Origin: a virus | Length of the DNA stretch: 44,713 bases | IMG/VR virus record: IMGVR_UViG_3300019458_000012 | Span: 1 to 44,713 of that record | Strand: one strand, 5' to 3' | Shown here: positions 1-44,713 of the stretch, in pieces | Layout of the letters: the number at the start of each line of letters is the position of its first letter | Position numbering within the stretch: position 1 is the first letter of the stretch | The notes under the pieces: model-generated | Seen by the model: only the letters and a program-made list of their open reading frames with translations | The model's database searches: none | Told to the model about the DNA's origin: nothing | Program-made: the position numbers and the translations under genes

Positions 1-123
1 AGGCGATGTGGACCAGGCGCGGAAGCGCGGGGATCGTGCTGCTGTCCGCGCAGCGCGGGAACAGTTGCGTGAGGAAGTCAACTTGACCAGGACTGCGGAA
101 GCCATGCAGAAGATGCGGGCGAT
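1..123. repeat. Terminal overlap copy 1, identical to 44591-44713
   Basis: Read by eye: bases 1-123 (aggcgatgtggaccagg...agatgcgggcgat) recur exactly at 44591-44713. The unique unit is 44590 bp. This is either an assembly circularisation overlap or terminal redundancy. Confidence 0.95.
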
Positions 124-283
124 TGCCTACAAGATCATGGATAAAAAGAGTATGACGCCTGATGACAAACGGCAAGCGATTGACAACCTGGCGACCAAGA
201 TGATAGCGTTGTCTAAATCAGCGCTCGGCAAGATTGACCGCCAGCGCTGGAAGAACCGCATCAAAGAGATGGAAGAAAAGTAA
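1..283 (+). CDS. C-terminal end of the large virion protein gene that starts at 40629 (wraps the circular junction)
   Basis: Track ORF 8..283 is in the same frame as ATG 40629 once 44590 is added. Stop TAA at 281-283. Confidence 0.85.
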   Translation, partial: GDVDQARKRGDRAAVRAAREQLREEVNLTRTAEAMQKMRAIAYKIMDKKSMTPDDKRQAIDNLATKMIALSKSALGKIDRQRWKNRIKEMEEK

Positions 284-792
284 TGGCTATCAAGCGTACC
301 ATACGTGGTATCCGCGATAAGATACCCGCTGGTTACATTCTCGGTCGTCTTGGTTCAGGCCGGGGGCAGGGGCCGGTGCAGCTTATCAAGGCTGACTTCA
401 ACAACGGTCGTGTCTCTGGAGGCGGTGGAGGCTCTGGCGTCACAAGCATTGCAATTGAAATCTTCGCTGGTGGCCTCATGCGGCCAAACGAAGTCGTTGG
501 CCAAATCATTGCGCCAGTAGAGTTTACGTTGCCTACGAACCTTCCTGACAGCTACGCCAAAGCTGTTGTCGCCAGCACTGGTGCAATCGTCTTGTCGATC
601 CGGAAAGCAACTGCGGTAGGCGGCACCGGCTCTGTCATCGGCACCATAACGTTCACAGGTTCGGCTACCGGGGTAATATCTTTCCTCTCTGATGTTGCAT
701 TCGCAATCGGGGATCGTCTTCTCGTTACTTGCCCTTCCCCGGCAAACGCAACCCTGTCGGGCACCACAATTCTTCTCATGGGGAACCTGTAA
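283..792 (+). CDS. Hypothetical virion/tail-associated protein, 169 aa
   Basis: TAATG overlap with the preceding stop (281-283 / 283-285). Beta-rich composition with a GGGGGSG tract. Lies in the late + strand block. Function is inferred from position only. Confidence 0.6.
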   Translation: MAIKRTIRGIRDKIPAGYILGRLGSGRGQGPVQLIKADFNNGRVSGGGGGSGVTSIAIEIFAGGLMRPNEVVGQIIAPVEFTLPTNLPDSYAKAVVASTGAIVLSIRKATAVGGTGSVIGTITFTGSATGVISFLSDVAFAIGDRLLVTCPSPANATLSGTTILLMGNL

Positions 793-1847
793 TGGCAACT
801 ATCATCCGTGATGGGTTTGACTTCTATGCGACTACAGCCGAAGGCAACACACTTTGGTCGTCATTGAGCAATTGCACATTATCTGCATCTTCGCGGTTTG
901 CAGTAGGACAATCTCTTGCGCTAGTAACTTCGGGTTTGACAGGCGATATCAATTTCCAACACACGTTTGGGTTCAATAGTACAGATACCCTAATACTGAA
1001 TTTTGCATTGAGGCGAACGTCTGGTATAACTGGTGCCACCACCGGCGAGCATAGGTTTCTATTTCTTGACGATGCCACTGTTCAATTTTCATTTACAATA
1101 GACGAAAACGGTGGCATGAGGTTCTTTCGTGGAAACGTGGCAACATTGCTCGGAACGTATTCCGGGGCCTTCGCTGGCGGCGGTTCTTGGAACCATTTCC
1201 AAATAAAAATTGTTATCAGCGATGCCGTTGGTTCATTTGAAGTCCGCCGTGACGGTAGCGATTTCAATGACTTTGAAGTTCTTTCAGTCGATACCAAGAT
1301 AACAGCCAATTCTTTTATCAATAGCGTTCAGTGCGTATGTGGCCAAAATAACCCTGCCGCCCACCAGATTGATGATTTCTGGCTTCTTGATAGTTCTGTT
1401 GTAGCAGGAGAACCTAGCAACTGGATTGGTGATGTTCGTGCTGTTCAGATTATGCCAAACTCGGACAGCATTGCATCCTTTGGCCGAAGCGCAGGCTCCA
1501 CCAATTTTTCGAATGTGGACGAGCTTATCGCAAGCTCTGCCGATTACGTCTTCGGATCAACTCCAGGCCAAGCAGATGAGTATGGGAACGCTGGCTTCGT
1601 TGCCCCCGTACCTGACGTAATCCAGGGGTTGTCTGTTCGTCTGGTTGCCCTCAAAACTGATGCTGGTCCACGTACCGTAGGATCACGGATAAGAACAAAC
1701 GGCGTGGCGGCAGAGGGGGCTGGTCGAACTATAACTGCGGCGGCGAGAAGCTACGTCTATCGTCATGATCTTAACCCGGATACTGGGGTGGCATGGACAG
1801 CAGCAGAAATAGCTGCTATGACATTCGGCCCGCGTATCGCAACTTAA
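792..1847 (+). CDS. Putative tail fibre / receptor-binding protein, 351 aa
   Basis: Track ORF is 729..1847. I prefer ATG 792, which overlaps the previous stop (TAATG at 790-794). Beta-rich, lectin/jelly-roll-like composition (IDDFWLLD). Function is positional inference. Confidence 0.55.
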   Translation: MATIIRDGFDFYATTAEGNTLWSSLSNCTLSASSRFAVGQSLALVTSGLTGDINFQHTFGFNSTDTLILNFALRRTSGITGATTGEHRFLFLDDATVQFSFTIDENGGMRFFRGNVATLLGTYSGAFAGGGSWNHFQIKIVISDAVGSFEVRRDGSDFNDFEVLSVDTKITANSFINSVQCVCGQNNPAAHQIDDFWLLDSSVVAGEPSNWIGDVRAVQIMPNSDSIASFGRSAGSTNFSNVDELIASSADYVFGSTPGQADEYGNAGFVAPVPDVIQGLSVRLVALKTDAGPRTVGSRIRTNGVAAEGAGRTITAAARSYVYRHDLNPDTGVAWTAAEIAAMTFGPRIAT

Positions 1848-1859
1848 AGGAAGAAAGCT

Positions 1860-2414
1860 ATGTCACTTCAAACCTGGGAAGAAGCCCTGCATTCGTCTAT
1901 TGACAATGCAACGGCAATCAGCAACTCTACGACAGAAACCATTATGGTACCGGACACGCCCATCCCGGCCCGCTATTGGTATCCTGGCCGCACTCTCAAG
2001 GCGACAATCAAGGGGGCGTTGTCTTGCGTTGTTACTACACCGGGCACATTGACGCTGCGGGCTCGTTATGGCGGCGTTGCCGGTACATTGCTTGTGGCTT
2101 CCGCTGCGCTTGGCATGAACATCGTGGCGAAAACCAACAGCCAAGTTTCTATGGAATTTCTGATTACGTGCCGCGCAAATGGTTGGTCAGCAACTTCGGG
2201 CTCCCTTTGGACAACCGGATGGGCGTGTCTCGGTGAAGCGCGTGTCGCCGCCAGCGTTGGCCAAATGGATCAGATACCATTAAACGCGGCTGCGGTGGTT
2301 GGATCATTGAACCTTATTGACGCTGGCACATTATCATTCACGGGTCAGTTCTCGGTTGCCACCAACCCGACCAACCTCACGATCAACCAGTTCGTGCTTG
2401 AAGCGTTTAACTGA
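1860..2414 (+). CDS. Hypothetical structural protein, 184 aa
   Basis: RBS AAGGAAG 6-12 nt upstream of the ATG. Beta-rich sequence in the late block. Confidence 0.6.
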   Translation: MSLQTWEEALHSSIDNATAISNSTTETIMVPDTPIPARYWYPGRTLKATIKGALSCVVTTPGTLTLRARYGGVAGTLLVASAALGMNIVAKTNSQVSMEFLITCRANGWSATSGSLWTTGWACLGEARVAASVGQMDQIPLNAAAVVGSLNLIDAGTLSFTGQFSVATNPTNLTINQFVLEAFN

Positions 2415-2653
2415 TGCCCGCGCCTTTCACTAGGCAAGGTATGCAAGGCCCACGGGGGCTACTCGGAATTCCACCTAGGCGCTTCCGTGAACGCACGCTT
2501 CCAAACCAGAACATAGCCCGCGTAACTCAAGCGGGACTTGAAGTTTGGCGCAGCACCACGCAACCTGAAACGCGGTTTACCCAAGTGGGACTGGAGATTT
2601 GGATCAACTCCGATGACCAATTGAGAAGGCTTGTCAATGTGTATTTCCTGTAG
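2414..2653 (+). CDS. Hypothetical protein, 79 aa, with an internal duplicated motif
   Basis: TGATG overlap with the previous stop. Contains RVTQAGLEVWRS and RFTQVGLEIWIN as a tandem motif. Confidence 0.5.
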   Translation: MPAPFTRQGMQGPRGLLGIPPRRFRERTLPNQNIARVTQAGLEVWRSTTQPETRFTQVGLEIWINSDDQLRRLVNVYFL

Positions 2654-2673
2654 TATATAAGGAAGGTGGAATT

Positions 2674-2907
2674 ATGGAGAAAAGAATGCACCAGCCACAT
2701 ATGTCAATTCTCGATGCTGTGCCTCTTGGCATCATCGCCGCGTCTGCTGCGGATATTATCCCGTCAATCGCCGCAGTATTTGCGATAGCCTGGTATTGCA
2801 TTCTCTTATGGGAGAGCGATACTGTTCGTGGTTTTACTGGCCGGGAAGTCGTTTATGACGATGACGATGACGATGACGATGATCCAGAAGACATGGTAGG
2901 AATTTGA
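2674..2907 (+). CDS. Small membrane protein with poly-Asp C-terminus; candidate holin/antiholin
   Basis: RBS GGAAGGTGGA. Hydrophobic stretch AVPLGIIAASAADIIPSIAAVFAIAWYCILLW. C-terminal DDDDDDDDDPED. Sits immediately upstream of the endolysin. Confidence 0.5.
   Translation: MEKRMHQPHMSILDAVPLGIIAASAADIIPSIAAVFAIAWYCILLWESDTVRGFTGREVVYDDDDDDDDDPEDMVGI
2857..2883 (+). repeat. (GACGAT)x4 + GAT microsatellite encoding nine consecutive Asp
   Basis: gacgatgacgatgacgatgacgatgat read directly inside CDS 2674..2907. Confidence 0.95.
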
Positions 2908-2908
2908 A

Positions 2909-3655
2909 ATGAAAACGTCAAGGCGCGGCCAACAGTTTATTATAGACCATGAAGGTGAAAAGCTTACGGCCTATCATGACGGGGTAGGGGTTTTGACCAT
3001 AGGTATCGGCCACACATCAGATGAAAAATATCCTGTCAAGCGTGGCATGAAGATAACCAGGGCTCAGTCACGCGAAATCTTCGCGCATGACATGTCTGAG
3101 GTCGAGAGGGCAATCAGCGCGATGGTAGTGCCGCAACTCAATGGCAACCAGTACGGCGCTGTTGCCAGCTTGATCCTCAACATTGGTGTCGAAGGGTTCC
3201 GTGGATCGACTGTCCGAAAGCTCATCAACAAAGGCGGCAGCAAGTCCGCGATCACCCGTGCGTTCGGCATGTGGGTAAAGGGCGGCAATCCCAAGCGTGA
3301 AATAGCTGGCCTGGTCAAGAGGCGGGCTGACGAAGCGGCGCTGTACTTCACACCGGCTGAGCTGGGAAAATCCCCTGTTGTGCTTCCGAAGACAGGCAAA
3401 CCTACCCCCCAAATCGAAGAAGCACGGGGAACAAAAGGCAATGTTGCCGAAGGCGGAGACGGAACCTTGGCCGTGCAAACAGGAACTGGCATAACTGGCA
3501 CCGGCGCTGTCGCGGATGTAGTCCGTGATCAAGCTGATCAGCTTTCCTTCGTTGCTTATTATTCAGACATAATCCAGTACGTGGTCATTGCCATGGTAAT
3601 GCTTGGCGTCAGCATTACGTTTTATGGCTTGTACAAGAAATTCAAAGATAAGTAG
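2909..3655 (+). CDS. Endolysin, GH24 (T4 / lambda R type lysozyme) with a C-terminal transmembrane segment
   Basis: N-terminal HEGEKLTAYHDGVGVLTIGIGHT gives the E-x8-D-x5-T catalytic triad of phage lysozymes. C-terminus IIQYVVIAMVMLGVSITFYGLY followed by KKFKDK. Confidence 0.85.
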   Translation: MKTSRRGQQFIIDHEGEKLTAYHDGVGVLTIGIGHTSDEKYPVKRGMKITRAQSREIFAHDMSEVERAISAMVVPQLNGNQYGAVASLILNIGVEGFRGSTVRKLINKGGSKSAITRAFGMWVKGGNPKREIAGLVKRRADEAALYFTPAELGKSPVVLPKTGKPTPQIEEARGTKGNVAEGGDGTLAVQTGTGITGTGAVADVVRDQADQLSFVAYYSDIIQYVVIAMVMLGVSITFYGLYKKFKDK

Positions 3656-3657
3656 CC

Positions 3658-4092
3658 ATGTGGAAGTTCATCACCAGCATAGTAACTGGCGGCCTTGGCA
3701 ACATCTTTGGCGGATACCTTGACTACCGCAACGTGAAGTCCCGGCTTGAAGCTGGCGCCCTTGAACGGTACATGGAAGCTGAGATTGAAACGAACCGGCA
3801 GAAGCTCATGATGAACAAACTTCTCATGGAACATTGGTCAACCAGGTTCATTGTTCCCGGCTTCGCCTTTATCACAATGGCTCACTACGGCGCTGTGGTA
3901 TTGGACAGCATATTCCTGTTCGACTGGAACGTCGCCGCTTTGCCAGGGCCGATTGCCGATTGGGAAGGGCAAATCATTCTGAGCTTCTTCATTGTGGTTC
4001 CGGCCAAAGACTTGCTTACCAAGTGGCTGAACCGTGGACTTGTGTCTAGTGCGATCACAAACGCCAAGTCAATATTTACCCGGAAGAAGTAA
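3658..4092 (+). CDS. Putative holin, three-TM (GTA-holin / DUF3154-like architecture)
   Basis: Gly-rich N-terminus (IVTGGLGNIFGG), a charged helical linker, then HWSTRFIVPGFAFITMAHYGAVVL and GQIILSFFIVVP hydrophobic segments. Directly follows the endolysin. The family assignment is from memory of that family's architecture. Confidence 0.5.
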   Translation: MWKFITSIVTGGLGNIFGGYLDYRNVKSRLEAGALERYMEAEIETNRQKLMMNKLLMEHWSTRFIVPGFAFITMAHYGAVVLDSIFLFDWNVAALPGPIADWEGQIILSFFIVVPAKDLLTKWLNRGLVSSAITNAKSIFTRKK

Positions 4093-4408
4093 TAACACCC
4101 TTTTGTCGGCTATCCATGCCGCAAGCTTTAAGAGCACTGTAAAGAAGATCATAGACGCCGCGAAGCTGTCGATGATGGCCTTCAACCCATCCCTGCATGA
4201 CTGCATCGTCTTCGGTTTTGCCATCATAGACACCTGATTTCCAGGCAGTCTTGAGGGCTCCCTTGAATGGCGGAGTTTTCTTCATGACAACTTTGTATTT
4301 GCCATAGTTGTTAGCATCGACGCCAACGTTTGCTATGTCAATCTGACCAATGGTTCTAGATTTGCTTTCGTTTCCGCCAGGGCATAAGTCAATTGTAATC
4401 CTGATCAT
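4076..4408 (-). CDS. Hypothetical protein, 110 aa (last gene of the - strand block)
   Basis: RBS ACAGGA 8 nt upstream of ATG 4408, the same RBS flavour as other - strand genes. Its 3' end overlaps the convergent gene 3658..4092 by 17 nt. Confidence 0.6.
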   Translation of the reverse strand: MIRITIDLCPGGNESKSRTIGQIDIANVGVDANNYGKYKVVMKKTPPFKGALKTAWKSGVYDGKTEDDAVMQGWVEGHHRQLRGVYDLLYSALKACGMDSRQKGVITSSG

Positions 4409-4446
4409 GTTACTATCCTGTTATCACAAAGCGTAAAGGTTAACGG

Positions 4447-4468
4447 GACAGGCTATAGCCTGTCTTTT
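4447..4468 (+). terminator. Rho-independent terminator-like hairpin, + strand polarity
   Basis: GACAGGC-TATA-GCCTGTC (7-bp stem) followed by TTTTC on the + strand. The - strand version has no U-run. Confidence 0.55.
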
Positions 4469-4519
4469 CAAAAATAAAAACAGGTTACAGGTTGGTTTAT
4501 GTACCAAATTGGTACAAAT

Positions 4520-4738
4520 CTAAGTTACTTGGCAGTGCATGACGACCGGCACAGCGTAGCCGTCACCGCCTGAGAACGTCCACTTGTAGGGAGCCATGTA
4601 GCCAGCATCCTGCATTTCAAGTTCCATCTCCAGCATGATCATGTTCATGTAATTGGAAAATCCTCCATTGTATGAAGTGGCTTCCATAATCATGAAAGCC
4701 CGCTTCACTTCTACTGTAGGCCGCTGACGCTTTGCCAT
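4520..4738 (-). CDS. Hypothetical Met-rich protein, 72 aa
   Basis: ORF in the - strand block. Its start overlaps the stop of the upstream gene by 1 nt (4738). Confidence 0.5.
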   Translation of the reverse strand: MAKRQRPTVEVKRAFMIMEATSYNGGFSNYMNMIMLEMELEMQDAGYMAPYKWTFSGGDGYAVPVVMHCQVT

Positions 4739-5073
4739 TATGCTGGTGTACCTGTGATGATCTTGATGAAGTCGTCCGAAGACAAATCAACAAACTTCGT
4801 CGCGCATCCGTTGAAGAAATACACAACTCGCGTCACCTTGTTCGCAGATTGCGTGAACGCGATGGCGCTGTCAAAATTTGTGTCGGGCTGAGGGAAAAGC
4901 TTGGTAAGCTCTTTCCGGAACGCTGTAGTTTCCTCCAAGGTCATGGACACAGCAATGGAGCCGTCCATAGTTTCGGCCTTGATGACAAGCTCCGGGGGAT
5001 AGCAAGTCTGCGCGGCTGCGGGTGACGCAGATAGCACGGCGAGAAGGGAAAGCACGGCTAGTTCTTTCTTCAT
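4738..5073 (-). CDS. Secreted/periplasmic protein with a Sec-type signal peptide, 111 aa
   Basis: MKKELAVLSLLAVLSASPAAAQ has a basic n-region, a hydrophobic core and an AxA-type site. Two Cys in the mature part. No canonical lipobox. Confidence 0.65.
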   Translation of the reverse strand: MKKELAVLSLLAVLSASPAAAQTCYPPELVIKAETMDGSIAVSMTLEETTAFRKELTKLFPQPDTNFDSAIAFTQSANKVTRVVYFFNGCATKFVDLSSDDFIKIITGTPA

Positions 5074-5102
5074 GACACGGTCCTTTCTAGGGTTGGGTTA
5101 CG

Positions 5103-5480
5103 TCAATCAAAATTGACTATACCCTGTTTTTCTAGTTCAGTCAAATGAAGTTCCAGTTCCGCCATAGCATTCCAGGCTTTCATCTGCTTGTGCTTCAGGC
5201 CGCTTTCCTTGTCCAGGGGAGCGATGGCTTCCTTGAGAAGGTGCCGCCCTTCCGCGTCTGCGTACCGGCCTTCGCCATCCGGCACACTACGCCAGTCCTG
5301 ATCTTCAAACGACACATCGTACTTCTTGGCCCCATAGGCTGACACATCAGCAACGGCCAAGATAGCGCGTGGGAAGTAGCGCATGAAGCCACGGACGACC
5401 GGCGATTTGCCTGCGTCAAACTTTTTTCCTGGTGCGTTCTTGAATTGCTCTGGCAGCATTACTTCTGTATTTCTACCCAT
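5103..5480 (-). CDS. DUF5664-like (dATP/dGTP diphosphohydrolase N-terminal domain-like) protein
   Basis: KFDAGKSP...YGAKKY...DWRSV...RHLLKE...DKESGLKH matches my recollection of the KhDxGK...GaxKY...NW...RHl...DxESGlxH pattern. An alternative start, ATG 5459, would give TAATG coupling to the upstream stop. Confidence 0.5.
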   Translation of the reverse strand: MGRNTEVMLPEQFKNAPGKKFDAGKSPVVRGFMRYFPRAILAVADVSAYGAKKYDVSFEDQDWRSVPDGEGRYADAEGRHLLKEAIAPLDKESGLKHKQMKAWNAMAELELHLTELEKQGIVNFD

Positions 5481-6682
5481 TTGCGTTGCTTCTGTTCAAT
5501 GATGGGATCGTCCACATACACCGACACGCGGGCAGTGATGCCGTGCTCTGGATGGACAAACCATAGGCATTGTGACGGGCGGCTTGGATCAGCGCGAAGG
5601 AACAGGCGGGCGTATTCGTCGTATCCCTTGAGCGCGTTGTTCACGATGACGCGGGGGAGCCAGATTTCTTGGTGCCAGTGTCCCATGATAAGATAGTCAA
5701 ATTCACGCCCGATTTTGTATTCCGAACTTCGCAGTTTAACTGCACCACGAGCGATTGGTCCGAGGGCTCCAATGATGCCATCTCCCCCTTTAACGCCCAA
5801 AGCATTTCCGTGAGTGAGAAGGAAGCGTTGACCAGCAACGCGGAAGAAGGCGTCAGTTTCTCCGGGAACGAAGACTGTAACATTCGGGTCATTGCGATAA
5901 TACCTTTCCAACATGCAATAGAGGTTCCATTCATAAGATAGATACACGGCCTGCTTGGCACGCTGCTTCTTCGTAGTGCGACCATGGTTGCCCACAACGC
6001 AGGGAACGAAGACCTTGCCGAAGGCTTTCTTCACTTCGTCGATGCCCCATATGAGAAGATCAAGACAATCACTGACGCCTTGCAAGGGGGTGCCGTCATT
6101 TGTCTCCTCAAGTTCTTCATGGATATCGCCAGATATCATGTCGCCGCCCAGGGCGACTACCATGCCTTCTGGAGGCGGCGATCCGTCCTTGAATGCAAAG
6201 CCTTTGGCCAAGCGAATAGTGTTTGTAACCAGGCGCTTCACTCGCTCTTTGGCAATGGCGCGGTTGTATTCATTGACGCCACCAGTTTCTTCCTTGTTGA
6301 CAACTTCTCCATAGTGCCAGTCAGACCAGAAGGCAAATGGGATTGATCCGTGACCACCTTTGCCTCGTGACTTAATAGCCCACTTCGGAGGGTTAGGATT
6401 GATAGCAGAAAGACCATAGATATCCTTACGGACTTGTTCGGCGCTTTCGTTGTGGGCATGGATAGTAGTAAGCTTATGCTGCAATTCACGGACCTGAGTT
6501 TGAGCATGAGCGAGAGGATCACGCTTGGCAGCGATTGTGATGCCACGCTTCGCTGCCATTGCAAGGCGATCCCGAAAAGTTTTCTCCGGCATATTGATAC
6601 TGTCGGCTGCGGCCTTCGCGTTTGAAAACTTCGACGCAAGCGTCACCATCTCTCGGAGTTCTGCGTCACTGATCTTTGCCAT
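5459..6682 (-). CDS. Calcineurin-like metallophosphoesterase with an N-terminal HTH-like region, 407 aa
   Basis: GDMISGDIH, GNHG and GHWH motifs. Start moved from track 6757 to ATG 6682 (MAKISD), which has GGGAAG 7 nt upstream. Confidence 0.75.
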   Translation of the reverse strand: MAKISDAELREMVTLASKFSNAKAAADSINMPEKTFRDRLAMAAKRGITIAAKRDPLAHAQTQVRELQHKLTTIHAHNESAEQVRKDIYGLSAINPNPPKWAIKSRGKGGHGSIPFAFWSDWHYGEVVNKEETGGVNEYNRAIAKERVKRLVTNTIRLAKGFAFKDGSPPPEGMVVALGGDMISGDIHEELEETNDGTPLQGVSDCLDLLIWGIDEVKKAFGKVFVPCVVGNHGRTTKKQRAKQAVYLSYEWNLYCMLERYYRNDPNVTVFVPGETDAFFRVAGQRFLLTHGNALGVKGGDGIIGALGPIARGAVKLRSSEYKIGREFDYLIMGHWHQEIWLPRVIVNNALKGYDEYARLFLRADPSRPSQCLWFVHPEHGITARVSVYVDDPIIEQKQRKWVEIQK

Positions 6683-7175
6683 TTGATACTTCCCTTGTTT
6701 GAAACATGATGCCGTCGGATGTGTAGTTATTATGGACGAAACGAAGAAAATCGTCAAGGTCTAATATTGCTACCCACCGTTTATCGCTTCTTCGGTGCAT
6801 AACAACAGGGACGGCGGAACCGGCGTCTTCCGATGCTTGCTCAAGCCAGTTATAAAGGTTTCCTGCTTCAACCCTTTTGCATTCAATATGAATGCCCGCC
6901 TTAGTAAGCATTTCAGAAACAATGTCGGGACTATCAGGGGTTCCCTTGAATTGCTGTCCGCGTCTTGCATCGAAGCCACGGTCGATAAGATGATGGACGA
7001 GTTCAAGTTCACCACGCGATCCCTTCTTCTTGCTGTTGATCTTCTTCAGTTCGACAACTTTCGCAGCCTTACGTCTAGCCATGACTGCCTTCTCCGTGTT
7101 TCGTGGTTCTTGGCCGCAATCACAATATCGTTCCAGCCCACAAGCACATCCGCCGCCGTGATCGAACCTAGCCAT
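6666..7175 (-). CDS. PD-(D/E)xK nuclease, Holliday-junction-resolvase-like, with an N-terminal Cys4 cluster
   Basis: GSRGELELVHHL ... PDIV ... IHIECKR gives the E / D / ExK pattern. N-terminus GGGCACGLERYCDCG. TAATG coupling to the polymerase stop. Confidence 0.6.
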   Translation of the reverse strand: MARFDHGGGCACGLERYCDCGQEPRNTEKAVMARRKAAKVVELKKINSKKKGSRGELELVHHLIDRGFDARRGQQFKGTPDSPDIVSEMLTKAGIHIECKRVEAGNLYNWLEQASEDAGSAVPVVMHRRSDKRWVAILDLDDFLRFVHNNYTSDGIMFQTREVSNGKDQ

Positions 7176-9172
7176 TATTTCCTGTACCTGTCTGCCTGCA
7201 TGAAATCAATTTCAACTGGTATCTTGTATTGCTTTGCCCAGTCGGGAGTGTTCGTCATCAATTCTCTGAACAACTTAGCACGTTCGGTATGACTTTCGCA
7301 AACGTTTTCGTCATGTACGGTTAGCACGGTTGGTATCTGTTCATGTTCACACAGAAACACGCAGTGGACGAGCAAATCGCGGGCCATGCCTTGAACTACA
7401 TTCTCAGTCAGCAAGCCGCCGTAGGCATCACGCCTGATCAAACGACCAGCCTTGTAGGTCAGGTGCGACCAACCAGGGCGAACGTCATTGATATCCCAGG
7501 GCATAGGCTTCATTGTCTTCTGTGGTCCATAGTACCAAAGCTTGCGACCGGACGGCAGCAAGCATGTCAACCACTCGCCTTCTGGTATGTAGACGATGCC
7601 ATTGTATTCCTGGGGTTCACCGCTCCATACCGCCTCAGTCGCAGCACGTTCAAGCCCATACCAAAGTTCAACGACCTTCGGAGCCAAGTCTTTGCGATAG
7701 GCATCAATGCAACTCTGCGCGAATTCAATCGTTTCTTTGGGGCAGTAGCGCATCTGGAACTTCGGTGCGCCCATCTGGAAGCCGCAGCCAAGGATGGTGT
7801 TCTTGCCGGTCTGTCGCAACTCTGGCTGATCTTTCTTGTTCACGGGAGTATGGAATATCTTTTCCGCCATCGCAGAGTACGGGTCACCCTCCGTGAAACT
7901 TTTCAGGGCGTCATGTTGTCCAGCGACTGCTAGAACAACTCTTGCCTCAATGGTTTTGAAGTCAGCGATGAGGAAGGTTTTATCTTCATCCGATACGAGA
8001 GCATGACGCAATCCGGCTGATACGGCTTCGATAGGTTCACCGAAGACCATTCTAAGGTAGCTGTCATCCCCTTCCATAATCGCAGCCATGAGTTCATCAG
8101 GCGAAGCTGTTTGGTTATCTCCAACGTCAAGTCCCGCACGCGGGAAGTTATGCGGCTGGAGAATTCGTCCCGCCCAACGTCCTGGTCCAGCACCGTGGTA
8201 TTGCATAAGTCCACGAGCCCGTCCGTCACTTCCTTGGCACGCAAGCATCGCTGGTAGCTTTTTGACAGACGCACTAGCAGCAAGTCCACGGATGTACAGC
8301 GCCTCCCGGCAGACAGGCGGCATTGTAATAGGCTGGGTTATTTGATCGCTGTCTGGACCGTCCTCCAGCTCTTCGCCCATAAGGCGGGAAACTGTTTCCT
8401 TGTTTAAGCTATCAATCTCCAATCCATTGGCCGAAAGCCAACCTTTCAACTTCTCACCCTGGGTCGGCTTCAATCCACCAGTCAATTCAGAGAAGCGCGT
8501 CAGCAATGGTGGCAACGCTCGCTGGACAACACCCATGCAAGCGTGAACATATTTGTCATCAATGCGGATGCCACGGTCATTGATACGTTGATCCATCTCC
8601 CACACTTTGCGTTCGCCACCATAAAAGTTGTGGGTGCGGCGAAGAACCTTGACTTCCTTTTCAACGTCGTCCATGCAGTAAGCAGACGTTCTTCGGATCA
8701 GAGCAGGGCTATGATCCAGCATCCCGGTTTTCTTATTGAATTTGGAGAGGCCGAGGGCAACCTTGTTCCCTTCCATATCCTTGCCGCCGAAGCCCAGGAC
8801 GGTAGAGAGCACATCGAGCTTGGCCGGTAATCCCTTCATAAGAGCAACTGCCATAGTGCAGTGCCAGCGTTCAATGGGAATATCAGGCCAATTAAAACGC
8901 TTGACCATTATCTCACGCCAGATGGCCCTCTCAAATGCAGCGTTGTGCGCTACGAACATGACTTCGGGGTCATTGACTTCTGCAAGCAGACCGGGATTGT
9001 CTTCCGGCGAAAGCTTGGCAGGATCAAGCTCATACCCGTATCCATAGTGTGTCACATAACACAGCGCCGTAATTTCTGTTGTGGGGTTTTCTGCATAGAC
9101 ATACGCTCCCGCTTTTTTCAGGTCACACCCTGACGCGGTTTCAAAGTCCAAGCAAATCCATTTCTTCGACAT
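7175..9172 (-). CDS. Family A DNA polymerase with 3'-5' exonuclease domain, 665 aa
   Basis: Exo motifs LDFET, HNAAFERAIW, YCMDDVEKE. Pol motifs DFKTIEARV (A), RQTGKNTILGCGFQMG (B), LTVHDENV (C). Confidence 0.95.
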   Translation of the reverse strand: MSKKWICLDFETASGCDLKKAGAYVYAENPTTEITALCYVTHYGYGYELDPAKLSPEDNPGLLAEVNDPEVMFVAHNAAFERAIWREIMVKRFNWPDIPIERWHCTMAVALMKGLPAKLDVLSTVLGFGGKDMEGNKVALGLSKFNKKTGMLDHSPALIRRTSAYCMDDVEKEVKVLRRTHNFYGGERKVWEMDQRINDRGIRIDDKYVHACMGVVQRALPPLLTRFSELTGGLKPTQGEKLKGWLSANGLEIDSLNKETVSRLMGEELEDGPDSDQITQPITMPPVCREALYIRGLAASASVKKLPAMLACQGSDGRARGLMQYHGAGPGRWAGRILQPHNFPRAGLDVGDNQTASPDELMAAIMEGDDSYLRMVFGEPIEAVSAGLRHALVSDEDKTFLIADFKTIEARVVLAVAGQHDALKSFTEGDPYSAMAEKIFHTPVNKKDQPELRQTGKNTILGCGFQMGAPKFQMRYCPKETIEFAQSCIDAYRKDLAPKVVELWYGLERAATEAVWSGEPQEYNGIVYIPEGEWLTCLLPSGRKLWYYGPQKTMKPMPWDINDVRPGWSHLTYKAGRLIRRDAYGGLLTENVVQGMARDLLVHCVFLCEHEQIPTVLTVHDENVCESHTERAKLFRELMTNTPDWAKQYKIPVEIDFMQADRYRK

Positions 9173-9183
9173 TGCATTCCTGT

Positions 9184-9263
9184 TATAAAAAGTGGAGCAG
9201 GACTTTCAACTCTTGCATTAAGGGCTTAAAGACCGCAGTCTGCAAAAGAACCCGCTCCACTTT
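9184..9263 (-). terminator. Long structured element ending in a U-run between the SSB and polymerase genes (attenuator/terminator-like)
   Basis: - strand AAAGTGGAGCGGG ... CCTGCTCCACTTT forms a 13-bp stem including one G-U pair (arms 9251-9263 and 9189-9201). It encloses further pairing and is followed by TTTTTAT, then RBS ACAGGA and ATG 9172. Confidence 0.4.
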
Positions 9264-9304
9264 ATCCGTTCTTACTGGTTGATTGTCCCGTGGGATCGAA
9301 GGTT

Positions 9305-9955
9305 TCAGAACGGAATATCGTCATCCAGGTTGTCGCCGCCCAATGGGTCTTCGTCAGTCGTGGTGCCCATGTAAGATTTGAAAACCTCAGCCTGGTCACG
9401 GCCTCCGATCCGCTCGCCATCCTTCACCCACAACAGGCTCTGGACATAAGCGGTGACGCCATCAGGATCATCGCCGTCAGCTTCATACGGAACGAAGTTG
9501 ACACTGGCCGCGACGAAGCAACCAGAATAGAACTTCGATTTGTATTTGGCTTTCAACGCATCACTTTCAAGAGTGATGATCTTTCCGCCCTCAAGCACAG
9601 ACAGAGTTGGCGGAAACTTGCTGCGTGCAGTGAGCACGAGAAGTCCCTTCATGAAGTCCCGGTTCTTGCCCTTCGCCTTGGCCTTTTCAGCAGCCTTGTC
9701 GCCGGTCCCAAGAGGGAATTTCAGTTCAGAGAGGTTTCGAGTTGGCCACTTGGAACGCGCGGCCTCCGCGATCTTTGCCTTCAACCCCGGCAGTTCGCCG
9801 TAGTCGGTAGGCATCATGAGGGTAATTCCAAATTTCGGGTCACCGACTTCCTTGCCGTTTTTCTTGAACGGCTTGGCATCAAACACATTCAGGTATACCC
9901 CGCGAACGGGAACATTGAACGTAAATGACAGATCAGTCTTAGTTGCTTCAGTCAT
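9305..9955 (-). CDS. Single-stranded DNA-binding protein (phage DUF2815 / gp2.5-like class) with acidic tail
   Basis: The C-terminus ...GGDNLDDDIPF ends with the same DDDIPF as E. coli SSB. Sits between the Cas4-like nuclease and the polymerase, as in known DUF2800-DUF2815-PolA modules. Confidence 0.8.
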   Translation of the reverse strand: MTEATKTDLSFTFNVPVRGVYLNVFDAKPFKKNGKEVGDPKFGITLMMPTDYGELPGLKAKIAEAARSKWPTRNLSELKFPLGTGDKAAEKAKAKGKNRDFMKGLLVLTARSKFPPTLSVLEGGKIITLESDALKAKYKSKFYSGCFVAASVNFVPYEADGDDPDGVTAYVQSLLWVKDGERIGGRDQAEVFKSYMGTTTDEDPLGGDNLDDDIPF

Positions 9956-9968
9956 GGATTTTACTCCT

Positions 9969-9994
9969 AAAATGCCTTCGGTTAATTCCGAAGG
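9969..9994 (-). terminator. Intergenic hairpin plus short U-run
   Basis: - strand CCTTCGG-AATTAA-CCGAAGG followed by CATTTTAGGAG (RBS of the SSB gene). Confidence 0.35.
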
Positions 9995-10008
9995 GTTCTC
10001 AATCTATA

Positions 10009-11175
10009 TCACGTTTGCACAACATTTGCAAACGTTTCCTGTGCGGTCTTCATTTTAATACCAGGCTTGTCGTCGCTTGCTGCCGCGACTGTATACCCAG
10101 TGGTGGGAATGTATGCCCATTCTTTCACCCGCTCATCGGCTGACTTTCCGAGCTTCGACATTTCGGCGGGCGACTTCAATTCCGGCGCTGTCATAGCCAG
10201 GTCACCAAATTCTTTCTGGAAGATTTCGGTGGCACCAGACTTCCAAACACGGTGCGCTTTCTTCTGCACCAGTTTGACGCCGGGGATTTCGACGCCTGCA
10301 TTCAGGCGGTTGAAATTTTCTTCTTCGACGGTCTTGATATACATCTTGACCGGCGCGATCATCAACCACTCTTGGCCAAGGGTAAGGTGGCTTGCATCCT
10401 TCAACCATTTGGTGTTGGCAGTCGCAGCTACAGCGAACATTCCCTTCAACAGAGGGCAGGCGATCTTGGCAGGACAGAAGCGGCAGTGCTCACCGGCAGC
10501 GTAGGCGTTGCCTGGGTTCCGCATCTTGGGCAGAAGTTCATCACGAGCCCATTCAAAAATTTCACCGGCAGTGGTATCCCAAACCTTGATTGGACTTTCC
10601 TCAAACGTTCGAGGCTGAACAATCGTGATCTTCACTGGGAAGTCCGGGTCAATTGACCCATGCTCACGCTCGATATCCCGCAGGATGCCGTAGGCGTAAT
10701 ACATGCACTGCTTGTTCCGCCTCACATCAACGACAATGCCTGCGCCGTACTTGAAGTCTACGACATGCAGCCGTTCGGAATTGAACACAGCGAAGTCCAC
10801 AGTTCCAAAGAATGAAGGATGAGGCCGGTCTTCGACCTTTTCGCCGATGGTGTGCTCGACAAAAACCTCATCGTCTTCTTTCGCAACCTTGCGGCAATAG
10901 TCAACATAGGTCTGGATACATTCCAGTTCCAATTTGGTTGCGGGTACACCTTCGAGGATGCGGTCGCCCAGTTCCCAGGCATCAAATCCATGCGCTACGC
11001 ATTGGGCAGCAGCAACGTGCGCCGCCGAGCCTTCCTTGCGCCATTCGGGATCGACCGAGTAATCTTCATCCGGACTTTCGGACAGGGCTTTGGCCAACTC
11101 AACGGAGCCTCCACAAGCCATCCATCGCGCGGCACCGGAAGCGCCGAGTGGTGAGTGTTCAATTTCCTGTGTCAT
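10009..11175 (-). CDS. PD-(D/E)xK / Cas4-like exonuclease (DUF2800-type), 388 aa
   Basis: N-terminal SPLGASGAARWMACGGS, VDFKYGAG core, C-terminal Cys cluster HCRFCPAKIACP. Confidence 0.75.
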   Translation of the reverse strand: MTQEIEHSPLGASGAARWMACGGSVELAKALSESPDEDYSVDPEWRKEGSAAHVAAAQCVAHGFDAWELGDRILEGVPATKLELECIQTYVDYCRKVAKEDDEVFVEHTIGEKVEDRPHPSFFGTVDFAVFNSERLHVVDFKYGAGIVVDVRRNKQCMYYAYGILRDIEREHGSIDPDFPVKITIVQPRTFEESPIKVWDTTAGEIFEWARDELLPKMRNPGNAYAAGEHCRFCPAKIACPLLKGMFAVAATANTKWLKDASHLTLGQEWLMIAPVKMYIKTVEEENFNRLNAGVEIPGVKLVQKKAHRVWKSGATEIFQKEFGDLAMTAPELKSPAEMSKLGKSADERVKEWAYIPTTGYTVAAASDDKPGIKMKTAQETFANVVQT

Positions 11176-11211
11176 ATGTTCGCGTCCTAAGTCACATATA
11201 CATAATCGGAC

Positions 11212-11292
11212 GGGTGAGGGATACTCCAGAATAGTCCCTCACCCTATTATTACGTGCTGTTGCGGCTTCGACTTGCCTGGAGATAGCACGTA
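11212..11292 (-). other. Two strong intergenic hairpins
   Basis: GGGTGAGGGA (11212-11221) pairs with TCCCTCACCC (11235-11244), a perfect 10 bp stem. TACGTGCT (11251-11258) pairs with AGCACGTA (11285-11292), a perfect 8 bp stem. Confidence 0.7.
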
Positions 11293-11296
11293 AAAT

Positions 11297-11887
11297 TTAC
11301 TTCTGCGAGGCAGCGAATGCCTTCACAGCTTCGATGAATTCAACACGCTTGCCTTCTGGCACCCGCTTGAGGGATGGCGGAACGCCGTCCTGGGGGCAGA
11401 ACTTCGTGATAAGCTCAGTGATTTCCTTCGGCTTCTTCACCTTGGCGTTGATCGACACAACCAGGTCGTAGAGAGCCTTGTCGGAAATATCGACCTTTGG
11501 TGCAGCCGGATCACCGCCTAGAATATCGTCGCCAATGCTGGCTTCATCGGCCTTCGGCTGCGCCGTGGATGCGGCACCATCGAGAGGAAAGCTTTCCACT
11601 GGGGGCAGTGTCTCCGCAGCTTTCTTGCGCGTTGTCTTCGGCTTGTCGTCAGTGATGACAGCAGCCGCAGCGCTGGTATCAGCAGAACCCTTGGCGGCGG
11701 AAGCCTTCTGGCCGAGCAGTTCCTTCACCTTCTTGTCGGCCAGGGTGGCAGCGTCATGGAGCACGGCATTGTAGTCCGCGCCTTCATCAACGGTGAAACT
11801 CAGTTCAACGCGGACCTTGCGGGCCGGTGCATATTCTTCGATTGCTTTCTTGCCGTCTTCGACGGACACAGTACCATTCGTAATCAT
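11297..11887 (-). CDS. Hypothetical two-domain protein with an Ala/Lys-rich linker, 196 aa
   Basis: Long ORF in the - block. Its start overlaps the upstream stop (ATGA, 11884-11887). Confidence 0.65.
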   Translation of the reverse strand: MITNGTVSVEDGKKAIEEYAPARKVRVELSFTVDEGADYNAVLHDAATLADKKVKELLGQKASAAKGSADTSAAAAVITDDKPKTTRKKAAETLPPVESFPLDGAASTAQPKADEASIGDDILGGDPAAPKVDISDKALYDLVVSINAKVKKPKEITELITKFCPQDGVPPSLKRVPEGKRVEFIEAVKAFAASQK

Positions 11888-12084
11888 TTCACTTCTCCTA
11901 TTTTTGGTGGGTCACCAAAGACCGACATGACTTTCAGCAGTCGATCCTTCAATTGCAGTTGCAAGTCTTTTGCCACTTCCGGATCGAGATTGAAGTAGCG
12001 TCCACCTTGCATATGGACAATCGCTGTATCGGGATAGAATTCGATACAGGCAATTTCGTTAAGCTCGATCCGTTGCTGTTGCAT
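11884..12084 (-). CDS. Small hypothetical protein, 66 aa (member of a small paralog trio)
   Basis: Translationally coupled. Shares IAxIE ... AIV..G ... A..L pattern with 12256..12468. Confidence 0.55.
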   Translation of the reverse strand: MQQQRIELNEIACIEFYPDTAIVHMQGGRYFNLDPEVAKDLQLQLKDRLLKVMSVFGDPPKIGEVK

Positions 12085-12275
12085 TATTCCGCCAGCAATT
12101 CTTTGGAGATGCGAAGCGCATCGCTGGTTGAGATTGACCAGGCAGCGCCGTTGATAAGCACAGCCGCGCTCGAAAGCTGACGCTCAATTGCGATGATCTT
12201 GTCAGTGGCGAGCACAACAGTAGCGAGGGGACCATCTTTCCCCCGGCTTTGGAAACTAATGAATTGTTTCGGCAT
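12084..12275 (-). CDS. Small hypothetical protein, 63 aa (possible trio member)
   Basis: 1-nt overlap with the downstream start. Contains IIAIE ... AAVLINGAAW ... ALRISKEL. Confidence 0.5.
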   Translation of the reverse strand: MPKQFISFQSRGKDGPLATVVLATDKIIAIERQLSSAAVLINGAAWSISTSDALRISKELLAE

Positions 12276-12468
12276 GTTTTCTGTCTCCGTACTTAACTGT
12301 TACACTCAGCAGTCGTTCGTCGCCGATCATCTGCATCAACTGGTGGGCGGCAGGAACGGTGATTATAATTCCGTACCCGCTTTTAAAGGTAACTATGGCG
12401 TACAGCAGGAACGTCTGAACTTCCTCTATGTCGGCAATCTTTACCTCGTGTAATTCTTGCTCGCTCAT
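12256..12468 (-). CDS. Small hypothetical protein, 70 aa (trio member)
   Basis: ATGA overlap with the upstream stop. The N-terminus MSEQELHEVKIADIE parallels MQQQRIELNEIACIE of 11884..12084. Confidence 0.55.
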   Translation of the reverse strand: MSEQELHEVKIADIEEVQTFLLYAIVTFKSGYGIIITVPAAHQLMQMIGDERLLSVTVKYGDRKHAETIH

Positions 12469-12716
12469 TTGGCTCCCGCAATTTGCAGTGCAGACTTGAT
12501 TTCCAAAAGCTCGTACCGCATCCGGCCCGACTTCACCATGCCAACAATCGTTGACGCAAGTGTCACCTTTGGGTTCACCCTGCGCCAGCCCTTTGTAGGA
12601 TGCAGCGTGCGAGGGTTCTTCGCGTCAATAGACCAGCGAGCGTTGTTCGCGTCCAATGTGGTGCGCTCGCCTGCGGGCCAAGGTCTACGTGAAAGCCTGT
12701 CTTCGCGTCTAATCAT
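12465..12716 (-). CDS. Hypothetical basic protein, 83 aa
   Basis: ORF following the SNF2 helicase gene on the same strand. Confidence 0.5.
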   Translation of the reverse strand: MIRREDRLSRRPWPAGERTTLDANNARWSIDAKNPRTLHPTKGWRRVNPKVTLASTIVGMVKSGRMRYELLEIKSALQIAGAK

Positions 12717-12739
12717 GATGTTCTCCTATAATCAATCTA

Positions 12740-14407
12740 CTATACGAGCGTTCGCTTGTCAAGCGCGTTGTGAATGTTGCCCGCCTTCTTCAAGGCAGAC
12801 GCCAATATCTTTTCCGCGATGCTGTCCGGTGCCACGAAGATATCAGCCATGACCGTGCGCCTCTGGCCAAAGCGATCAAGCCGATCTACAGCCTGGACGT
12901 TGTTACCTGGCACCCAATCGGGTTCGGCCAAGAGAGCGTGATTTGCTACGCCTTGAAGTCCATCGGTGCCCAAACCCATAGCTTGCATGTTGCCGACGAT
13001 GACGTTCTTCCGAGGGTTGCGGATGAATTCGTTGATACGATCCTGCTTGTCTTGGGATTGCACGCTGCCATCAATGCGGACCACTCCATGCTTGTGCAAC
13101 AGGCGCTCCAGAATGTTGAGCACATCTACATGCCATGCGAAGACGACGATCTTAGTTTCGCCGCCGTCAATCAGCATGTCAACGTAGTCGGCAACTTGCG
13201 GCGCAATAGCAATGCCCATCATCCGGCGCACGACCGCAATGTGGCCCAGGATTTTTATGTTGTAAGGATCAAATTGCTCCGGATCAATGTCAAGCAGGCT
13301 CTCAGCTTCGAGGGCCTGCTTCACAGCGCCGGTCTTATCGACGAGGATCAGATCATACACCGGAAGCCTCAATTGAGTGAGAACATCGCGCTTCAAGTGG
13401 CGTGTCATAAAGTTCGCTCTCAATCGGTACTGTAGTTCCTGATGACGCCCGGTCCTTTCGTCAACGTACATGAACGTGGAGCCGTCTTTGCGGATGCCTT
13501 CTTTCTTGACCATCGGGTTGAAGCGTTCGGAGAACACATCTTCGGAGGCGTAGTCAATACTGTCCCAGCAATGGGCGCGAGCGAGCGTATAAGCTTCGCG
13601 CGGTCGATTGAGGAGGGGAGTACCTGTGAGGCTAAGAACGGAGCCGCATCGCGAGGCAAGGCTGTCGAAGATTTTTTCATGGGTATGTTTCTCTCTGAAT
13701 GTCCCCGTTTCTAAATCGCCAAATATCGCACGGGTGCGTATGCTGTCAGTTGTCTTGAGCATATGCGCTTCGTCAAGGATGATCAAATCGTATAGGCCTT
13801 TGGCGAGAGCACGACCAATCCCCGGTGACCTTGCAAGATCATAGGAAACTATAGTCCACTCTGCTGTAGGGTGAACACCACGGCTGGAACTGAGTATTGG
13901 ATAGACGACATAGGGCCAGCGCATTTGTGTCCACTCTCGAATGCGGGTTGCCCATTGAAGGCGGATGGAGGCAGGACATATAACAAGAACCCGCTTCGCA
14001 TGTATCTCATTTGCGTAGCAGATGGCGATGGGCGTCTTACCAAGCCCCGGCTCGTCAGCGACCAGACCTCCACCGCGCCGCTTGATATAAGATATATCAG
14101 CTTTCTGAAATCCCCATAGTTCTTTGTCAGCAGGACAGTCGATGTTTGCGCTGCTATCTTTGAGCCAGCTTTCATCAACTGCGTTCGTAATCCATCTGAG
14201 TTTTGAACGAGCATAGTCATCTCCATATTCTGCGAAGGGTGCCGCCGTGTAATAGTTGTCAGTAAACAAGCAAGCCTCAGCCGCTGTGCTCCTGGTGGAA
14301 CTCATGTTCATGCCGTAGTCCGAAATCAACTCAGCCGCCGTGGGCTTACTCCCGCGCGGGACAGTCAATACGAACTTGTCGGTCTTATCGACAAATTGCA
14401 GTTTCAA
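12740..14407 (-). CDS. SNF2-family (DEAD/H-like) helicase, 555 aa
   Basis: ADEPGLGKT (motif I), LILDEAHMLK (II), LTGTPLLNRP (III), QAVDRLDRFGQRR (VI). Confidence 0.9.
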   Translation of the reverse strand: MKLQFVDKTDKFVLTVPRGSKPTAAELISDYGMNMSSTRSTAAEACLFTDNYYTAAPFAEYGDDYARSKLRWITNAVDESWLKDSSANIDCPADKELWGFQKADISYIKRRGGGLVADEPGLGKTPIAICYANEIHAKRVLVICPASIRLQWATRIREWTQMRWPYVVYPILSSSRGVHPTAEWTIVSYDLARSPGIGRALAKGLYDLIILDEAHMLKTTDSIRTRAIFGDLETGTFREKHTHEKIFDSLASRCGSVLSLTGTPLLNRPREAYTLARAHCWDSIDYASEDVFSERFNPMVKKEGIRKDGSTFMYVDERTGRHQELQYRLRANFMTRHLKRDVLTQLRLPVYDLILVDKTGAVKQALEAESLLDIDPEQFDPYNIKILGHIAVVRRMMGIAIAPQVADYVDMLIDGGETKIVVFAWHVDVLNILERLLHKHGVVRIDGSVQSQDKQDRINEFIRNPRKNVIVGNMQAMGLGTDGLQGVANHALLAEPDWVPGNNVQAVDRLDRFGQRRTVMADIFVAPDSIAEKILASALKKAGNIHNALDKRTLV

Positions 14408-14628
14408 TGTGCTCTAGCCTGTCGTAAAAATTGTTTGCGCCACCGGCAATGATCCCGATTTGCTTTTGCGATCTTCTCCAGGCGCCGGTTATGAATGGTA
14501 TTATAGTCACCATCCCTTTCCAGCTTTACAATCCTGGTGTGCCCATTCCTGTCAATCCGTGTGTCCTCTAATGACATGTCAGTAGACAGAAGCCCACGAA
14601 GGCGAAGTGCATCAACTTTAGAACGCAT
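14404..14628 (-). CDS. Hypothetical protein, 74 aa
   Basis: Track ORF starts at 14691. I prefer ATG 14628, which overlaps the upstream stop (TGATG). ATGA overlap with the SNF2 start. Confidence 0.45.
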   Translation of the reverse strand: MRSKVDALRLRGLLSTDMSLEDTRIDRNGHTRIVKLERDGDYNTIHNRRLEKIAKANRDHCRWRKQFLRQARAH

Positions 14629-15299
14629 CAGCGTATCTCCAGCCGTGCAGCACGGGCCAAAAATTCGTGCTTTGCGCGTTTCCAGCCCCATACCTCGAAG
14701 TCTGAGATAAAGGCCGGATCACCAGGGACTGTCCATGCCATCCAAGGAAACTTTGCGGGCTTCAGGATTTTGCTGCGCTCGAATAGCACCATTCCATTGT
14801 CAGCCAATTTGATTGAAGGCGGGAAAGGCAAGCGTAAGTTAAACCGCTTCGCAATGGCCTTCTCAGCCTGATGTTCAATTGGCTTAAACCAGGCTCGGAC
14901 TTCCGGCAGCCCCTTCACGGGCGAAGGCAGGTCAGGCAGCACGTATTCGGCTGCATCGTGCATCAATCCTTCATGCTTGTCTTCTTCCGGAACTAAGTCG
15001 CATACATGGCAACTGTGCTGTGCGACGCTGTAGGGTTCGATACAGTGCCCAGTGAAGCGTACTTTCATTGAAAGCGCATGGGCGATATCTTCAATCTGGA
15101 TGTCTGTTTTCTCCATGTCCAGAGGCCAAGCGGCACCGCCGTTAAAAACTTGAATGCCTCCAGCTTTGAATTGTTCTTCCATTGTCGTGCCATGCAGATC
15201 ATAGGAAGGCGGATATTTCTGTGGCATTTCAACTGGCCCATTGTACATCATTGCCTTATCCTTTTCAACTAATTTATCTGTTTTCCAAAGCCGCTTCAT
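14628..15299 (-). CDS. HD-domain phosphohydrolase (YfbR-like 5'-deoxynucleotidase type), 223 aa
   Basis: RFTGH...YSVAQHS...LMHDAAEYVLPDLPSPVK gives the H...HD...D pattern. TAATG coupling to the upstream gene. Confidence 0.75.
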   Translation of the reverse strand: MKRLWKTDKLVEKDKAMMYNGPVEMPQKYPPSYDLHGTTMEEQFKAGGIQVFNGGAAWPLDMEKTDIQIEDIAHALSMKVRFTGHCIEPYSVAQHSCHVCDLVPEEDKHEGLMHDAAEYVLPDLPSPVKGLPEVRAWFKPIEHQAEKAIAKRFNLRLPFPPSIKLADNGMVLFERSKILKPAKFPWMAWTVPGDPAFISDFEVWGWKRAKHEFLARAARLEIR

Positions 15300-15652
15300 T
15301 AGAATGCTCCGCGATCAAATTGGTGGACCCGACAAATTCGGTTTGCCACTCGATTGAACCAGGCCCCATGATGAATGTCTTTGCGCTCACCATAGAGATA
15401 TTCGTATAGATGGCACATCTCGTGCGCCACAGTCCTAAGAAGCTCATCCAACGTATGATGGCAAGGCTGTGATGCGACGATCCAGGGTGTGCCATTCGCG
15501 TCTACATAAAACTCTCCACGATTTCCCTTGTCTGCGATTACAGAGAATGATATATCCTCCGCGTGCGGAAGTCTACGCAAATCTTTTGGCCACGTTGACC
15601 GAAGAAGTTCGTAGGTCGCCTCTAGAATAGCGGGTGAAATTTTTATTGACAT
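15299..15652 (-). CDS. SprT-like zinc metalloprotease domain protein, 117 aa
   Basis: HEMCH plus downstream IHHGAWF. Start moved from the track to ATG 15652, which has AGGAG 7 nt upstream. Confidence 0.7.
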   Translation of the reverse strand: MSIKISPAILEATYELLRSTWPKDLRRLPHAEDISFSVIADKGNRGEFYVDANGTPWIVASQPCHHTLDELLRTVAHEMCHLYEYLYGERKDIHHGAWFNRVANRICRVHQFDRGAF

Positions 15653-15675
15653 TTCTGCGCTCCTGATCTTAATGT
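15646..15675 (+). promoter_or_regulatory. Sigma-70-like promoter for the primase gene (TTGACA-18-TAATGT)
   Basis: -35 at 15646-15651, -10 at 15670-15675, about 25 nt upstream of ATG 15700. Confidence 0.45.
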
Positions 15676-15699
15676 AGCATACAATTTTAGACAGGTCAA
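15671..15699 (-). promoter_or_regulatory. Sigma-70-like promoter for the SprT-HD-SNF2 operon (TTGACC-17-TACATT)
   Basis: -35 spans 15699-15694 and -10 spans 15676-15671 on the - strand. The -10 is the reverse complement of the + promoter -10 region. Confidence 0.45.
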
Positions 15700-17538
15700 A
15701 TGGAAAAATCCGCGCAACATCAGGCAGCACTGAGGTACGCCGAACGAGGAATTCCCGTTTTCCCATGCGTGGAGAACGAGAAAGCTCCTGCCGCCGAAGG
15801 CGGTTTCAAAGCTGCGTCTACAGACCCCGCGCAAATTAACGCCTGGTGGTCCCGTAATCCGAACTTCAACATCGGTTGCAGCCCCCATGCTGCTGGTTGC
15901 TGCGTAATCGACGTTGACGCGCCGGAAGCTATAGATGAACTCGAAATGGTTTATGGAAAGCTTCCGGCGACCTTTACAATCCGTACCCCCAGGGGCGGAT
16001 TGCATATGTGGTACAAGGGTGCTCTGCCGCCATCTTCCAGCAAACTGGTTAAAAAGATTGATACACGAGGAATAGGTTCCTATGTGCTTATGCCCCCCTC
16101 CGTCATCAATGGCGTCTACTACAAGGTCATTGACAAGACGCCTCCGCAGCCGATCCTTGAAGATATTGTTGAGGCGTTGCGGCCAAAGGAAGGCGCTCAA
16201 GGAATTGCCGCGCCGGATCATGTGCAGGATTTGCCAATTGCAATTCAGAGAGGCCGTGACGCCGCGAAGACTTGGCCTAAAGCTGAATGGGGAACCATTG
16301 ACGATACAACCTATGCTCACTGCGCCGAGCTTGCCGACATGGGGCTCAGTGACACAGCGATTTATGATATCATCAAAGAGTGGTATGAGCGAACTGGCAC
16401 AGAAGGTGATTTGGAACGATTGCATACAGTCGCCGCAAGCGGTGTAAAGAACCGTCAGAACGAGGCTGGTGTTTGGGCTGTGCAAGACCCCAAGGTCCAG
16501 TTCGCAAATTTCGAAGGGCAAGTCTATACGGAACCGAGCAAGCCTTCGAAGTATGCGCCGCTGAGTGAAGAAGAACAATCCGCGTTGCCGCCTCCAACCT
16601 GGCTGCTGCCGAATGTTCTGCCTGCTGATCAATTGGTAATGCTCTACGCGCCTAGCAAAGGGTGGAAAACATTTCTCGCCCTGGACTGGGCGATGTGCAT
16701 TGCCTCTGGCAATCCTAAATGGGGTGCCGTCGAAGCTGGTGACGTTGTTTACATCGCAGCCGAGGGTGCGACCGGCATAGGCAAGGTGCGCCGCCCTGCC
16801 TGGAAGCTTTTGCACAATGTTGAGGGTCCGGTGCCATTTCATGTCGTCACCTATATGCCCCACGTTGCTATGGAAGGGCAGATTGCAGAGATGGTCCAGG
16901 CCATCAAGGATAAGCTTGGAGGGCGAAAGGTGCGCCTGCTGGTAGTGGATACCCTTGCCCGCCTCATGGCCGGTCTGGACGAAAGCGGCGCGAAGGATGC
17001 GGGCATCACGGTTGAATGCCTGGAAATGCTAAAGCGTGAGCTTGGCTGCACTGTGCTCTGCCTCCATCACACCGGCAAGGATGCCAACCGAGGCGAGCGC
17101 GGATCGTCTGCGTTGCGTGCTGGCTTCGATAGCGGACTTGAGCTTGTGGCCGATAAAGCCAATGGCACTGCTGAGGTTTGGGCGCGGTGGCACAAGGATG
17201 CCGAAACACCGGCTGTGCCCTGGCATCTGAAAGCTGAACAAATCATGGATAGCATGGCATTCCGTTTTGCTGAGGCAGATGAATTGCCGATTAAAGACCG
17301 GCTGCTGCCTTCCGATGTAGGTTTCGTGCTCCGCACAATGGGAGTGTTTGGCAAAGACAACGCCGTCCCTTATCACACTCTAGTCCCTGGCATCGCAACT
17401 ATGAAATCATGGACCGAGGCCAAGGCAAAGACGGCAATCAAGGCACTGTCGAAGACCGGCAAGCTTCGCGCCTATGAGCTAGAGCCGGGTGGCCCCTACT
17501 GTTTGTCGGAAGGCGCTGAGGAAATTCCATTCGATTGA
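15700..17538 (+). CDS. Bifunctional primase-polymerase (Prim-Pol N-domain) fused to a RepA/DnaB-like (AAA_25-type) NTPase, 612 aa
   Basis: GIPVFPC, CVIDVDAPE, TPRGGLHMWY (prim-pol). YAPSKGWKT P-loop, LLVVDTLARL Walker B, LCLHHTGKD. It is the only + strand gene inside the - block. Confidence 0.9.
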   Translation: MEKSAQHQAALRYAERGIPVFPCVENEKAPAAEGGFKAASTDPAQINAWWSRNPNFNIGCSPHAAGCCVIDVDAPEAIDELEMVYGKLPATFTIRTPRGGLHMWYKGALPPSSSKLVKKIDTRGIGSYVLMPPSVINGVYYKVIDKTPPQPILEDIVEALRPKEGAQGIAAPDHVQDLPIAIQRGRDAAKTWPKAEWGTIDDTTYAHCAELADMGLSDTAIYDIIKEWYERTGTEGDLERLHTVAASGVKNRQNEAGVWAVQDPKVQFANFEGQVYTEPSKPSKYAPLSEEEQSALPPPTWLLPNVLPADQLVMLYAPSKGWKTFLALDWAMCIASGNPKWGAVEAGDVVYIAAEGATGIGKVRRPAWKLLHNVEGPVPFHVVTYMPHVAMEGQIAEMVQAIKDKLGGRKVRLLVVDTLARLMAGLDESGAKDAGITVECLEMLKRELGCTVLCLHHTGKDANRGERGSSALRAGFDSGLELVADKANGTAEVWARWHKDAETPAVPWHLKAEQIMDSMAFRFAEADELPIKDRLLPSDVGFVLRTMGVFGKDNAVPYHTLVPGIATMKSWTEAKAKTAIKALSKTGKLRAYELEPGGPYCLSEGAEEIPFD

Positions 17539-17679
17539 TACCCTTCATATATTCCACCGTACGCGCACACTGGTCTTCCGTCTTTGTGTCTGGCGCAAAT
17601 GTGGATATGACAACTGGTACAGCACGAACATGAGCCGTCCTTAAACATATGCGGATCGTCAATAAAATTGTCTGGTCTT

Positions 17680-18213
17680 CTATAAACCATTGGAATTTAT
17701 CCAAGCATGATCCTGCGCCTGCGCTTTAATGTACGCGATCCTATAATCGTGTGCATCACAAATTCGCCGCAGAATGCTTTTGATTTCCAACAAGGTCTTC
17801 TGCCCGCAATTTGGTTGCCGCCGCAATATGCCTTCCCAATTGGCGAACCCAGCGAACGCCAGTAAATCCCTGATGTTATGAATGTTTTGGTTTGATAAAA
17901 CTATTCTTGTCCTGGTATTCATCCGGATATGGTCTAAAGGGATGCAGTGAATATCAGTCAGGGAAGCACTGCATTTTTTGAACAGTTCAATTATGTTGTC
18001 TGCCTCCGTCAACCGTTGCTGATATCGCGTTTTCTCCAAAGCTATATGATATAGGCGCGATACACTAGACGCACTCAAACTCATAGCCTTCCCGATACTC
18101 AAAAAAGTCGGGGCTGGTTCAAGTTTTCTTACCCACAGAACAAACTTCTCACGCTCATTTAGTGGGGTCTTATGAGTTCCATACTGCATCATAAGGGGTC
18201 TTATGAGTTCCAT
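17680..18213 (-). CDS. Putative transcription factor: sigma-70 region-4-type HTH plus RNAP alpha-CTD-like domain
   Basis: LNEREKFVLWV...SIGKAMSLSASSVSRLYHIALEK for the HTH. LDHIRMNTRTRIVLSNQNIHNIRDLL...QPNCGQKTLLEIKSIL aligns with E. coli alpha-CTD. The true start may be ATG 18192/18189 (MMQYG) because of the 31-bp duplication. Confidence 0.6.
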   Translation of the reverse strand: MELIRPLMMQYGTHKTPLNEREKFVLWVRKLEPAPTFLSIGKAMSLSASSVSRLYHIALEKTRYQQRLTEADNIIELFKKCSASLTDIHCIPLDHIRMNTRTRIVLSNQNIHNIRDLLAFAGFANWEGILRRQPNCGQKTLLEIKSILRRICDAHDYRIAYIKAQAQDHAWINSNGL

Positions 18214-18225
18214 ACTGCATCATAA
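18164..18225. repeat. Perfect 31-bp tandem duplication (2 copies) across a gene junction
   Basis: ggggtcttatgagttccatactgcatcataa at 18164-18194 and again at 18195-18225. Confidence 0.95.
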
Positions 18226-18612
18226 CATGTCCTCCAGCCCTTCTGTGCCGTCGATAGGTTCTTCTGTTGCATCGACGCCCACGTATGGGATCAATGGACT
18301 ATGCCAGATAAGCGAGCGGTGGCCGAATGTGCGCGGGTTTTTGACGCCGCGCGAGTAGCAACGATTGAGCTTGCCTTCCTTCCGCAGATGATTGAGCCCT
18401 ACGGTCACATAGGCGCGGCCAATATCATCAAGCCCAGGCAAGATACGATCCACAAGATTTGTGGTGCCAATGCGCTCCGTATACACCAGCCGCGAAAGCT
18501 CATTGATAACCAGGTGCTTCAAATCCTCCGCCCTTTCAGGCTTCCGAACCCAGTTAGTCCAATGACCTTTCGCAGCCCAGGCTTGAAACTTTGCAGTTTC
18601 AGAGTTTGCCAT
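18220..18612 (-). CDS. Hypothetical protein, 130 aa (possible winged-helix)
   Basis: Start chosen at ATG 18612 (GAGG 6 nt upstream) rather than 18624. Contains RIGTTNLVDRIL HTH-like text. Confidence 0.55.
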   Translation of the reverse strand: MANSETAKFQAWAAKGHWTNWVRKPERAEDLKHLVINELSRLVYTERIGTTNLVDRILPGLDDIGRAYVTVGLNHLRKEGKLNRCYSRGVKNPRTFGHRSLIWHSPLIPYVGVDATEEPIDGTEGLEDML

Positions 18613-19033
18613 TGTAAGCCTCATAAAATGGGATTGCGAGTGAGCGCCGGAAATTCATGTTGGCTGCACCTTTCGCTTCTTTACGTTCTTTGACCAACAC
18701 TTTGAACTTTCTGTCAAAGGTGTTGTGTTTGATCCAGCCACCACAAAGCCTATCGCACAGCTTGATATAATCTCGCTCATACCGGTCTGCAATCGCGTGG
18801 TAAATTTTGCCACGGACGCTATAAGCCTCCGTAGCCTTTTGCGTAAACAATACACGTTGTTCATAATCTGCAATGAGTTCAATGCCACAGTACCAGTCGA
18901 AAACCATGGCATAGCGCACCACCCTGGCCTTGGTTACGGTTGTTTTCTTACCAAAGCGATTATAGAACAACCGCTGTGAACTTTTGCAAAATCCAGCTTC
19001 TTTAAGCTGGCTCAATTTAAGAATGCGAGCCAT
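18599..19033 (-). CDS. Hypothetical protein, 144 aa
   Basis: Start chosen at ATG 19033 (GGAAAGGGAAAG upstream) rather than 19051. Confidence 0.55.
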   Translation of the reverse strand: MARILKLSQLKEAGFCKSSQRLFYNRFGKKTTVTKARVVRYAMVFDWYCGIELIADYEQRVLFTQKATEAYSVRGKIYHAIADRYERDYIKLCDRLCGGWIKHNTFDRKFKVLVKERKEAKGAANMNFRRSLAIPFYEAYNGKL

Positions 19034-19427
19034 CTGTCTTTCCCTTTCCATTGTGATATTTATAGAACGTCCTAGGCTTCTTCCAGCGCCGGTCCGGTGA
19101 CGAATAGAAGTGAGTGTCCAGCAAATTCCAATAGCGGCATTGGCATATGCGAGCTATCGTAAACTTGCGGAATTTGTCATCATCGTATCGGGCAGGATGC
19201 AGCCTTTCGGCCAATGATGCCGTTCCTATCTCTGCACCATCCGGCAACTGTGCCAAGAATTGCTTGATACCCAGGGCGAGCGCCTTCAAACGGTCTGCTT
19301 GCTCCGGCTGTCTTGCATCCCACATGGGTTTCCCTTTGGGATCATTGAAACTATCCTCCAGCAGTTTCGCAACCCAGGGCGGCGAATTAAAGAGAAAGGG
19401 ATCGTAAACCTCAAATGCTTTTCTCAT
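19017..19427 (-). CDS. Hypothetical protein, 136 aa (possible winged-helix; weak paralog of 18220..18612)
   Basis: ATGA overlap with the upstream small ORF. Contains EIGTASLAERL and KKPRTF. Confidence 0.55.
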   Translation of the reverse strand: MRKAFEVYDPFLFNSPPWVAKLLEDSFNDPKGKPMWDARQPEQADRLKALALGIKQFLAQLPDGAEIGTASLAERLHPARYDDDKFRKFTIARICQCRYWNLLDTHFYSSPDRRWKKPRTFYKYHNGKGKTDGSHS

Positions 19428-19573
19428 TTTATCCGTTTTCCTTTCTGCCCCATGGCAAAATCAAACAGGGCTTTTGCCAGCCAATGCAGCATGGGAACAT
19501 TCCATGCCATCCACATAGCACAAGTGGCAGGCGGTTCATAAATTCTTTTGAATATGCGCATCATAAAAATCAT
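19424..19573 (-). CDS. Possible small hydrophobic protein, about 45-49 aa
   Basis: Fills the 108-nt gap. Its stop overlaps the next start (ATGA). Start is uncertain (19573, 19564 or 19561). Confidence 0.3.
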   Translation of the reverse strand: MIFMMRIFKRIYEPPATCAMWMAWNVPMLHWLAKALFDFAMGQKGKRIK

Positions 19574-19850
19574 TTTGTAGTTTCCCGTTGCCGCGAAAGC
19601 TTGGCTTGAATTCAATGATGTTGTCATCAATGATTGCATCCGGTCGATAGCACCTGCTTTTCTGCTGCGGAAAGTATGAGCTTGCCGGATGATAATTCGG
19701 TGCCTTCGGATCAATGTCTTGCGTCTTGCGCTCTATTTCCTCAAAAGCACAGCAGCGCCCTTCCTCAAGCCGCCTAGGCCAGATGGGGAAAAATGAATGC
19801 CACTCTCTTTTGCGATCATATTCTTTATCTGCTTTGTTTCGGCGCTTCAT
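19536..19850 (-). CDS. Hypothetical protein, 104 aa
   Basis: RBS ACGGAG upstream of ATG 19850. Preceded by hairpin/18-mer cassette copy 3. Confidence 0.6.
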   Translation of the reverse strand: MKRRNKADKEYDRKREWHSFFPIWPRRLEEGRCCAFEEIERKTQDIDPKAPNYHPASSYFPQQKSRCYRPDAIIDDNIIEFKPSFRGNGKLQNDFYDAHIQKNL

Positions 19851-19869
19851 CGTCTTACTCCGTTGTCAA

Positions 19870-19917
19870 GATATCACTAGCGATATCCTAATGCCCTGAG
19901 ACATTGCCCCAGGGCAT
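19870..19917 (-). promoter_or_regulatory. Intergenic cassette copy 3: hairpin plus 18-bp quasi-palindrome
   Basis: - strand ATGCCCTG-(11 nt)-CAGGGCAT (19917-19891), then GATATCGCTAGTGATATC (19887-19870), then TTGACAACGGAG and ATG 19850. Confidence 0.6.
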
Positions 19918-19927
19918 AGAGATGCCG

Positions 19928-20275
19928 TTAGTTGAGCACCGCGCCTGCCGGTGCCCGAGAGCCAGCATCCGCTTCCTGCTTTCGCAATACCTCATTAAAG
20001 ATATCGCCGATAGGCCGCGTTGCATCTGCTGGAACATCCTTTTTGCTTTCCGCCAACGCAAAGACGGCAAGGTTACCAAGGATGACTTCACAAGCTGCCC
20101 TCATCCGGTCCAAAGCTCCGACTGCATCCAAAGGCGGCAAGCGCATGACCGAGTTAAGAAAGTCACGCTCTGCTCGCGTGTTTGCTTTCAATTCCGGCGA
20201 GTACCCCGCCGGCATCTTGTCAAACGCTTCATCAGACACGGGCTTATTCATGTCAATTCCGGATAGTGTCTTCAT
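19928..20275 (-). CDS. Hypothetical protein, 115 aa (paralog of 21343..21681)
   Basis: RBS CAGGAGAAAGACT. Shares DFLNSxM ... PIxDxxxxxxxxxA with the paralog. Confidence 0.6.
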   Translation of the reverse strand: MKTLSGIDMNKPVSDEAFDKMPAGYSPELKANTRAERDFLNSVMRLPPLDAVGALDRMRAACEVILGNLAVFALAESKKDVPADATRPIGDIFNEVLRKQEADAGSRAPAGAVLN

Positions 20276-20292
20276 AGTCTTTCTCCTGTTTG

Positions 20293-20919
20293 CTATAATC
20301 CCAGGGCTTCACAATGAAGCCTGGAAACGTAGTCTGCACTTTCGTATTTGGCCGGGAACCGAGAGCGCAAATAAATGCACCAGTCATCCCACAGCGCCTC
20401 ACAACCTCCAGCACGCCGTAGCAATGCCTGGTAGGCAGTAAGATATTCTGCACGCTTGGCAGGGCGAGACCTCTTATAATGCCAAGCACGCAAATAGATA
20501 GGCAGGGCTTTACGTCCCGCCAATACTTTAAAACGATTTACATTGTGACCGTCAATGCAGCCGCCGAGGCCAAAGGCTAGTTGCGTCACAAATCCGCCTT
20601 TGACTAATCCGAGCCCAGGCATAGCGCCAAACATGGCGAGCAGTTCCCGTTCAGCTTGATCCGGATCAGCAGTGCAGGATAATTCCATTGCATCATTATA
20701 GATTGACGCCTTATTGTCCTGCACATGCTGATAGGCATCGCGCTTGAAGCCCCACAAGAATTTGCTTTCGATACCTTCCCGGTCAATATCCTTCATTGCG
20801 CCTGGTACAGTGTCAAGGGATCGCTGCACTGTTGCATATACAAACGTAACAACCCGCGCGAATTCATCCGGGCCGCGCTTGGCATATGCAGCAATTCGAG
20901 GTTGATGACTTTCAAACAT
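20293..20919 (-). CDS. Protein with an endonuclease-III-like helix-hairpin-helix (HhH-GPD-like) motif, 208 aa
   Basis: MPGLGLVKGGFVTQLAFGLGGCIDGHNVNRF aligns by eye with E. coli Nth [31 protein letters not shown], including the Asp. Confidence 0.45.
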   Translation of the reverse strand: MFESHQPRIAAYAKRGPDEFARVVTFVYATVQRSLDTVPGAMKDIDREGIESKFLWGFKRDAYQHVQDNKASIYNDAMELSCTADPDQAERELLAMFGAMPGLGLVKGGFVTQLAFGLGGCIDGHNVNRFKVLAGRKALPIYLRAWHYKRSRPAKRAEYLTAYQALLRRAGGCEALWDDWCIYLRSRFPAKYESADYVSRLHCEALGL

Positions 20920-21112
20920 TTTTCTGCCCCCGGATCAAACTCAAAAGTTCCCTTTCGCTAAAGCCCCCTAGTTGCATTGATGAAAGCCAGAATACGTCAA
21001 CAGGCTTATCCGCATTTGCCACAGCGGCGCGTACGGCTTTTGGAAAGCGATCATATGCCGCCATCTTTTGTTCCGCTCTAAGCTTGCGGCGTGGACTGCT
21101 AACGTCAATCAT
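20912..21112 (-). CDS. Hypothetical protein, 66 aa
   Basis: ATGA coupling at 21109-21112. 8-nt overlap with the downstream start. Confidence 0.5.
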   Translation of the reverse strand: MIDVSSPRRKLRAEQKMAAYDRFPKAVRAAVANADKPVDVFWLSSMQLGGFSERELLSLIRGQKNV

Positions 21113-21285
21113 TGTTTTGCTGCCTTCACAATATGGGCAAAGGGATTAGGGCGGCGCTTGCCTTCGATCCTATTCAGATGCACCCATATGCCTGCCCAAT
21201 ATCCAAACATGGCGAATTTGTATCTGCCCAGGCTATCAATGGCCTTGGCTTCCGCTTCCGCAATGGCTTTCTCTATCGTTTGCAT
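21109..21285 (-). CDS. Hypothetical protein, 58 aa
   Basis: Start moved to ATG 21285, which has AGGAG 5 nt upstream. Sequence MQTIEKAIAEAEAKAIDSLGRYKFAMFGYWAGIW. Confidence 0.5.
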   Translation of the reverse strand: MQTIEKAIAEAEAKAIDSLGRYKFAMFGYWAGIWVHLNRIEGKRRPNPFAHIVKAAKQ

Positions 21286-21342
21286 GTGTGCTCCTAACAG
21301 TTTTGTAAGAGGCAGGATTGCGCCTGCCCCTAGCAAACTTGT

Positions 21343-21681
21343 TTAGTGGACTGTATCGCCTTCCCCAGGCGCGGCATAGCCTTCCGGGGTTGCCGCCGCC
21401 CGTGCTTCAATGCCTTTCAGCAAATCCCGGATAGGGGTGCCGCCCAGGTTCACAGTAGCCTTGCCGGTTTTTGTCGGCAGCATGGACAAAGCGCCCAGCA
21501 TGGCAAGCTTTTCCACAATTGCCGTCAAGGCAGATGACATGCCATTAGCGGCTTGCCCTGCATTCATGATATCAAGGTCCATAAGCGAATTGAGAAAGTC
21601 CTTTCCCAATTGCCTCGACCTGATAACGGCGGGGTTGTCTCTCTTCATGCTTTCGGCTTCAATCTTTTTAAGGTCAATCAT
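21343..21681 (-). CDS. Hypothetical protein, 112 aa (paralog of 19928..20275)
   Basis: Preceded by 75-bp repeat copy A, which supplies its RBS. Confidence 0.6.
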   Translation of the reverse strand: MIDLKKIEAESMKRDNPAVIRSRQLGKDFLNSLMDLDIMNAGQAANGMSSALTAIVEKLAMLGALSMLPTKTGKATVNLGGTPIRDLLKGIEARAAATPEGYAAPGEGDTVH

Positions 21682-21691
21682 AGCTTCATTT

Positions 21692-21766
21692 TCCTGTTAA
21701 ATGATATCACTAGCGATATCGTAAGGCCCATGGGCTTCGAACCCATGGACCTAGCGATCCCGTTAG
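21692..21766 (-). repeat. 75-bp intergenic repeat, copy A (stop, hairpin, 18-mer, RBS)
   Basis: Identical to 22093-22167. Hairpin arms at 21725-21734 / 21742-21751 with a 7-nt loop. 18-mer at 21703-21720. Confidence 0.95.
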
Positions 21767-22083
21767 GCGGCGCGTTCAGCTTTGGCCACGTACTCTCGCA
21801 ACACTGCCAATGAACTGTCATAGGTAGGGATTGAAGGATCAACCTTGGCGAGGCCATTGTTGTCGAGGCCCCGCCCGGCAATGCCGCCCGCAAGCTTCGC
21901 CGCAAACAATGACAGATCAAGGTTTGTCGTATCAGGCCGCCCATAGTGTTCCGAGAAGGACAGCCAATAGCCGACAAGGTAAGAACGCCGTTCAACCGCA
22001 AAGCCTTTCTCTTTTGCTCTGGCAAAAAACTTTTCTGCGTCGTCGGCGGCGGCAAGCAAACGTATTTGATCTTTAAGGTTCAT
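21763..22083 (-). CDS. Hypothetical protein, 106 aa
   Basis: RBS ACAGGAGAA supplied by repeat copy B. Stop TAA lies inside repeat copy A. Confidence 0.6.
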   Translation of the reverse strand: MNLKDQIRLLAAADDAEKFFARAKEKGFAVERRSYLVGYWLSFSEHYGRPDTTNLDLSLFAAKLAGGIAGRGLDNNGLAKVDPSIPTYDSSLAVLREYVAKAERAA

Positions 22084-22092
22084 AGTGCATTC

Positions 22093-22167
22093 TCCTGTTA
22101 AATGATATCACTAGCGATATCGTAAGGCCCATGGGCTTCGAACCCATGGACCTAGCGATCCCGTTAG
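22093..22167 (-). repeat. 75-bp intergenic repeat, copy B
   Basis: Identical to 21692-21766. Hairpin arms at 22126-22135 / 22143-22152. 18-mer at 22104-22121. Confidence 0.95.
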
Positions 22168-22589
22168 TTATAGTGTGAGCCGGTCACAAATCGAATGCCC
22201 ATCTCATTGTCTTTTATCACATCCGCATAGGCTTCAACGGCGGCCATATGCACACTTATTGACTGCGTATGAACATTGTGTATTTTGCTATACCAGAGTC
22301 TTGCACCACCCGGCCAATGCTTTGTATAACCCAGGGCAAGCAATTGCTTTCCGGCTTTTGTGTTCAAGCGGACTTCCGGCGCATGTACCCAGGCGAAGCC
22401 GCAATCGAAGCCGCGCTCGTTCTCAGGCGGTAGCTTTGCATCCGCTGCATTTGCAGCAACTTCTGCGGCCCATCCCATGAATGCTTTCTCACTGATCAAT
22501 CCGCCTGATACGGCAAATATGATATAACTGTTAGCGCCGGTGGCAGATGAATGCCCCCAAACGCCGCCGTTGTCTTTCGCATGGCCCAT
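22164..22589 (-). CDS. Hypothetical protein, 141 aa
   Basis: Start moved to ATG 22589 (ACAGGAGA 7 nt upstream). Contains the GFDCGFAWVHAP motif, not recognised. Confidence 0.6.
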   Translation of the reverse strand: MGHAKDNGGVWGHSSATGANSYIIFAVSGGLISEKAFMGWAAEVAANAADAKLPPENERGFDCGFAWVHAPEVRLNTKAGKQLLALGYTKHWPGGARLWYSKIHNVHTQSISVHMAAVEAYADVIKDNEMGIRFVTGSHYN

Positions 22590-22620
22590 AATCAATCTCC
22601 TGTCTGTCATGGTCACCTGG

Positions 22621-22650
22621 TATATAAGCACGAAATGATCCCAATGTCAA
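22621..22650 (-). promoter_or_regulatory. Sigma-70-like promoter (TTGACA-18-TATATA) overlapped by a TACCAGGT operator-like site
   Basis: - strand TTGACATTGGGATCATTTCGTGCTTATATACCAGGTGACC. -35 at 22650-22645, -10 at 22626-22621. Confidence 0.5.
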
Positions 22651-22721
22651 ATTAGGACTATATTCCTGCCTCTCTGTTACACTGATAAACTATACTATAC
22701 TAACACCCCTAAAGGGGGTGT

Positions 22722-22758
22722 ATAGTAATAGCAGTATAGCAGAATAGCAGAATAGAAA
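22722..22758. repeat. 8-bp iterons: ATAGCAG(t/a) x3 with degenerate flanking units
   Basis: atagta atagcagt atagcaga atagcaga atagaaa read directly. Adjacent hairpin ACACCCC-taaag-GGGGTGT at 22703-22721. Confidence 0.85.
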
Positions 22759-22766
22759 ACTAAGGT

Positions 22767-22813
22767 AGTCGAATGTTGGCTTATGCCCTGCCCCTGAGAG
22801 ACAGCATTCGACT
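22767..22813. other. 12-bp stem / 23-nt loop hairpin in the noncoding island
   Basis: AGTCGAATGTTG (22767-22778) pairs with CAGCATTCGACT (22802-22813). One position is G-U on the + strand RNA and A-C on the - strand RNA. Confidence 0.7.
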
Positions 22814-22958
22814 GGCCTAGTTCACTATCGGATCACGCATTGCAGCTTGCCGCATACTACGATAGCATAGGCAACGTTGTCATGGTGAAGTGTCAAAGGA
22901 TTGCTTCCGATGGGTTGAGAGCGTCTTACAATGTGAATGATCATCGGTATTGATCCCG

Positions 22959-23135
22959 CTAAGAGGGTTGCGTTGCCAGGGCGGCAAGCTTGGCGCGGCG
23001 CGTTATATCCCTGGGCTTAATTACAGTAGCTGCACCCTCGGCAACTTTGGGAGGGCAACGCTTGATCACTGCCCCCCTGGCCAATTGCTCCAAAGCTTCA
23101 TGGGTTGCCTGCTTGTCTGGTGTAACATTTGTCAT
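22959..23135 (-). CDS. Small hypothetical protein, 58 aa (below the ORF-track cutoff)
   Basis: Hand translation gives MTNVTPDKQATHEALEQLARGAVIKRCPPKVAEGAATVIKPRDITRRAKLAALATQPS. AGGAG 8 nt upstream of ATG 23135. Confidence 0.5.
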   Translation of the reverse strand: MTNVTPDKQATHEALEQLARGAVIKRCPPKVAEGAATVIKPRDITRRAKLAALATQPS

Positions 23136-23198
23136 CTTATATACTCCTGTTGAGATTGAGCGGCGAAGCCACCATTGGCCACGCCGCCAGGTAAAATG

Positions 23199-23483
23199 TT
23201 AACGTGCATTCATCTCCGCGTGAACCTCAGTTTTGAGCTTTGCGGCGAGCTCACGCAATGCCAGAGCGGCGGCAACGTATTGTCCGCGCCGGTAAACGTG
23301 GCCGGTCATCTCGTTTGCAGCCTTGATCATTGCGGTAGGTGTATAAGCGCGATTGGCTTTGATCCCTGTTTTAGCATAAAGCTCAAGGGCAGATGCAATC
23401 ACGATAGCCCGATAGGCATTGACGCCTTTTGGACCAGCGAAGACAGCGCCGCCGTCTTCTTTTTCTCTAATCTCATTGTACAT
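23199..23483 (-). CDS. First early gene, hypothetical protein, 94 aa
   Basis: First ORF of the - strand block, next to the divergent control region. GGAG upstream. Confidence 0.6.
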   Translation of the reverse strand: MYNEIREKEDGGAVFAGPKGVNAYRAIVIASALELYAKTGIKANRAYTPTAMIKAANEMTGHVYRRGQYVAAALALRELAAKLKTEVHAEMNAR

Positions 23484-23521
23484 TTTACTAGCTCCAGGGC
23501 TTGATTACCCTCCCCATTACG

Positions 23522-23562
23522 TACCAGGTAAACATTAACAAATCGTTAACGTCTACCAGGTA
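23522..23562. promoter_or_regulatory. Two TACCAGGTA near-palindromic repeats, 32 bp apart (operator-like)
   Basis: taccaggta at 23522-23530 and 23554-23562. An 8/9 copy sits at 22615-22622 over the promoter -10/start region. Confidence 0.45.
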
Positions 23563-23734
23563 GCACGCTATTCCTCTATCTCTTGGCTTATTCATCGTTA
23601 GCTTATATACGTGCTGCCTGGTGCATAAATGTAGGTCATCAATGGCAACGTTGCAGGATGCACGAATAACGCATGATGACAGCGTATATAAGAGGCGCGT
23701 TATCAATTGAATATAAATGTAATCAACAAAGACC

Positions 23735-23753
23735 GGGGTGGGGTGGGGGTGGG
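23735..23753 (+). other. G-quadruplex-forming motif G4-T-G4-T-G5-T-G3
   Basis: ggggtggggtgggggtggg read directly: four G-runs with single-T loops. Confidence 0.8.
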
Positions 23754-23851
23754 CACCGGCAGCACGCACATAAATCGCAACCGTACCCCCCAAAATTTTT
23801 CGCGCCGGTCTAAAAAGTGCTTAACTTATATACATGCACGTCACTTAAATT

Positions 23852-23914
23852 TTCCCGAACGAGATGTTTTTGCTCCTGGGGCGACATTTGATGACAATTG
23901 TTCCCGAACGGGAA
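23852..23914. promoter_or_regulatory. TTCCCGAACG direct repeat; the second copy forms the palindrome TTCCCGAACGGGAA
   Basis: Copies at 23852-23861 and 23901-23910. The palindrome at 23901-23914 lies 28 bp upstream of the late -35. Confidence 0.45.
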
Positions 23915-23941
23915 AGTGGGTCTTCCCAAATTTTTCCGGGG

Positions 23942-23970
23942 TTGACATTAGCATTCAGGCGTATTAGTGT
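23942..23970 (+). promoter_or_regulatory. Sigma-70-like late promoter (TTGACA-17-TAGTGT) abutting the terS start
   Basis: -35 at 23942-23947, -10 at 23965-23970. ATG 23977 lies 7 nt after the -10. Confidence 0.45.
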
Positions 23971-23976
23971 GTGGGC

Positions 23977-24573
23977 ATGAACCGTATCTCCCGAATACCA
24001 GAGGAAGTTGTTGAAGACCATGGACCGGCGATGCTCGACCTCACCGAGCCGCAGCGGATGTTCGTGCTTCACTACATGAATTCAGGTGGCGTCAACGCCG
24101 CTGAGGCCGCACGGAAAGCGGGCTACGGCAATTCGCAGGAAACTCAGGCGGTCTCGGCGTCTCGTATGCTGCGGCAACCTCGCATATTGGCCGCGTTGCG
24201 GGAAGTTGCGGACCATCGCTTGAAGTCTGGTGCCATCCTCGCTGCTTCCGCCATCGTCGAAATTGCAAACGATCCTATGCATCGTGATCGCTTCAAAGCG
24301 GCCACGGAACTTTTGAACCGCGCGGGCCTAGTCGTTGAGACAGTGAGCCGGGTCATCACTGAGGATCATCGCACTGTCGAAGAAGTAGAACGGCGCGTGC
24401 GTGATCTTGCAGTGCGGGTGGGCATCGATCCTGAGAAGCTGCTTGGCAACTTCAAGGTCGTTGATGCGGAAGTGGTTGAACTGGACGAAGCTGTTGACGT
24501 GCTGCACCAGGCCGGTGATAACTGGCAGAGGGAACAGCAGGACTTTGATGCGATACTGGAGAGAAGCGAATGA
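23977..24573 (+). CDS. terS: Terminase small subunit (Terminase_2-like), 198 aa
   Basis: LTEPQRMFVLHYMNSGGVNAAEAARKAGYGNSQETQAVSASRMLRQPRILAAL matches the F..EY...N...A...AGYS...A...LL pattern. Upstream of terL. Track start is GTG 23971; I prefer ATG 23977. Confidence 0.8.
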   Translation: MNRISRIPEEVVEDHGPAMLDLTEPQRMFVLHYMNSGGVNAAEAARKAGYGNSQETQAVSASRMLRQPRILAALREVADHRLKSGAILAASAIVEIANDPMHRDRFKAATELLNRAGLVVETVSRVITEDHRTVEEVERRVRDLAVRVGIDPEKLLGNFKVVDAEVVELDEAVDVLHQAGDNWQREQQDFDAILERSE

Positions 24574-24701
24574 TCAGGAACCTTGTTTGGAATATCTATT
24601 GGTACGTGCCCCTGCCTGCGATAGTGGCTGGAAGGCTGTTGATCTATTGGATCAATCATACACCAAAGGAAGAATGGGAAGAAGCGAATGAGCAAGATTG
24701 A
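24570..24701 (+). CDS. Possible small membrane peptide, 43 aa
   Basis: ATGA overlap with the terS stop. Sequence MIRNLVWNIYWYVPLPAIVAGRLLIYWINHTPKEEWEEANEQD. A second 21-aa hydrophobic ORF (MSKIDILLLMLVALVVLRTYL) lies at 24688-24753. Confidence 0.3.
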   Translation: MIRNLVWNIYWYVPLPAIVAGRLLIYWINHTPKEEWEEANEQD

Positions 24702-24780
24702 TATTTTACTCTTGATGCTTGTAGCGCTGGTTGTGTTGAGAACATATCTATAGGTTATTGTGATGGAGGGTTTATAGGTT

Positions 24781-26328
24781 ATGGTGTCTATGGCTGACTA
24801 TAAGGAACGCTTCACTGACGAGCAGAAGGCCAAGCTATTGCGGGCGCATGACCTTGACCCGAAGAATGACGAGTTGAAAAAGAAACGCGCTCTCATTGCG
24901 TTGGAGGAACAACTGTTGTCCGTTGAGAAGCGGATGACGGAGAACCGCATCCTCTACTACAAGCCGTATGCGAAACAGATGGAATTCCACATGAACGGTG
25001 CGGCCTATCCGGAGCGCCTGTTGATGGCAGCGAACCGAGTTGGTAAAACTATGTGCGGCGGTGCCGAGATTGCATATCACTTGACCGGCCTGTATCCCGA
25101 CTGGTGGCTTGGTCGCCGATATAATCGTCCGGTGCGCGGTTGGGCTGCTGGTGTAACCGGAGAAAGCACGCGTGACGTTATCCAGAAGATGCTCATTGGC
25201 ACAAAGGCGGACGGGTGGGGCACTGGCATGATCCCGAAGCACTGCCTGTCGAAGGACAAGATGAGCCTCGCACGCGGCGTGGCCGACTTGCTTGACACTG
25301 TCCTCGTGAAGCATGTCTCAGGCGGCTGGTCAGAATTGAAGTTCAAGTCCTACGAGCGCGGCCAGGAAAAATGGCAGGGCGACACACTGGACTTCGTGTG
25401 GTTCGACGAAGAACCGCCGCTTGACATTTACATCGAAGGCTACACCCGTATCCTCACCACGGGCGGCTTTGTCATGCTGACCTTTACACCACTGCAAGGC
25501 CGGTCGGAAGTTGTTGACCGCTTCTTGAAGGAAGCGAACAATCCATATCGCATTGTCACGAGCATGACGCTCGATGATGCGGATCACTTCACGGAGGAAG
25601 TGAAACAGCAGGCTATTGACGCTTGGCCGGAACATGAGAAGGAAGCGCGGGCGCGAGGCATACCTACCCTTGGAGGCGGGCGCATCTTCGACATTCCTGA
25701 GAGCCAGGTTGAATGCGAACCATTTGATATACCGAAACATTGGGCGCTCATATGGGGAATGGACTACGGCGTTGAACATCCATTCGCCGCTGTGGCTCAT
25801 GCGTGGGACAAGGACACGGATACGGTCTACGTCTTCCATTGCTTGAAGATGAAGGATGCATTGCCAGTCCAGCATTCAGTTGCGATGAAGTCAATCCTGA
25901 ACAACAGCGGTGGACTGATCCCCGTTGCATGGCCGCATGACGTAAACCAGCGCCGCGAGTTCGAAGGCGAGTTGATCCCGTTGAAGAACATCTACAAGAA
26001 ATGCGGATTGAAGATGCTCGACCAACATGCCCAGTTTCCCGATGGCGGCAACTCGACTGAGATTGGTGTTCTCCAGATGTATGAGCGCATGAAGACGAAC
26101 CGCTGGAAAGTCTTCAAGGGTGGCTCCTGTTCCATCTGGTGGGAGGAATACCGGCGATACCATCGCGTAGATGGGAAGATCAACAAGGTGTTCGACGATC
26201 TTATGTCCGCGTCCCGGCAGGCCGCTATGATGATCCGCAAAGCCGCGCCTGTCCTGTGGCCCCAGTATGTAAACTCAAGGGGTGGAAATGCAGGCATAGC
26301 GAAGGATGTTGACATTTCGCCTTGGTGA
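24781..26328 (+). CDS. terL: Terminase large subunit, 515 aa
   Basis: Walker A ANRVGKT, Walker B DFVWFDEEP, C-terminal nuclease region IWGMDYG. GGAGGG RBS. Confidence 0.9.
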   Translation: MVSMADYKERFTDEQKAKLLRAHDLDPKNDELKKKRALIALEEQLLSVEKRMTENRILYYKPYAKQMEFHMNGAAYPERLLMAANRVGKTMCGGAEIAYHLTGLYPDWWLGRRYNRPVRGWAAGVTGESTRDVIQKMLIGTKADGWGTGMIPKHCLSKDKMSLARGVADLLDTVLVKHVSGGWSELKFKSYERGQEKWQGDTLDFVWFDEEPPLDIYIEGYTRILTTGGFVMLTFTPLQGRSEVVDRFLKEANNPYRIVTSMTLDDADHFTEEVKQQAIDAWPEHEKEARARGIPTLGGGRIFDIPESQVECEPFDIPKHWALIWGMDYGVEHPFAAVAHAWDKDTDTVYVFHCLKMKDALPVQHSVAMKSILNNSGGLIPVAWPHDVNQRREFEGELIPLKNIYKKCGLKMLDQHAQFPDGGNSTEIGVLQMYERMKTNRWKVFKGGSCSIWWEEYRRYHRVDGKINKVFDDLMSASRQAAMMIRKAAPVLWPQYVNSRGGNAGIAKDVDISPW

Positions 26329-26337
26329 TAATATTAT
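26309..26337 (+). promoter_or_regulatory. Near-consensus sigma-70 promoter (TTGACA-17-TATTAT) straddling the terL stop
   Basis: -35 at 26309-26314, -10 at 26332-26337. The terL stop at 26326-26328 lies in the spacer. Confidence 0.5.
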
Positions 26338-26383
26338 GATCAGGCGCATATAAGCGTCCTTTCTGGCAACCAAGAGTAAACCT

Positions 26384-26644
26384 ATGGCACTATTCGATTT
26401 TTTATATGGCGGACCGAAGAAGCGAAACCAGTCTGTATCCGGGCCAGGGAACGCGGGGGGTGGAAATGAAGTTGAACGCAAAAAGCGCCTCGACGCAATT
26501 GCTGACGCAAAAGCCAAGAATTCTGCTGTCTCAGGCAAGCTCGATGCAGACGCTGAGGCAAAGGCAAAATCTGATGAAGATGCGGCTCGCAAAAAGAAGT
26601 CAAAAGCCTTTTGGGGAAAAGTCCTGGGGAAGAATGATGGCTGA
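26384..26644 (+). CDS. Hypothetical Lys/Ala-rich, probably disordered protein, 86 aa
   Basis: ORF between terL and portal. Confidence 0.55.
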   Translation: MALFDFLYGGPKKRNQSVSGPGNAGGGNEVERKKRLDAIADAKAKNSAVSGKLDADAEAKAKSDEDAARKKKSKAFWGKVLGKNDG

Positions 26645-26849
26645 CATTTTCGGCCAGTTGCTTGGCATGGGTATGAACCCCGGAAACGCTGACCTGTATA
26701 AGCAGGCAAAGAAGCGTATGAACCGTGGAATGACCCCGCAAGTTCCGAAGAAGGATGGAAGTGTTGGGCCTGGTAAGCAGAACGCGCCGAAGCCCGACAA
26801 CATCTGGTCGCGCATCGTGAACCGCTTTGAGCAGCAGAGGAATTTCTGA
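26634..26849 (+). CDS. Hypothetical protein, 71 aa
   Basis: ATGATG at 26634. Its stop overlaps the portal ATG (ATGA at 26849). It is the C-terminal part of track ORF 26406..26849. Confidence 0.5.
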   Translation: MMADIFGQLLGMGMNPGNADLYKQAKKRMNRGMTPQVPKKDGSVGPGKQNAPKPDNIWSRIVNRFEQQRNF

Positions 26850-28486
26850 TGACCAACGAAGAAATTGTCAACGAGAGTTTGAAAGAGTTTGAAGCGATGC
26901 AGCGCAATCGCTCGATCTTCAACAACCATTGGGAAGAAACTGCGGAACTCGTGTTGCCCACGTATCGCAACACATTCAACTATGGCTCCTTCAACATGCA
27001 GGGCGAGAAGAAGACTGAGAAGCAAGTGGATAGCACTGCGGCTCTCGCGCTCACTCGCTTTGCCGCGATCCTGGACAGCCTGTTGACGCCGCGCAATATG
27101 TTCTGGCATGGGCTGGCTGCGGACAACGAGGAACTGGCGAAAATACGGGATGTGAAGCTTTGGTTCGAAGCTGTCACCAAAATTCTATTCAAGCAGCGCT
27201 ATAAGCCATCTGCCAACTTCTCATCGCAGAACCTTATGACATATACGTCTCTTGGAGCATTTGGCAACGGTGCTCTCTGGATTGACCGGCTGCGCTCGCA
27301 TGACGGCGGCCAAGGGCTGCGCTACAAGACAATTCCGCTTGGCGAGATTTATTTCCGCGAGAATTTCCAGGGAAAGATTGATGGCTTCTGCCGGTTCTTC
27401 CGCTTGACCAAAGAGCAGTGCATTCAGCAGTTCGGGGAAGACAAGCTGCCGGAAACGGTAAAGTCAAGCAATGATCTTAATGCCCTGTTTGATATTCTTC
27501 ACCGCGTAGTCCCGCGCCTGGGCTACGATCCTGGGCGTCTTGATGCAAAGGGGATGCCATGGGCTTCATATTACGTTGCCATTTCAGGGAAAGCCTTGCT
27601 GCAAGAAGGCGGCTACACGACCTTCCCGGTATCAGTAAGCCGATACGACCAGGCCCCAGGCGAGATATACGCTCGTGGACCGGCGATGACGATACTGCCT
27701 ACGATCAAAACATTGAATGCAGAGAAGCGCGACTTCCTCACTCAGGGGCACCGCGCGGTATCCCCTGTCTTGCTGACGACTGACGATGGGATCGTTGACT
27801 TCTCGATGCGGCCAGGTGCCTTGAACAAGGGTGGCTTCTCATCGGAAGGCAAGCCTCTCGTTGGCACACTGCCCATCGGCAACATCCAGGTTTCGAAAGA
27901 GATGATGGACGATGAGCGCGTGATCATTCAGGATGCGTTCCTCGTCAACCTGTTCCAGATTTTGCAAGAGAACCCTTCGATGACAGCAACCCAGGTCATC
28001 GAGATTGTCAACCAGAAGGGTATCCTGCTAGCGCCGACAGTCGGACGGCAGCAAAGCGAATACCTTGGCCCGATGATTGATCGTGAACTGGATGTGCTTT
28101 CTGCTGCCGGTATGCTTCCTCCCATGCCGCCTGTGCTCGAAGAAGCTGCGGGCGAATACAACGTGGTTTACACTTCGCCAATGTCGCGTGCGATGCGGGC
28201 GCAGGAAGTAGCTGGCTTCGGGCGCACAATGGAAATCATAACTGGCATCGTGAATATCACGCAAGACCCGTCAGCCCTCGACAACTTCAATATGGACGTC
28301 GCGGCCCGTGAGACAGCAGACATCCAAGCTGTTCCGGAAAGCTGGATGGCGTCACCGGACGATGTCATGGCCAAGCGGGAGCAGCGCCAGAAGGCAATGG
28401 ATCAGCAGGCGGAGATACAGGCGGCACCGGCTGCGGCAGCGATGATGAAAGCGAAGGCCGTAACTGAAAAAGGGAAAACACCATGA
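26849..28486 (+). CDS. Portal (head-to-tail connector, T7 gp8-like), 545 aa
   Basis: Size, position after terL, and an N-terminal region typical of podovirus connector proteins as I recall them. Confidence 0.8.
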   Translation: MTNEEIVNESLKEFEAMQRNRSIFNNHWEETAELVLPTYRNTFNYGSFNMQGEKKTEKQVDSTAALALTRFAAILDSLLTPRNMFWHGLAADNEELAKIRDVKLWFEAVTKILFKQRYKPSANFSSQNLMTYTSLGAFGNGALWIDRLRSHDGGQGLRYKTIPLGEIYFRENFQGKIDGFCRFFRLTKEQCIQQFGEDKLPETVKSSNDLNALFDILHRVVPRLGYDPGRLDAKGMPWASYYVAISGKALLQEGGYTTFPVSVSRYDQAPGEIYARGPAMTILPTIKTLNAEKRDFLTQGHRAVSPVLLTTDDGIVDFSMRPGALNKGGFSSEGKPLVGTLPIGNIQVSKEMMDDERVIIQDAFLVNLFQILQENPSMTATQVIEIVNQKGILLAPTVGRQQSEYLGPMIDRELDVLSAAGMLPPMPPVLEEAAGEYNVVYTSPMSRAMRAQEVAGFGRTMEIITGIVNITQDPSALDNFNMDVAARETADIQAVPESWMASPDDVMAKREQRQKAMDQQAEIQAAPAAAAMMKAKAVTEKGKTP

Positions 28487-28647
28487 CTACTAAAGTAACA
28501 GTTGACGCACATGCAAGCTGGAATATTTCTGTAACTCCCATTGTTGGCATGAAACGGGAGTACCCAATTATTGTGAAGGTCGGAGAAGTTAGGGACTTCT
28601 ATGTATGGGAAGGGCGTAAACTTGAAATTGAGGAAATCAAGAAATGA
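28483..28647 (+). CDS. Small hypothetical protein, 54 aa (below the ORF-track cutoff)
   Basis: ATGA overlaps at both ends (28483-28486 and 28644-28647). Sequence MTTKVTVDAHASWNISVTPIVGMKREYPIIVKVGEVRDFYVWEGRKLEIEEIKK. Confidence 0.5.
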   Translation: MTTKVTVDAHASWNISVTPIVGMKREYPIIVKVGEVRDFYVWEGRKLEIEEIKK

Positions 28648-28922
28648 ATGTTTCACAGGCGGCGCAAGCTACTCTCGACTTTCTTCGAGGTAGAAAGAAT
28701 TCATACAAATACACCTTCTCACTCACGAACCCGGCTGCGGTTGAGGTTCTAGAAGACCTCACGAAGTTTTGCCGTGGATGCGAAAGTGCGGCAGTGCCTG
28801 GGGATCACGACCGCACTTTGATATTGTTGGGCCGCCAGGAAGTCTTCCTGCGTATTCAGCAGCATCTCAATCTGACCCCGGAACAACTGTTCAAACTCTA
28901 TACTGGAAAGGAACTACAATGA
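28644..28922 (+). CDS. Hypothetical protein, 92 aa
   Basis: Coupled ORF between portal and scaffold. Confidence 0.55.
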   Translation: MNVSQAAQATLDFLRGRKNSYKYTFSLTNPAAVEVLEDLTKFCRGCESAAVPGDHDRTLILLGRQEVFLRIQQHLNLTPEQLFKLYTGKELQ

Positions 28923-29764
28923 AAACTTTTATGATCAGTCCAAACTATGAAGCAGAAGGCGCAGGCGGAGCCGGTGATGGAGGCGCTGGAACTGCATGGT
29001 ATGGGACACCTGACACGGAAACTCTCGGCTACATCCAGGCCCGTGGCCTCGACAAGATGAAGCCGGAAGAAGCTGCCATGGCTTCCATCAAGGCTCACCG
29101 CGAAGCAGAGAAGCTGATGGGCGTACCGGCAGACCAGATGTTGCGGTTCCCGAAAGACCTTAGTGACGTTGAAGGCTGGAACAAAATTCATGCCAAGCTT
29201 GGCGTCCCTACTGATGCGAAGGAATATGACTTCGCCTCGGTGAAGAACAAGGCCGGTGAAACTCTGAACGAGGACGTTGCAAACACGATGCGTACTCTTG
29301 TCGCGGAATTGAAAATCCCGAAGGGCACAGCGTCGATCCTCGTGCAGAAGATCGTTGATCTTGCTGACAAGTCCTCGGAAGAAAGCATGGCGAAAGTTGC
29401 CGGTGAGCTGGCCCAAGAGCAGGCCAAGCTCGACGCGAACTGGGGCTCAAACAAAGTCGCCAACCAGACTGTTGCCGACAATGCCATGCGTGCCCTTGGC
29501 GTGTCCGATGAGCATAAGGAAGCATTGAAGGGCATCATGGGTTATGCGGCGACAATGGAACTGTTCCGCAATATTGGAGCCCGCATGGGTGAAGGCAGCT
29601 TCATCGAAGGCGGCAAGGATACCAAGGGTCCTGCAATGACGAAGGAAGCCGCTCAGTATAGGCTTGATCAACTCCAGAATGATAGCGAATGGTTCAAACG
29701 TTATAGCAATGGTGGTGTCTTGGAACAGAAGGAATTCAATGACTTGACCAAGATGGCTTCGTAA
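28919..29764 (+). CDS. Scaffolding protein, 281 aa
   Basis: Start at ATG 28919 (ATGA overlap) rather than the track start 28769. Helical, Ala/Glu/Lys-rich. Lies between portal and capsid. Confidence 0.65.
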   Translation: MKTFMISPNYEAEGAGGAGDGGAGTAWYGTPDTETLGYIQARGLDKMKPEEAAMASIKAHREAEKLMGVPADQMLRFPKDLSDVEGWNKIHAKLGVPTDAKEYDFASVKNKAGETLNEDVANTMRTLVAELKIPKGTASILVQKIVDLADKSSEESMAKVAGELAQEQAKLDANWGSNKVANQTVADNAMRALGVSDEHKEALKGIMGYAATMELFRNIGARMGEGSFIEGGKDTKGPAMTKEAAQYRLDQLQNDSEWFKRYSNGGVLEQKEFNDLTKMAS

Positions 29765-29798
29765 GAAACACGGGCCAAAAATAATTTATATACCCCTA

Positions 29799-29827
29799 TT
29801 GACAAGGGGGTGTATATAAGCTAGATT
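29799..29827 (+). promoter_or_regulatory. Sigma-70-like promoter upstream of the capsid gene (TTGACA-17-TAGATT)
   Basis: -35 at 29799-29804, -10 at 29822-29827. Embedded in the inverted repeat TATATACCCC ... GGGGTGTATATA. Confidence 0.5.
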
Positions 29828-29834
29828 ATGAATG

Positions 29835-29880
29835 CCGGGGGAAGGTTCATGTGCCTCCTGTCGTCTTTCCTTCCCCTCGG
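29835..29880 (+). other. Stem-loop at the predicted 5' end of the capsid mRNA
   Basis: CCGGGGGAAGG (29835-29845) pairs with CCTTCCCCTCGG (29869-29880): 11 bp with one bulge. It begins about 7 nt after the predicted -10. Confidence 0.55.
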
Positions 29881-29940
29881 CAACCTCGACACCTTCATTT
29901 GAAGCCGTAGGTCAAATCCAAATTTTTAGTGGAGAGAACT

Positions 29941-30867
29941 ATGGCTGACACTGGCTTGACCGACCTGTTTGTGACGCAGTACAAAACACTGCTCAAAATG
30001 AGGCTCCAGCAAACCGCCTCAATGCTTCGCGGCAAAGTTGAGGAAGGTTACCATGCTGGCGCAAAGATGGCTTCGCCCATCAATCTTGTTTCTGCGATGG
30101 CGATGAAGACCCCAGAAGGCCGATTTGCCCCGAAGACCAATACGCCTGCTGATTATCAGCGCCGTTGGGTTATGCCCATCGACAAGGAAGGCGACCAGCT
30201 TATTGACAATTTCGACCAGTTGAAAACCCCGATTGACCCCAAGAGCAAGCTCGTTGAGCGTGCTGCTTCTGCTGTTTCCCGTGCTTGGGATGATGAAATT
30301 ATCCGCGCTTCGACCGCTGCGGCCACCATTGGTTCGGACGTTGGTTCACTGACTACAGAAGCTTTCCCTGCAACGTTCCAGGTCGCCTCAACTTTTGGCG
30401 CATCTGCGGCTGTCGGCCTCACGGTTGCCAAGCTGAATGAAGCACGGCGCATTCTGGAAAAGTACCACAATGCTGAAGAACTTAACGCCGGTATGGCTAC
30501 CGCTGTTATTGGTTCCTCGCAGCACGCCGATCTGCGTAACCAGGCCCTCGTGACTTCGAATGAGTTCAACCGTAACGGAGGCATCCTCGTGGATGGCAAC
30601 GTTACCCGGTTCATGGGCTTCAACATTGTCCAGTCGGAGCGCCTTGCGGTTGCTTCGAACGTCCGCAGTGTTCTGGTGTTCGTGAAGTCTGGCATCTACC
30701 TTGGTATCTGGCAGGATATCAAAACCCAGGTCTTCCAGCGTCCTGATCTGTCGAGCAACCCGTGGGATATCTCCACTGTGGTCAGCTATGGTGCAACCCG
30801 CACCGAGTTGGGCAAGGTGATTGAAGTCCTGTGCGCCGATACGACTGGCGCGGATATTACCCCATAA
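29941..30867 (+). CDS. Major capsid protein, 308 aa
   Basis: ATG 29941 with GGAGAG upstream (track start is GTG 29929). Size and position after the scaffold. Own promoter and structured leader. Confidence 0.75.
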   Translation: MADTGLTDLFVTQYKTLLKMRLQQTASMLRGKVEEGYHAGAKMASPINLVSAMAMKTPEGRFAPKTNTPADYQRRWVMPIDKEGDQLIDNFDQLKTPIDPKSKLVERAASAVSRAWDDEIIRASTAAATIGSDVGSLTTEAFPATFQVASTFGASAAVGLTVAKLNEARRILEKYHNAEELNAGMATAVIGSSQHADLRNQALVTSNEFNRNGGILVDGNVTRFMGFNIVQSERLAVASNVRSVLVFVKSGIYLGIWQDIKTQVFQRPDLSSNPWDISTVVSYGATRTELGKVIEVLCADTTGADITP

Positions 30868-30893
30868 CTTGAACTGATATTAGGAGAACTCAA

Positions 30894-31415
30894 ATGGCTG
30901 TAGTAACAGTAAAATCCCAGGCGATCACGGATCAGGATGCAAATCCCCGTGTCGCCCCACAGGCTGGCAAAGGCGCTGGTTTCCGCGAAAAATCAATTGA
31001 TGGTTTCGCGGCTATTGCCAACGGCGATAGCATCGCTTCGAAGTACATTCTTATGCGCGTGCCTTCGACTGTCTATGTGAAGGAACTTCTTCTTTCGTGC
31101 CCGGCTACCGCTTCGGCGCTTGCTGACATCGGCTTGTATTACGCTTCCAGGACGGAAGATGTCGGTGCTGGCGTAGTTGCTGGTTCTGTTGTTTCCGTTG
31201 CGTTCTTCTCTGCGGCTCAGGCACTTACCGGTGCATTGAACGGAACCCAGATCATTACGCAGACTACGTACACTTTGGCAAACCGCAACAAGCCGTTGTG
31301 GGAAGCGGCAGGTCTTGCTTCTGATCCGGGTGGAAAATTCGATGTTGTCGCAACACTTACTGCGGCTGCGACTGGCGCGGGGTCCATCTACCTCAAGATG
31401 AACTATGTTGAATAA
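30894..31415 (+). CDS. Hypothetical head protein, possible decoration/cement protein, 173 aa
   Basis: AGGAG RBS. Beta-rich. Immediately follows the capsid gene. Positional inference only. Confidence 0.45.
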   Translation: MAVVTVKSQAITDQDANPRVAPQAGKGAGFREKSIDGFAAIANGDSIASKYILMRVPSTVYVKELLLSCPATASALADIGLYYASRTEDVGAGVVAGSVVSVAFFSAAQALTGALNGTQIITQTTYTLANRNKPLWEAAGLASDPGGKFDVVATLTAAATGAGSIYLKMNYVE

Positions 31416-31432
31416 CTTCGTGGGCTGTTGAA

Positions 31433-31456
31433 GGCGGAGAAACCAAAACCTCCGCC
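31433..31456 (+). other. Hairpin after the head genes (no U-run)
   Basis: GGCGGAG-(10 nt)-CTCCGCC. Confidence 0.5.
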
Positions 31457-31480
31457 TAAACCGCCGAAGGAAAAAAAACA

Positions 31481-31687
31481 ATGGCTGACAAATTTTATTC
31501 GCTCAATCTAGGAGCTACTGCTAACCCGGATAACGTCGTTGTAGCAAACGCAAGCACGGCGGGATCGGATGTCGAAGTCCGTGTTGAACTTGGAAATGCG
31601 GCCAAAACTCTTGATATTGCTGTAATTCTGGACGCAATCAAGCGCCGCATTCTTGATGGGCGCAATCAGGTCTTGGGTGACGTATAA
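31481..31687 (+). CDS. Hypothetical protein, 68 aa
   Basis: AAGGA RBS. Late block. Confidence 0.55.
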   Translation: MADKFYSLNLGATANPDNVVVANASTAGSDVEVRVELGNAAKTLDIAVILDAIKRRILDGRNQVLGDV

Positions 31688-31974
31688 TGCGCGGCACCGA
31701 TGGCTTCAAAATTGAGAACGCTGGTGTAGGTGCTTCTACTGAGTTTCCTCTGTCAGGCGGGCGCTATCAGGTCGCCGTTGGCACCGCTACATTCGGTGGC
31801 GGCAACGTTGTTTTGCAGCAACTGGCGAATAACAACTCTACCTGGTTTGCGGTTGGAACTGCAATTACAGCGGCTGGTGCCAACGTTTCTGAACTGCCTC
31901 CGGGCCGCTATCGCCTGTTCGTAACGACAGCAACGGGTGTTTATGCGACTGTAATACGTATCCCTGGCGAATAA
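31687..31974 (+). CDS. Hypothetical beta-rich protein, 95 aa
   Basis: TAATG coupling. Late block. Confidence 0.55.
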   Translation: MRGTDGFKIENAGVGASTEFPLSGGRYQVAVGTATFGGGNVVLQQLANNNSTWFAVGTAITAAGANVSELPPGRYRLFVTTATGVYATVIRIPGE

Positions 31975-32037
31975 GGATTGCAATTTACGCGCCGTTGGAG
32001 CATAATAGAACTTTAGAATTCCACGGAGTAGACTGTC

Positions 32038-32979
32038 ATGACTTCACAATATATCGTAGGCGGAAAAGGTGATACTGGCCCTCAAGGCCCTCCTGTATCT
32101 GATGGAGACAAAGGCGATATCGTTGTATCAGCTTCCGGCCTGACTTATACCATTGACACGAACGCCGTCACCCTTGCGAAATTCCAGCAGATCGCAACCG
32201 CGTCTTTCCTTGGCCGCACTACAGCCGCGACTGGCAACGTGGAAGTATTGACCAAGGCTCAGTCGCTTGCCATCCTCAATGTTGCTGATGGCGCGAACGT
32301 CACACAGACTGGCATAGAAGTTTTGACTAACAAACGCCTTACTTTGTCTGCTGGCGCAGCAGGTGTTGGTTTAGCTCCAATGAAATACACTTCCGGCTCC
32401 CCGTTGACGGATGCCGAAGCTGGTGCCGAAGAATACAACGGCGTGACCAAGTTCTTCACAATCAATGCAACCGAAGGCCGTGGCCAAATCCCCGTTGAAC
32501 AACGTGTTCAGCTTACTGCCAATGGCAGCGCGATTACAACGATTGCCAACTTCTTCGGCACAAACAAGAACCCTGTTCTCATTGCGAGCGCGCTGTATGA
32601 GCTTGAGATTTACGCACTGTTCCTCAAGGGCACAGCGGGTACAGTCACTTGGACGTTCACCAACTCTGGCGCTCCCAACTGGCAGAACATTGACTATGAA
32701 ATGTCGCCGGTCACAGGCATCGTGGCCCCTCCAGGCACTGCAACTGCTTTGACCGGCCAGCTTCTGAATGATGCTACGGCGGCGCGTACCATTGTTACGG
32801 CCTCGCTCACGGATGCTGTGAACCATTACATGCGTACCAAGTTTCTCATCAACAACAATGCTGGCACAAGTCTTCTTATCCAGGCGACTGTGGGCACCGG
32901 CCAAATCACGCCTCTCAAAGGTAGCTGGTGGCGTCTGCGGCGTTTGTCGTTGACTGACACCGGGAACTTTGCGGCATGA
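32038..32979 (+). CDS. Tail fibre-like protein with a short collagen-like N-terminal segment, 313 aa
   Basis: GKGDTGPQGPP G-X-Y triplets, followed by a beta-rich body. Confidence 0.6.
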   Translation: MTSQYIVGGKGDTGPQGPPVSDGDKGDIVVSASGLTYTIDTNAVTLAKFQQIATASFLGRTTAATGNVEVLTKAQSLAILNVADGANVTQTGIEVLTNKRLTLSAGAAGVGLAPMKYTSGSPLTDAEAGAEEYNGVTKFFTINATEGRGQIPVEQRVQLTANGSAITTIANFFGTNKNPVLIASALYELEIYALFLKGTAGTVTWTFTNSGAPNWQNIDYEMSPVTGIVAPPGTATALTGQLLNDATAARTIVTASLTDAVNHYMRTKFLINNNAGTSLLIQATVGTGQITPLKGSWWRLRRLSLTDTGNFAA

Positions 32980-34058
32980 CGACTGAAACTCAAGTTGCAA
33001 ATCGTGGTCTTCAACGCATTGGTGCCGGTCGCATAGCCGATGGTGCCCTCTGGACAGAGGACAGCAAGAATGCGGGCGAAATCCGAGTGTGCTATGACAT
33101 GCTGCGGCAATCCGAACTGCGCCGCAACGTTTGGCGCTTCGCTATCCGCACTGAGGTTCTTCGGAAGATGACGCCTACCACGAAGGTCATCTTCTATCCG
33201 GACTGGGATGCTCGTGTTGACTATGATTTGAACGACAGGGTTCAAGCGGACAGCAAGACTTGGATTGGGGTTGGAACTGGCGTAAATAACAATCCAACTG
33301 GCCGCACTTATGATTATTGGGAAGGCTATTATGGATCAGATACCTGTGATGTATATGACGCGGATACGTCATACAGCACAGGTGAACAGGTCTATGTCGG
33401 TGGCGTTGGGTACATTTCCATCGCAGATGAAAACGAGGGCAATGCCGTCACCGACATAGCATACTGGTATCCGGTTGGAGTGGCTGATTGGGTCCAATTC
33501 AAAATTTACGCCATTGGCAAGCGGGCTGTCTACAACGGCCTTACATACGTTTCTCTCATTGACGCGAACCAGAATTTTTCGCCCAGTTCCAATCCAACAA
33601 AATGGGCTGTCACCGGAAGTCAGGTGCTGCGTGACGCTGCGTTCATTGTGCCGACGAAGCGTGGACAGAACATCTTCCGTCTTCCTAAAGGTTTTATGCG
33701 GACAGCACCGCAAGAGCCCAAGCAAGGATCATATCTGCCGCTTGGTGCTCCTGCGGGCTTGCCCTATTCTGACTTCGACTTCGAAGGGAACTATTTCCGC
33801 ACATCTCTTGCAGGACCAATTGATTTCCGCTTCTGCGCTGACATTGCGAACCCAAACCTGATGGACCCCATGTTCATCGACGGATACTCTTGCCGCCTAG
33901 CGTTGGAGACTTGCGAAATCCTGACGCAGAGTGACAAGAAGTTGTCGAACATCGGAGGCCACTATGCCAAGTTCATGTCCGAAGCTCGCACTGTGAATGC
34001 AATCGAGACTGGACCAACGGAGCCGCCAGAAGACGCTTACATTTCTTTGAGGAACTAA
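32976..34058 (+). CDS. Tail tubular protein A-like adaptor with an inserted triple aromatic repeat, 360 aa
   Basis: Lies directly before the giant tubular-B-like gene. ATGA coupling. Insertion at residues 75-212 of three CBM5/12-like repeats. Confidence 0.55.
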   Translation: MTTETQVANRGLQRIGAGRIADGALWTEDSKNAGEIRVCYDMLRQSELRRNVWRFAIRTEVLRKMTPTTKVIFYPDWDARVDYDLNDRVQADSKTWIGVGTGVNNNPTGRTYDYWEGYYGSDTCDVYDADTSYSTGEQVYVGGVGYISIADENEGNAVTDIAYWYPVGVADWVQFKIYAIGKRAVYNGLTYVSLIDANQNFSPSSNPTKWAVTGSQVLRDAAFIVPTKRGQNIFRLPKGFMRTAPQEPKQGSYLPLGAPAGLPYSDFDFEGNYFRTSLAGPIDFRFCADIANPNLMDPMFIDGYSCRLALETCEILTQSDKKLSNIGGHYAKFMSEARTVNAIETGPTEPPEDAYISLRN

Positions 34059-34062
34059 GAAG

Positions 34063-37000
34063 ATGCCCAACACTTCTTTCGTACAAACCGATTTCCGTGG
34101 CGGCATCTGGTCGCCGTCTTCGCAGGGCCGTATCGACCTTCCGATGTACAAGACGGCTATGAATGAATGCCTCAACTCCACTCCTATGGAGGAAGGTGCA
34201 TGGACGCGCCGCCCTGGCTTCCGCTTCATTGGCATCACGAAGAGTGGACGGACGGGAAAGCTTCTCCCATTTCGTTTCAGCCGGTCGCAAGCTTATCAGG
34301 CTGAATTGACGCCTGGGTATTTGCGCTTTGTCGTTGGCCTCACCCTACTGCGTAAAGAGCCGGAAGAATTGCTTGTGTCGAACATCAATCGCTCGACGCC
34401 TGCGAAGGTTCGTGTGACGGACCTTGGCACCCTGGCGAACGGTGCAACGGTCATGTTCAACATCACTGCGGAACCGCCTCCAAGCTATCGGCTCTACAAT
34501 CGACAGTTCGTGATTGGCAACGTCAACTCGACACAAAAGACGTTCACGCTTCATGATCCTGTGACCGGCGAGGATATCGACGGCAACGAAATCGACTGGT
34601 TCAACCTGGGCGGCACCCATACAGTGCAGCAAGTCTTGGAGTATGCTACGCCATACACGGCTGAGGATATTCCATTTCTCCGCATTGTGCAGGACAGTGA
34701 AGACACAGTTCTGTTTATGTGCCCCGGCAAAAAGACCTATGCGTTGGTTGTCTCCGGTGCAACTCAGTTCACCTTCGGTGTTGCCGACTTCCAGGACGGA
34801 CCGTATCTCGACGAGAACGAGTTGGTGACAACGCTGACGCTGAGTGCGTTGACTGGCTCCGTTACCGTTACCGCATCGGGCACCGCTGGCATCAATGAAG
34901 GCACGGGTTTTCAGACAACTGATATCGGGCGTCTGATCTGGTTTCAGGGTGGCCCCGCTGCCTGGAGCAACTCTATACCGTATGCGAAAGACGCTAAGGT
35001 TCTCGGTTCTGACAACAATATATACCGGTCGCTAAAGGGCAACAACCTGAACCATGACCCGATTTCGGATACTGGCACCAACTGGGAAATAACGTCGGAC
35101 GTGGTAAGCATCACCTGGTTGCAGATAACCGCACGGTCCAGCACAACTGTGGTTACAGCCACGATACGCGGCCAAAATGTAACGAGTGGCGCGGCGACAA
35201 CGCATTGGCGCATGGGTGTCTACTCGGATACCACCGGCTATCCAACGTGCGGCGCATATCACGAAGGTCGGCTGTGCCTCGCAGGCGCAGTACCGAACCG
35301 CTTTGACATGAGCGTTAACTTCAAATCATTGACGTTTTCCCCGACCGAAATAGATGGCACTATTTCGGACAGCAACAGCGTAAGCGGCTCTCTCAACAAT
35401 ACGGATGCCGAGTTGATATCAGCCATGCTATCAATTGACGAGGGCCTGTTCATAGGTACTCTGGCCGGTGAATGGGTGCTTAAGGCCTCAGCGCTCGACG
35501 ATCCAATCTCGCCTACAAGCGTGCAGGCCCGCAGTCCAAACAATACTGGTTCCGCTGCGATTGAGCCTATGCGCATCTATGGTGCGCCTGTGTTCGTGCA
35601 GGGACGCCAGCGCAAGGTAATGACGCATCGCCGCGTTGAAGGCAAGTTCGAAAACGTGAACCACAGCAAGTTTGCATCTGGACTTACTTCACCCAAGATC
35701 GTTGAAACGGCCTGGTGCCAGGAGCCGATGATTTCCTTCTTCACCCGCCTGTCGGACGGATCGTTGAAGGGGGCCATCCACAAGGTTTCTCAGTTGGATG
35801 AAGGCTTTACCGGCTGGCACCGGCATGAACACGGCATGGGCCGCACGTTCACTGCATTGTCAAGTGGCCCCAACTTCTCTGGAACCTCAGACAGTTTGTT
35901 TGTTATGACTGCACATCCTACCGATCCCGATGCCCCGCATTGGATCGAAACGATGATGCCTGTCCAAAGTGAAGGCGACCCTGGCTGGGTCGCATGGCAT
36001 ACTGATGGCTCCGGCACAGGATCGTATATACGGCGGATGATTTCAGCGAATGGAGATGCTTATGATGGGATCAAAGTCTACGGCCTGGAACATCTTACTG
36101 GGTACACTGTTCATCCTTTTATCGGCGGGCTTGACCTTGGGAATTTTATCGTTGTTGGCGGCAGCATCGACTTGCCTTATGCCGGAACTTTTACCGCTGA
36201 GTTCTTGGCCAATCTCAACGATGGAACTGACTACTCAGATTGGGGTGTCCAGCTTCGGTGGCACGATGCCCCGGTCACAACCAACCCTTTGCAACCTCTT
36301 AACACAATCCTTGTCAATGACAGTGAGATAACACCTACATTTTCTGGAAGCATAGGGCTTTGGGATCGTAACAATGAAGTGTTCTATCGGTTTAGTAGTT
36401 CGCAAACCACTATCCGTGTTTTCGATGCGCTGAGAGGCGAGTTGATACGTGAGGCCACAAACTACACGGCGATCTTCCCGAACAATGATGCGGAAGGTTT
36501 CCTGACGACCATTACGAACATTTGCCTGGTGCCGTCCGATCCGCAACACGAAGCTGGTTCAAGTTGCATGACCATAAACTTTTCGGCAGCTGGCGACTCC
36601 GTCTATGAACTAGGTTTGATCGACAACATGACCCTTGTGAAATACGGAAAGATCAAGGTGGACGTTAATCCAGGAACTGATACTAATCCGCCTACCAATA
36701 TCCAGGCGTTTTCGCTTCTGTATCCTGATCTGACTGATCCGTTGAACCCCGTTATTGGCAACAGTAACTTTATGGTTGTTGCGAAAGCGGGTAGCAATGG
36801 CAGAGTAGCTATCTATGGTGCCTCATCGTCCGGGCCTATCGGCACGCTTTTCGGCGTAGGCGGCATCATATTCACTTCCAACAACACCGGTGGCAGCGAT
36901 CACGAGACAAAGTTCTTCCGTATGCGGGAAGACTTGGGCATCACTACTTTTGGTTCATATGCGCCCAACGGAAACACTTCATCAACGTCTTTTGGCGGCG

Positions 37001-38007
37001 CATATCAGGCGGTGTATAATGAGTGGACAGTTGGTGGCGTAGCACCTGATCTATCAATAGGCGTGGCTGCGTTCTATGAGAACAAGTTCAACATTGTGGC
37101 GCTGGATGTTGATCCCGCTTGGACTACTGGCTACAACGAGTTCACTATGACTTACATCGCTTATGATGACACGTTCCTTGTTTCTTGCACTGGCTTAATC
37201 GCAACGTCACGCCGTATGATCAAACTCACCCGCGATGGTGCAGTCATTTGGAACAAAGCTATGCCCGCTGGAATTCCCGGCCCGCCTGGGCAGGGGGATG
37301 GCCCATGGAATAATCATCGTTGGGGATGGCTTGCGACTACCGGAGTTATTTACGAGTTGAACCTTGATACCGGAGAAGTGACAACGTTCACAGGGCAGGA
37401 CACTGGCTTCAATTTCATCATAGAAAGTGTAATGAAATACGATGAAGTTGGCCCATCCATCATGGACTATGGCAACTTCACATCCATAGGCGCTGGTGCG
37501 GTTCCACCGCCTAACCGTATCGGAAAATGGACCAATGATCATCCATCTTGGACTTCTCCAAACTGGTTCCGTGTCTGGTTGGGAACGAGCTATACCCAGG
37601 ATCAGGATCAACGGACGATCAATGCTGAATACTACTTCAACCCGGCCAATTTTGGCGTGTCGTTTACTTCCCGTGGGCAACTGCTGCGGCCTGACTATGG
37701 CAACGATGCAGGCAATATGTTTGGCCCTGCATTCGGTAAGACCAGGCGTATCCACCGTTGGGCGGGTATGTTTTCCAGGGCTGGTGGTAGCGTCAAGATC
37801 GGCACTGATTTCGATCATTTGAAGGCAGTTGTCTTGAAAACTGCCGGTGGAACACCCATTCAACAGCCGACCTTGTTTTCTGGCATCATGAGTGATACAC
37901 TGACAGATGACTATAGCTTTGAAGGACAAATCGCTTGGGAAGTGACGCGGCAGTATTCTTGCACGATCACAGCTATGGGCGGTTTCATTGCTGCACAAGA
38001 TAGGTAA
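34063..38007 (+). CDS. Tail tubular protein B-like / large tail nozzle protein, 1314 aa
   Basis: Size and position. The N-terminus FVQTDFRGGIWSP resembles podovirus tubular B starts as I recall them. Confidence 0.6.
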   Translation: MPNTSFVQTDFRGGIWSPSSQGRIDLPMYKTAMNECLNSTPMEEGAWTRRPGFRFIGITKSGRTGKLLPFRFSRSQAYQAELTPGYLRFVVGLTLLRKEPEELLVSNINRSTPAKVRVTDLGTLANGATVMFNITAEPPPSYRLYNRQFVIGNVNSTQKTFTLHDPVTGEDIDGNEIDWFNLGGTHTVQQVLEYATPYTAEDIPFLRIVQDSEDTVLFMCPGKKTYALVVSGATQFTFGVADFQDGPYLDENELVTTLTLSALTGSVTVTASGTAGINEGTGFQTTDIGRLIWFQGGPAAWSNSIPYAKDAKVLGSDNNIYRSLKGNNLNHDPISDTGTNWEITSDVVSITWLQITARSSTTVVTATIRGQNVTSGAATTHWRMGVYSDTTGYPTCGAYHEGRLCLAGAVPNRFDMSVNFKSLTFSPTEIDGTISDSNSVSGSLNNTDAELISAMLSIDEGLFIGTLAGEWVLKASALDDPISPTSVQARSPNNTGSAAIEPMRIYGAPVFVQGRQRKVMTHRRVEGKFENVNHSKFASGLTSPKIVETAWCQEPMISFFTRLSDGSLKGAIHKVSQLDEGFTGWHRHEHGMGRTFTALSSGPNFSGTSDSLFVMTAHPTDPDAPHWIETMMPVQSEGDPGWVAWHTDGSGTGSYIRRMISANGDAYDGIKVYGLEHLTGYTVHPFIGGLDLGNFIVVGGSIDLPYAGTFTAEFLANLNDGTDYSDWGVQLRWHDAPVTTNPLQPLNTILVNDSEITPTFSGSIGLWDRNNEVFYRFSSSQTTIRVFDALRGELIREATNYTAIFPNNDAEGFLTTITNICLVPSDPQHEAGSSCMTINFSAAGDSVYELGLIDNMTLVKYGKIKVDVNPGTDTNPPTNIQAFSLLYPDLTDPLNPVIGNSNFMVVAKAGSNGRVAIYGASSSGPIGTLFGVGGIIFTSNNTGGSDHETKFFRMREDLGITTFGSYAPNGNTSSTSFGGAYQAVYNEWTVGGVAPDLSIGVAAFYENKFNIVALDVDPAWTTGYNEFTMTYIAYDDTFLVSCTGLIATSRRMIKLTRDGAVIWNKAMPAGIPGPPGQGDGPWNNHRWGWLATTGVIYELNLDTGEVTTFTGQDTGFNFIIESVMKYDEVGPSIMDYGNFTSIGAGAVPPPNRIGKWTNDHPSWTSPNWFRVWLGTSYTQDQDQRTINAEYYFNPANFGVSFTSRGQLLRPDYGNDAGNMFGPAFGKTRRIHRWAGMFSRAGGSVKIGTDFDHLKAVVLKTAGGTPIQQPTLFSGIMSDTLTDDYSFEGQIAWEVTRQYSCTITAMGGFIAAQDR

Positions 38008-38021
38008 GAAAGGTTAGTTCT

Positions 38022-38642
38022 GTGTTTGACTTCGGCTCTCTGTTCAGCGGCATTGGTTCCTTCCTCAGTGGTCAAGCGACCGCAAAAGGCTATAAGGCTG
38101 CTGCAAAATACTACAAGGAAGCGGCTCGCGTCACCAAACTCCAGGGCGCGTTGAAGGATACGGCTATCCGCCGTCAGATTTATCAGGTTGAGGGTCAAGC
38201 CGAAGCTGCTGCCGGTGCAAACAACTTGAAGCTGTCTGGCTCCGTGCTCGATGTGATCAAGAGCAACCGGCGAGAAGGTTTCATGACCAAGGCAGTTACT
38301 GCGATGCAGACCAACTTGGAATATCAGAATTACATCATGCAAGCGAAGCAAGCCAAGGCTGCGGCGTCTGCTGCCAGCACAAGCGGGCTGTTTGGATTGA
38401 TCGGCGGCATCGCTGGCATGTTCTCTGACGACCGGCTAAAGGAAGATATCGAGTTCGTCGGTCGGCGCGGTGACGGCCTGGGTGTCTATCGGTTCCGGTT
38501 CAAGAATGATCCTGTTCTCTATGAAGGTGTCATGGCGAAGGAAGTGGAAGTTCTGTATCCGAAACACGTTGGCAAAACGTCAGAGGGTTATCGCTTCGTG
38601 GACTACGATGGCATCGGCGTTGAATTTAAGAAGGTGGCATAA
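38022..38642 (+). CDS. Internal virion-like protein with a C-terminal peptidase S74 intramolecular-chaperone domain, 206 aa (GTG start)
   Basis: SDDRLKEDIEFV...YRFRFK...GVMAKEVEVLYPKHV...FVDYDGIG matches the SDxRLKxNI...GxxAQEV...VDY signature. Only GTG 38022 has an RBS (GAAAGG). Confidence 0.7.
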   Translation: MFDFGSLFSGIGSFLSGQATAKGYKAAAKYYKEAARVTKLQGALKDTAIRRQIYQVEGQAEAAAGANNLKLSGSVLDVIKSNRREGFMTKAVTAMQTNLEYQNYIMQAKQAKAAASAASTSGLFGLIGGIAGMFSDDRLKEDIEFVGRRGDGLGVYRFRFKNDPVLYEGVMAKEVEVLYPKHVGKTSEGYRFVDYDGIGVEFKKVA

Positions 38643-40627
38643 TGCCCAAGATCGCAACATACACAAACCAAGTGTTCCCCGACGCTGCACCTATGGCGGA
38701 GCTTGCCCGCTCGTCAGCGCAGACAGGGTATTACATCGGCAATATGTGGCAGGAAGGGTTCAACGCTCTTGGCCGTGGCATATCAAAGGTTCAAAGCGGC
38801 ATCGAACAGAGGGCCAACGCGGCCAAAGAATTGGCTGAACAGGAAGACGTTGCCAACTTGACAGTCGCCTATGCAATGAAGAATGCGGATGTTGCAGTTC
38901 GCTGGAAGAAGGCTGTTGCCGAAGCTGATCCCGGTGACGCTTCTTTCCAAGAAAAGTTCATGCAGGACATTTCTGCTGAATACAACATGATCAATGAAGG
39001 CGCGAAGACGCAGAAGGGCCGCTTGTATTCCATGAAAGCCCGCGCCGAAGCGGTGTCTAGCCAGTTCCTGTCTACGTCTGCTGATGTGATGAACCTCCAG
39101 GGTGAAGCCGCTGTCCGATCTGTAAACCAGATTGTTGATGCGTATTCCAGGTCGGCGTCTGATGATCCTGGCAACGTGACTGCATACCATGAACAGCTTG
39201 ATTTGGCATTGGAGGCACAGATCACTGCAAATAATCTGGATGCGAAGGGAGCGTTGAAGCTTCGTTCAGACGCGCACGCTGCTATAGACAAGGCTGCTAT
39301 CGAAGGCATGATATTGAACAATCCGCAGGCGGCATTGAAAGCGTTGGACGATAAGAAGTTTAATTCTACTATCAGCGGCGAAGAAAAGGTTGCCTATACA
39401 AAACAAGCCAACGAGCGCATAAAGATGCTGGAGAGTGACAAAAAAGCTGCTGTTGTAGAGGAACGCAAGGTGCGAGAGCAGGATGCCAAGAATGAATTGA
39501 TTGAAATTGAAAAGAATATCACGATTGACCCTGTAACAAAGAAGGCGGTTGTTCCGAATAATTATTTTACGTTGCTTGACACTTGGGCAAATAATAATAA
39601 AGGATATGTCAGCGACGAGGATGTCAGGGCTGCAAAGAATTATGCCTATTCTAAAATAAATGCTCCAGACGACGGAAACATGGGCATATCAACAGCTATT
39701 GATCCAGTCACGTTCTCTGATTTCAAAAAACGTGCTGGCAACGGAACTCTGACTAATGCAATGATTGATAACGCAGCCGCCGACGGTCTCCTGTCAGACA
39801 AACACCGGACGTTCTTTAAGCAGTGGATAAATGCGCCAGAAGGCGAAAACAAGGAATTGGCGCAGTTTGACAAATATCTCGACGGGTTCAAGAAAATAAT
39901 CATTACATCCTCCATGGGGATCGAAGATGCCGCCGGCACCGCACGGTATGCCGACTTCAATTCCGATATGATGGAGCAGTTGCCTGAATTGAAGAAAGCT
40001 GGTTTCACCAAAGACCAGATTGATGAATATGTCCGCAAGAATGTGGAGGTTTATCAGATTAAGGGGGCTGATGAAGATTTAATGGATGACCGCATGAACG
40101 AGCTTGGTGTGGGCGCGGCTCTCCCTCCGAACGTTGATCCTTTGCCTATCGAACAGAACCGCGTCCCTCTGTCTGATATCCTTGGTGGCGCCGAAAACAA
40201 AGCATCGAGCCGGAGTATTGTTGGTGCATCCCGCAATCCCAAGCTCGCTGAGGATGCATCCAAGGTATTTAATGGGCTGTTGCCGGAAGCCCGTCCAAAG
40301 TTTGAACAGCTTGTGGCAAACCTGGAAGCCCGTGGCGTCCCAATCAAGGTGGTTGAGGGCCGCCGGACACAGGAACGTCAGGCTGAACTGTATTCCCAAG
40401 GCCGTACAGCACCCGGGCAGAAGGTAACCTGGAGCATGAATTCAAAGCACTTGAAGGGCATCGCGCTCGATATCGTCCCTGTTTCAGTTGCGGGCACCCG
40501 TGACTGGTCGCCAGATGATCCAGCGTGGGATATTGTCGGTGAAGAAGCCGCCAAGCTTGGCCTAAAATGGGGCATAACTTCAAAGCCTGGAGAACGCGAT
40601 AAACCTCATATTGAATGGATCGGTTGA
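38642..40627 (+). CDS. Internal virion / ejection protein with a C-terminal peptidase M15 (VanY / L-Ala-D-Glu peptidase-like) domain, 661 aa
   Basis: C-terminus VVEGRRTQERQAELYSQGRT...SKHLKGIALDIVP...GLKWG...DKPHIEW gives the H-x6-D ... H zinc peptidase pattern. Confidence 0.7.
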   Translation: MPKIATYTNQVFPDAAPMAELARSSAQTGYYIGNMWQEGFNALGRGISKVQSGIEQRANAAKELAEQEDVANLTVAYAMKNADVAVRWKKAVAEADPGDASFQEKFMQDISAEYNMINEGAKTQKGRLYSMKARAEAVSSQFLSTSADVMNLQGEAAVRSVNQIVDAYSRSASDDPGNVTAYHEQLDLALEAQITANNLDAKGALKLRSDAHAAIDKAAIEGMILNNPQAALKALDDKKFNSTISGEEKVAYTKQANERIKMLESDKKAAVVEERKVREQDAKNELIEIEKNITIDPVTKKAVVPNNYFTLLDTWANNNKGYVSDEDVRAAKNYAYSKINAPDDGNMGISTAIDPVTFSDFKKRAGNGTLTNAMIDNAAADGLLSDKHRTFFKQWINAPEGENKELAQFDKYLDGFKKIIITSSMGIEDAAGTARYADFNSDMMEQLPELKKAGFTKDQIDEYVRKNVEVYQIKGADEDLMDDRMNELGVGAALPPNVDPLPIEQNRVPLSDILGGAENKASSRSIVGASRNPKLAEDASKVFNGLLPEARPKFEQLVANLEARGVPIKVVEGRRTQERQAELYSQGRTAPGQKVTWSMNSKHLKGIALDIVPVSVAGTRDWSPDDPAWDIVGEEAAKLGLKWGITSKPGERDKPHIEWIG

Positions 40628-40628
40628 T

Positions 40629-43600
40629 ATGGCGCAACCCACCGAAGGCCAGAAACAAATCTTGGACTACCAGGATGCTGGTTACACTGACAAGATGATT
40701 AATACCATCAAGAGCGAACGCAGCAAGGCTGCGCTAGACGCTGGCTACTCGCAGTCTGACATTGACAAATACTGGGGTGATGGTCCCGGTGTTGGCACAG
40801 AAGTATTCAAGAGCATCGCAAAAGACAATCTGATGAAGGCCGGTTGGAAGTACGAGAATTTGCCAATGGCTGATCCGAAGAATGCATTGGACGTATTCGT
40901 TGCATCCTTTGGCATATCAACTTCTGGTCTTCGCTATCGTCGTCCAAAGGAACAGCTTCCTCCCACATCTGAAATGTCCTGGCCAGCGGCATTCGCCAAC
41001 GCTGGCGGCACCCTCATTGGTGACGCTGGAGACATGCTGTTGGGCCTTGGCGGTGCATTTGCTACTACTGCGAACCCGGTTGCCGCCGGTTCCGCGTCGA
41101 TGGCATACCCGGAAGCTATACGCCGTGGCTACCTCTATTCATATGAGAAGGGAAACGTTTCAACTGCAAACATCCTGGAAGGCATGACGAAAGCTCCAGC
41201 AGAAATTGCTAAAGCTGGCCTCATAGGCGCGGCAGGAGGAAAAGCGGGTTCTTTTGCATATAATGCAGCAGAAAAAGTTGCATCGCCTCTGGTTGCTTCC
41301 ATGACCGCAAACATAGCCGGTACTGTTGCCTCAACTGGTGTAGGCGCTGGATTGAACGGGGAGATGCCATCGTTGAAGGACTTCACAGTTGCCAGCGCTA
41401 TGATGGCTCTGTTGCCTGGGTCGCACTACACTCTTGCCAACTCCTTGTTCCGCAAGGCTGGCGCACGGGGTCGCGTTGTATTTTCGGAAGCTGGCGAACG
41501 GATAAAGAGCAACGTCCAACAGATTTGGGCGAAGACCGGCATGAAGCCGACTGACCAGGCCCGCATTGCAGAAGTTGATAAAATCGCCCGGCAGTCAGTA
41601 TTTGCCAAAGACGTTGACGGCCAGGTGATCACTGACGGAGCTTGGGACAAGTGGCGTAAACCTGAGCCTGAGCCCTATAAGGCGAAGGATACAGGGGAAG
41701 TCGAGATTATCGGTGGCATGAAGCCCCCGGAAGAAGGTGCTGACCAGATGACGGTTGCCGGTGAGGTTAACCAGGAGACTGGCATCGCGCCGGTCAAGTC
41801 TGTCACCCCAGAACAGGTTGATGCCATAGTTGACTTTGACGCGCCGGTCACGCCGGAACAGGCTGATGTAATTAATGAGGCTGCACGCAAGTATAAGACG
41901 CCTGACGGTGCCGTTGACCTGGAAGCGGTACTGATAGAGCACGTTGCCGGGGAACCGGCTGCACAGGTCTTCCGCGCGTCAGGAAGGGACCACTCCACCC
42001 TGGACCCTAAAACCCAAAGGTTTCTGGAATACGCCGGTAAAAGGCTCCAGGACGACGGCTACGCCCCTCAGCCAAAGGAAGGGGCTGGTGGAGGGGGCGA
42101 CGGTGGAAAACCTCCTGGTGAGCCTCCTAAAGCATTGGGTGGGCCACCGGAGAAGCCTTTTAACCGGGCATTCGAATTCGTGGTTGAAGATGTTAACTCT
42201 AAGGTTGAAGTGTCAACTTATGCAACTGGATGGCGAGGGCTCCTGGGGCGCTTCCTCAAGTCTTTGCCTGATGCGGATACCGCACGGGAAGCTGGAGCAA
42301 CCTGGCGTGAACTGTCGCCATTGGCCGGAGTGGACAAGATGCTTGGCATCGGGCAGAAGCTTGGTGACCTGGGCATCGAGGCTATCGCACGCCTCCAATA
42401 CTCTGCGGATGATCGTTTCATGTTCCGTCTCAAGAAAGGTGGCGGCGGATACAAGGTCACGACTGATAAGTTCGGCAAACCTCAGTATGAGGCGAACTAT
42501 GATGTGCCGACGATGCAAAGCATTATGTCCAAGGCTGATAAGCTTGAGCATGGGCGCGAAGGCTTCCGCGCGTTCCTGCAAGCACAATCGACTTTCGACC
42601 TGATCAAGTTGGGCAAGAAGACAACGACAACGCTTAAGGAAGCACTTGAAATCGAAAGCAAGGTTCCGGCCAAGGAACGGGAAACCTATCGTGAACTGGC
42701 GCATCTGTATCAGCGCATGATGGACGATAGCTTGTTCGGTGTCATGTCGCATGGCGGCTTGAATGACGATGGCTTCTTCAAATTCAAGCTGGAACGTCCG
42801 CATTACTTCCCACAGAAGGTCTTCATAGCGCTTGATAAAGTCGTGGGCGGCAGCAAACTCAAGCGCCTGTTCAAGAAAGCGAAGGGTCACGACTTCGTAT
42901 TGAAGGATCAATTCCTGTCCACAATGGAAGTTCTCCAGGCACGCGAGCGGTTCAACAGTGCGAACATGACGCGGCTGAATGCTGTCCGTGAGTTGCAGAA
43001 GTTTTTCAAGGCTCCTGGCAAAGACGTTGTTGTCTACGATCCGAAGACAAAGAAGCCTGCAACTGTCACCCTCGATGAAGATGGTGCCCCAGTCGTGGAC
43101 AAGAAGTTCTTCGACTTCAAGGAAGGCGATGCCGAAATCATCTACTACGAGGATGGTCGCCAGAAGTCTTATACAGTTCCGGATTTCGAGGGACGCGATG
43201 TATTCCTGAAATCGTTGCTCAGTAAGAACGTCTTCGAACGTGATGTTGCTGTCACCTTCTTCACGAAGGCGGCGCAGTTCGCACGCTTCACAATTACGAC
43301 TATGCCATCGTATGTTTACCGCATGGTGGTACGCGATGCGTTCGGTCACGCTACTCTGACGAAGTACGGCGGCGCTCCATACGTCAACCTCATGCGTGGT
43401 GCCTTCGACCTGGTTGATACAGCAGCGCATGGTAAGATCACGGGCGGTGACAACCTGGCTCGTGGCAAGGGCAAGTATGACGAAGCGACTTTGAATGGTG
43501 CTGTCGTCGGCGGATTGATTGCGCCCCAGTTCGACGCGTTGCTGAATTCATACACCCACATGGAGCACACTGGCTTCATGGGTGGCGTCATCAATGGTGT

Positions 43601-44713
43601 ATCGCATCCTGTCCAATTCCTGTATCGCGGCCTCCGAATGATGGACAGTACAATCCGCATTGGCGGAACCTACACTGGCGCACGGAAAGAGTTTGGCGCT
43701 ATGGGTGCCGCTGATATGGCTCGCGTGTTTGGTGGTGACTTTGCAGAAAGAAGTATGTCAACTGTCATGAACCAGGTTGCTTCTATCACTCCGTTCTGGA
43801 CTGGTTTCCAGCGTGCCGGTGTAGACAGTGTTGTGAAGGCGTTGAAGAATGATCCTACAGGCTTCGGTCTTCGCGGCATGAAGTACATGACGATGACAGC
43901 TATTGGAATGTACGCTCTCACCGAAGTCTTGGAAGACTGGTACAACGTGCCGGAACCGAGCCGTCAGCGCAATCGTGATCGCAAGATGGCTGACAACTTC
44001 ATGTATATTCCTGTTCCCTGGAATGGTGAGCTTAACAATTTCACTTTGCCGGTGCCACAGGGTATAGGTGCTGTATTCATCTCTCCTGTGCATCGCATCA
44101 TGGCGCATCTTCGTGAGAAAGACCCACGGGCATTCAAGGACTGGGCATACAATGTTGCGTTCAGCTTCACGGGTGCTGCCCCAGTCTTAGACAACCCTGC
44201 GATCAATGCAGTGCTCGAAGGCGCGTCCAACTACGACTTCGGATTTGGCCGCCCGGTTGTACCGGCTCGCTTTGAGAACGTCAGCGGCTACAATGCATAT
44301 CAACCGTGGACTTCTGAAACAGCAAAGTCCATATCGCGCTGGATTGGGGAACCCGGCCTCGATGTTGCCGATGTGACGCCTATAATGATTGAGCACATCC
44401 TGGAGACATTCACCGGTACAGGCGGCAAAGAAATCATGCGCATAATGGATGCCGTTGTAAAGGACAACAAGCCGCCATCTGACTGGGCTAATACTCCGTT
44501 CTTCGGCAGCTTCTTCCTGCGCCATCCCGGCATAAATGCCCAGCCCATCAATGACTTCTATGACGAGCTTGACAAATTCAGGAACCTGAAAGGCGATGTG
44601 GACCAGGCGCGGAAGCGCGGGGATCGTGCTGCTGTCCGCGCAGCGCGGGAACAGTTGCGTGAGGAAGTCAACTTGACCAGGACTGCGGAAGCCATGCAGA
44701 AGATGCGGGCGAT
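40629..44713 (+). CDS. Large internal virion / DNA-ejection protein, 1414 aa, continuing at 124..283 in the circular map
   Basis: I hand-translated from ATG 40629 to the window end with no stop. The frame joins track ORF 8..283. Contains a Gly/Pro-rich linker (GAGGGGDGGKPPGEPP). Function is inferred from size and position. Confidence 0.7.
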   Translation, partial: MAQPTEGQKQILDYQDAGYTDKMINTIKSERSKAALDAGYSQSDIDKYWGDGPGVGTEVFKSIAKDNLMKAGWKYENLPMADPKNALDVFVASFGISTSGLRYRRPKEQLPPTSEMSWPAAFANAGGTLIGDAGDMLLGLGGAFATTANPVAAGSASMAYPEAIRRGYLYSYEKGNVSTANILEGMTKAPAEIAKAGLIGAAGGKAGSFAYNAAEKVASPLVASMTANIAGTVASTGVGAGLNGEMPSLKDFTVASAMMALLPGSHYTLANSLFRKAGARGRVVFSEAGERIKSNVQQIWAKTGMKPTDQARIAEVDKIARQSVFAKDVDGQVITDGAWDKWRKPEPEPYKAKDTGEVEIIGGMKPPEEGADQMTVAGEVNQETGIAPVKSVTPEQVDAIVDFDAPVTPEQADVINEAARKYKTPDGAVDLEAVLIEHVAGEPAAQVFRASGRDHSTLDPKTQRFLEYAGKRLQDDGYAPQPKEGAGGGGDGGKPPGEPPKALGGPPEKPFNRAFEFVVEDVNSKVEVSTYATGWRGLLGRFLKSLPDADTAREAGATWRELSPLAGVDKMLGIGQKLGDLGIEAIARLQYSADDRFMFRLKKGGGGYKVTTDKFGKPQYEANYDVPTMQSIMSKADKLEHGREGFRAFLQAQSTFDLIKLGKKTTTTLKEALEIESKVPAKERETYRELAHLYQRMMDDSLFGVMSHGGLNDDGFFKFKLERPHYFPQKVFIALDKVVGGSKLKRLFKKAKGHDFVLKDQFLSTMEVLQARERFNSANMTRLNAVRELQKFFKAPGKDVVVYDPKTKKPATVTLDEDGAPVVDKKFFDFKEGDAEIIYYEDGRQKSYTVPDFEGRDVFLKSLLSKNVFERDVAVTFFTKAAQFARFTITTMPSYVYRMVVRDAFGHATLTKYGGAPYVNLMRGAFDLVDTAAHGKITGGDNLARGKGKYDEATLNGAVVGGLIAPQFDALLNSYTHMEHTGFMGGVINGVSHPVQFLYRGLRMMDSTIRIGGTYTGARKEFGAMGAADMARVFGGDFAERSMSTVMNQVASITPFWTGFQRAGVDSVVKALKNDPTGFGLRGMKYMTMTAIGMYALTEVLEDWYNVPEPSRQRNRDRKMADNFMYIPVPWNGELNNFTLPVPQGIGAVFISPVHRIMAHLREKDPRAFKDWAYNVAFSFTGAAPVLDNPAINAVLEGASNYDFGFGRPVVPARFENVSGYNAYQPWTSETAKSISRWIGEPGLDVADVTPIMIEHILETFTGTGGKEIMRIMDAVVKDNKPPSDWANTPFFGSFFLRHPGINAQPINDFYDELDKFRNLKGDVDQARKRGDRAAVRAAREQLREEVNLTRTAEAMQKMRA
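44591..44713. repeat. Terminal overlap copy 2, identical to 1-123
   Basis: Exact match read by eye. Confidence 0.95.

Follow-up and report, generated by a model that had tools for sequence, protein, structure and literature searches.

A podoviral protein with predicted sigma region 4 and RNA polymerase alpha-CTD domains: divergent membership in a fusion family that recurs in phages

The window, the whole 44,713-nt stretch of phage DNA analysed here, encodes a small protein in which a sigma-70 region-4-like helix-turn-helix (HTH) is joined to a domain resembling the alpha-subunit C-terminal domain (alpha-CTD) of RNA polymerase (RNAP). Both domain assignments were confirmed, as was the presence of both on one polypeptide. 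By sequence comparison, the protein belongs, as a divergent member, to a family of sigma-R4/alpha-CTD fusions that is recurrent, phage-borne and uncharacterised, and that probably controls transcription. The reading that we favour, with a probability of roughly 0.45, is that the gene product is a sequence-specific, bipartite DNA-binding regulator of the phage's own promoters, probably acting as an early-to-late switch.

A 123-nt terminal direct repeat (1-123 = 44591-44713) indicates that the window is a complete phage genome. The phage is a podovirus with a T7-like structural module (portal, major head (capsid) protein, tail proteins and internal virion proteins), and its other genes include those for TerS, TerL, a family-A DNA polymerase, a helicase, exonucleases, SSB and a PrimPol-helicase. 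The nearest phages by portal similarity are Manatee Spring podovirus (53%), Ralstonia RpY1/DU_RP_II (46%) and Burkholderia BcepC6B (36%), and these portal relatives place it in the BPP-1-like group. A preliminary description of this DNA had stated that the genome encodes no RNAP. Consistent with this, Pfam and/or PHROGs searches of about 40 ORFs, which included all those of at least 184 aa and left about 27 shorter ones outside the scan, revealed no RNAP or sigma match besides the fusion protein, and the other ORFs scanned contained no Sigma70_r2 (region 2) domain.

The fusion gene is an intact ORF with a stop codon, and the peptide stretches quoted in the preliminary description match it exactly (Table 1). 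It ends a leftward series of small genes that overlap or lie close together and whose functions are unknown, an operon that is early as judged by position, and it converges on and abuts the PrimPol-helicase gene. The GC content of the gene is 44%, versus 51.8% for the genome. An exact tandem duplication of 31 bp (copies 18164-18194 and 18195-18225) extends from the stop of the upstream gene to the start of the fusion gene. Without the duplication, the gene would open with ATGATGCAG (MMQYGTHK...) and its ATG would overlap the upstream gene's TGA; this ancestral ATGA stop/start overlap is broken by the duplication. In the present arrangement, the first copy leads into a 17-codon dead-end ORF and the ATG at 18213 is brought in frame, while the ATGs at 18192 and 18189 are still usable as starts. 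The duplication thus makes the true N-terminus ambiguous; a database copy (P0001, from a 44,731-bp contig) is given in the 169-aa form, from the last possible start. Both domains are untouched by this ambiguity.

Table 1. Features of the fusion gene and its candidate target in the window.
Feature	Position	Strand	Remarks
Fusion-protein ORF	17680..18213	-	177 aa; alternative ATGs 18192 / 18189 give 170 / 169 aa
Sigma-70 region-4-like HTH domain (aa 18-61)	18031..18162	-	Pfam PF04545, AF2, Foldseek
Linker (aa 62-90)	17944..18030	-	AF2: prolongs the recognition helix, lower confidence
RNAP alpha-CTD-like (helix-hairpin-helix)2 domain (aa 91-149)	17767..17943	-	Pfam PF03118, PDB phmmer, Foldseek
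C-terminal tail (aa 150-177)	17683..17766	-	AF2: low-confidence helix, pLDDT ~60; no family match
Exact 31-bp tandem duplication, upstream-gene stop to fusion-gene start	18164..18225	.	
Candidate target region (putative)	23793..23947	+	Directly upstream of terS, which opens the late operon

Pfam analysis of the fusion protein returned two matches only, both below their gathering cut-offs: Sigma70_r4 (E 2.5-2.7e-4, 20.8-20.9 bits, cut-off 24.1) and RNA_pol_A_CTD (E ~8e-4 (8.6e-4), 19.4-19.6 bits, cut-off 23.8). A phmmer search of PDB sequences retrieved RNAP alpha or alpha-CTD chains only (E ~0.05), and reproduced the alignment with alpha-CTD drawn in the preliminary description. These signals are individually weak, and it is the relatives that make the case. 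When 1.84 billion representatives were searched exhaustively with phmmer, P0002 was identified (E 9.2e-7), with an alignment covering query residues 6-144 and spanning both domains, and P0002 itself exceeds both Pfam cut-offs (28.4 bits for Sigma70_r4 and 59.9 bits for RNA_pol_A_CTD). The same search retrieved P0004, in which region 4 is combined with three alpha-CTD repeats, and P0003, with eleven alpha-CTD repeats. When the 425 six-frame ORFs of the window were searched with a family HMM from which the window protein had been left out, the fusion ORF was the sole match (E 9.8e-8), in a single alignment across both domains; with P0002 removed from the HMM as well, the E-value was 2e-5. A family HMM search of the six-frame ORFs found no second copy of the fusion in the window.

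The sigma-like domain spans both region 4.1 (LNEREKFVL) and region 4.2. Sigma70_r2 gave no Pfam match in the fusion protein, in which only 11-18 residues precede region 4, and the alpha N-terminal domain (alpha-NTD) gave none either (RNA_pol_A_bac / RNA_pol_L); the NCBIfam rpoA score was 18.9, versus a cut-off of 227.8. Identity as a true RpoA or a complete sigma factor was thus rejected, the defining domains being absent. Identity as a small terminase was also rejected, since a separate terS lies at 23971-24573.

A single-sequence AlphaFold model of the protein was poor (pLDDT 54) and unusable. AF2 supplied with the 24-sequence family alignment gave pLDDT values of 90-98 for the two domains (96-98 for sigma-R4 and 90-97 for alpha-CTD), a confidence that rests on the family alignment and is hence not independent of it. 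In Foldseek, the N-terminal half of the model matched 1ku7_A (rmsd 1.9 Å over 56 aa) and 7vpd_S (TM 0.83), as well as 3n97_A/D and 1rio_H, and the C-terminal half matched 1lb2_E (rmsd 1.9 Å over 62 aa, TM 0.73), as well as 3k4g, 3n97_B and 9zum. The most probable matches were chains of alpha-CTD and of sigma R4, among them the two protein partners in complex 3N97; as the domains are small, the E-values are modest (0.04 to 1). The predicted folds are those of an alpha-CTD and a region 4.1/4.2 HTH, superposing at ~1.9 Å. Profile searching and structure prediction, which the preliminary description had proposed as checks on its two domain calls, thus both upheld them, the former through sub-cut-off matches of the protein itself and a relative that passes both cut-offs.

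To define the family, a four-sequence profile was used, with protein clusters formed at 90% identity and precomputed Pfam content of PF04545 plus PF03118. This revealed about 30 further clusters with the same domain pair in the same order. All 24 members that were aligned (168-298 aa; examples are P0002, P0021, P0057 and the MT835636.1 ORF) match both Sigma70_r4 and RNA_pol_A_CTD, and 8 of them carry an N-terminal HTH_17 domain (excisionase/MerR-type). Searched against the PDB, the family profile matched Bacillus subtilis alpha-CTD with E 3e-27 and SigA region 4 with E 2e-22. The family is derived from a primary sigma factor and RpoA.

Genomic neighbourhoods from Logan, ENA and JGI were phage or prophage in 7/7 cases with informative genes, and an eighth member lies on an unannotated faecal-phage contig (MT835636, L002), as a 332-aa ORF with HTH_17, R4 and alpha-CTD domains. 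In L006, a prophage with integrase and CI/Cro genes, the homologue lies a few small ORFs ahead of terS/TerL, and in L008 it is directly ahead of a 144-aa ORF and TerL. In L001 it lies among recombination genes (AAA_24, YqaJ), and in L009, which has an integrase, among YqaJ, RecT and replication genes. The remaining neighbourhoods contain a portal gene and many small genes (L005), TerL, portal and capsid genes (L007), or integrase, TerL and portal genes (L010). Two short contigs were uninformative, one of which (L014) carries two adjacent paralogues.

When 50,697 GenBank phage records were searched by tblastn with three family members, two-domain matches were found in uncultured faecal contigs only. 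The remaining matches were discarded as host rpoA/rpoD contamination or plain sigma factors; similarly, L003, an apparent phage alpha-CTD match, contains an ordinary rpoA followed by rplQ and was discarded as host contamination. GenBank phages gave no match to the 8 kb around the gene (megablast) or to the fusion protein (tblastn), and no cultured phage with the fusion was found. A word-indexed homologue search returned only the protein itself when it was queried alone and only the two inputs of a two-sequence profile, and neither the fusion profile nor the PrimPol protein detected relatives in pattern scans of IMG/VR. Pfam, NCBIfam and PHROGs hold no dedicated model for the fusion, and PHROGs has no family for the window protein. 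Our literature search found no paper describing a sigma-R4/alpha-CTD fusion. The preliminary description had known of no characterised regulator with this domain pair, and on that point it stands; the pair itself, with about 30 clusters in phages and prophages, is not singular. It had also suggested a survey of related phages: the family HMM detected no homologue among the six-frame ORFs of the three nearest phages by portal similarity (MW202898, RpY1 and BcepC6B). As these closest structural relatives lack it, the fusion protein is not core to the programme of this type of phage.

Within the family, the window protein is the most divergent member, with 15-27% identity to the others and a short linker: 37 residues separate the equivalents of sigma R599 and alpha R265, versus family linkers of 34-145 aa (median ~64). 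Both the HTH_17 domain and any N-terminal extension are missing from it, and its alpha-CTD contains a 5-residue insertion (FANWE region). The recognition helix is SASSVSRL in the window protein versus SRERVRQI in the rest of the family, so that the residues reading the -35 element change from R-E-R-x-R-Q to A-S-S-x-S-R. In the numbering of Escherichia coli sigma-70, with counts over the 24 aligned members, R584 is kept in 22/24 and is Ala in the window protein, E585 in 22/24 (Ser), R586 in 23/24 (Ser), R588 in 22/24 (Ser) and Q589 in 21/24 (Arg). All five are thus replaced. Further along, K593 is kept in 19/24 members (Ile in the window protein), R596 in 19/24 (Glu) and K597 in 20/24 (Lys). 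Several members also keep the C-terminal tail patch 'RKLRHPSR', through which sigma-70 contacts alpha-CTD.

In alpha-CTD, DNA is bound through the '265 determinant' (R265, N268, C269, N294, G296, K298 and S299). In the window protein, the equivalents of R265, N294, G296 and K298 are Arg, Asn, Gly and Lys, exactly as the preliminary description had proposed, and S299 is Thr, whereas N268 is Ile and C269 is Val; E261 is Arg. In the family, R265 is kept in 22/24 members, N268 in 23/24, N294 in 21/24, G296 in 24/24, K/R298 in 18/24 and S/T299 in 22/24. Because all five -35 readers are replaced and alpha N268 is Ile, the window protein is not a faithful -35 mimic. The earlier suggestion that it imitates two promoter-recognition modules of the host RNAP therefore holds for the identity of the domains, but not for the -35 contacts and alpha N268, which are lost here and kept in the family (21-23/24). 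The protein is the outlier of its family, and appears to be a re-specified derivative rather than a true replica of the promoter-reading heads.

The closest structural precedent is the 3N97 complex, in which alpha-CTD and sigma R4 lie side by side on UP/-35 DNA (see also 1LB2 and 1KU7); the two folds are the same, to within ~2 Å. The fusion differs in that it is one free polypeptide without an alpha-NTD and without sigma region 2 or 3, and in that it retains the alpha R265/N294/G296/K298 set while the -35 readers and N268 are replaced. The uncharacterised phage and prophage fusions P0002, P0021 and P0057 share its domain order, its possession of a linker and its phage-borne location, and are distinguished from it by SRERVRQI, HTH_17 or an N-terminal extension, and the absence of the alpha-CTD insertion. 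A phage alpha-CTD-like C-terminal domain without an alpha-NTD also occurs in gp5 of Bacillus phage vB_BmeM-Goe8 ('RNA polymerase subunit alpha'), which is likewise uncharacterised but has no sigma-R4 domain. Matches for stand-alone phage alpha-CTD proteins were also present in BFVD.

We propose a mechanism in which the sigma-R4 HTH would read the major groove of phage regulatory DNA, and the alpha-CTD-type (HhH)2 would bind the minor groove at A/T-rich DNA through its R265/N294/G296/K298 equivalents. With the modules joined by a linker of ~37 residues, the protein would occupy a bipartite site on phage DNA. Once bound, it would modulate the host RNAP, which this RNAP-less podovirus seems to rely on, and is probably what turns on the late operon of packaging and structural genes, which runs rightward. 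DNA binding, the target site, the direction of regulation and any contact with RNAP are what we infer in this scheme. The recognition helix does not have the TTGACA-reading residues of sigma, which suggests that the specificity is for a phage-specific sequence and not for a -35-like one. The late-switch role is proposed because the gene ends the leftward operon that is early by position, and because the L006 and L008 homologues sit upstream of terminase genes.

Small late regulators of temperate phages (RinA, ArpU, LtrC and Alt), some of them sigma-region-4-like, have their genes where the early/replication block ends and activate a late operon led by terS (PMC3152322, PMC3753634). The L006 and L008 homologues hold the slot of the RinA/ArpU late activators (PMC3152322), whereas the window gene does not: the position immediately upstream of terS is not occupied by it, and terS lies 5.8 kb away on the opposite (+) strand. 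Nor is there a sequence relationship, as neither the window protein nor the 24 family members match the RinA/ArpU/LtrC families in Pfam or PHROGs at E <= 1e-3, and those regulators have no alpha-CTD.

A candidate target, putatively, is the region directly upstream of terS. The three AAATTTTYC tracts at 23793, 23847 and 23928, within the 150 bp upstream of terS, are the only ones in the genome, and the same region also has two TTCCCGAACG repeats, along with a perfect TTGACA (23942). The number of tracts is itself unexceptional (3 observed versus 1.4 expected genome-wide); the clustering alone is unusual, and the pattern was picked post hoc, which weighs against the site. A scan of 17000-24800 for sigma-70 promoters and terminators found no more sites than in shuffled sequences. 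Further points that weigh against the regulator reading are the Pfam scores below both gathering cut-offs, the dependence of the AF2 confidence on the family alignment, the replaced -35 contacts together with N268 = Ile, and the absence of homologues from the closest structural relatives. Against a late switch in particular are the distance and orientation relative to terS and the location of the L001 and L009 homologues among recombination genes.

The preliminary description had offered conserved 18-mer cassettes as a possible site of action. The 18-mer GATATCACTAGCGATATC occurs at 19870, 21703 and 22104, three copies versus 0.01 expected, and on the coding strand each cassette consists of a ATCGCTAG box, a stem-loop and the quasi-palindromic 18-mer, followed by a ribosome-binding site and start codon. 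The stems differ among copies by compensatory changes, and the cassettes are real. Nothing ties them to the fusion protein. The quasi-palindromes lie by a conserved stem-loop just upstream of ribosome-binding sites, and a palindrome would be no less fitting for an RNA hairpin or a dimeric repressor. In the cassette region, scans for tRNAs and against Rfam gave no matches.

For the family as a whole, one may envisage that phages repeatedly captured the region 4 of a primary sigma factor and an alpha-CTD and welded them into a free 'UP/-35 reader', acting at the interface between promoter DNA and RNAP either by masking -35/UP promoters or by replacing sigma R4 on the beta-flap, with the window protein as a re-specified derivative for phage-specific sites. 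We consider this picture possible but somewhat unlikely. In its masking form, the chief rival to the regulator reading, the fusion would be a promoter occluder or decoy. One chain would reproduce the alpha-CTD/sigma-R4 pair found on the -35 hexamer and the proximal UP subsite, and would occupy such DNA or titrate factors docking on either module, shutting off -35/UP-dependent promoters of the host or of the early phage genes; the outcome would be like that of T4 AsiA, but achieved from the DNA side. The family retains R584/E585/R586/R588/Q589 in 21-23/24 members and K593/R596/K597 in 19-20/24, strongly conserves the alpha 265-determinant and, in several members, keeps the 'RKLRHPSR' patch; each half of the model has a match among the 3N97 chains, and the late promoter region of this phage contains an A/T tract and a perfect TTGACA. 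This argument fits the family but poorly fits the window protein, which has none of the five -35 contacts and no N268. Isolated sigma R4 and alpha-CTD, moreover, are weak DNA binders, and several homologues are located in temperate prophages beside terminase genes, a position typical of activators. For the window protein we therefore regard occlusion as doubtful.

A role outside transcription, as a DNA-binding accessory of replication, recombination or excision in which the two modules serve as generic DNA binders, would account for HTH_17 in 8/24 aligned members, for the L001 and L009 homologues among AAA_24, YqaJ and RecT genes, and for the abutting PrimPol-helicase gene. Such a role is improbable, as both modules derive specifically from the promoter-recognition parts of RNAP and most members keep the promoter-contact residues; late regulators, too, are commonly found at the end of replication modules. 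It is likewise improbable that the R4-like domain acts as a surrogate sigma region 4, replacing that of the host sigma on the beta-flap tip so that the holoenzyme gains a new specificity upstream, while the alpha-CTD-like domain supplies a DNA anchor. The domain does comprise regions 4.1 and 4.2, the whole flap-binding unit, the alterations in its recognition helix would be in keeping with a new element of the -35 type, and no phage RNAP or sigma was found among the ORFs scanned, but no factor that displaces host region 4 (an AsiA analogue) was identified. Chance resemblance of a generic HTH and a generic helix-hairpin-helix with no relation to sigma and alpha, or else decay of the gene, might be read from the sub-threshold Pfam scores, the 31-bp duplication that disturbs the gene start and the lower GC content, but is scarcely credible and largely refuted by two independent domain matches in the order of a family that passes both cut-offs, the intact ORF, the match to P0002 and its Pfam scores, the Pfam matches of all 24 members and the leave-one-out HMM E-value of 9.8e-8.

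On the reading that we favour, a regulator of the phage's own promoters, the fusion protein is best filed among phage-encoded transcription regulators built on sigma-like HTH domains. Phages without their own RNAP must redirect the host enzyme. To our knowledge, few ways of doing so have been described, mostly in model phages: AsiA/MotA, gp55/gp33, Q, RinA-type activators, and inhibitors such as Gp2 and P7. The T4 AsiA/MotA system, covered by a review (PMC2988021), is alike in that an RNAP-less phage re-targets the host polymerase at the sigma-R4/-35 interface, but the folds are unrelated, and AsiA and MotA bind sigma whereas the fusion resembles sigma R4 and alpha-CTD themselves.

The family is recurrent, built from well-understood modules and cheap to test, which makes it worth experimental follow-up; as a small protein of two well-understood folds, the fusion is a readily testable subject. 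The family also offers a natural experiment on the cooperation of sigma R4 and alpha-CTD on DNA, and members that keep the -35/UP contacts, together with the window protein and its rewritten helix, provide a matched pair for studies of specificity. If true, the UP/-35 reader would represent a so far undescribed way of taking over host transcription, and a phage-borne family reusing, in soluble form, the sigma-R4 and alpha-CTD modules of the polymerase itself would extend the known types of regulator by one.

The gene for the sigma-R4/alpha-CTD fusion protein (window 17680-18213, minus strand) has a GC content of 44% and a GC3 of 49%. The genome as a whole stands at 51.8% GC, and the replication and structural genes of the window at 52-55%. 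This low GC content is consistent with horizontal acquisition. The gene is absent from the nearest phage relatives by portal similarity (MW202898, RpY1 and BcepC6B). An exact tandem duplication of 31 bp at the start of the gene changes its in-frame ATG and creates a decoy ORF of 17 codons, MMQYGTHKTPYDAVWNS followed by a stop. The duplication could be a recent mutation that reduces expression, or an artefact of assembly.

Features located in the window
Feature	Position	Strand	Remarks
Exact 123-nt terminal direct repeat	1-123 and 44591-44713
MazZ-like dATP/dGTP diphosphohydrolase domain	5103-5480	-	PF18909, E 1.7e-16
HD-type dNMP phosphatase	14628-15299	-	phrog_318, E 1e-48
Exact 31-bp tandem duplication	18164-18225		Covers stop codon of upstream gene and start of fusion gene
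Gene upstream of fusion gene	18220-18624	-
Three intergenic cassettes	19840-19960, 21673-21793, 22074-22194	-	In leftward small-gene operon
AAATTTTYC tracts, TTCCCGAACG repeats, TTGACA	23793-23947		Immediately 5' of terS

All three intergenic cassettes share one layout, in which a ATCGCTAG box is followed by a stem-loop, the quasi-palindrome GATATCGCTAGTGATATC, and then an RBS and start codon. Stem changes are compensatory from copy to copy, and the loop, GGTTCGAAGCC, is similar to the tRNA T-arm; scans of the cassettes for Rfam and tRNA matches returned none. Two of the three copies form near-identical repeats of 80 nt. Candidate roles include a promoter/operator, an RNA processing site or a translational element.

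Upstream of terS, the small-terminase gene that opens the rightward late operon, lie the only three AAATTTTYC tracts of the whole genome. The repeat TTCCCGAACG occurs there twice, and a perfect TTGACA is paired with a weak -10 element. The terS start codon may lie at or near the transcription start, which would make the transcript leaderless or leave it a very short leader. Read by eye, the region between the leftward small-gene operon and the rightward late operon seems to contain a brief run of tandem AGCAG(T/A)AT repeats and the G-rich sequence GGGGTGGGGTGGGGGTGGG (22720-22760 and 23736-23756). Two small, unlisted minus-strand genes of ~58 and ~95 aa, beginning near 23133 and 23487, may also be present.

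The terminal repeat indicates that the window is a complete genome of ~44.6 kb, terminally redundant or circularly assembled. In 2-aminoadenine (Z-genome) phages, PurZ is accompanied by nucleotide-pool enzymes such as the MazZ-like domain and dNMP phosphatase encoded here. No PurZ-like ORF was seen in the window. The two enzymes could point to DNA base modification of some kind.

Beyond this genome, the metagenomic contig L014 carries two neighbouring paralogous sigma-R4/alpha-CTD genes (1605-3759), one of them with three alpha-CTD repeats, and P0003, a separate protein of 1031 aa matched in the homologue search, consists of eleven tandem alpha-CTD repeats. Evidently, alpha-CTD modules have found repeated use, in several architectures that are as yet unexplored.

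Follow-up and report, generated by a model that had tools for sequence, protein, structure and literature searches.

A family of covarying intercistronic RNA hairpins in the early region of an uncultured phage clade: candidate mRNA processing signals

Three repeated cassettes in the early region of an uncultured phage belong to a family of long RNA hairpins, four copies in all, that occupy the spaces separating its early genes, and the apparent 18-mer in these three cassettes is the 3' lower arm of such a hairpin together with a 7-nt extension complementary to that arm. We conclude that the cassettes are most likely mRNA processing and stability signals, and swap points for small genes, rather than promoters or operators. 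The window is the whole stretch of DNA analyzed here, 44,713 nt of IMG/VR record IMGVR_UViG_3300019458_000012; the features discussed are collected in Table 1.

The 18-mer, GATATCGCTAGTGATATC, has exactly three exact copies in the window, all on the minus strand (shuffle mean, 0.01). Its match on the plus strand has 2 mismatches, i.e., 16 of 18 positions are self-complementary; exact-match counts and shuffles agree with the preliminary description, which had reported an identical quasi-palindrome at three sites. The rest of the layout given there was also recovered as claimed: an upstream box, CTAACGG(G/C)ATC(G/T)CTA(G/T)G, two differing inner hairpins, and start codons at 22083, 21681, and 19850. 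The repeat is real and noncoding, and in the inner hairpin structure is conserved rather than sequence. Cassettes A and B are 99% identical across 80 nt. Two observations are new. The TAA stop codon of the preceding open reading frame (ORF) falls within the box (CTAACGG) in each of the three cassettes. The box itself pairs with the 5' half of the 18-mer, which makes each cassette one imperfect hairpin of ∼60 nt that runs from the upstream gene's stop codon and ends just short of the next ribosome-binding site (RBS). We also found a homologous cassette without the 18-mer, absent from the preliminary description, between ORFs 21343..21681 and 21109..21285 (here type 2, with cassettes A to C as type 1). 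The repeat thus stands, but the 18-mer is not supported as a stand-alone element, since its 5' 11 nt supply one side, the 3' strand, of a lower stem that covaries with the upstream box as partner. As a side observation, avoidance of GATATC, the EcoRV site, was not seen (27 sites versus 10 expected).

Table 1. Cassettes and neighboring features of the early region (SD, Shine-Dalgarno sequence)
Feature	Position	Strand	Evidence	Details
Candidate early promoter	22621..22650	-	Read from sequence	Sigma-70-like, TTGACA-17-TTATAT; conserved in relatives
Cassette A, long hairpin	22109..22169	-	Folding; covariance model, 71.1 bits	TAA stop (22166-22164) of ORF 22164..22589 within 5' lower arm; upper stem-loop 22153-22125; 2x2 internal loop CU/UA; 3' lower arm is 5' half of 18-mer; SD AGGAG 22096-22092; ATG 22083
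Cassette A, 18-mer	22104..22121	-		First 11 nt form 3' arm of lower stem; refolds whole as small hairpin GAUAUC-GCUAGU-GAUAUC if 5' arm is unavailable
Orphan ORF g2	21763..22083	-		106 aa; bracketed by 80-nt direct repeats A and B
Cassette B, long hairpin	21708..21768	-	Covariance model, 67.4 bits	TAA stop (21765-21763) of ORF 21763..22083 in 5' arm; upper stem-loop 21752-21724; SD AGGAA 21695-21691; ATG 21681
Cassette B, 18-mer	21703..21720	-		Same dual role as in A (lower-stem arm, refolding)
Type-2 (fourth) cassette	21292..21347	-	Covariance model, 67.8 bits	Architecture and internal loop as in A to C; lower stem UAACA..UUUG / CAAA..UGUUA; second GATATC absent; 3' arm directly abuts SD AGGAG (21295-21291); ATG 21285
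Cassette C, long hairpin	19875..19933	-	Covariance model, 60.5 bits	Lower stem and internal loop of A and B kept, with U-G where A and B have a G-C pair; upper stem-loop (19917-19891) differs; TAA stop of ORF 19928..20275 in 5' arm; SD GGAG 19861-19858; ATG 19850
Cassette C, 18-mer	19870..19887	-		Alternative small hairpin of 7 to 9 bp, varying with the context folded

Every copy folds as one long hairpin, with fold z-scores of -4.0 to -4.6. A covariance model detects 17 copies across six related uncultured phages, all on the coding strand. Standard pairs fill 93 to 94% of the paired cells (15 to 17 copies, six phages), a value that the way in which copies were first collected partly guarantees for the upper stem, but not for the lower-stem covariation or for two copies found by the model only; controls with slid sequences reached only 33 to 46% pairing. 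Two-sided changes occur at 16 to 18 of the 21 pairs, which none of 500 shuffles matched. At least six compensated versions of the lower stem occur (AUCG/CGAU, AUCA/UGAU, AUCU/GGAU, UUUG/CAAA, UUAG/CUAA, and GACUG/CAGUC). There are 30 G-U pairs versus 7 A-C pairs, which assigns the fold to the sense strand. GNRA or UNCG tetraloops close many of the hairpins; loops seen include GCAA, GAGA, GCGA, and UGCG. Taken together, the covariation, the G-U excess, and the tetraloops point to a structure in the transcript. The module begins with the stop codon in the 5' lower arm, followed by a lower stem of ∼11 bp with small mismatches, the CU/UA 2x2 internal loop, and a G+C-rich upper stem of 9 to 13 bp, which is free in sequence and often capped by a tetraloop; the 3' lower arm and the next RBS complete it. 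The internal loop is conserved in nearly all copies; being small, it could represent mere tolerated mismatches. No Rfam 15 family matched at gathering thresholds, and a permissive search of Rfam gave only chance-level matches.

A search for the 18-mer among related phages was proposed in the preliminary description. In IMG/VR, the 18-mer matched nine loci (L001-L009), all chance-like and with unrelated flanks. A relative, L016, carries one identical copy. Between the window and L016, cassette identity is 83 to 93%, compared with a DNA identity of 60 to 75% for conserved genes. The loci examined have 1 to 5 copies each, with up to 5 in L016 and in another relative, L020. The close relatives L014, L015, and L179 have complete early regions with zero cassettes, so that the element is dispensable, a point against the role proposed below; in relatives without cassettes, the early genes overlap and are tightly coupled. 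No DNA match was found among 50,697 phage records, and the closest cultured phages share <30% identity in PrimPol. The flanking proteins are orphans, and IMG/VR exact-peptide scans for g6 and PrimPol gave no matches. When JGI metagenomes and IMG/VR were scanned with profiles, the only useful relative gained was L020, which is the same phage as L182; the scans also gave many distant loci without cassettes. Gapped cassette patterns had zero copies in 185,579 reference genomes and, in IMG/VR, had copies only in L182. Since cassettes were found neither in the 185,579 genomes nor outside the clade in IMG/VR, there is no support for an origin in the host or for wider spread.

The position of the cassettes within the transcription unit is regular. 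The upstream stop codon lies within the 5' arm in 17/17 copies, at an identical model position in 13, and the downstream ORF starts 6 to 26 nt past the 3' arm in 15 of the 17. All copies are downstream of a conserved sigma-70-like early promoter, as read from the sequence. In the window, this predicted promoter would put all four cassettes in one leftward early unit, 0.45 to 2.7 kb downstream of it.

As the best explanation, we propose that the cassettes are an intercistronic RNA module of the early polycistronic mRNA, subject to RNase III-type processing and acting by the side as homology patches, and we give this reading about an even chance of being correct. A processing site was among the options listed in the preliminary description, and it is the one that we prefer here. 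RNase III substrates comprise two turns of helix; their internal loops restrict cutting to a single strand, and processing leaves protective 3' hairpins (PMC1540722). Folding and covariation give the cassette helix approximately two turns (11 pairs below the 2x2 loop and 9 to 13 above it). A double-strand-specific, RNase III-type endonuclease would cut at or near the internal loop. The stable upper hairpin would then stay on the upstream cistron as a protective 3' end, and the freed 3' arm would refold, giving the downstream cistron a small GAUAUC hairpin at its new 5' end.

The 3' arm can refold into a small hairpin because the second half of the 18-mer is complementary to it. With the 5' arm blocked or removed, this hairpin forms in eight of the nine type-1 copies (-4.6 to -10.7 kcal/mol), and its start is offset by 0 to 1 nt from the putative 5' terminus of the cut RNA. 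In cassette C, it nearly matches the lower stem in stability. The refolded hairpin is weak, and it is absent in three copies with otherwise type-1 features and in all type-2 copies.

The preferred mechanism is modeled on the early sites of phage T7. Dunn and Studier are said to have described, in 1983, the RNase III signals R0.3, R0.5, R1, R1.1, and R1.3 of the T7 early genes, and cleavage of these intercistronic signals by RNase III has been demonstrated. Like the cassettes, they are repeated hairpins of approximately two turns, situated in 60- to 80-nt gaps that separate early genes on a single polycistronic mRNA. An upper stem, an internal loop, and a lower stem are common to both, and in both the stop codon can sit in the 5' lower arm and the RBS lies ∼20 nt farther on; T7 intercistronic regions that we folded showed the same build, and in the region between genes 0.4 and 0.5 a stop codon likewise occupies the 5' lower arm. 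The T7 copies, like ours, share part of their sequence. On the other hand, the T7 sites have no sequence similarity to the cassettes, and the conserved parts differ: T7 conserves the upper stem, whereas the cassettes conserve the lower stem and the internal loop, which is 2x2 and symmetric, unlike that of the T7 sites. We know of no T7 counterpart of the 3'-arm refolding segment. Finally, cleavage has been shown for the T7 signals, whereas processing of the cassettes is predicted from fold and sequence.

Conserved cassettes may also serve, as a by-product or in a second role, as homology patches for inserting or deleting small orphan genes. A search of 5.8 billion proteins for homologues of the g2 protein found none but itself. 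In the relative L012, a g1-like gene is followed by a cassette and then by a g3 remnant, with g2 absent. Similarity begins abruptly at CTAAC and stops at the start codon, beside unrelated genes. Promoter-early stem-loops (PeSLs) of T4-type phages combine a strong sigma-70-like promoter with a terminating stem-loop (PMC2839356, PMC4122927). As with PeSLs, the cassettes are repeated composite elements that fill the whole gap between the stop codon upstream and the next ATG; they flank orphan genes in a variable early region, and their direct repeats match an indel between relatives. On comparative grounds, cassettes A and B around g2 and the L012 indel agree with PeSL-like recombination between flanking copies. 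Unlike PeSLs, the cassettes have a stable stem-loop without a promoter consensus (a -35 or a conserved -10 element) or a U-tract, and their conserved flanks pair together in the RNA.

A more elaborate form of the processing model is less probable, and we hold it only tentatively. Three segments (box 1 and the left and right halves of the 18-mer) would make the cassette an RNA switch, in which translation termination on box 1, or cleavage at the internal loop, flips the 3' arm from the long stem into the small 5'-terminal hairpin, so that each cistron receives its own protective 3' and 5' ends. The module would then be a portable expression unit that moves orphan genes within the clade, an RNA-processing counterpart of PeSLs.

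The preliminary description had offered a different reading, in which the 18-mer is a phage-specific (middle) promoter with an extended -10 element, an operator for a dimeric helix-turn-helix protein, or both, and the preceding hairpin is a terminator, as in PeSLs. We consider this quite improbable, even though terminator-promoter cassettes are known in phages as PeSLs (PMC2839356) and the weak matches of ORF 17680..18213 to Sigma70_r4 and to an alpha-CTD-like domain suggest that a phage transcription factor may exist. The sequence TGATATCAT looks like an extended -10, but the corresponding hexamers of the type-1 copies read TATCAT, TATCAT, TATCTT, TATCAG, TATCAG, TATCAG, TATCAA, and TATCTA, with none in one copy; the final base is thus T, T, T, G, G, G, A, and A, so that the key last T is not kept. 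There is no -35 element, and a consensus promoter scan found no sites at the cassettes. The 18-mer is unchanged in the three window copies and one L016 copy, and L020 keeps the inverted half-sites in an altered form, GATAC/GTATC; the palindrome may still bind a protein. Against a dimeric operator, the gap between the arms, 6 nt in the window, ranges from 4 to 8 nt within L020, and three copies that have type-1 features (L020_3, L020_5, and L016v), like every type-2 copy, lack the second half-site. Moreover, covarying pairing with the upstream box accounts for the 5' half of the 18-mer, and the window contains no other palindrome resembling it, whether close to the early promoter or anywhere else. 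The scan of the window ORFs recognized no phage RNA polymerase, repressor, integrase, or other recombinase. N4-type hairpin promoters and T7-type promoters were rejected, as a phage RNA polymerase was found neither in the scanned window ORFs nor in the precomputed Pfam calls of the relatives. It is very improbable that the hairpins are intrinsic transcription terminators or attenuators within the early operon. Their G+C-rich, intergenic stems of 9 to 13 bp with tetraloops have the right look, but the upper-stem tails (UUACGAUAU, UUACAAAAC) and the full hairpin are not followed by a U-tract, and a terminator scan does not report them, whereas positions 4445-4475 of the same genome show the canonical form, a hairpin and a short T run (GACAGGC-UAUA-GCCUGUC-UUUUC). 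Essential replication genes also lie downstream, with no promoter after the cassettes.

Translation offers another explanation, which we regard as unlikely: the lower stem would tie the stop codon to the next start region, and a terminating ribosome would open it and pass to, or unmask, the next RBS; alternatively, the stem would insulate an inserted gene. The constant presence of the stop codon in the 5' arm fits this idea, as do the type-2 cassettes, in which the 3' arm abuts AGGAG and 6 to 7 nt separate the hairpin from the start codon, and the tight coupling of overlapping early genes in relatives that lack cassettes. In type-1 cassettes, however, the Shine-Dalgarno sequence lies ∼12 to 16 nt past the stem and is unpaired in both conformers, so that nothing is unmasked, and coupling requires neither a conserved internal loop nor a very stable upper hairpin. 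We likewise think it unlikely that the cassettes are mainly mobile or recombinogenic linkers traveling with orphan genes, PeSL-like without a promoter, and that the RNA fold is secondary, e.g., a stabilizer only. Recombination requires identity, not compensated pairing, sense-strand G-U pairs, or tetraloops, and these features indicate selection on RNA. The 80-nt direct repeats bracketing g2, the single cassette of L012, where g2 is lacking, the abrupt similarity edges between unrelated genes, and the patchy occurrence among relatives all point toward linkers, and so does the better conservation of cassettes than of genes, with identical upper hairpins in L016 and L020. Yet neither target-site duplications nor a transposase was found, and searches of IMG/VR and the 185,579 genomes revealed no copies outside the clade.

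Several other families of repeats resemble the cassettes in part. The stoperators of the temperate mycobacteriophage L5 are 13-bp asymmetric repressor sites. L5 stoperators and the start-associated sequences (SAS/ESAS) of cluster K mycobacteriophages are, like the cassettes, short conserved repeats that occupy small intergenic gaps near start codons and share a single orientation with respect to transcription; in the window, no repressor or integrase was recognized, and the cassette sequence is largely explained by RNA pairing. REP/BIME of Escherichia coli and the Correia elements of Neisseria are chromosomal and number tens to hundreds of copies; Correia elements are MITE-like and reportedly cut by RNase III. 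These, too, are repeated imperfect palindromes that are transcribed in operons and shape mRNA stability or processing, but cassettes number 1 to 5 per locus, have not been found in bacterial genomes, and show no target duplications. Integron attC sites share with the cassettes an imperfect hairpin right after each small gene, conserved ends and a variable top, and a stop codon that often lies within the ...CTAAC end. Compared to the attC cores RYYYAAC/GTTRRRY, the type-2 end GTTAGGA is one base off, and the type-1 3' end GCTAGTG lacks the GTT triplet. Furthermore, attC acts as a bottom-strand DNA fold, whereas the G-U bias of the cassettes favors the top (sense) strand. An attC reading was rejected on the core site, the strand bias, and the lack of an integrase among the window ORFs scanned. 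The loop of cassettes A and B, GGGUUCGAAGCCC, resembles a T-arm; a tRNA-like reading was rejected, as ARAGORN reported no tRNA or tmRNA and the loop is specific to A and B and replaced elsewhere.

The cassettes are an uncatalogued, covariation-supported family of RNA elements, without a match in Rfam, in an uncultured clade of ∼45-kb phages, and they illustrate that an apparent DNA palindrome can be largely the shadow of an RNA stem. The gain is incremental in that intercistronic processing hairpins and cassette-mediated shuffling are both already known in phages. If processing and shuffling both prove true, the cassette would give synthetic operons a compact and transferable insulator, and modular gene exchange in phage early regions could use RNA-processing hairpins in addition to promoter-terminator cassettes.

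The 18-mer GATATCGCTAGTGATATC has exactly three matches in the window, all on the - strand, against a chance expectation of 0.01 from shuffles, and differs from its own reverse complement at 2 positions, making it 16/18 self-complementary. The preliminary description of this sequence as occurring three times in the same layout is thus borne out, and the upstream box, two differing inner hairpins, and three start codons that it reported all match; cassettes A and B are 99% identical across 80 nt. The cassette repeat is real and nonrandom. In each copy, the TAA stop of the upstream open reading frame (ORF) sits within the box CTAACGG. Folded as RNA, the - strand forms one long hairpin per copy (fold z-scores, -4.0 to -4.6): around the inner hairpin, the leading 11 nt of the 18-mer (CGAU.UCG.UAGU) pair with the box (ACUA.CGG.AUCG). 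Because these 11 nt are a strand of that hairpin, the 18-mer is not an independent unit. The cassettes are best regarded as members of a family of intercistronic RNA hairpins, in which the "quasi-palindrome" consists of one stem strand and an extension that permits refolding.

A hairpin scan and alignment revealed a fourth cassette with the same build and junctions (GCUAGG...CUCUUAC). Its lower stem, formed in A to C by the box and the 5' half of the 18-mer, differs (UAACA..UUUG / CAAA..UGUUA) and leads directly into the Shine-Dalgarno sequence AGGAG. Copies like this one, which lacks the second GATATC, are referred to as type 2 and those like A, B, and C as type 1. A covariance model built from 15 cassette copies and run with filters off found exactly these four in the window.

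Cassettes and neighboring features of the window
Feature	Position	Strand	Remark
Terminal direct repeat	1-123 and 44591-44713		123 nt, identical
Hairpin outside the family	4445-4475		stable, intergenic; followed by a short T run
Hairpin outside the family	11212-11244		stable, intergenic; 11-bp stem, between - strand ORFs 11297..11887 and 10009..11175
PrimPol/AAA_25 gene	15700-17538	+	
Last ORF of small-gene early block	17680-18213	-	
Tandem duplication	18164-18225		perfect, 31 nt, GGGGTCTTATGAGTTCCATACTGCATCATAA x2
18-mer, cassette C	19870-19887	-	
Cassette C	19875-19933	-	type 1
g7	19928-20275	-	directly before cassette C
Fourth cassette	21292-21347	-	type 2
g3	21343-21681	-	directly after cassette B
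18-mer, cassette B	21703-21720	-	
Cassette B	21708-21768	-	type 1
g2	21763-22083	-	106-aa ORF
18-mer, cassette A	22104-22121	-	
Cassette A	22109-22169	-	type 1
Sigma-70-like promoter	22650-22621	-	TTGACA-17-TTATAT, kept in relatives
Inverted-repeat structures	22655-22830	-	two, large; fold z-score -6.7

We reached graded relatives through PrimPol (39 to 86% identity, contigs of ∼44 kb) and fetched their early regions. The model found 17 sense-strand copies in the window and five related loci (L012, L013, L016, L018, and L020); two nearly identical assemblies of the window's phage, L010 and L011, carry identical cassettes. In alignments of 15 and 17 copies, standard pairs fill 93 to 94% of cells, and 16 to 18 of 21 pairs show two-sided changes, values reached by 0/500 shuffles; with the partners shifted by 1 to 3 columns, pairing falls to 33 to 46%. 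Upper-stem pairing is partly by construction, as the first copy collection demanded an upper hairpin, but the lower stem, of which only a 4-bp extension was required, has at least six compensated versions. Pairing also holds in two copies found by the model only (L020, 11562-11622; L018, 13604-13659). G-U pairs outnumber A-C oppositions 30 to 7, indicating that the fold belongs to the sense strand rather than to a symmetric DNA cruciform or the opposite strand. GNRA or UNCG tetraloops (GCAA, GAGA, GCGA, and UGCG) cap several upper stems. In 17/17 copies, a long upstream ORF ends with its stop codon inside the 5' lower arm; in 15 of the 17, the start of a downstream ORF follows the 3' arm by 6 to 26 nt. 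Thus, we are highly confident that the RNA fold exists; Rfam holds no family matching the cassettes.

The preliminary description had suggested that the 18-mer could be an extended -10 promoter, a dimeric operator, or both, with the hairpin as a possible terminator or processing site. The last T, the most critical base of a -10 hexamer, is not kept among copies (TATCAT, TATCAT, TATCTT, TATCAG, TATCAG, TATCAG, TATCAA, and TATCTA, with one copy having none); there is no -35 element at the cassettes, and a promoter consensus scan reports nothing there, all of which tells against a promoter. An operator is disfavored, since half-site spacing varies within one genome and the second half-site is missing in some copies; the rest of the window, including the surroundings of the early promoter, has no such palindrome. 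An unknown protein may still bind the palindrome. A canonical terminator is excluded because there is no U-tract; the same genome does have a T-run hairpin, near 4.4 kb, where + and - strand blocks converge. Some cassette ends read TCTAAC...GTTAGGA, reminiscent of attC sites, but we rejected this reading because type-1 ends read GCTAGTG, the sense strand folds, and no integrase was recognized. The loop of A and B (GGGUUCGAAGCCC) resembles a tRNA T-arm but is confined to these two copies, and ARAGORN finds nothing, so a tRNA-like reading was likewise rejected.

The last 7 nt of the 18-mer (UGAUAUC) lie outside the long stem. Being complementary to its first 6 nt, they allow the 18-mer to fold into a small hairpin in competition with the lower stem. 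Relatives retain the small hairpin in altered form, namely, L020 (GAUAC...GUAUC, 4 to 8 nt between arms) and L012 (GAUAUC...GUAUC); it is missing from three copies with otherwise type-1 features (L020_3, L020_5, and L016v) and from all type-2 copies. We computed refolding with the 5' arm either barred from pairing, approximating a terminating ribosome, or removed, approximating a cut at the internal loop. Under both treatments, 8 of 9 type-1 copies refold into the small hairpin (-4.6 to -10.7 kcal/mol), leaving 0 to 1 nt between it and the new 5' end; in cassette C, the two conformers are nearly isoenergetic.

The build, two helical turns interrupted by a small conserved internal loop (2x2, CU/UA) in the intercistronic gaps of an early polycistronic mRNA, is that of the early RNase III sites of phage T7, whose identity and positions follow Dunn and Studier (1983). 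The four T7 intercistronic regions that we folded have the same layout, with the ribosome-binding site (RBS) ∼20 nt past the hairpin and, in the gene 0.4/0.5 gap, the stop codon in the 5' lower arm. Escherichia coli RNase III substrates typically comprise two helical turns, and internal loops limit cleavage to one phosphodiester; the 3' hairpins left by this shield the RNA from 3'-5' exonucleases (PMC1540722). By analogy, we propose that an RNase III-type enzyme cuts the loop on or close to its UA side. The G+C-rich upper hairpin would stay with the upstream cistron, and the downstream cistron would begin with the refolded small hairpin. We consider the chances of such cleavage and stabilization to be close to even, if slightly short of it.

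The model detected no cassette in L014, L015, L017, L179 to L181, or L184, in ∼75 more distant metagenome PrimPol loci, or in the two closest IMG/VR loci. Pattern scans found 0 copies among 185,579 reference genomes; in IMG/VR, L182 alone had copies, and it represents the same phage as L020. Thus, only part of one uncultured clade carries the cassette, which is dispensable; early genes of cassette-free relatives overlap and are tightly packed. A comparison of the window with L016 gives 83 to 93% identity for the cassettes and, at the DNA level, 60 to 75% for the best-conserved genes. Cassette similarity starts abruptly at CTAAC and stops at the start codon, and the coding sequence alongside is unrelated. 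The upper hairpin AGGGGCATGGTGCGCCATGCCTCT is common to L016 (14083-14106) and L020, phages whose PrimPols are 64% and 54% identical to the window's, and occurs four times in L020, suggesting recent cassette spread or homogenization.

The window constitutes a complete ∼44.6-kb phage genome; its terminal repeats are either direct terminal repeats or circular-assembly overlap. The leftward early gene block contains all four cassettes, at distances of 0.45 to 2.7 kb downstream from the sigma-70-like promoter. The small genes around them are orphans, and genes for PrimPol, an SNF2 helicase, DNA polymerase A, and other replication functions follow farther downstream. Among the window ORFs scanned, none was recognized as encoding a phage RNA polymerase, an integrase, or a repressor. 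The PrimPol/AAA_25 gene is the sole + strand gene within this long - strand block, an inversion kept in all relatives fetched. The last ORF of the small-gene block has weak, subthreshold Pfam matches to Sigma70_r4 (residues 18 to 61) and the RNA polymerase alpha C-terminal domain (residues 91 to 149), and its product may be a phage transcription factor redirecting host RNA polymerase. The tandem duplication spans the start of this ORF and alters the N terminus; L010 and L011 have a single unit, and either strain variation or an assembly artifact accounts for the duplication. The hairpin ACACCCCCTTTAGGGGTGT, part of the inverted-repeat structures immediately upstream of the early promoter, is surrounded by short direct repeats (CTATTCTG, CTATAC, and TAGTATAG). 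Similar regions precede the early promoter in L012, L014, and L015; the region may be regulatory, an origin, or a terminator. GANTC, the CcrM/HinfI-type site, occurs twice in the window versus ∼174 times expected, which hints at a host restriction system of this specificity. CTAG occurs 41 times (∼174 expected), 6 of them within the four cassettes.

Cassettes A and B form 80-nt direct repeats bracketing g2, which has no homologue but itself among 5.8 billion proteins, apart from a 33% tblastn match in L016. L012 has, in this order, a g1-like gene, one cassette, and a g3 remnant (MIDFDQADKAMKD versus MIDLKKIEAESMKRD); g2 and one cassette are missing. The small ORFs g3 and g7 are distant paralogues, with 38% identity over 37 residues (KDFLNSLM versus RDFLNSVM). 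In T4-type phages, repeated intergenic cassettes termed promoter-early stem-loops (PeSLs) recombine, leading to insertion and deletion of orphan genes (PMC2839356, PMC4122927). The repeats around g2 and the L012 arrangement follow the same pattern; however, a sigma-70-like promoter defines PeSLs, and the cassettes here have none. They thus appear to resemble PeSLs in behavior without being members. By sequence, the cassettes are a new family; functionally, they are of known kinds, namely, phage intercistronic processing/stability hairpins and cassette-mediated shuffling. The features worth an experiment are the three-segment refolding and the portable stop-to-RBS module.
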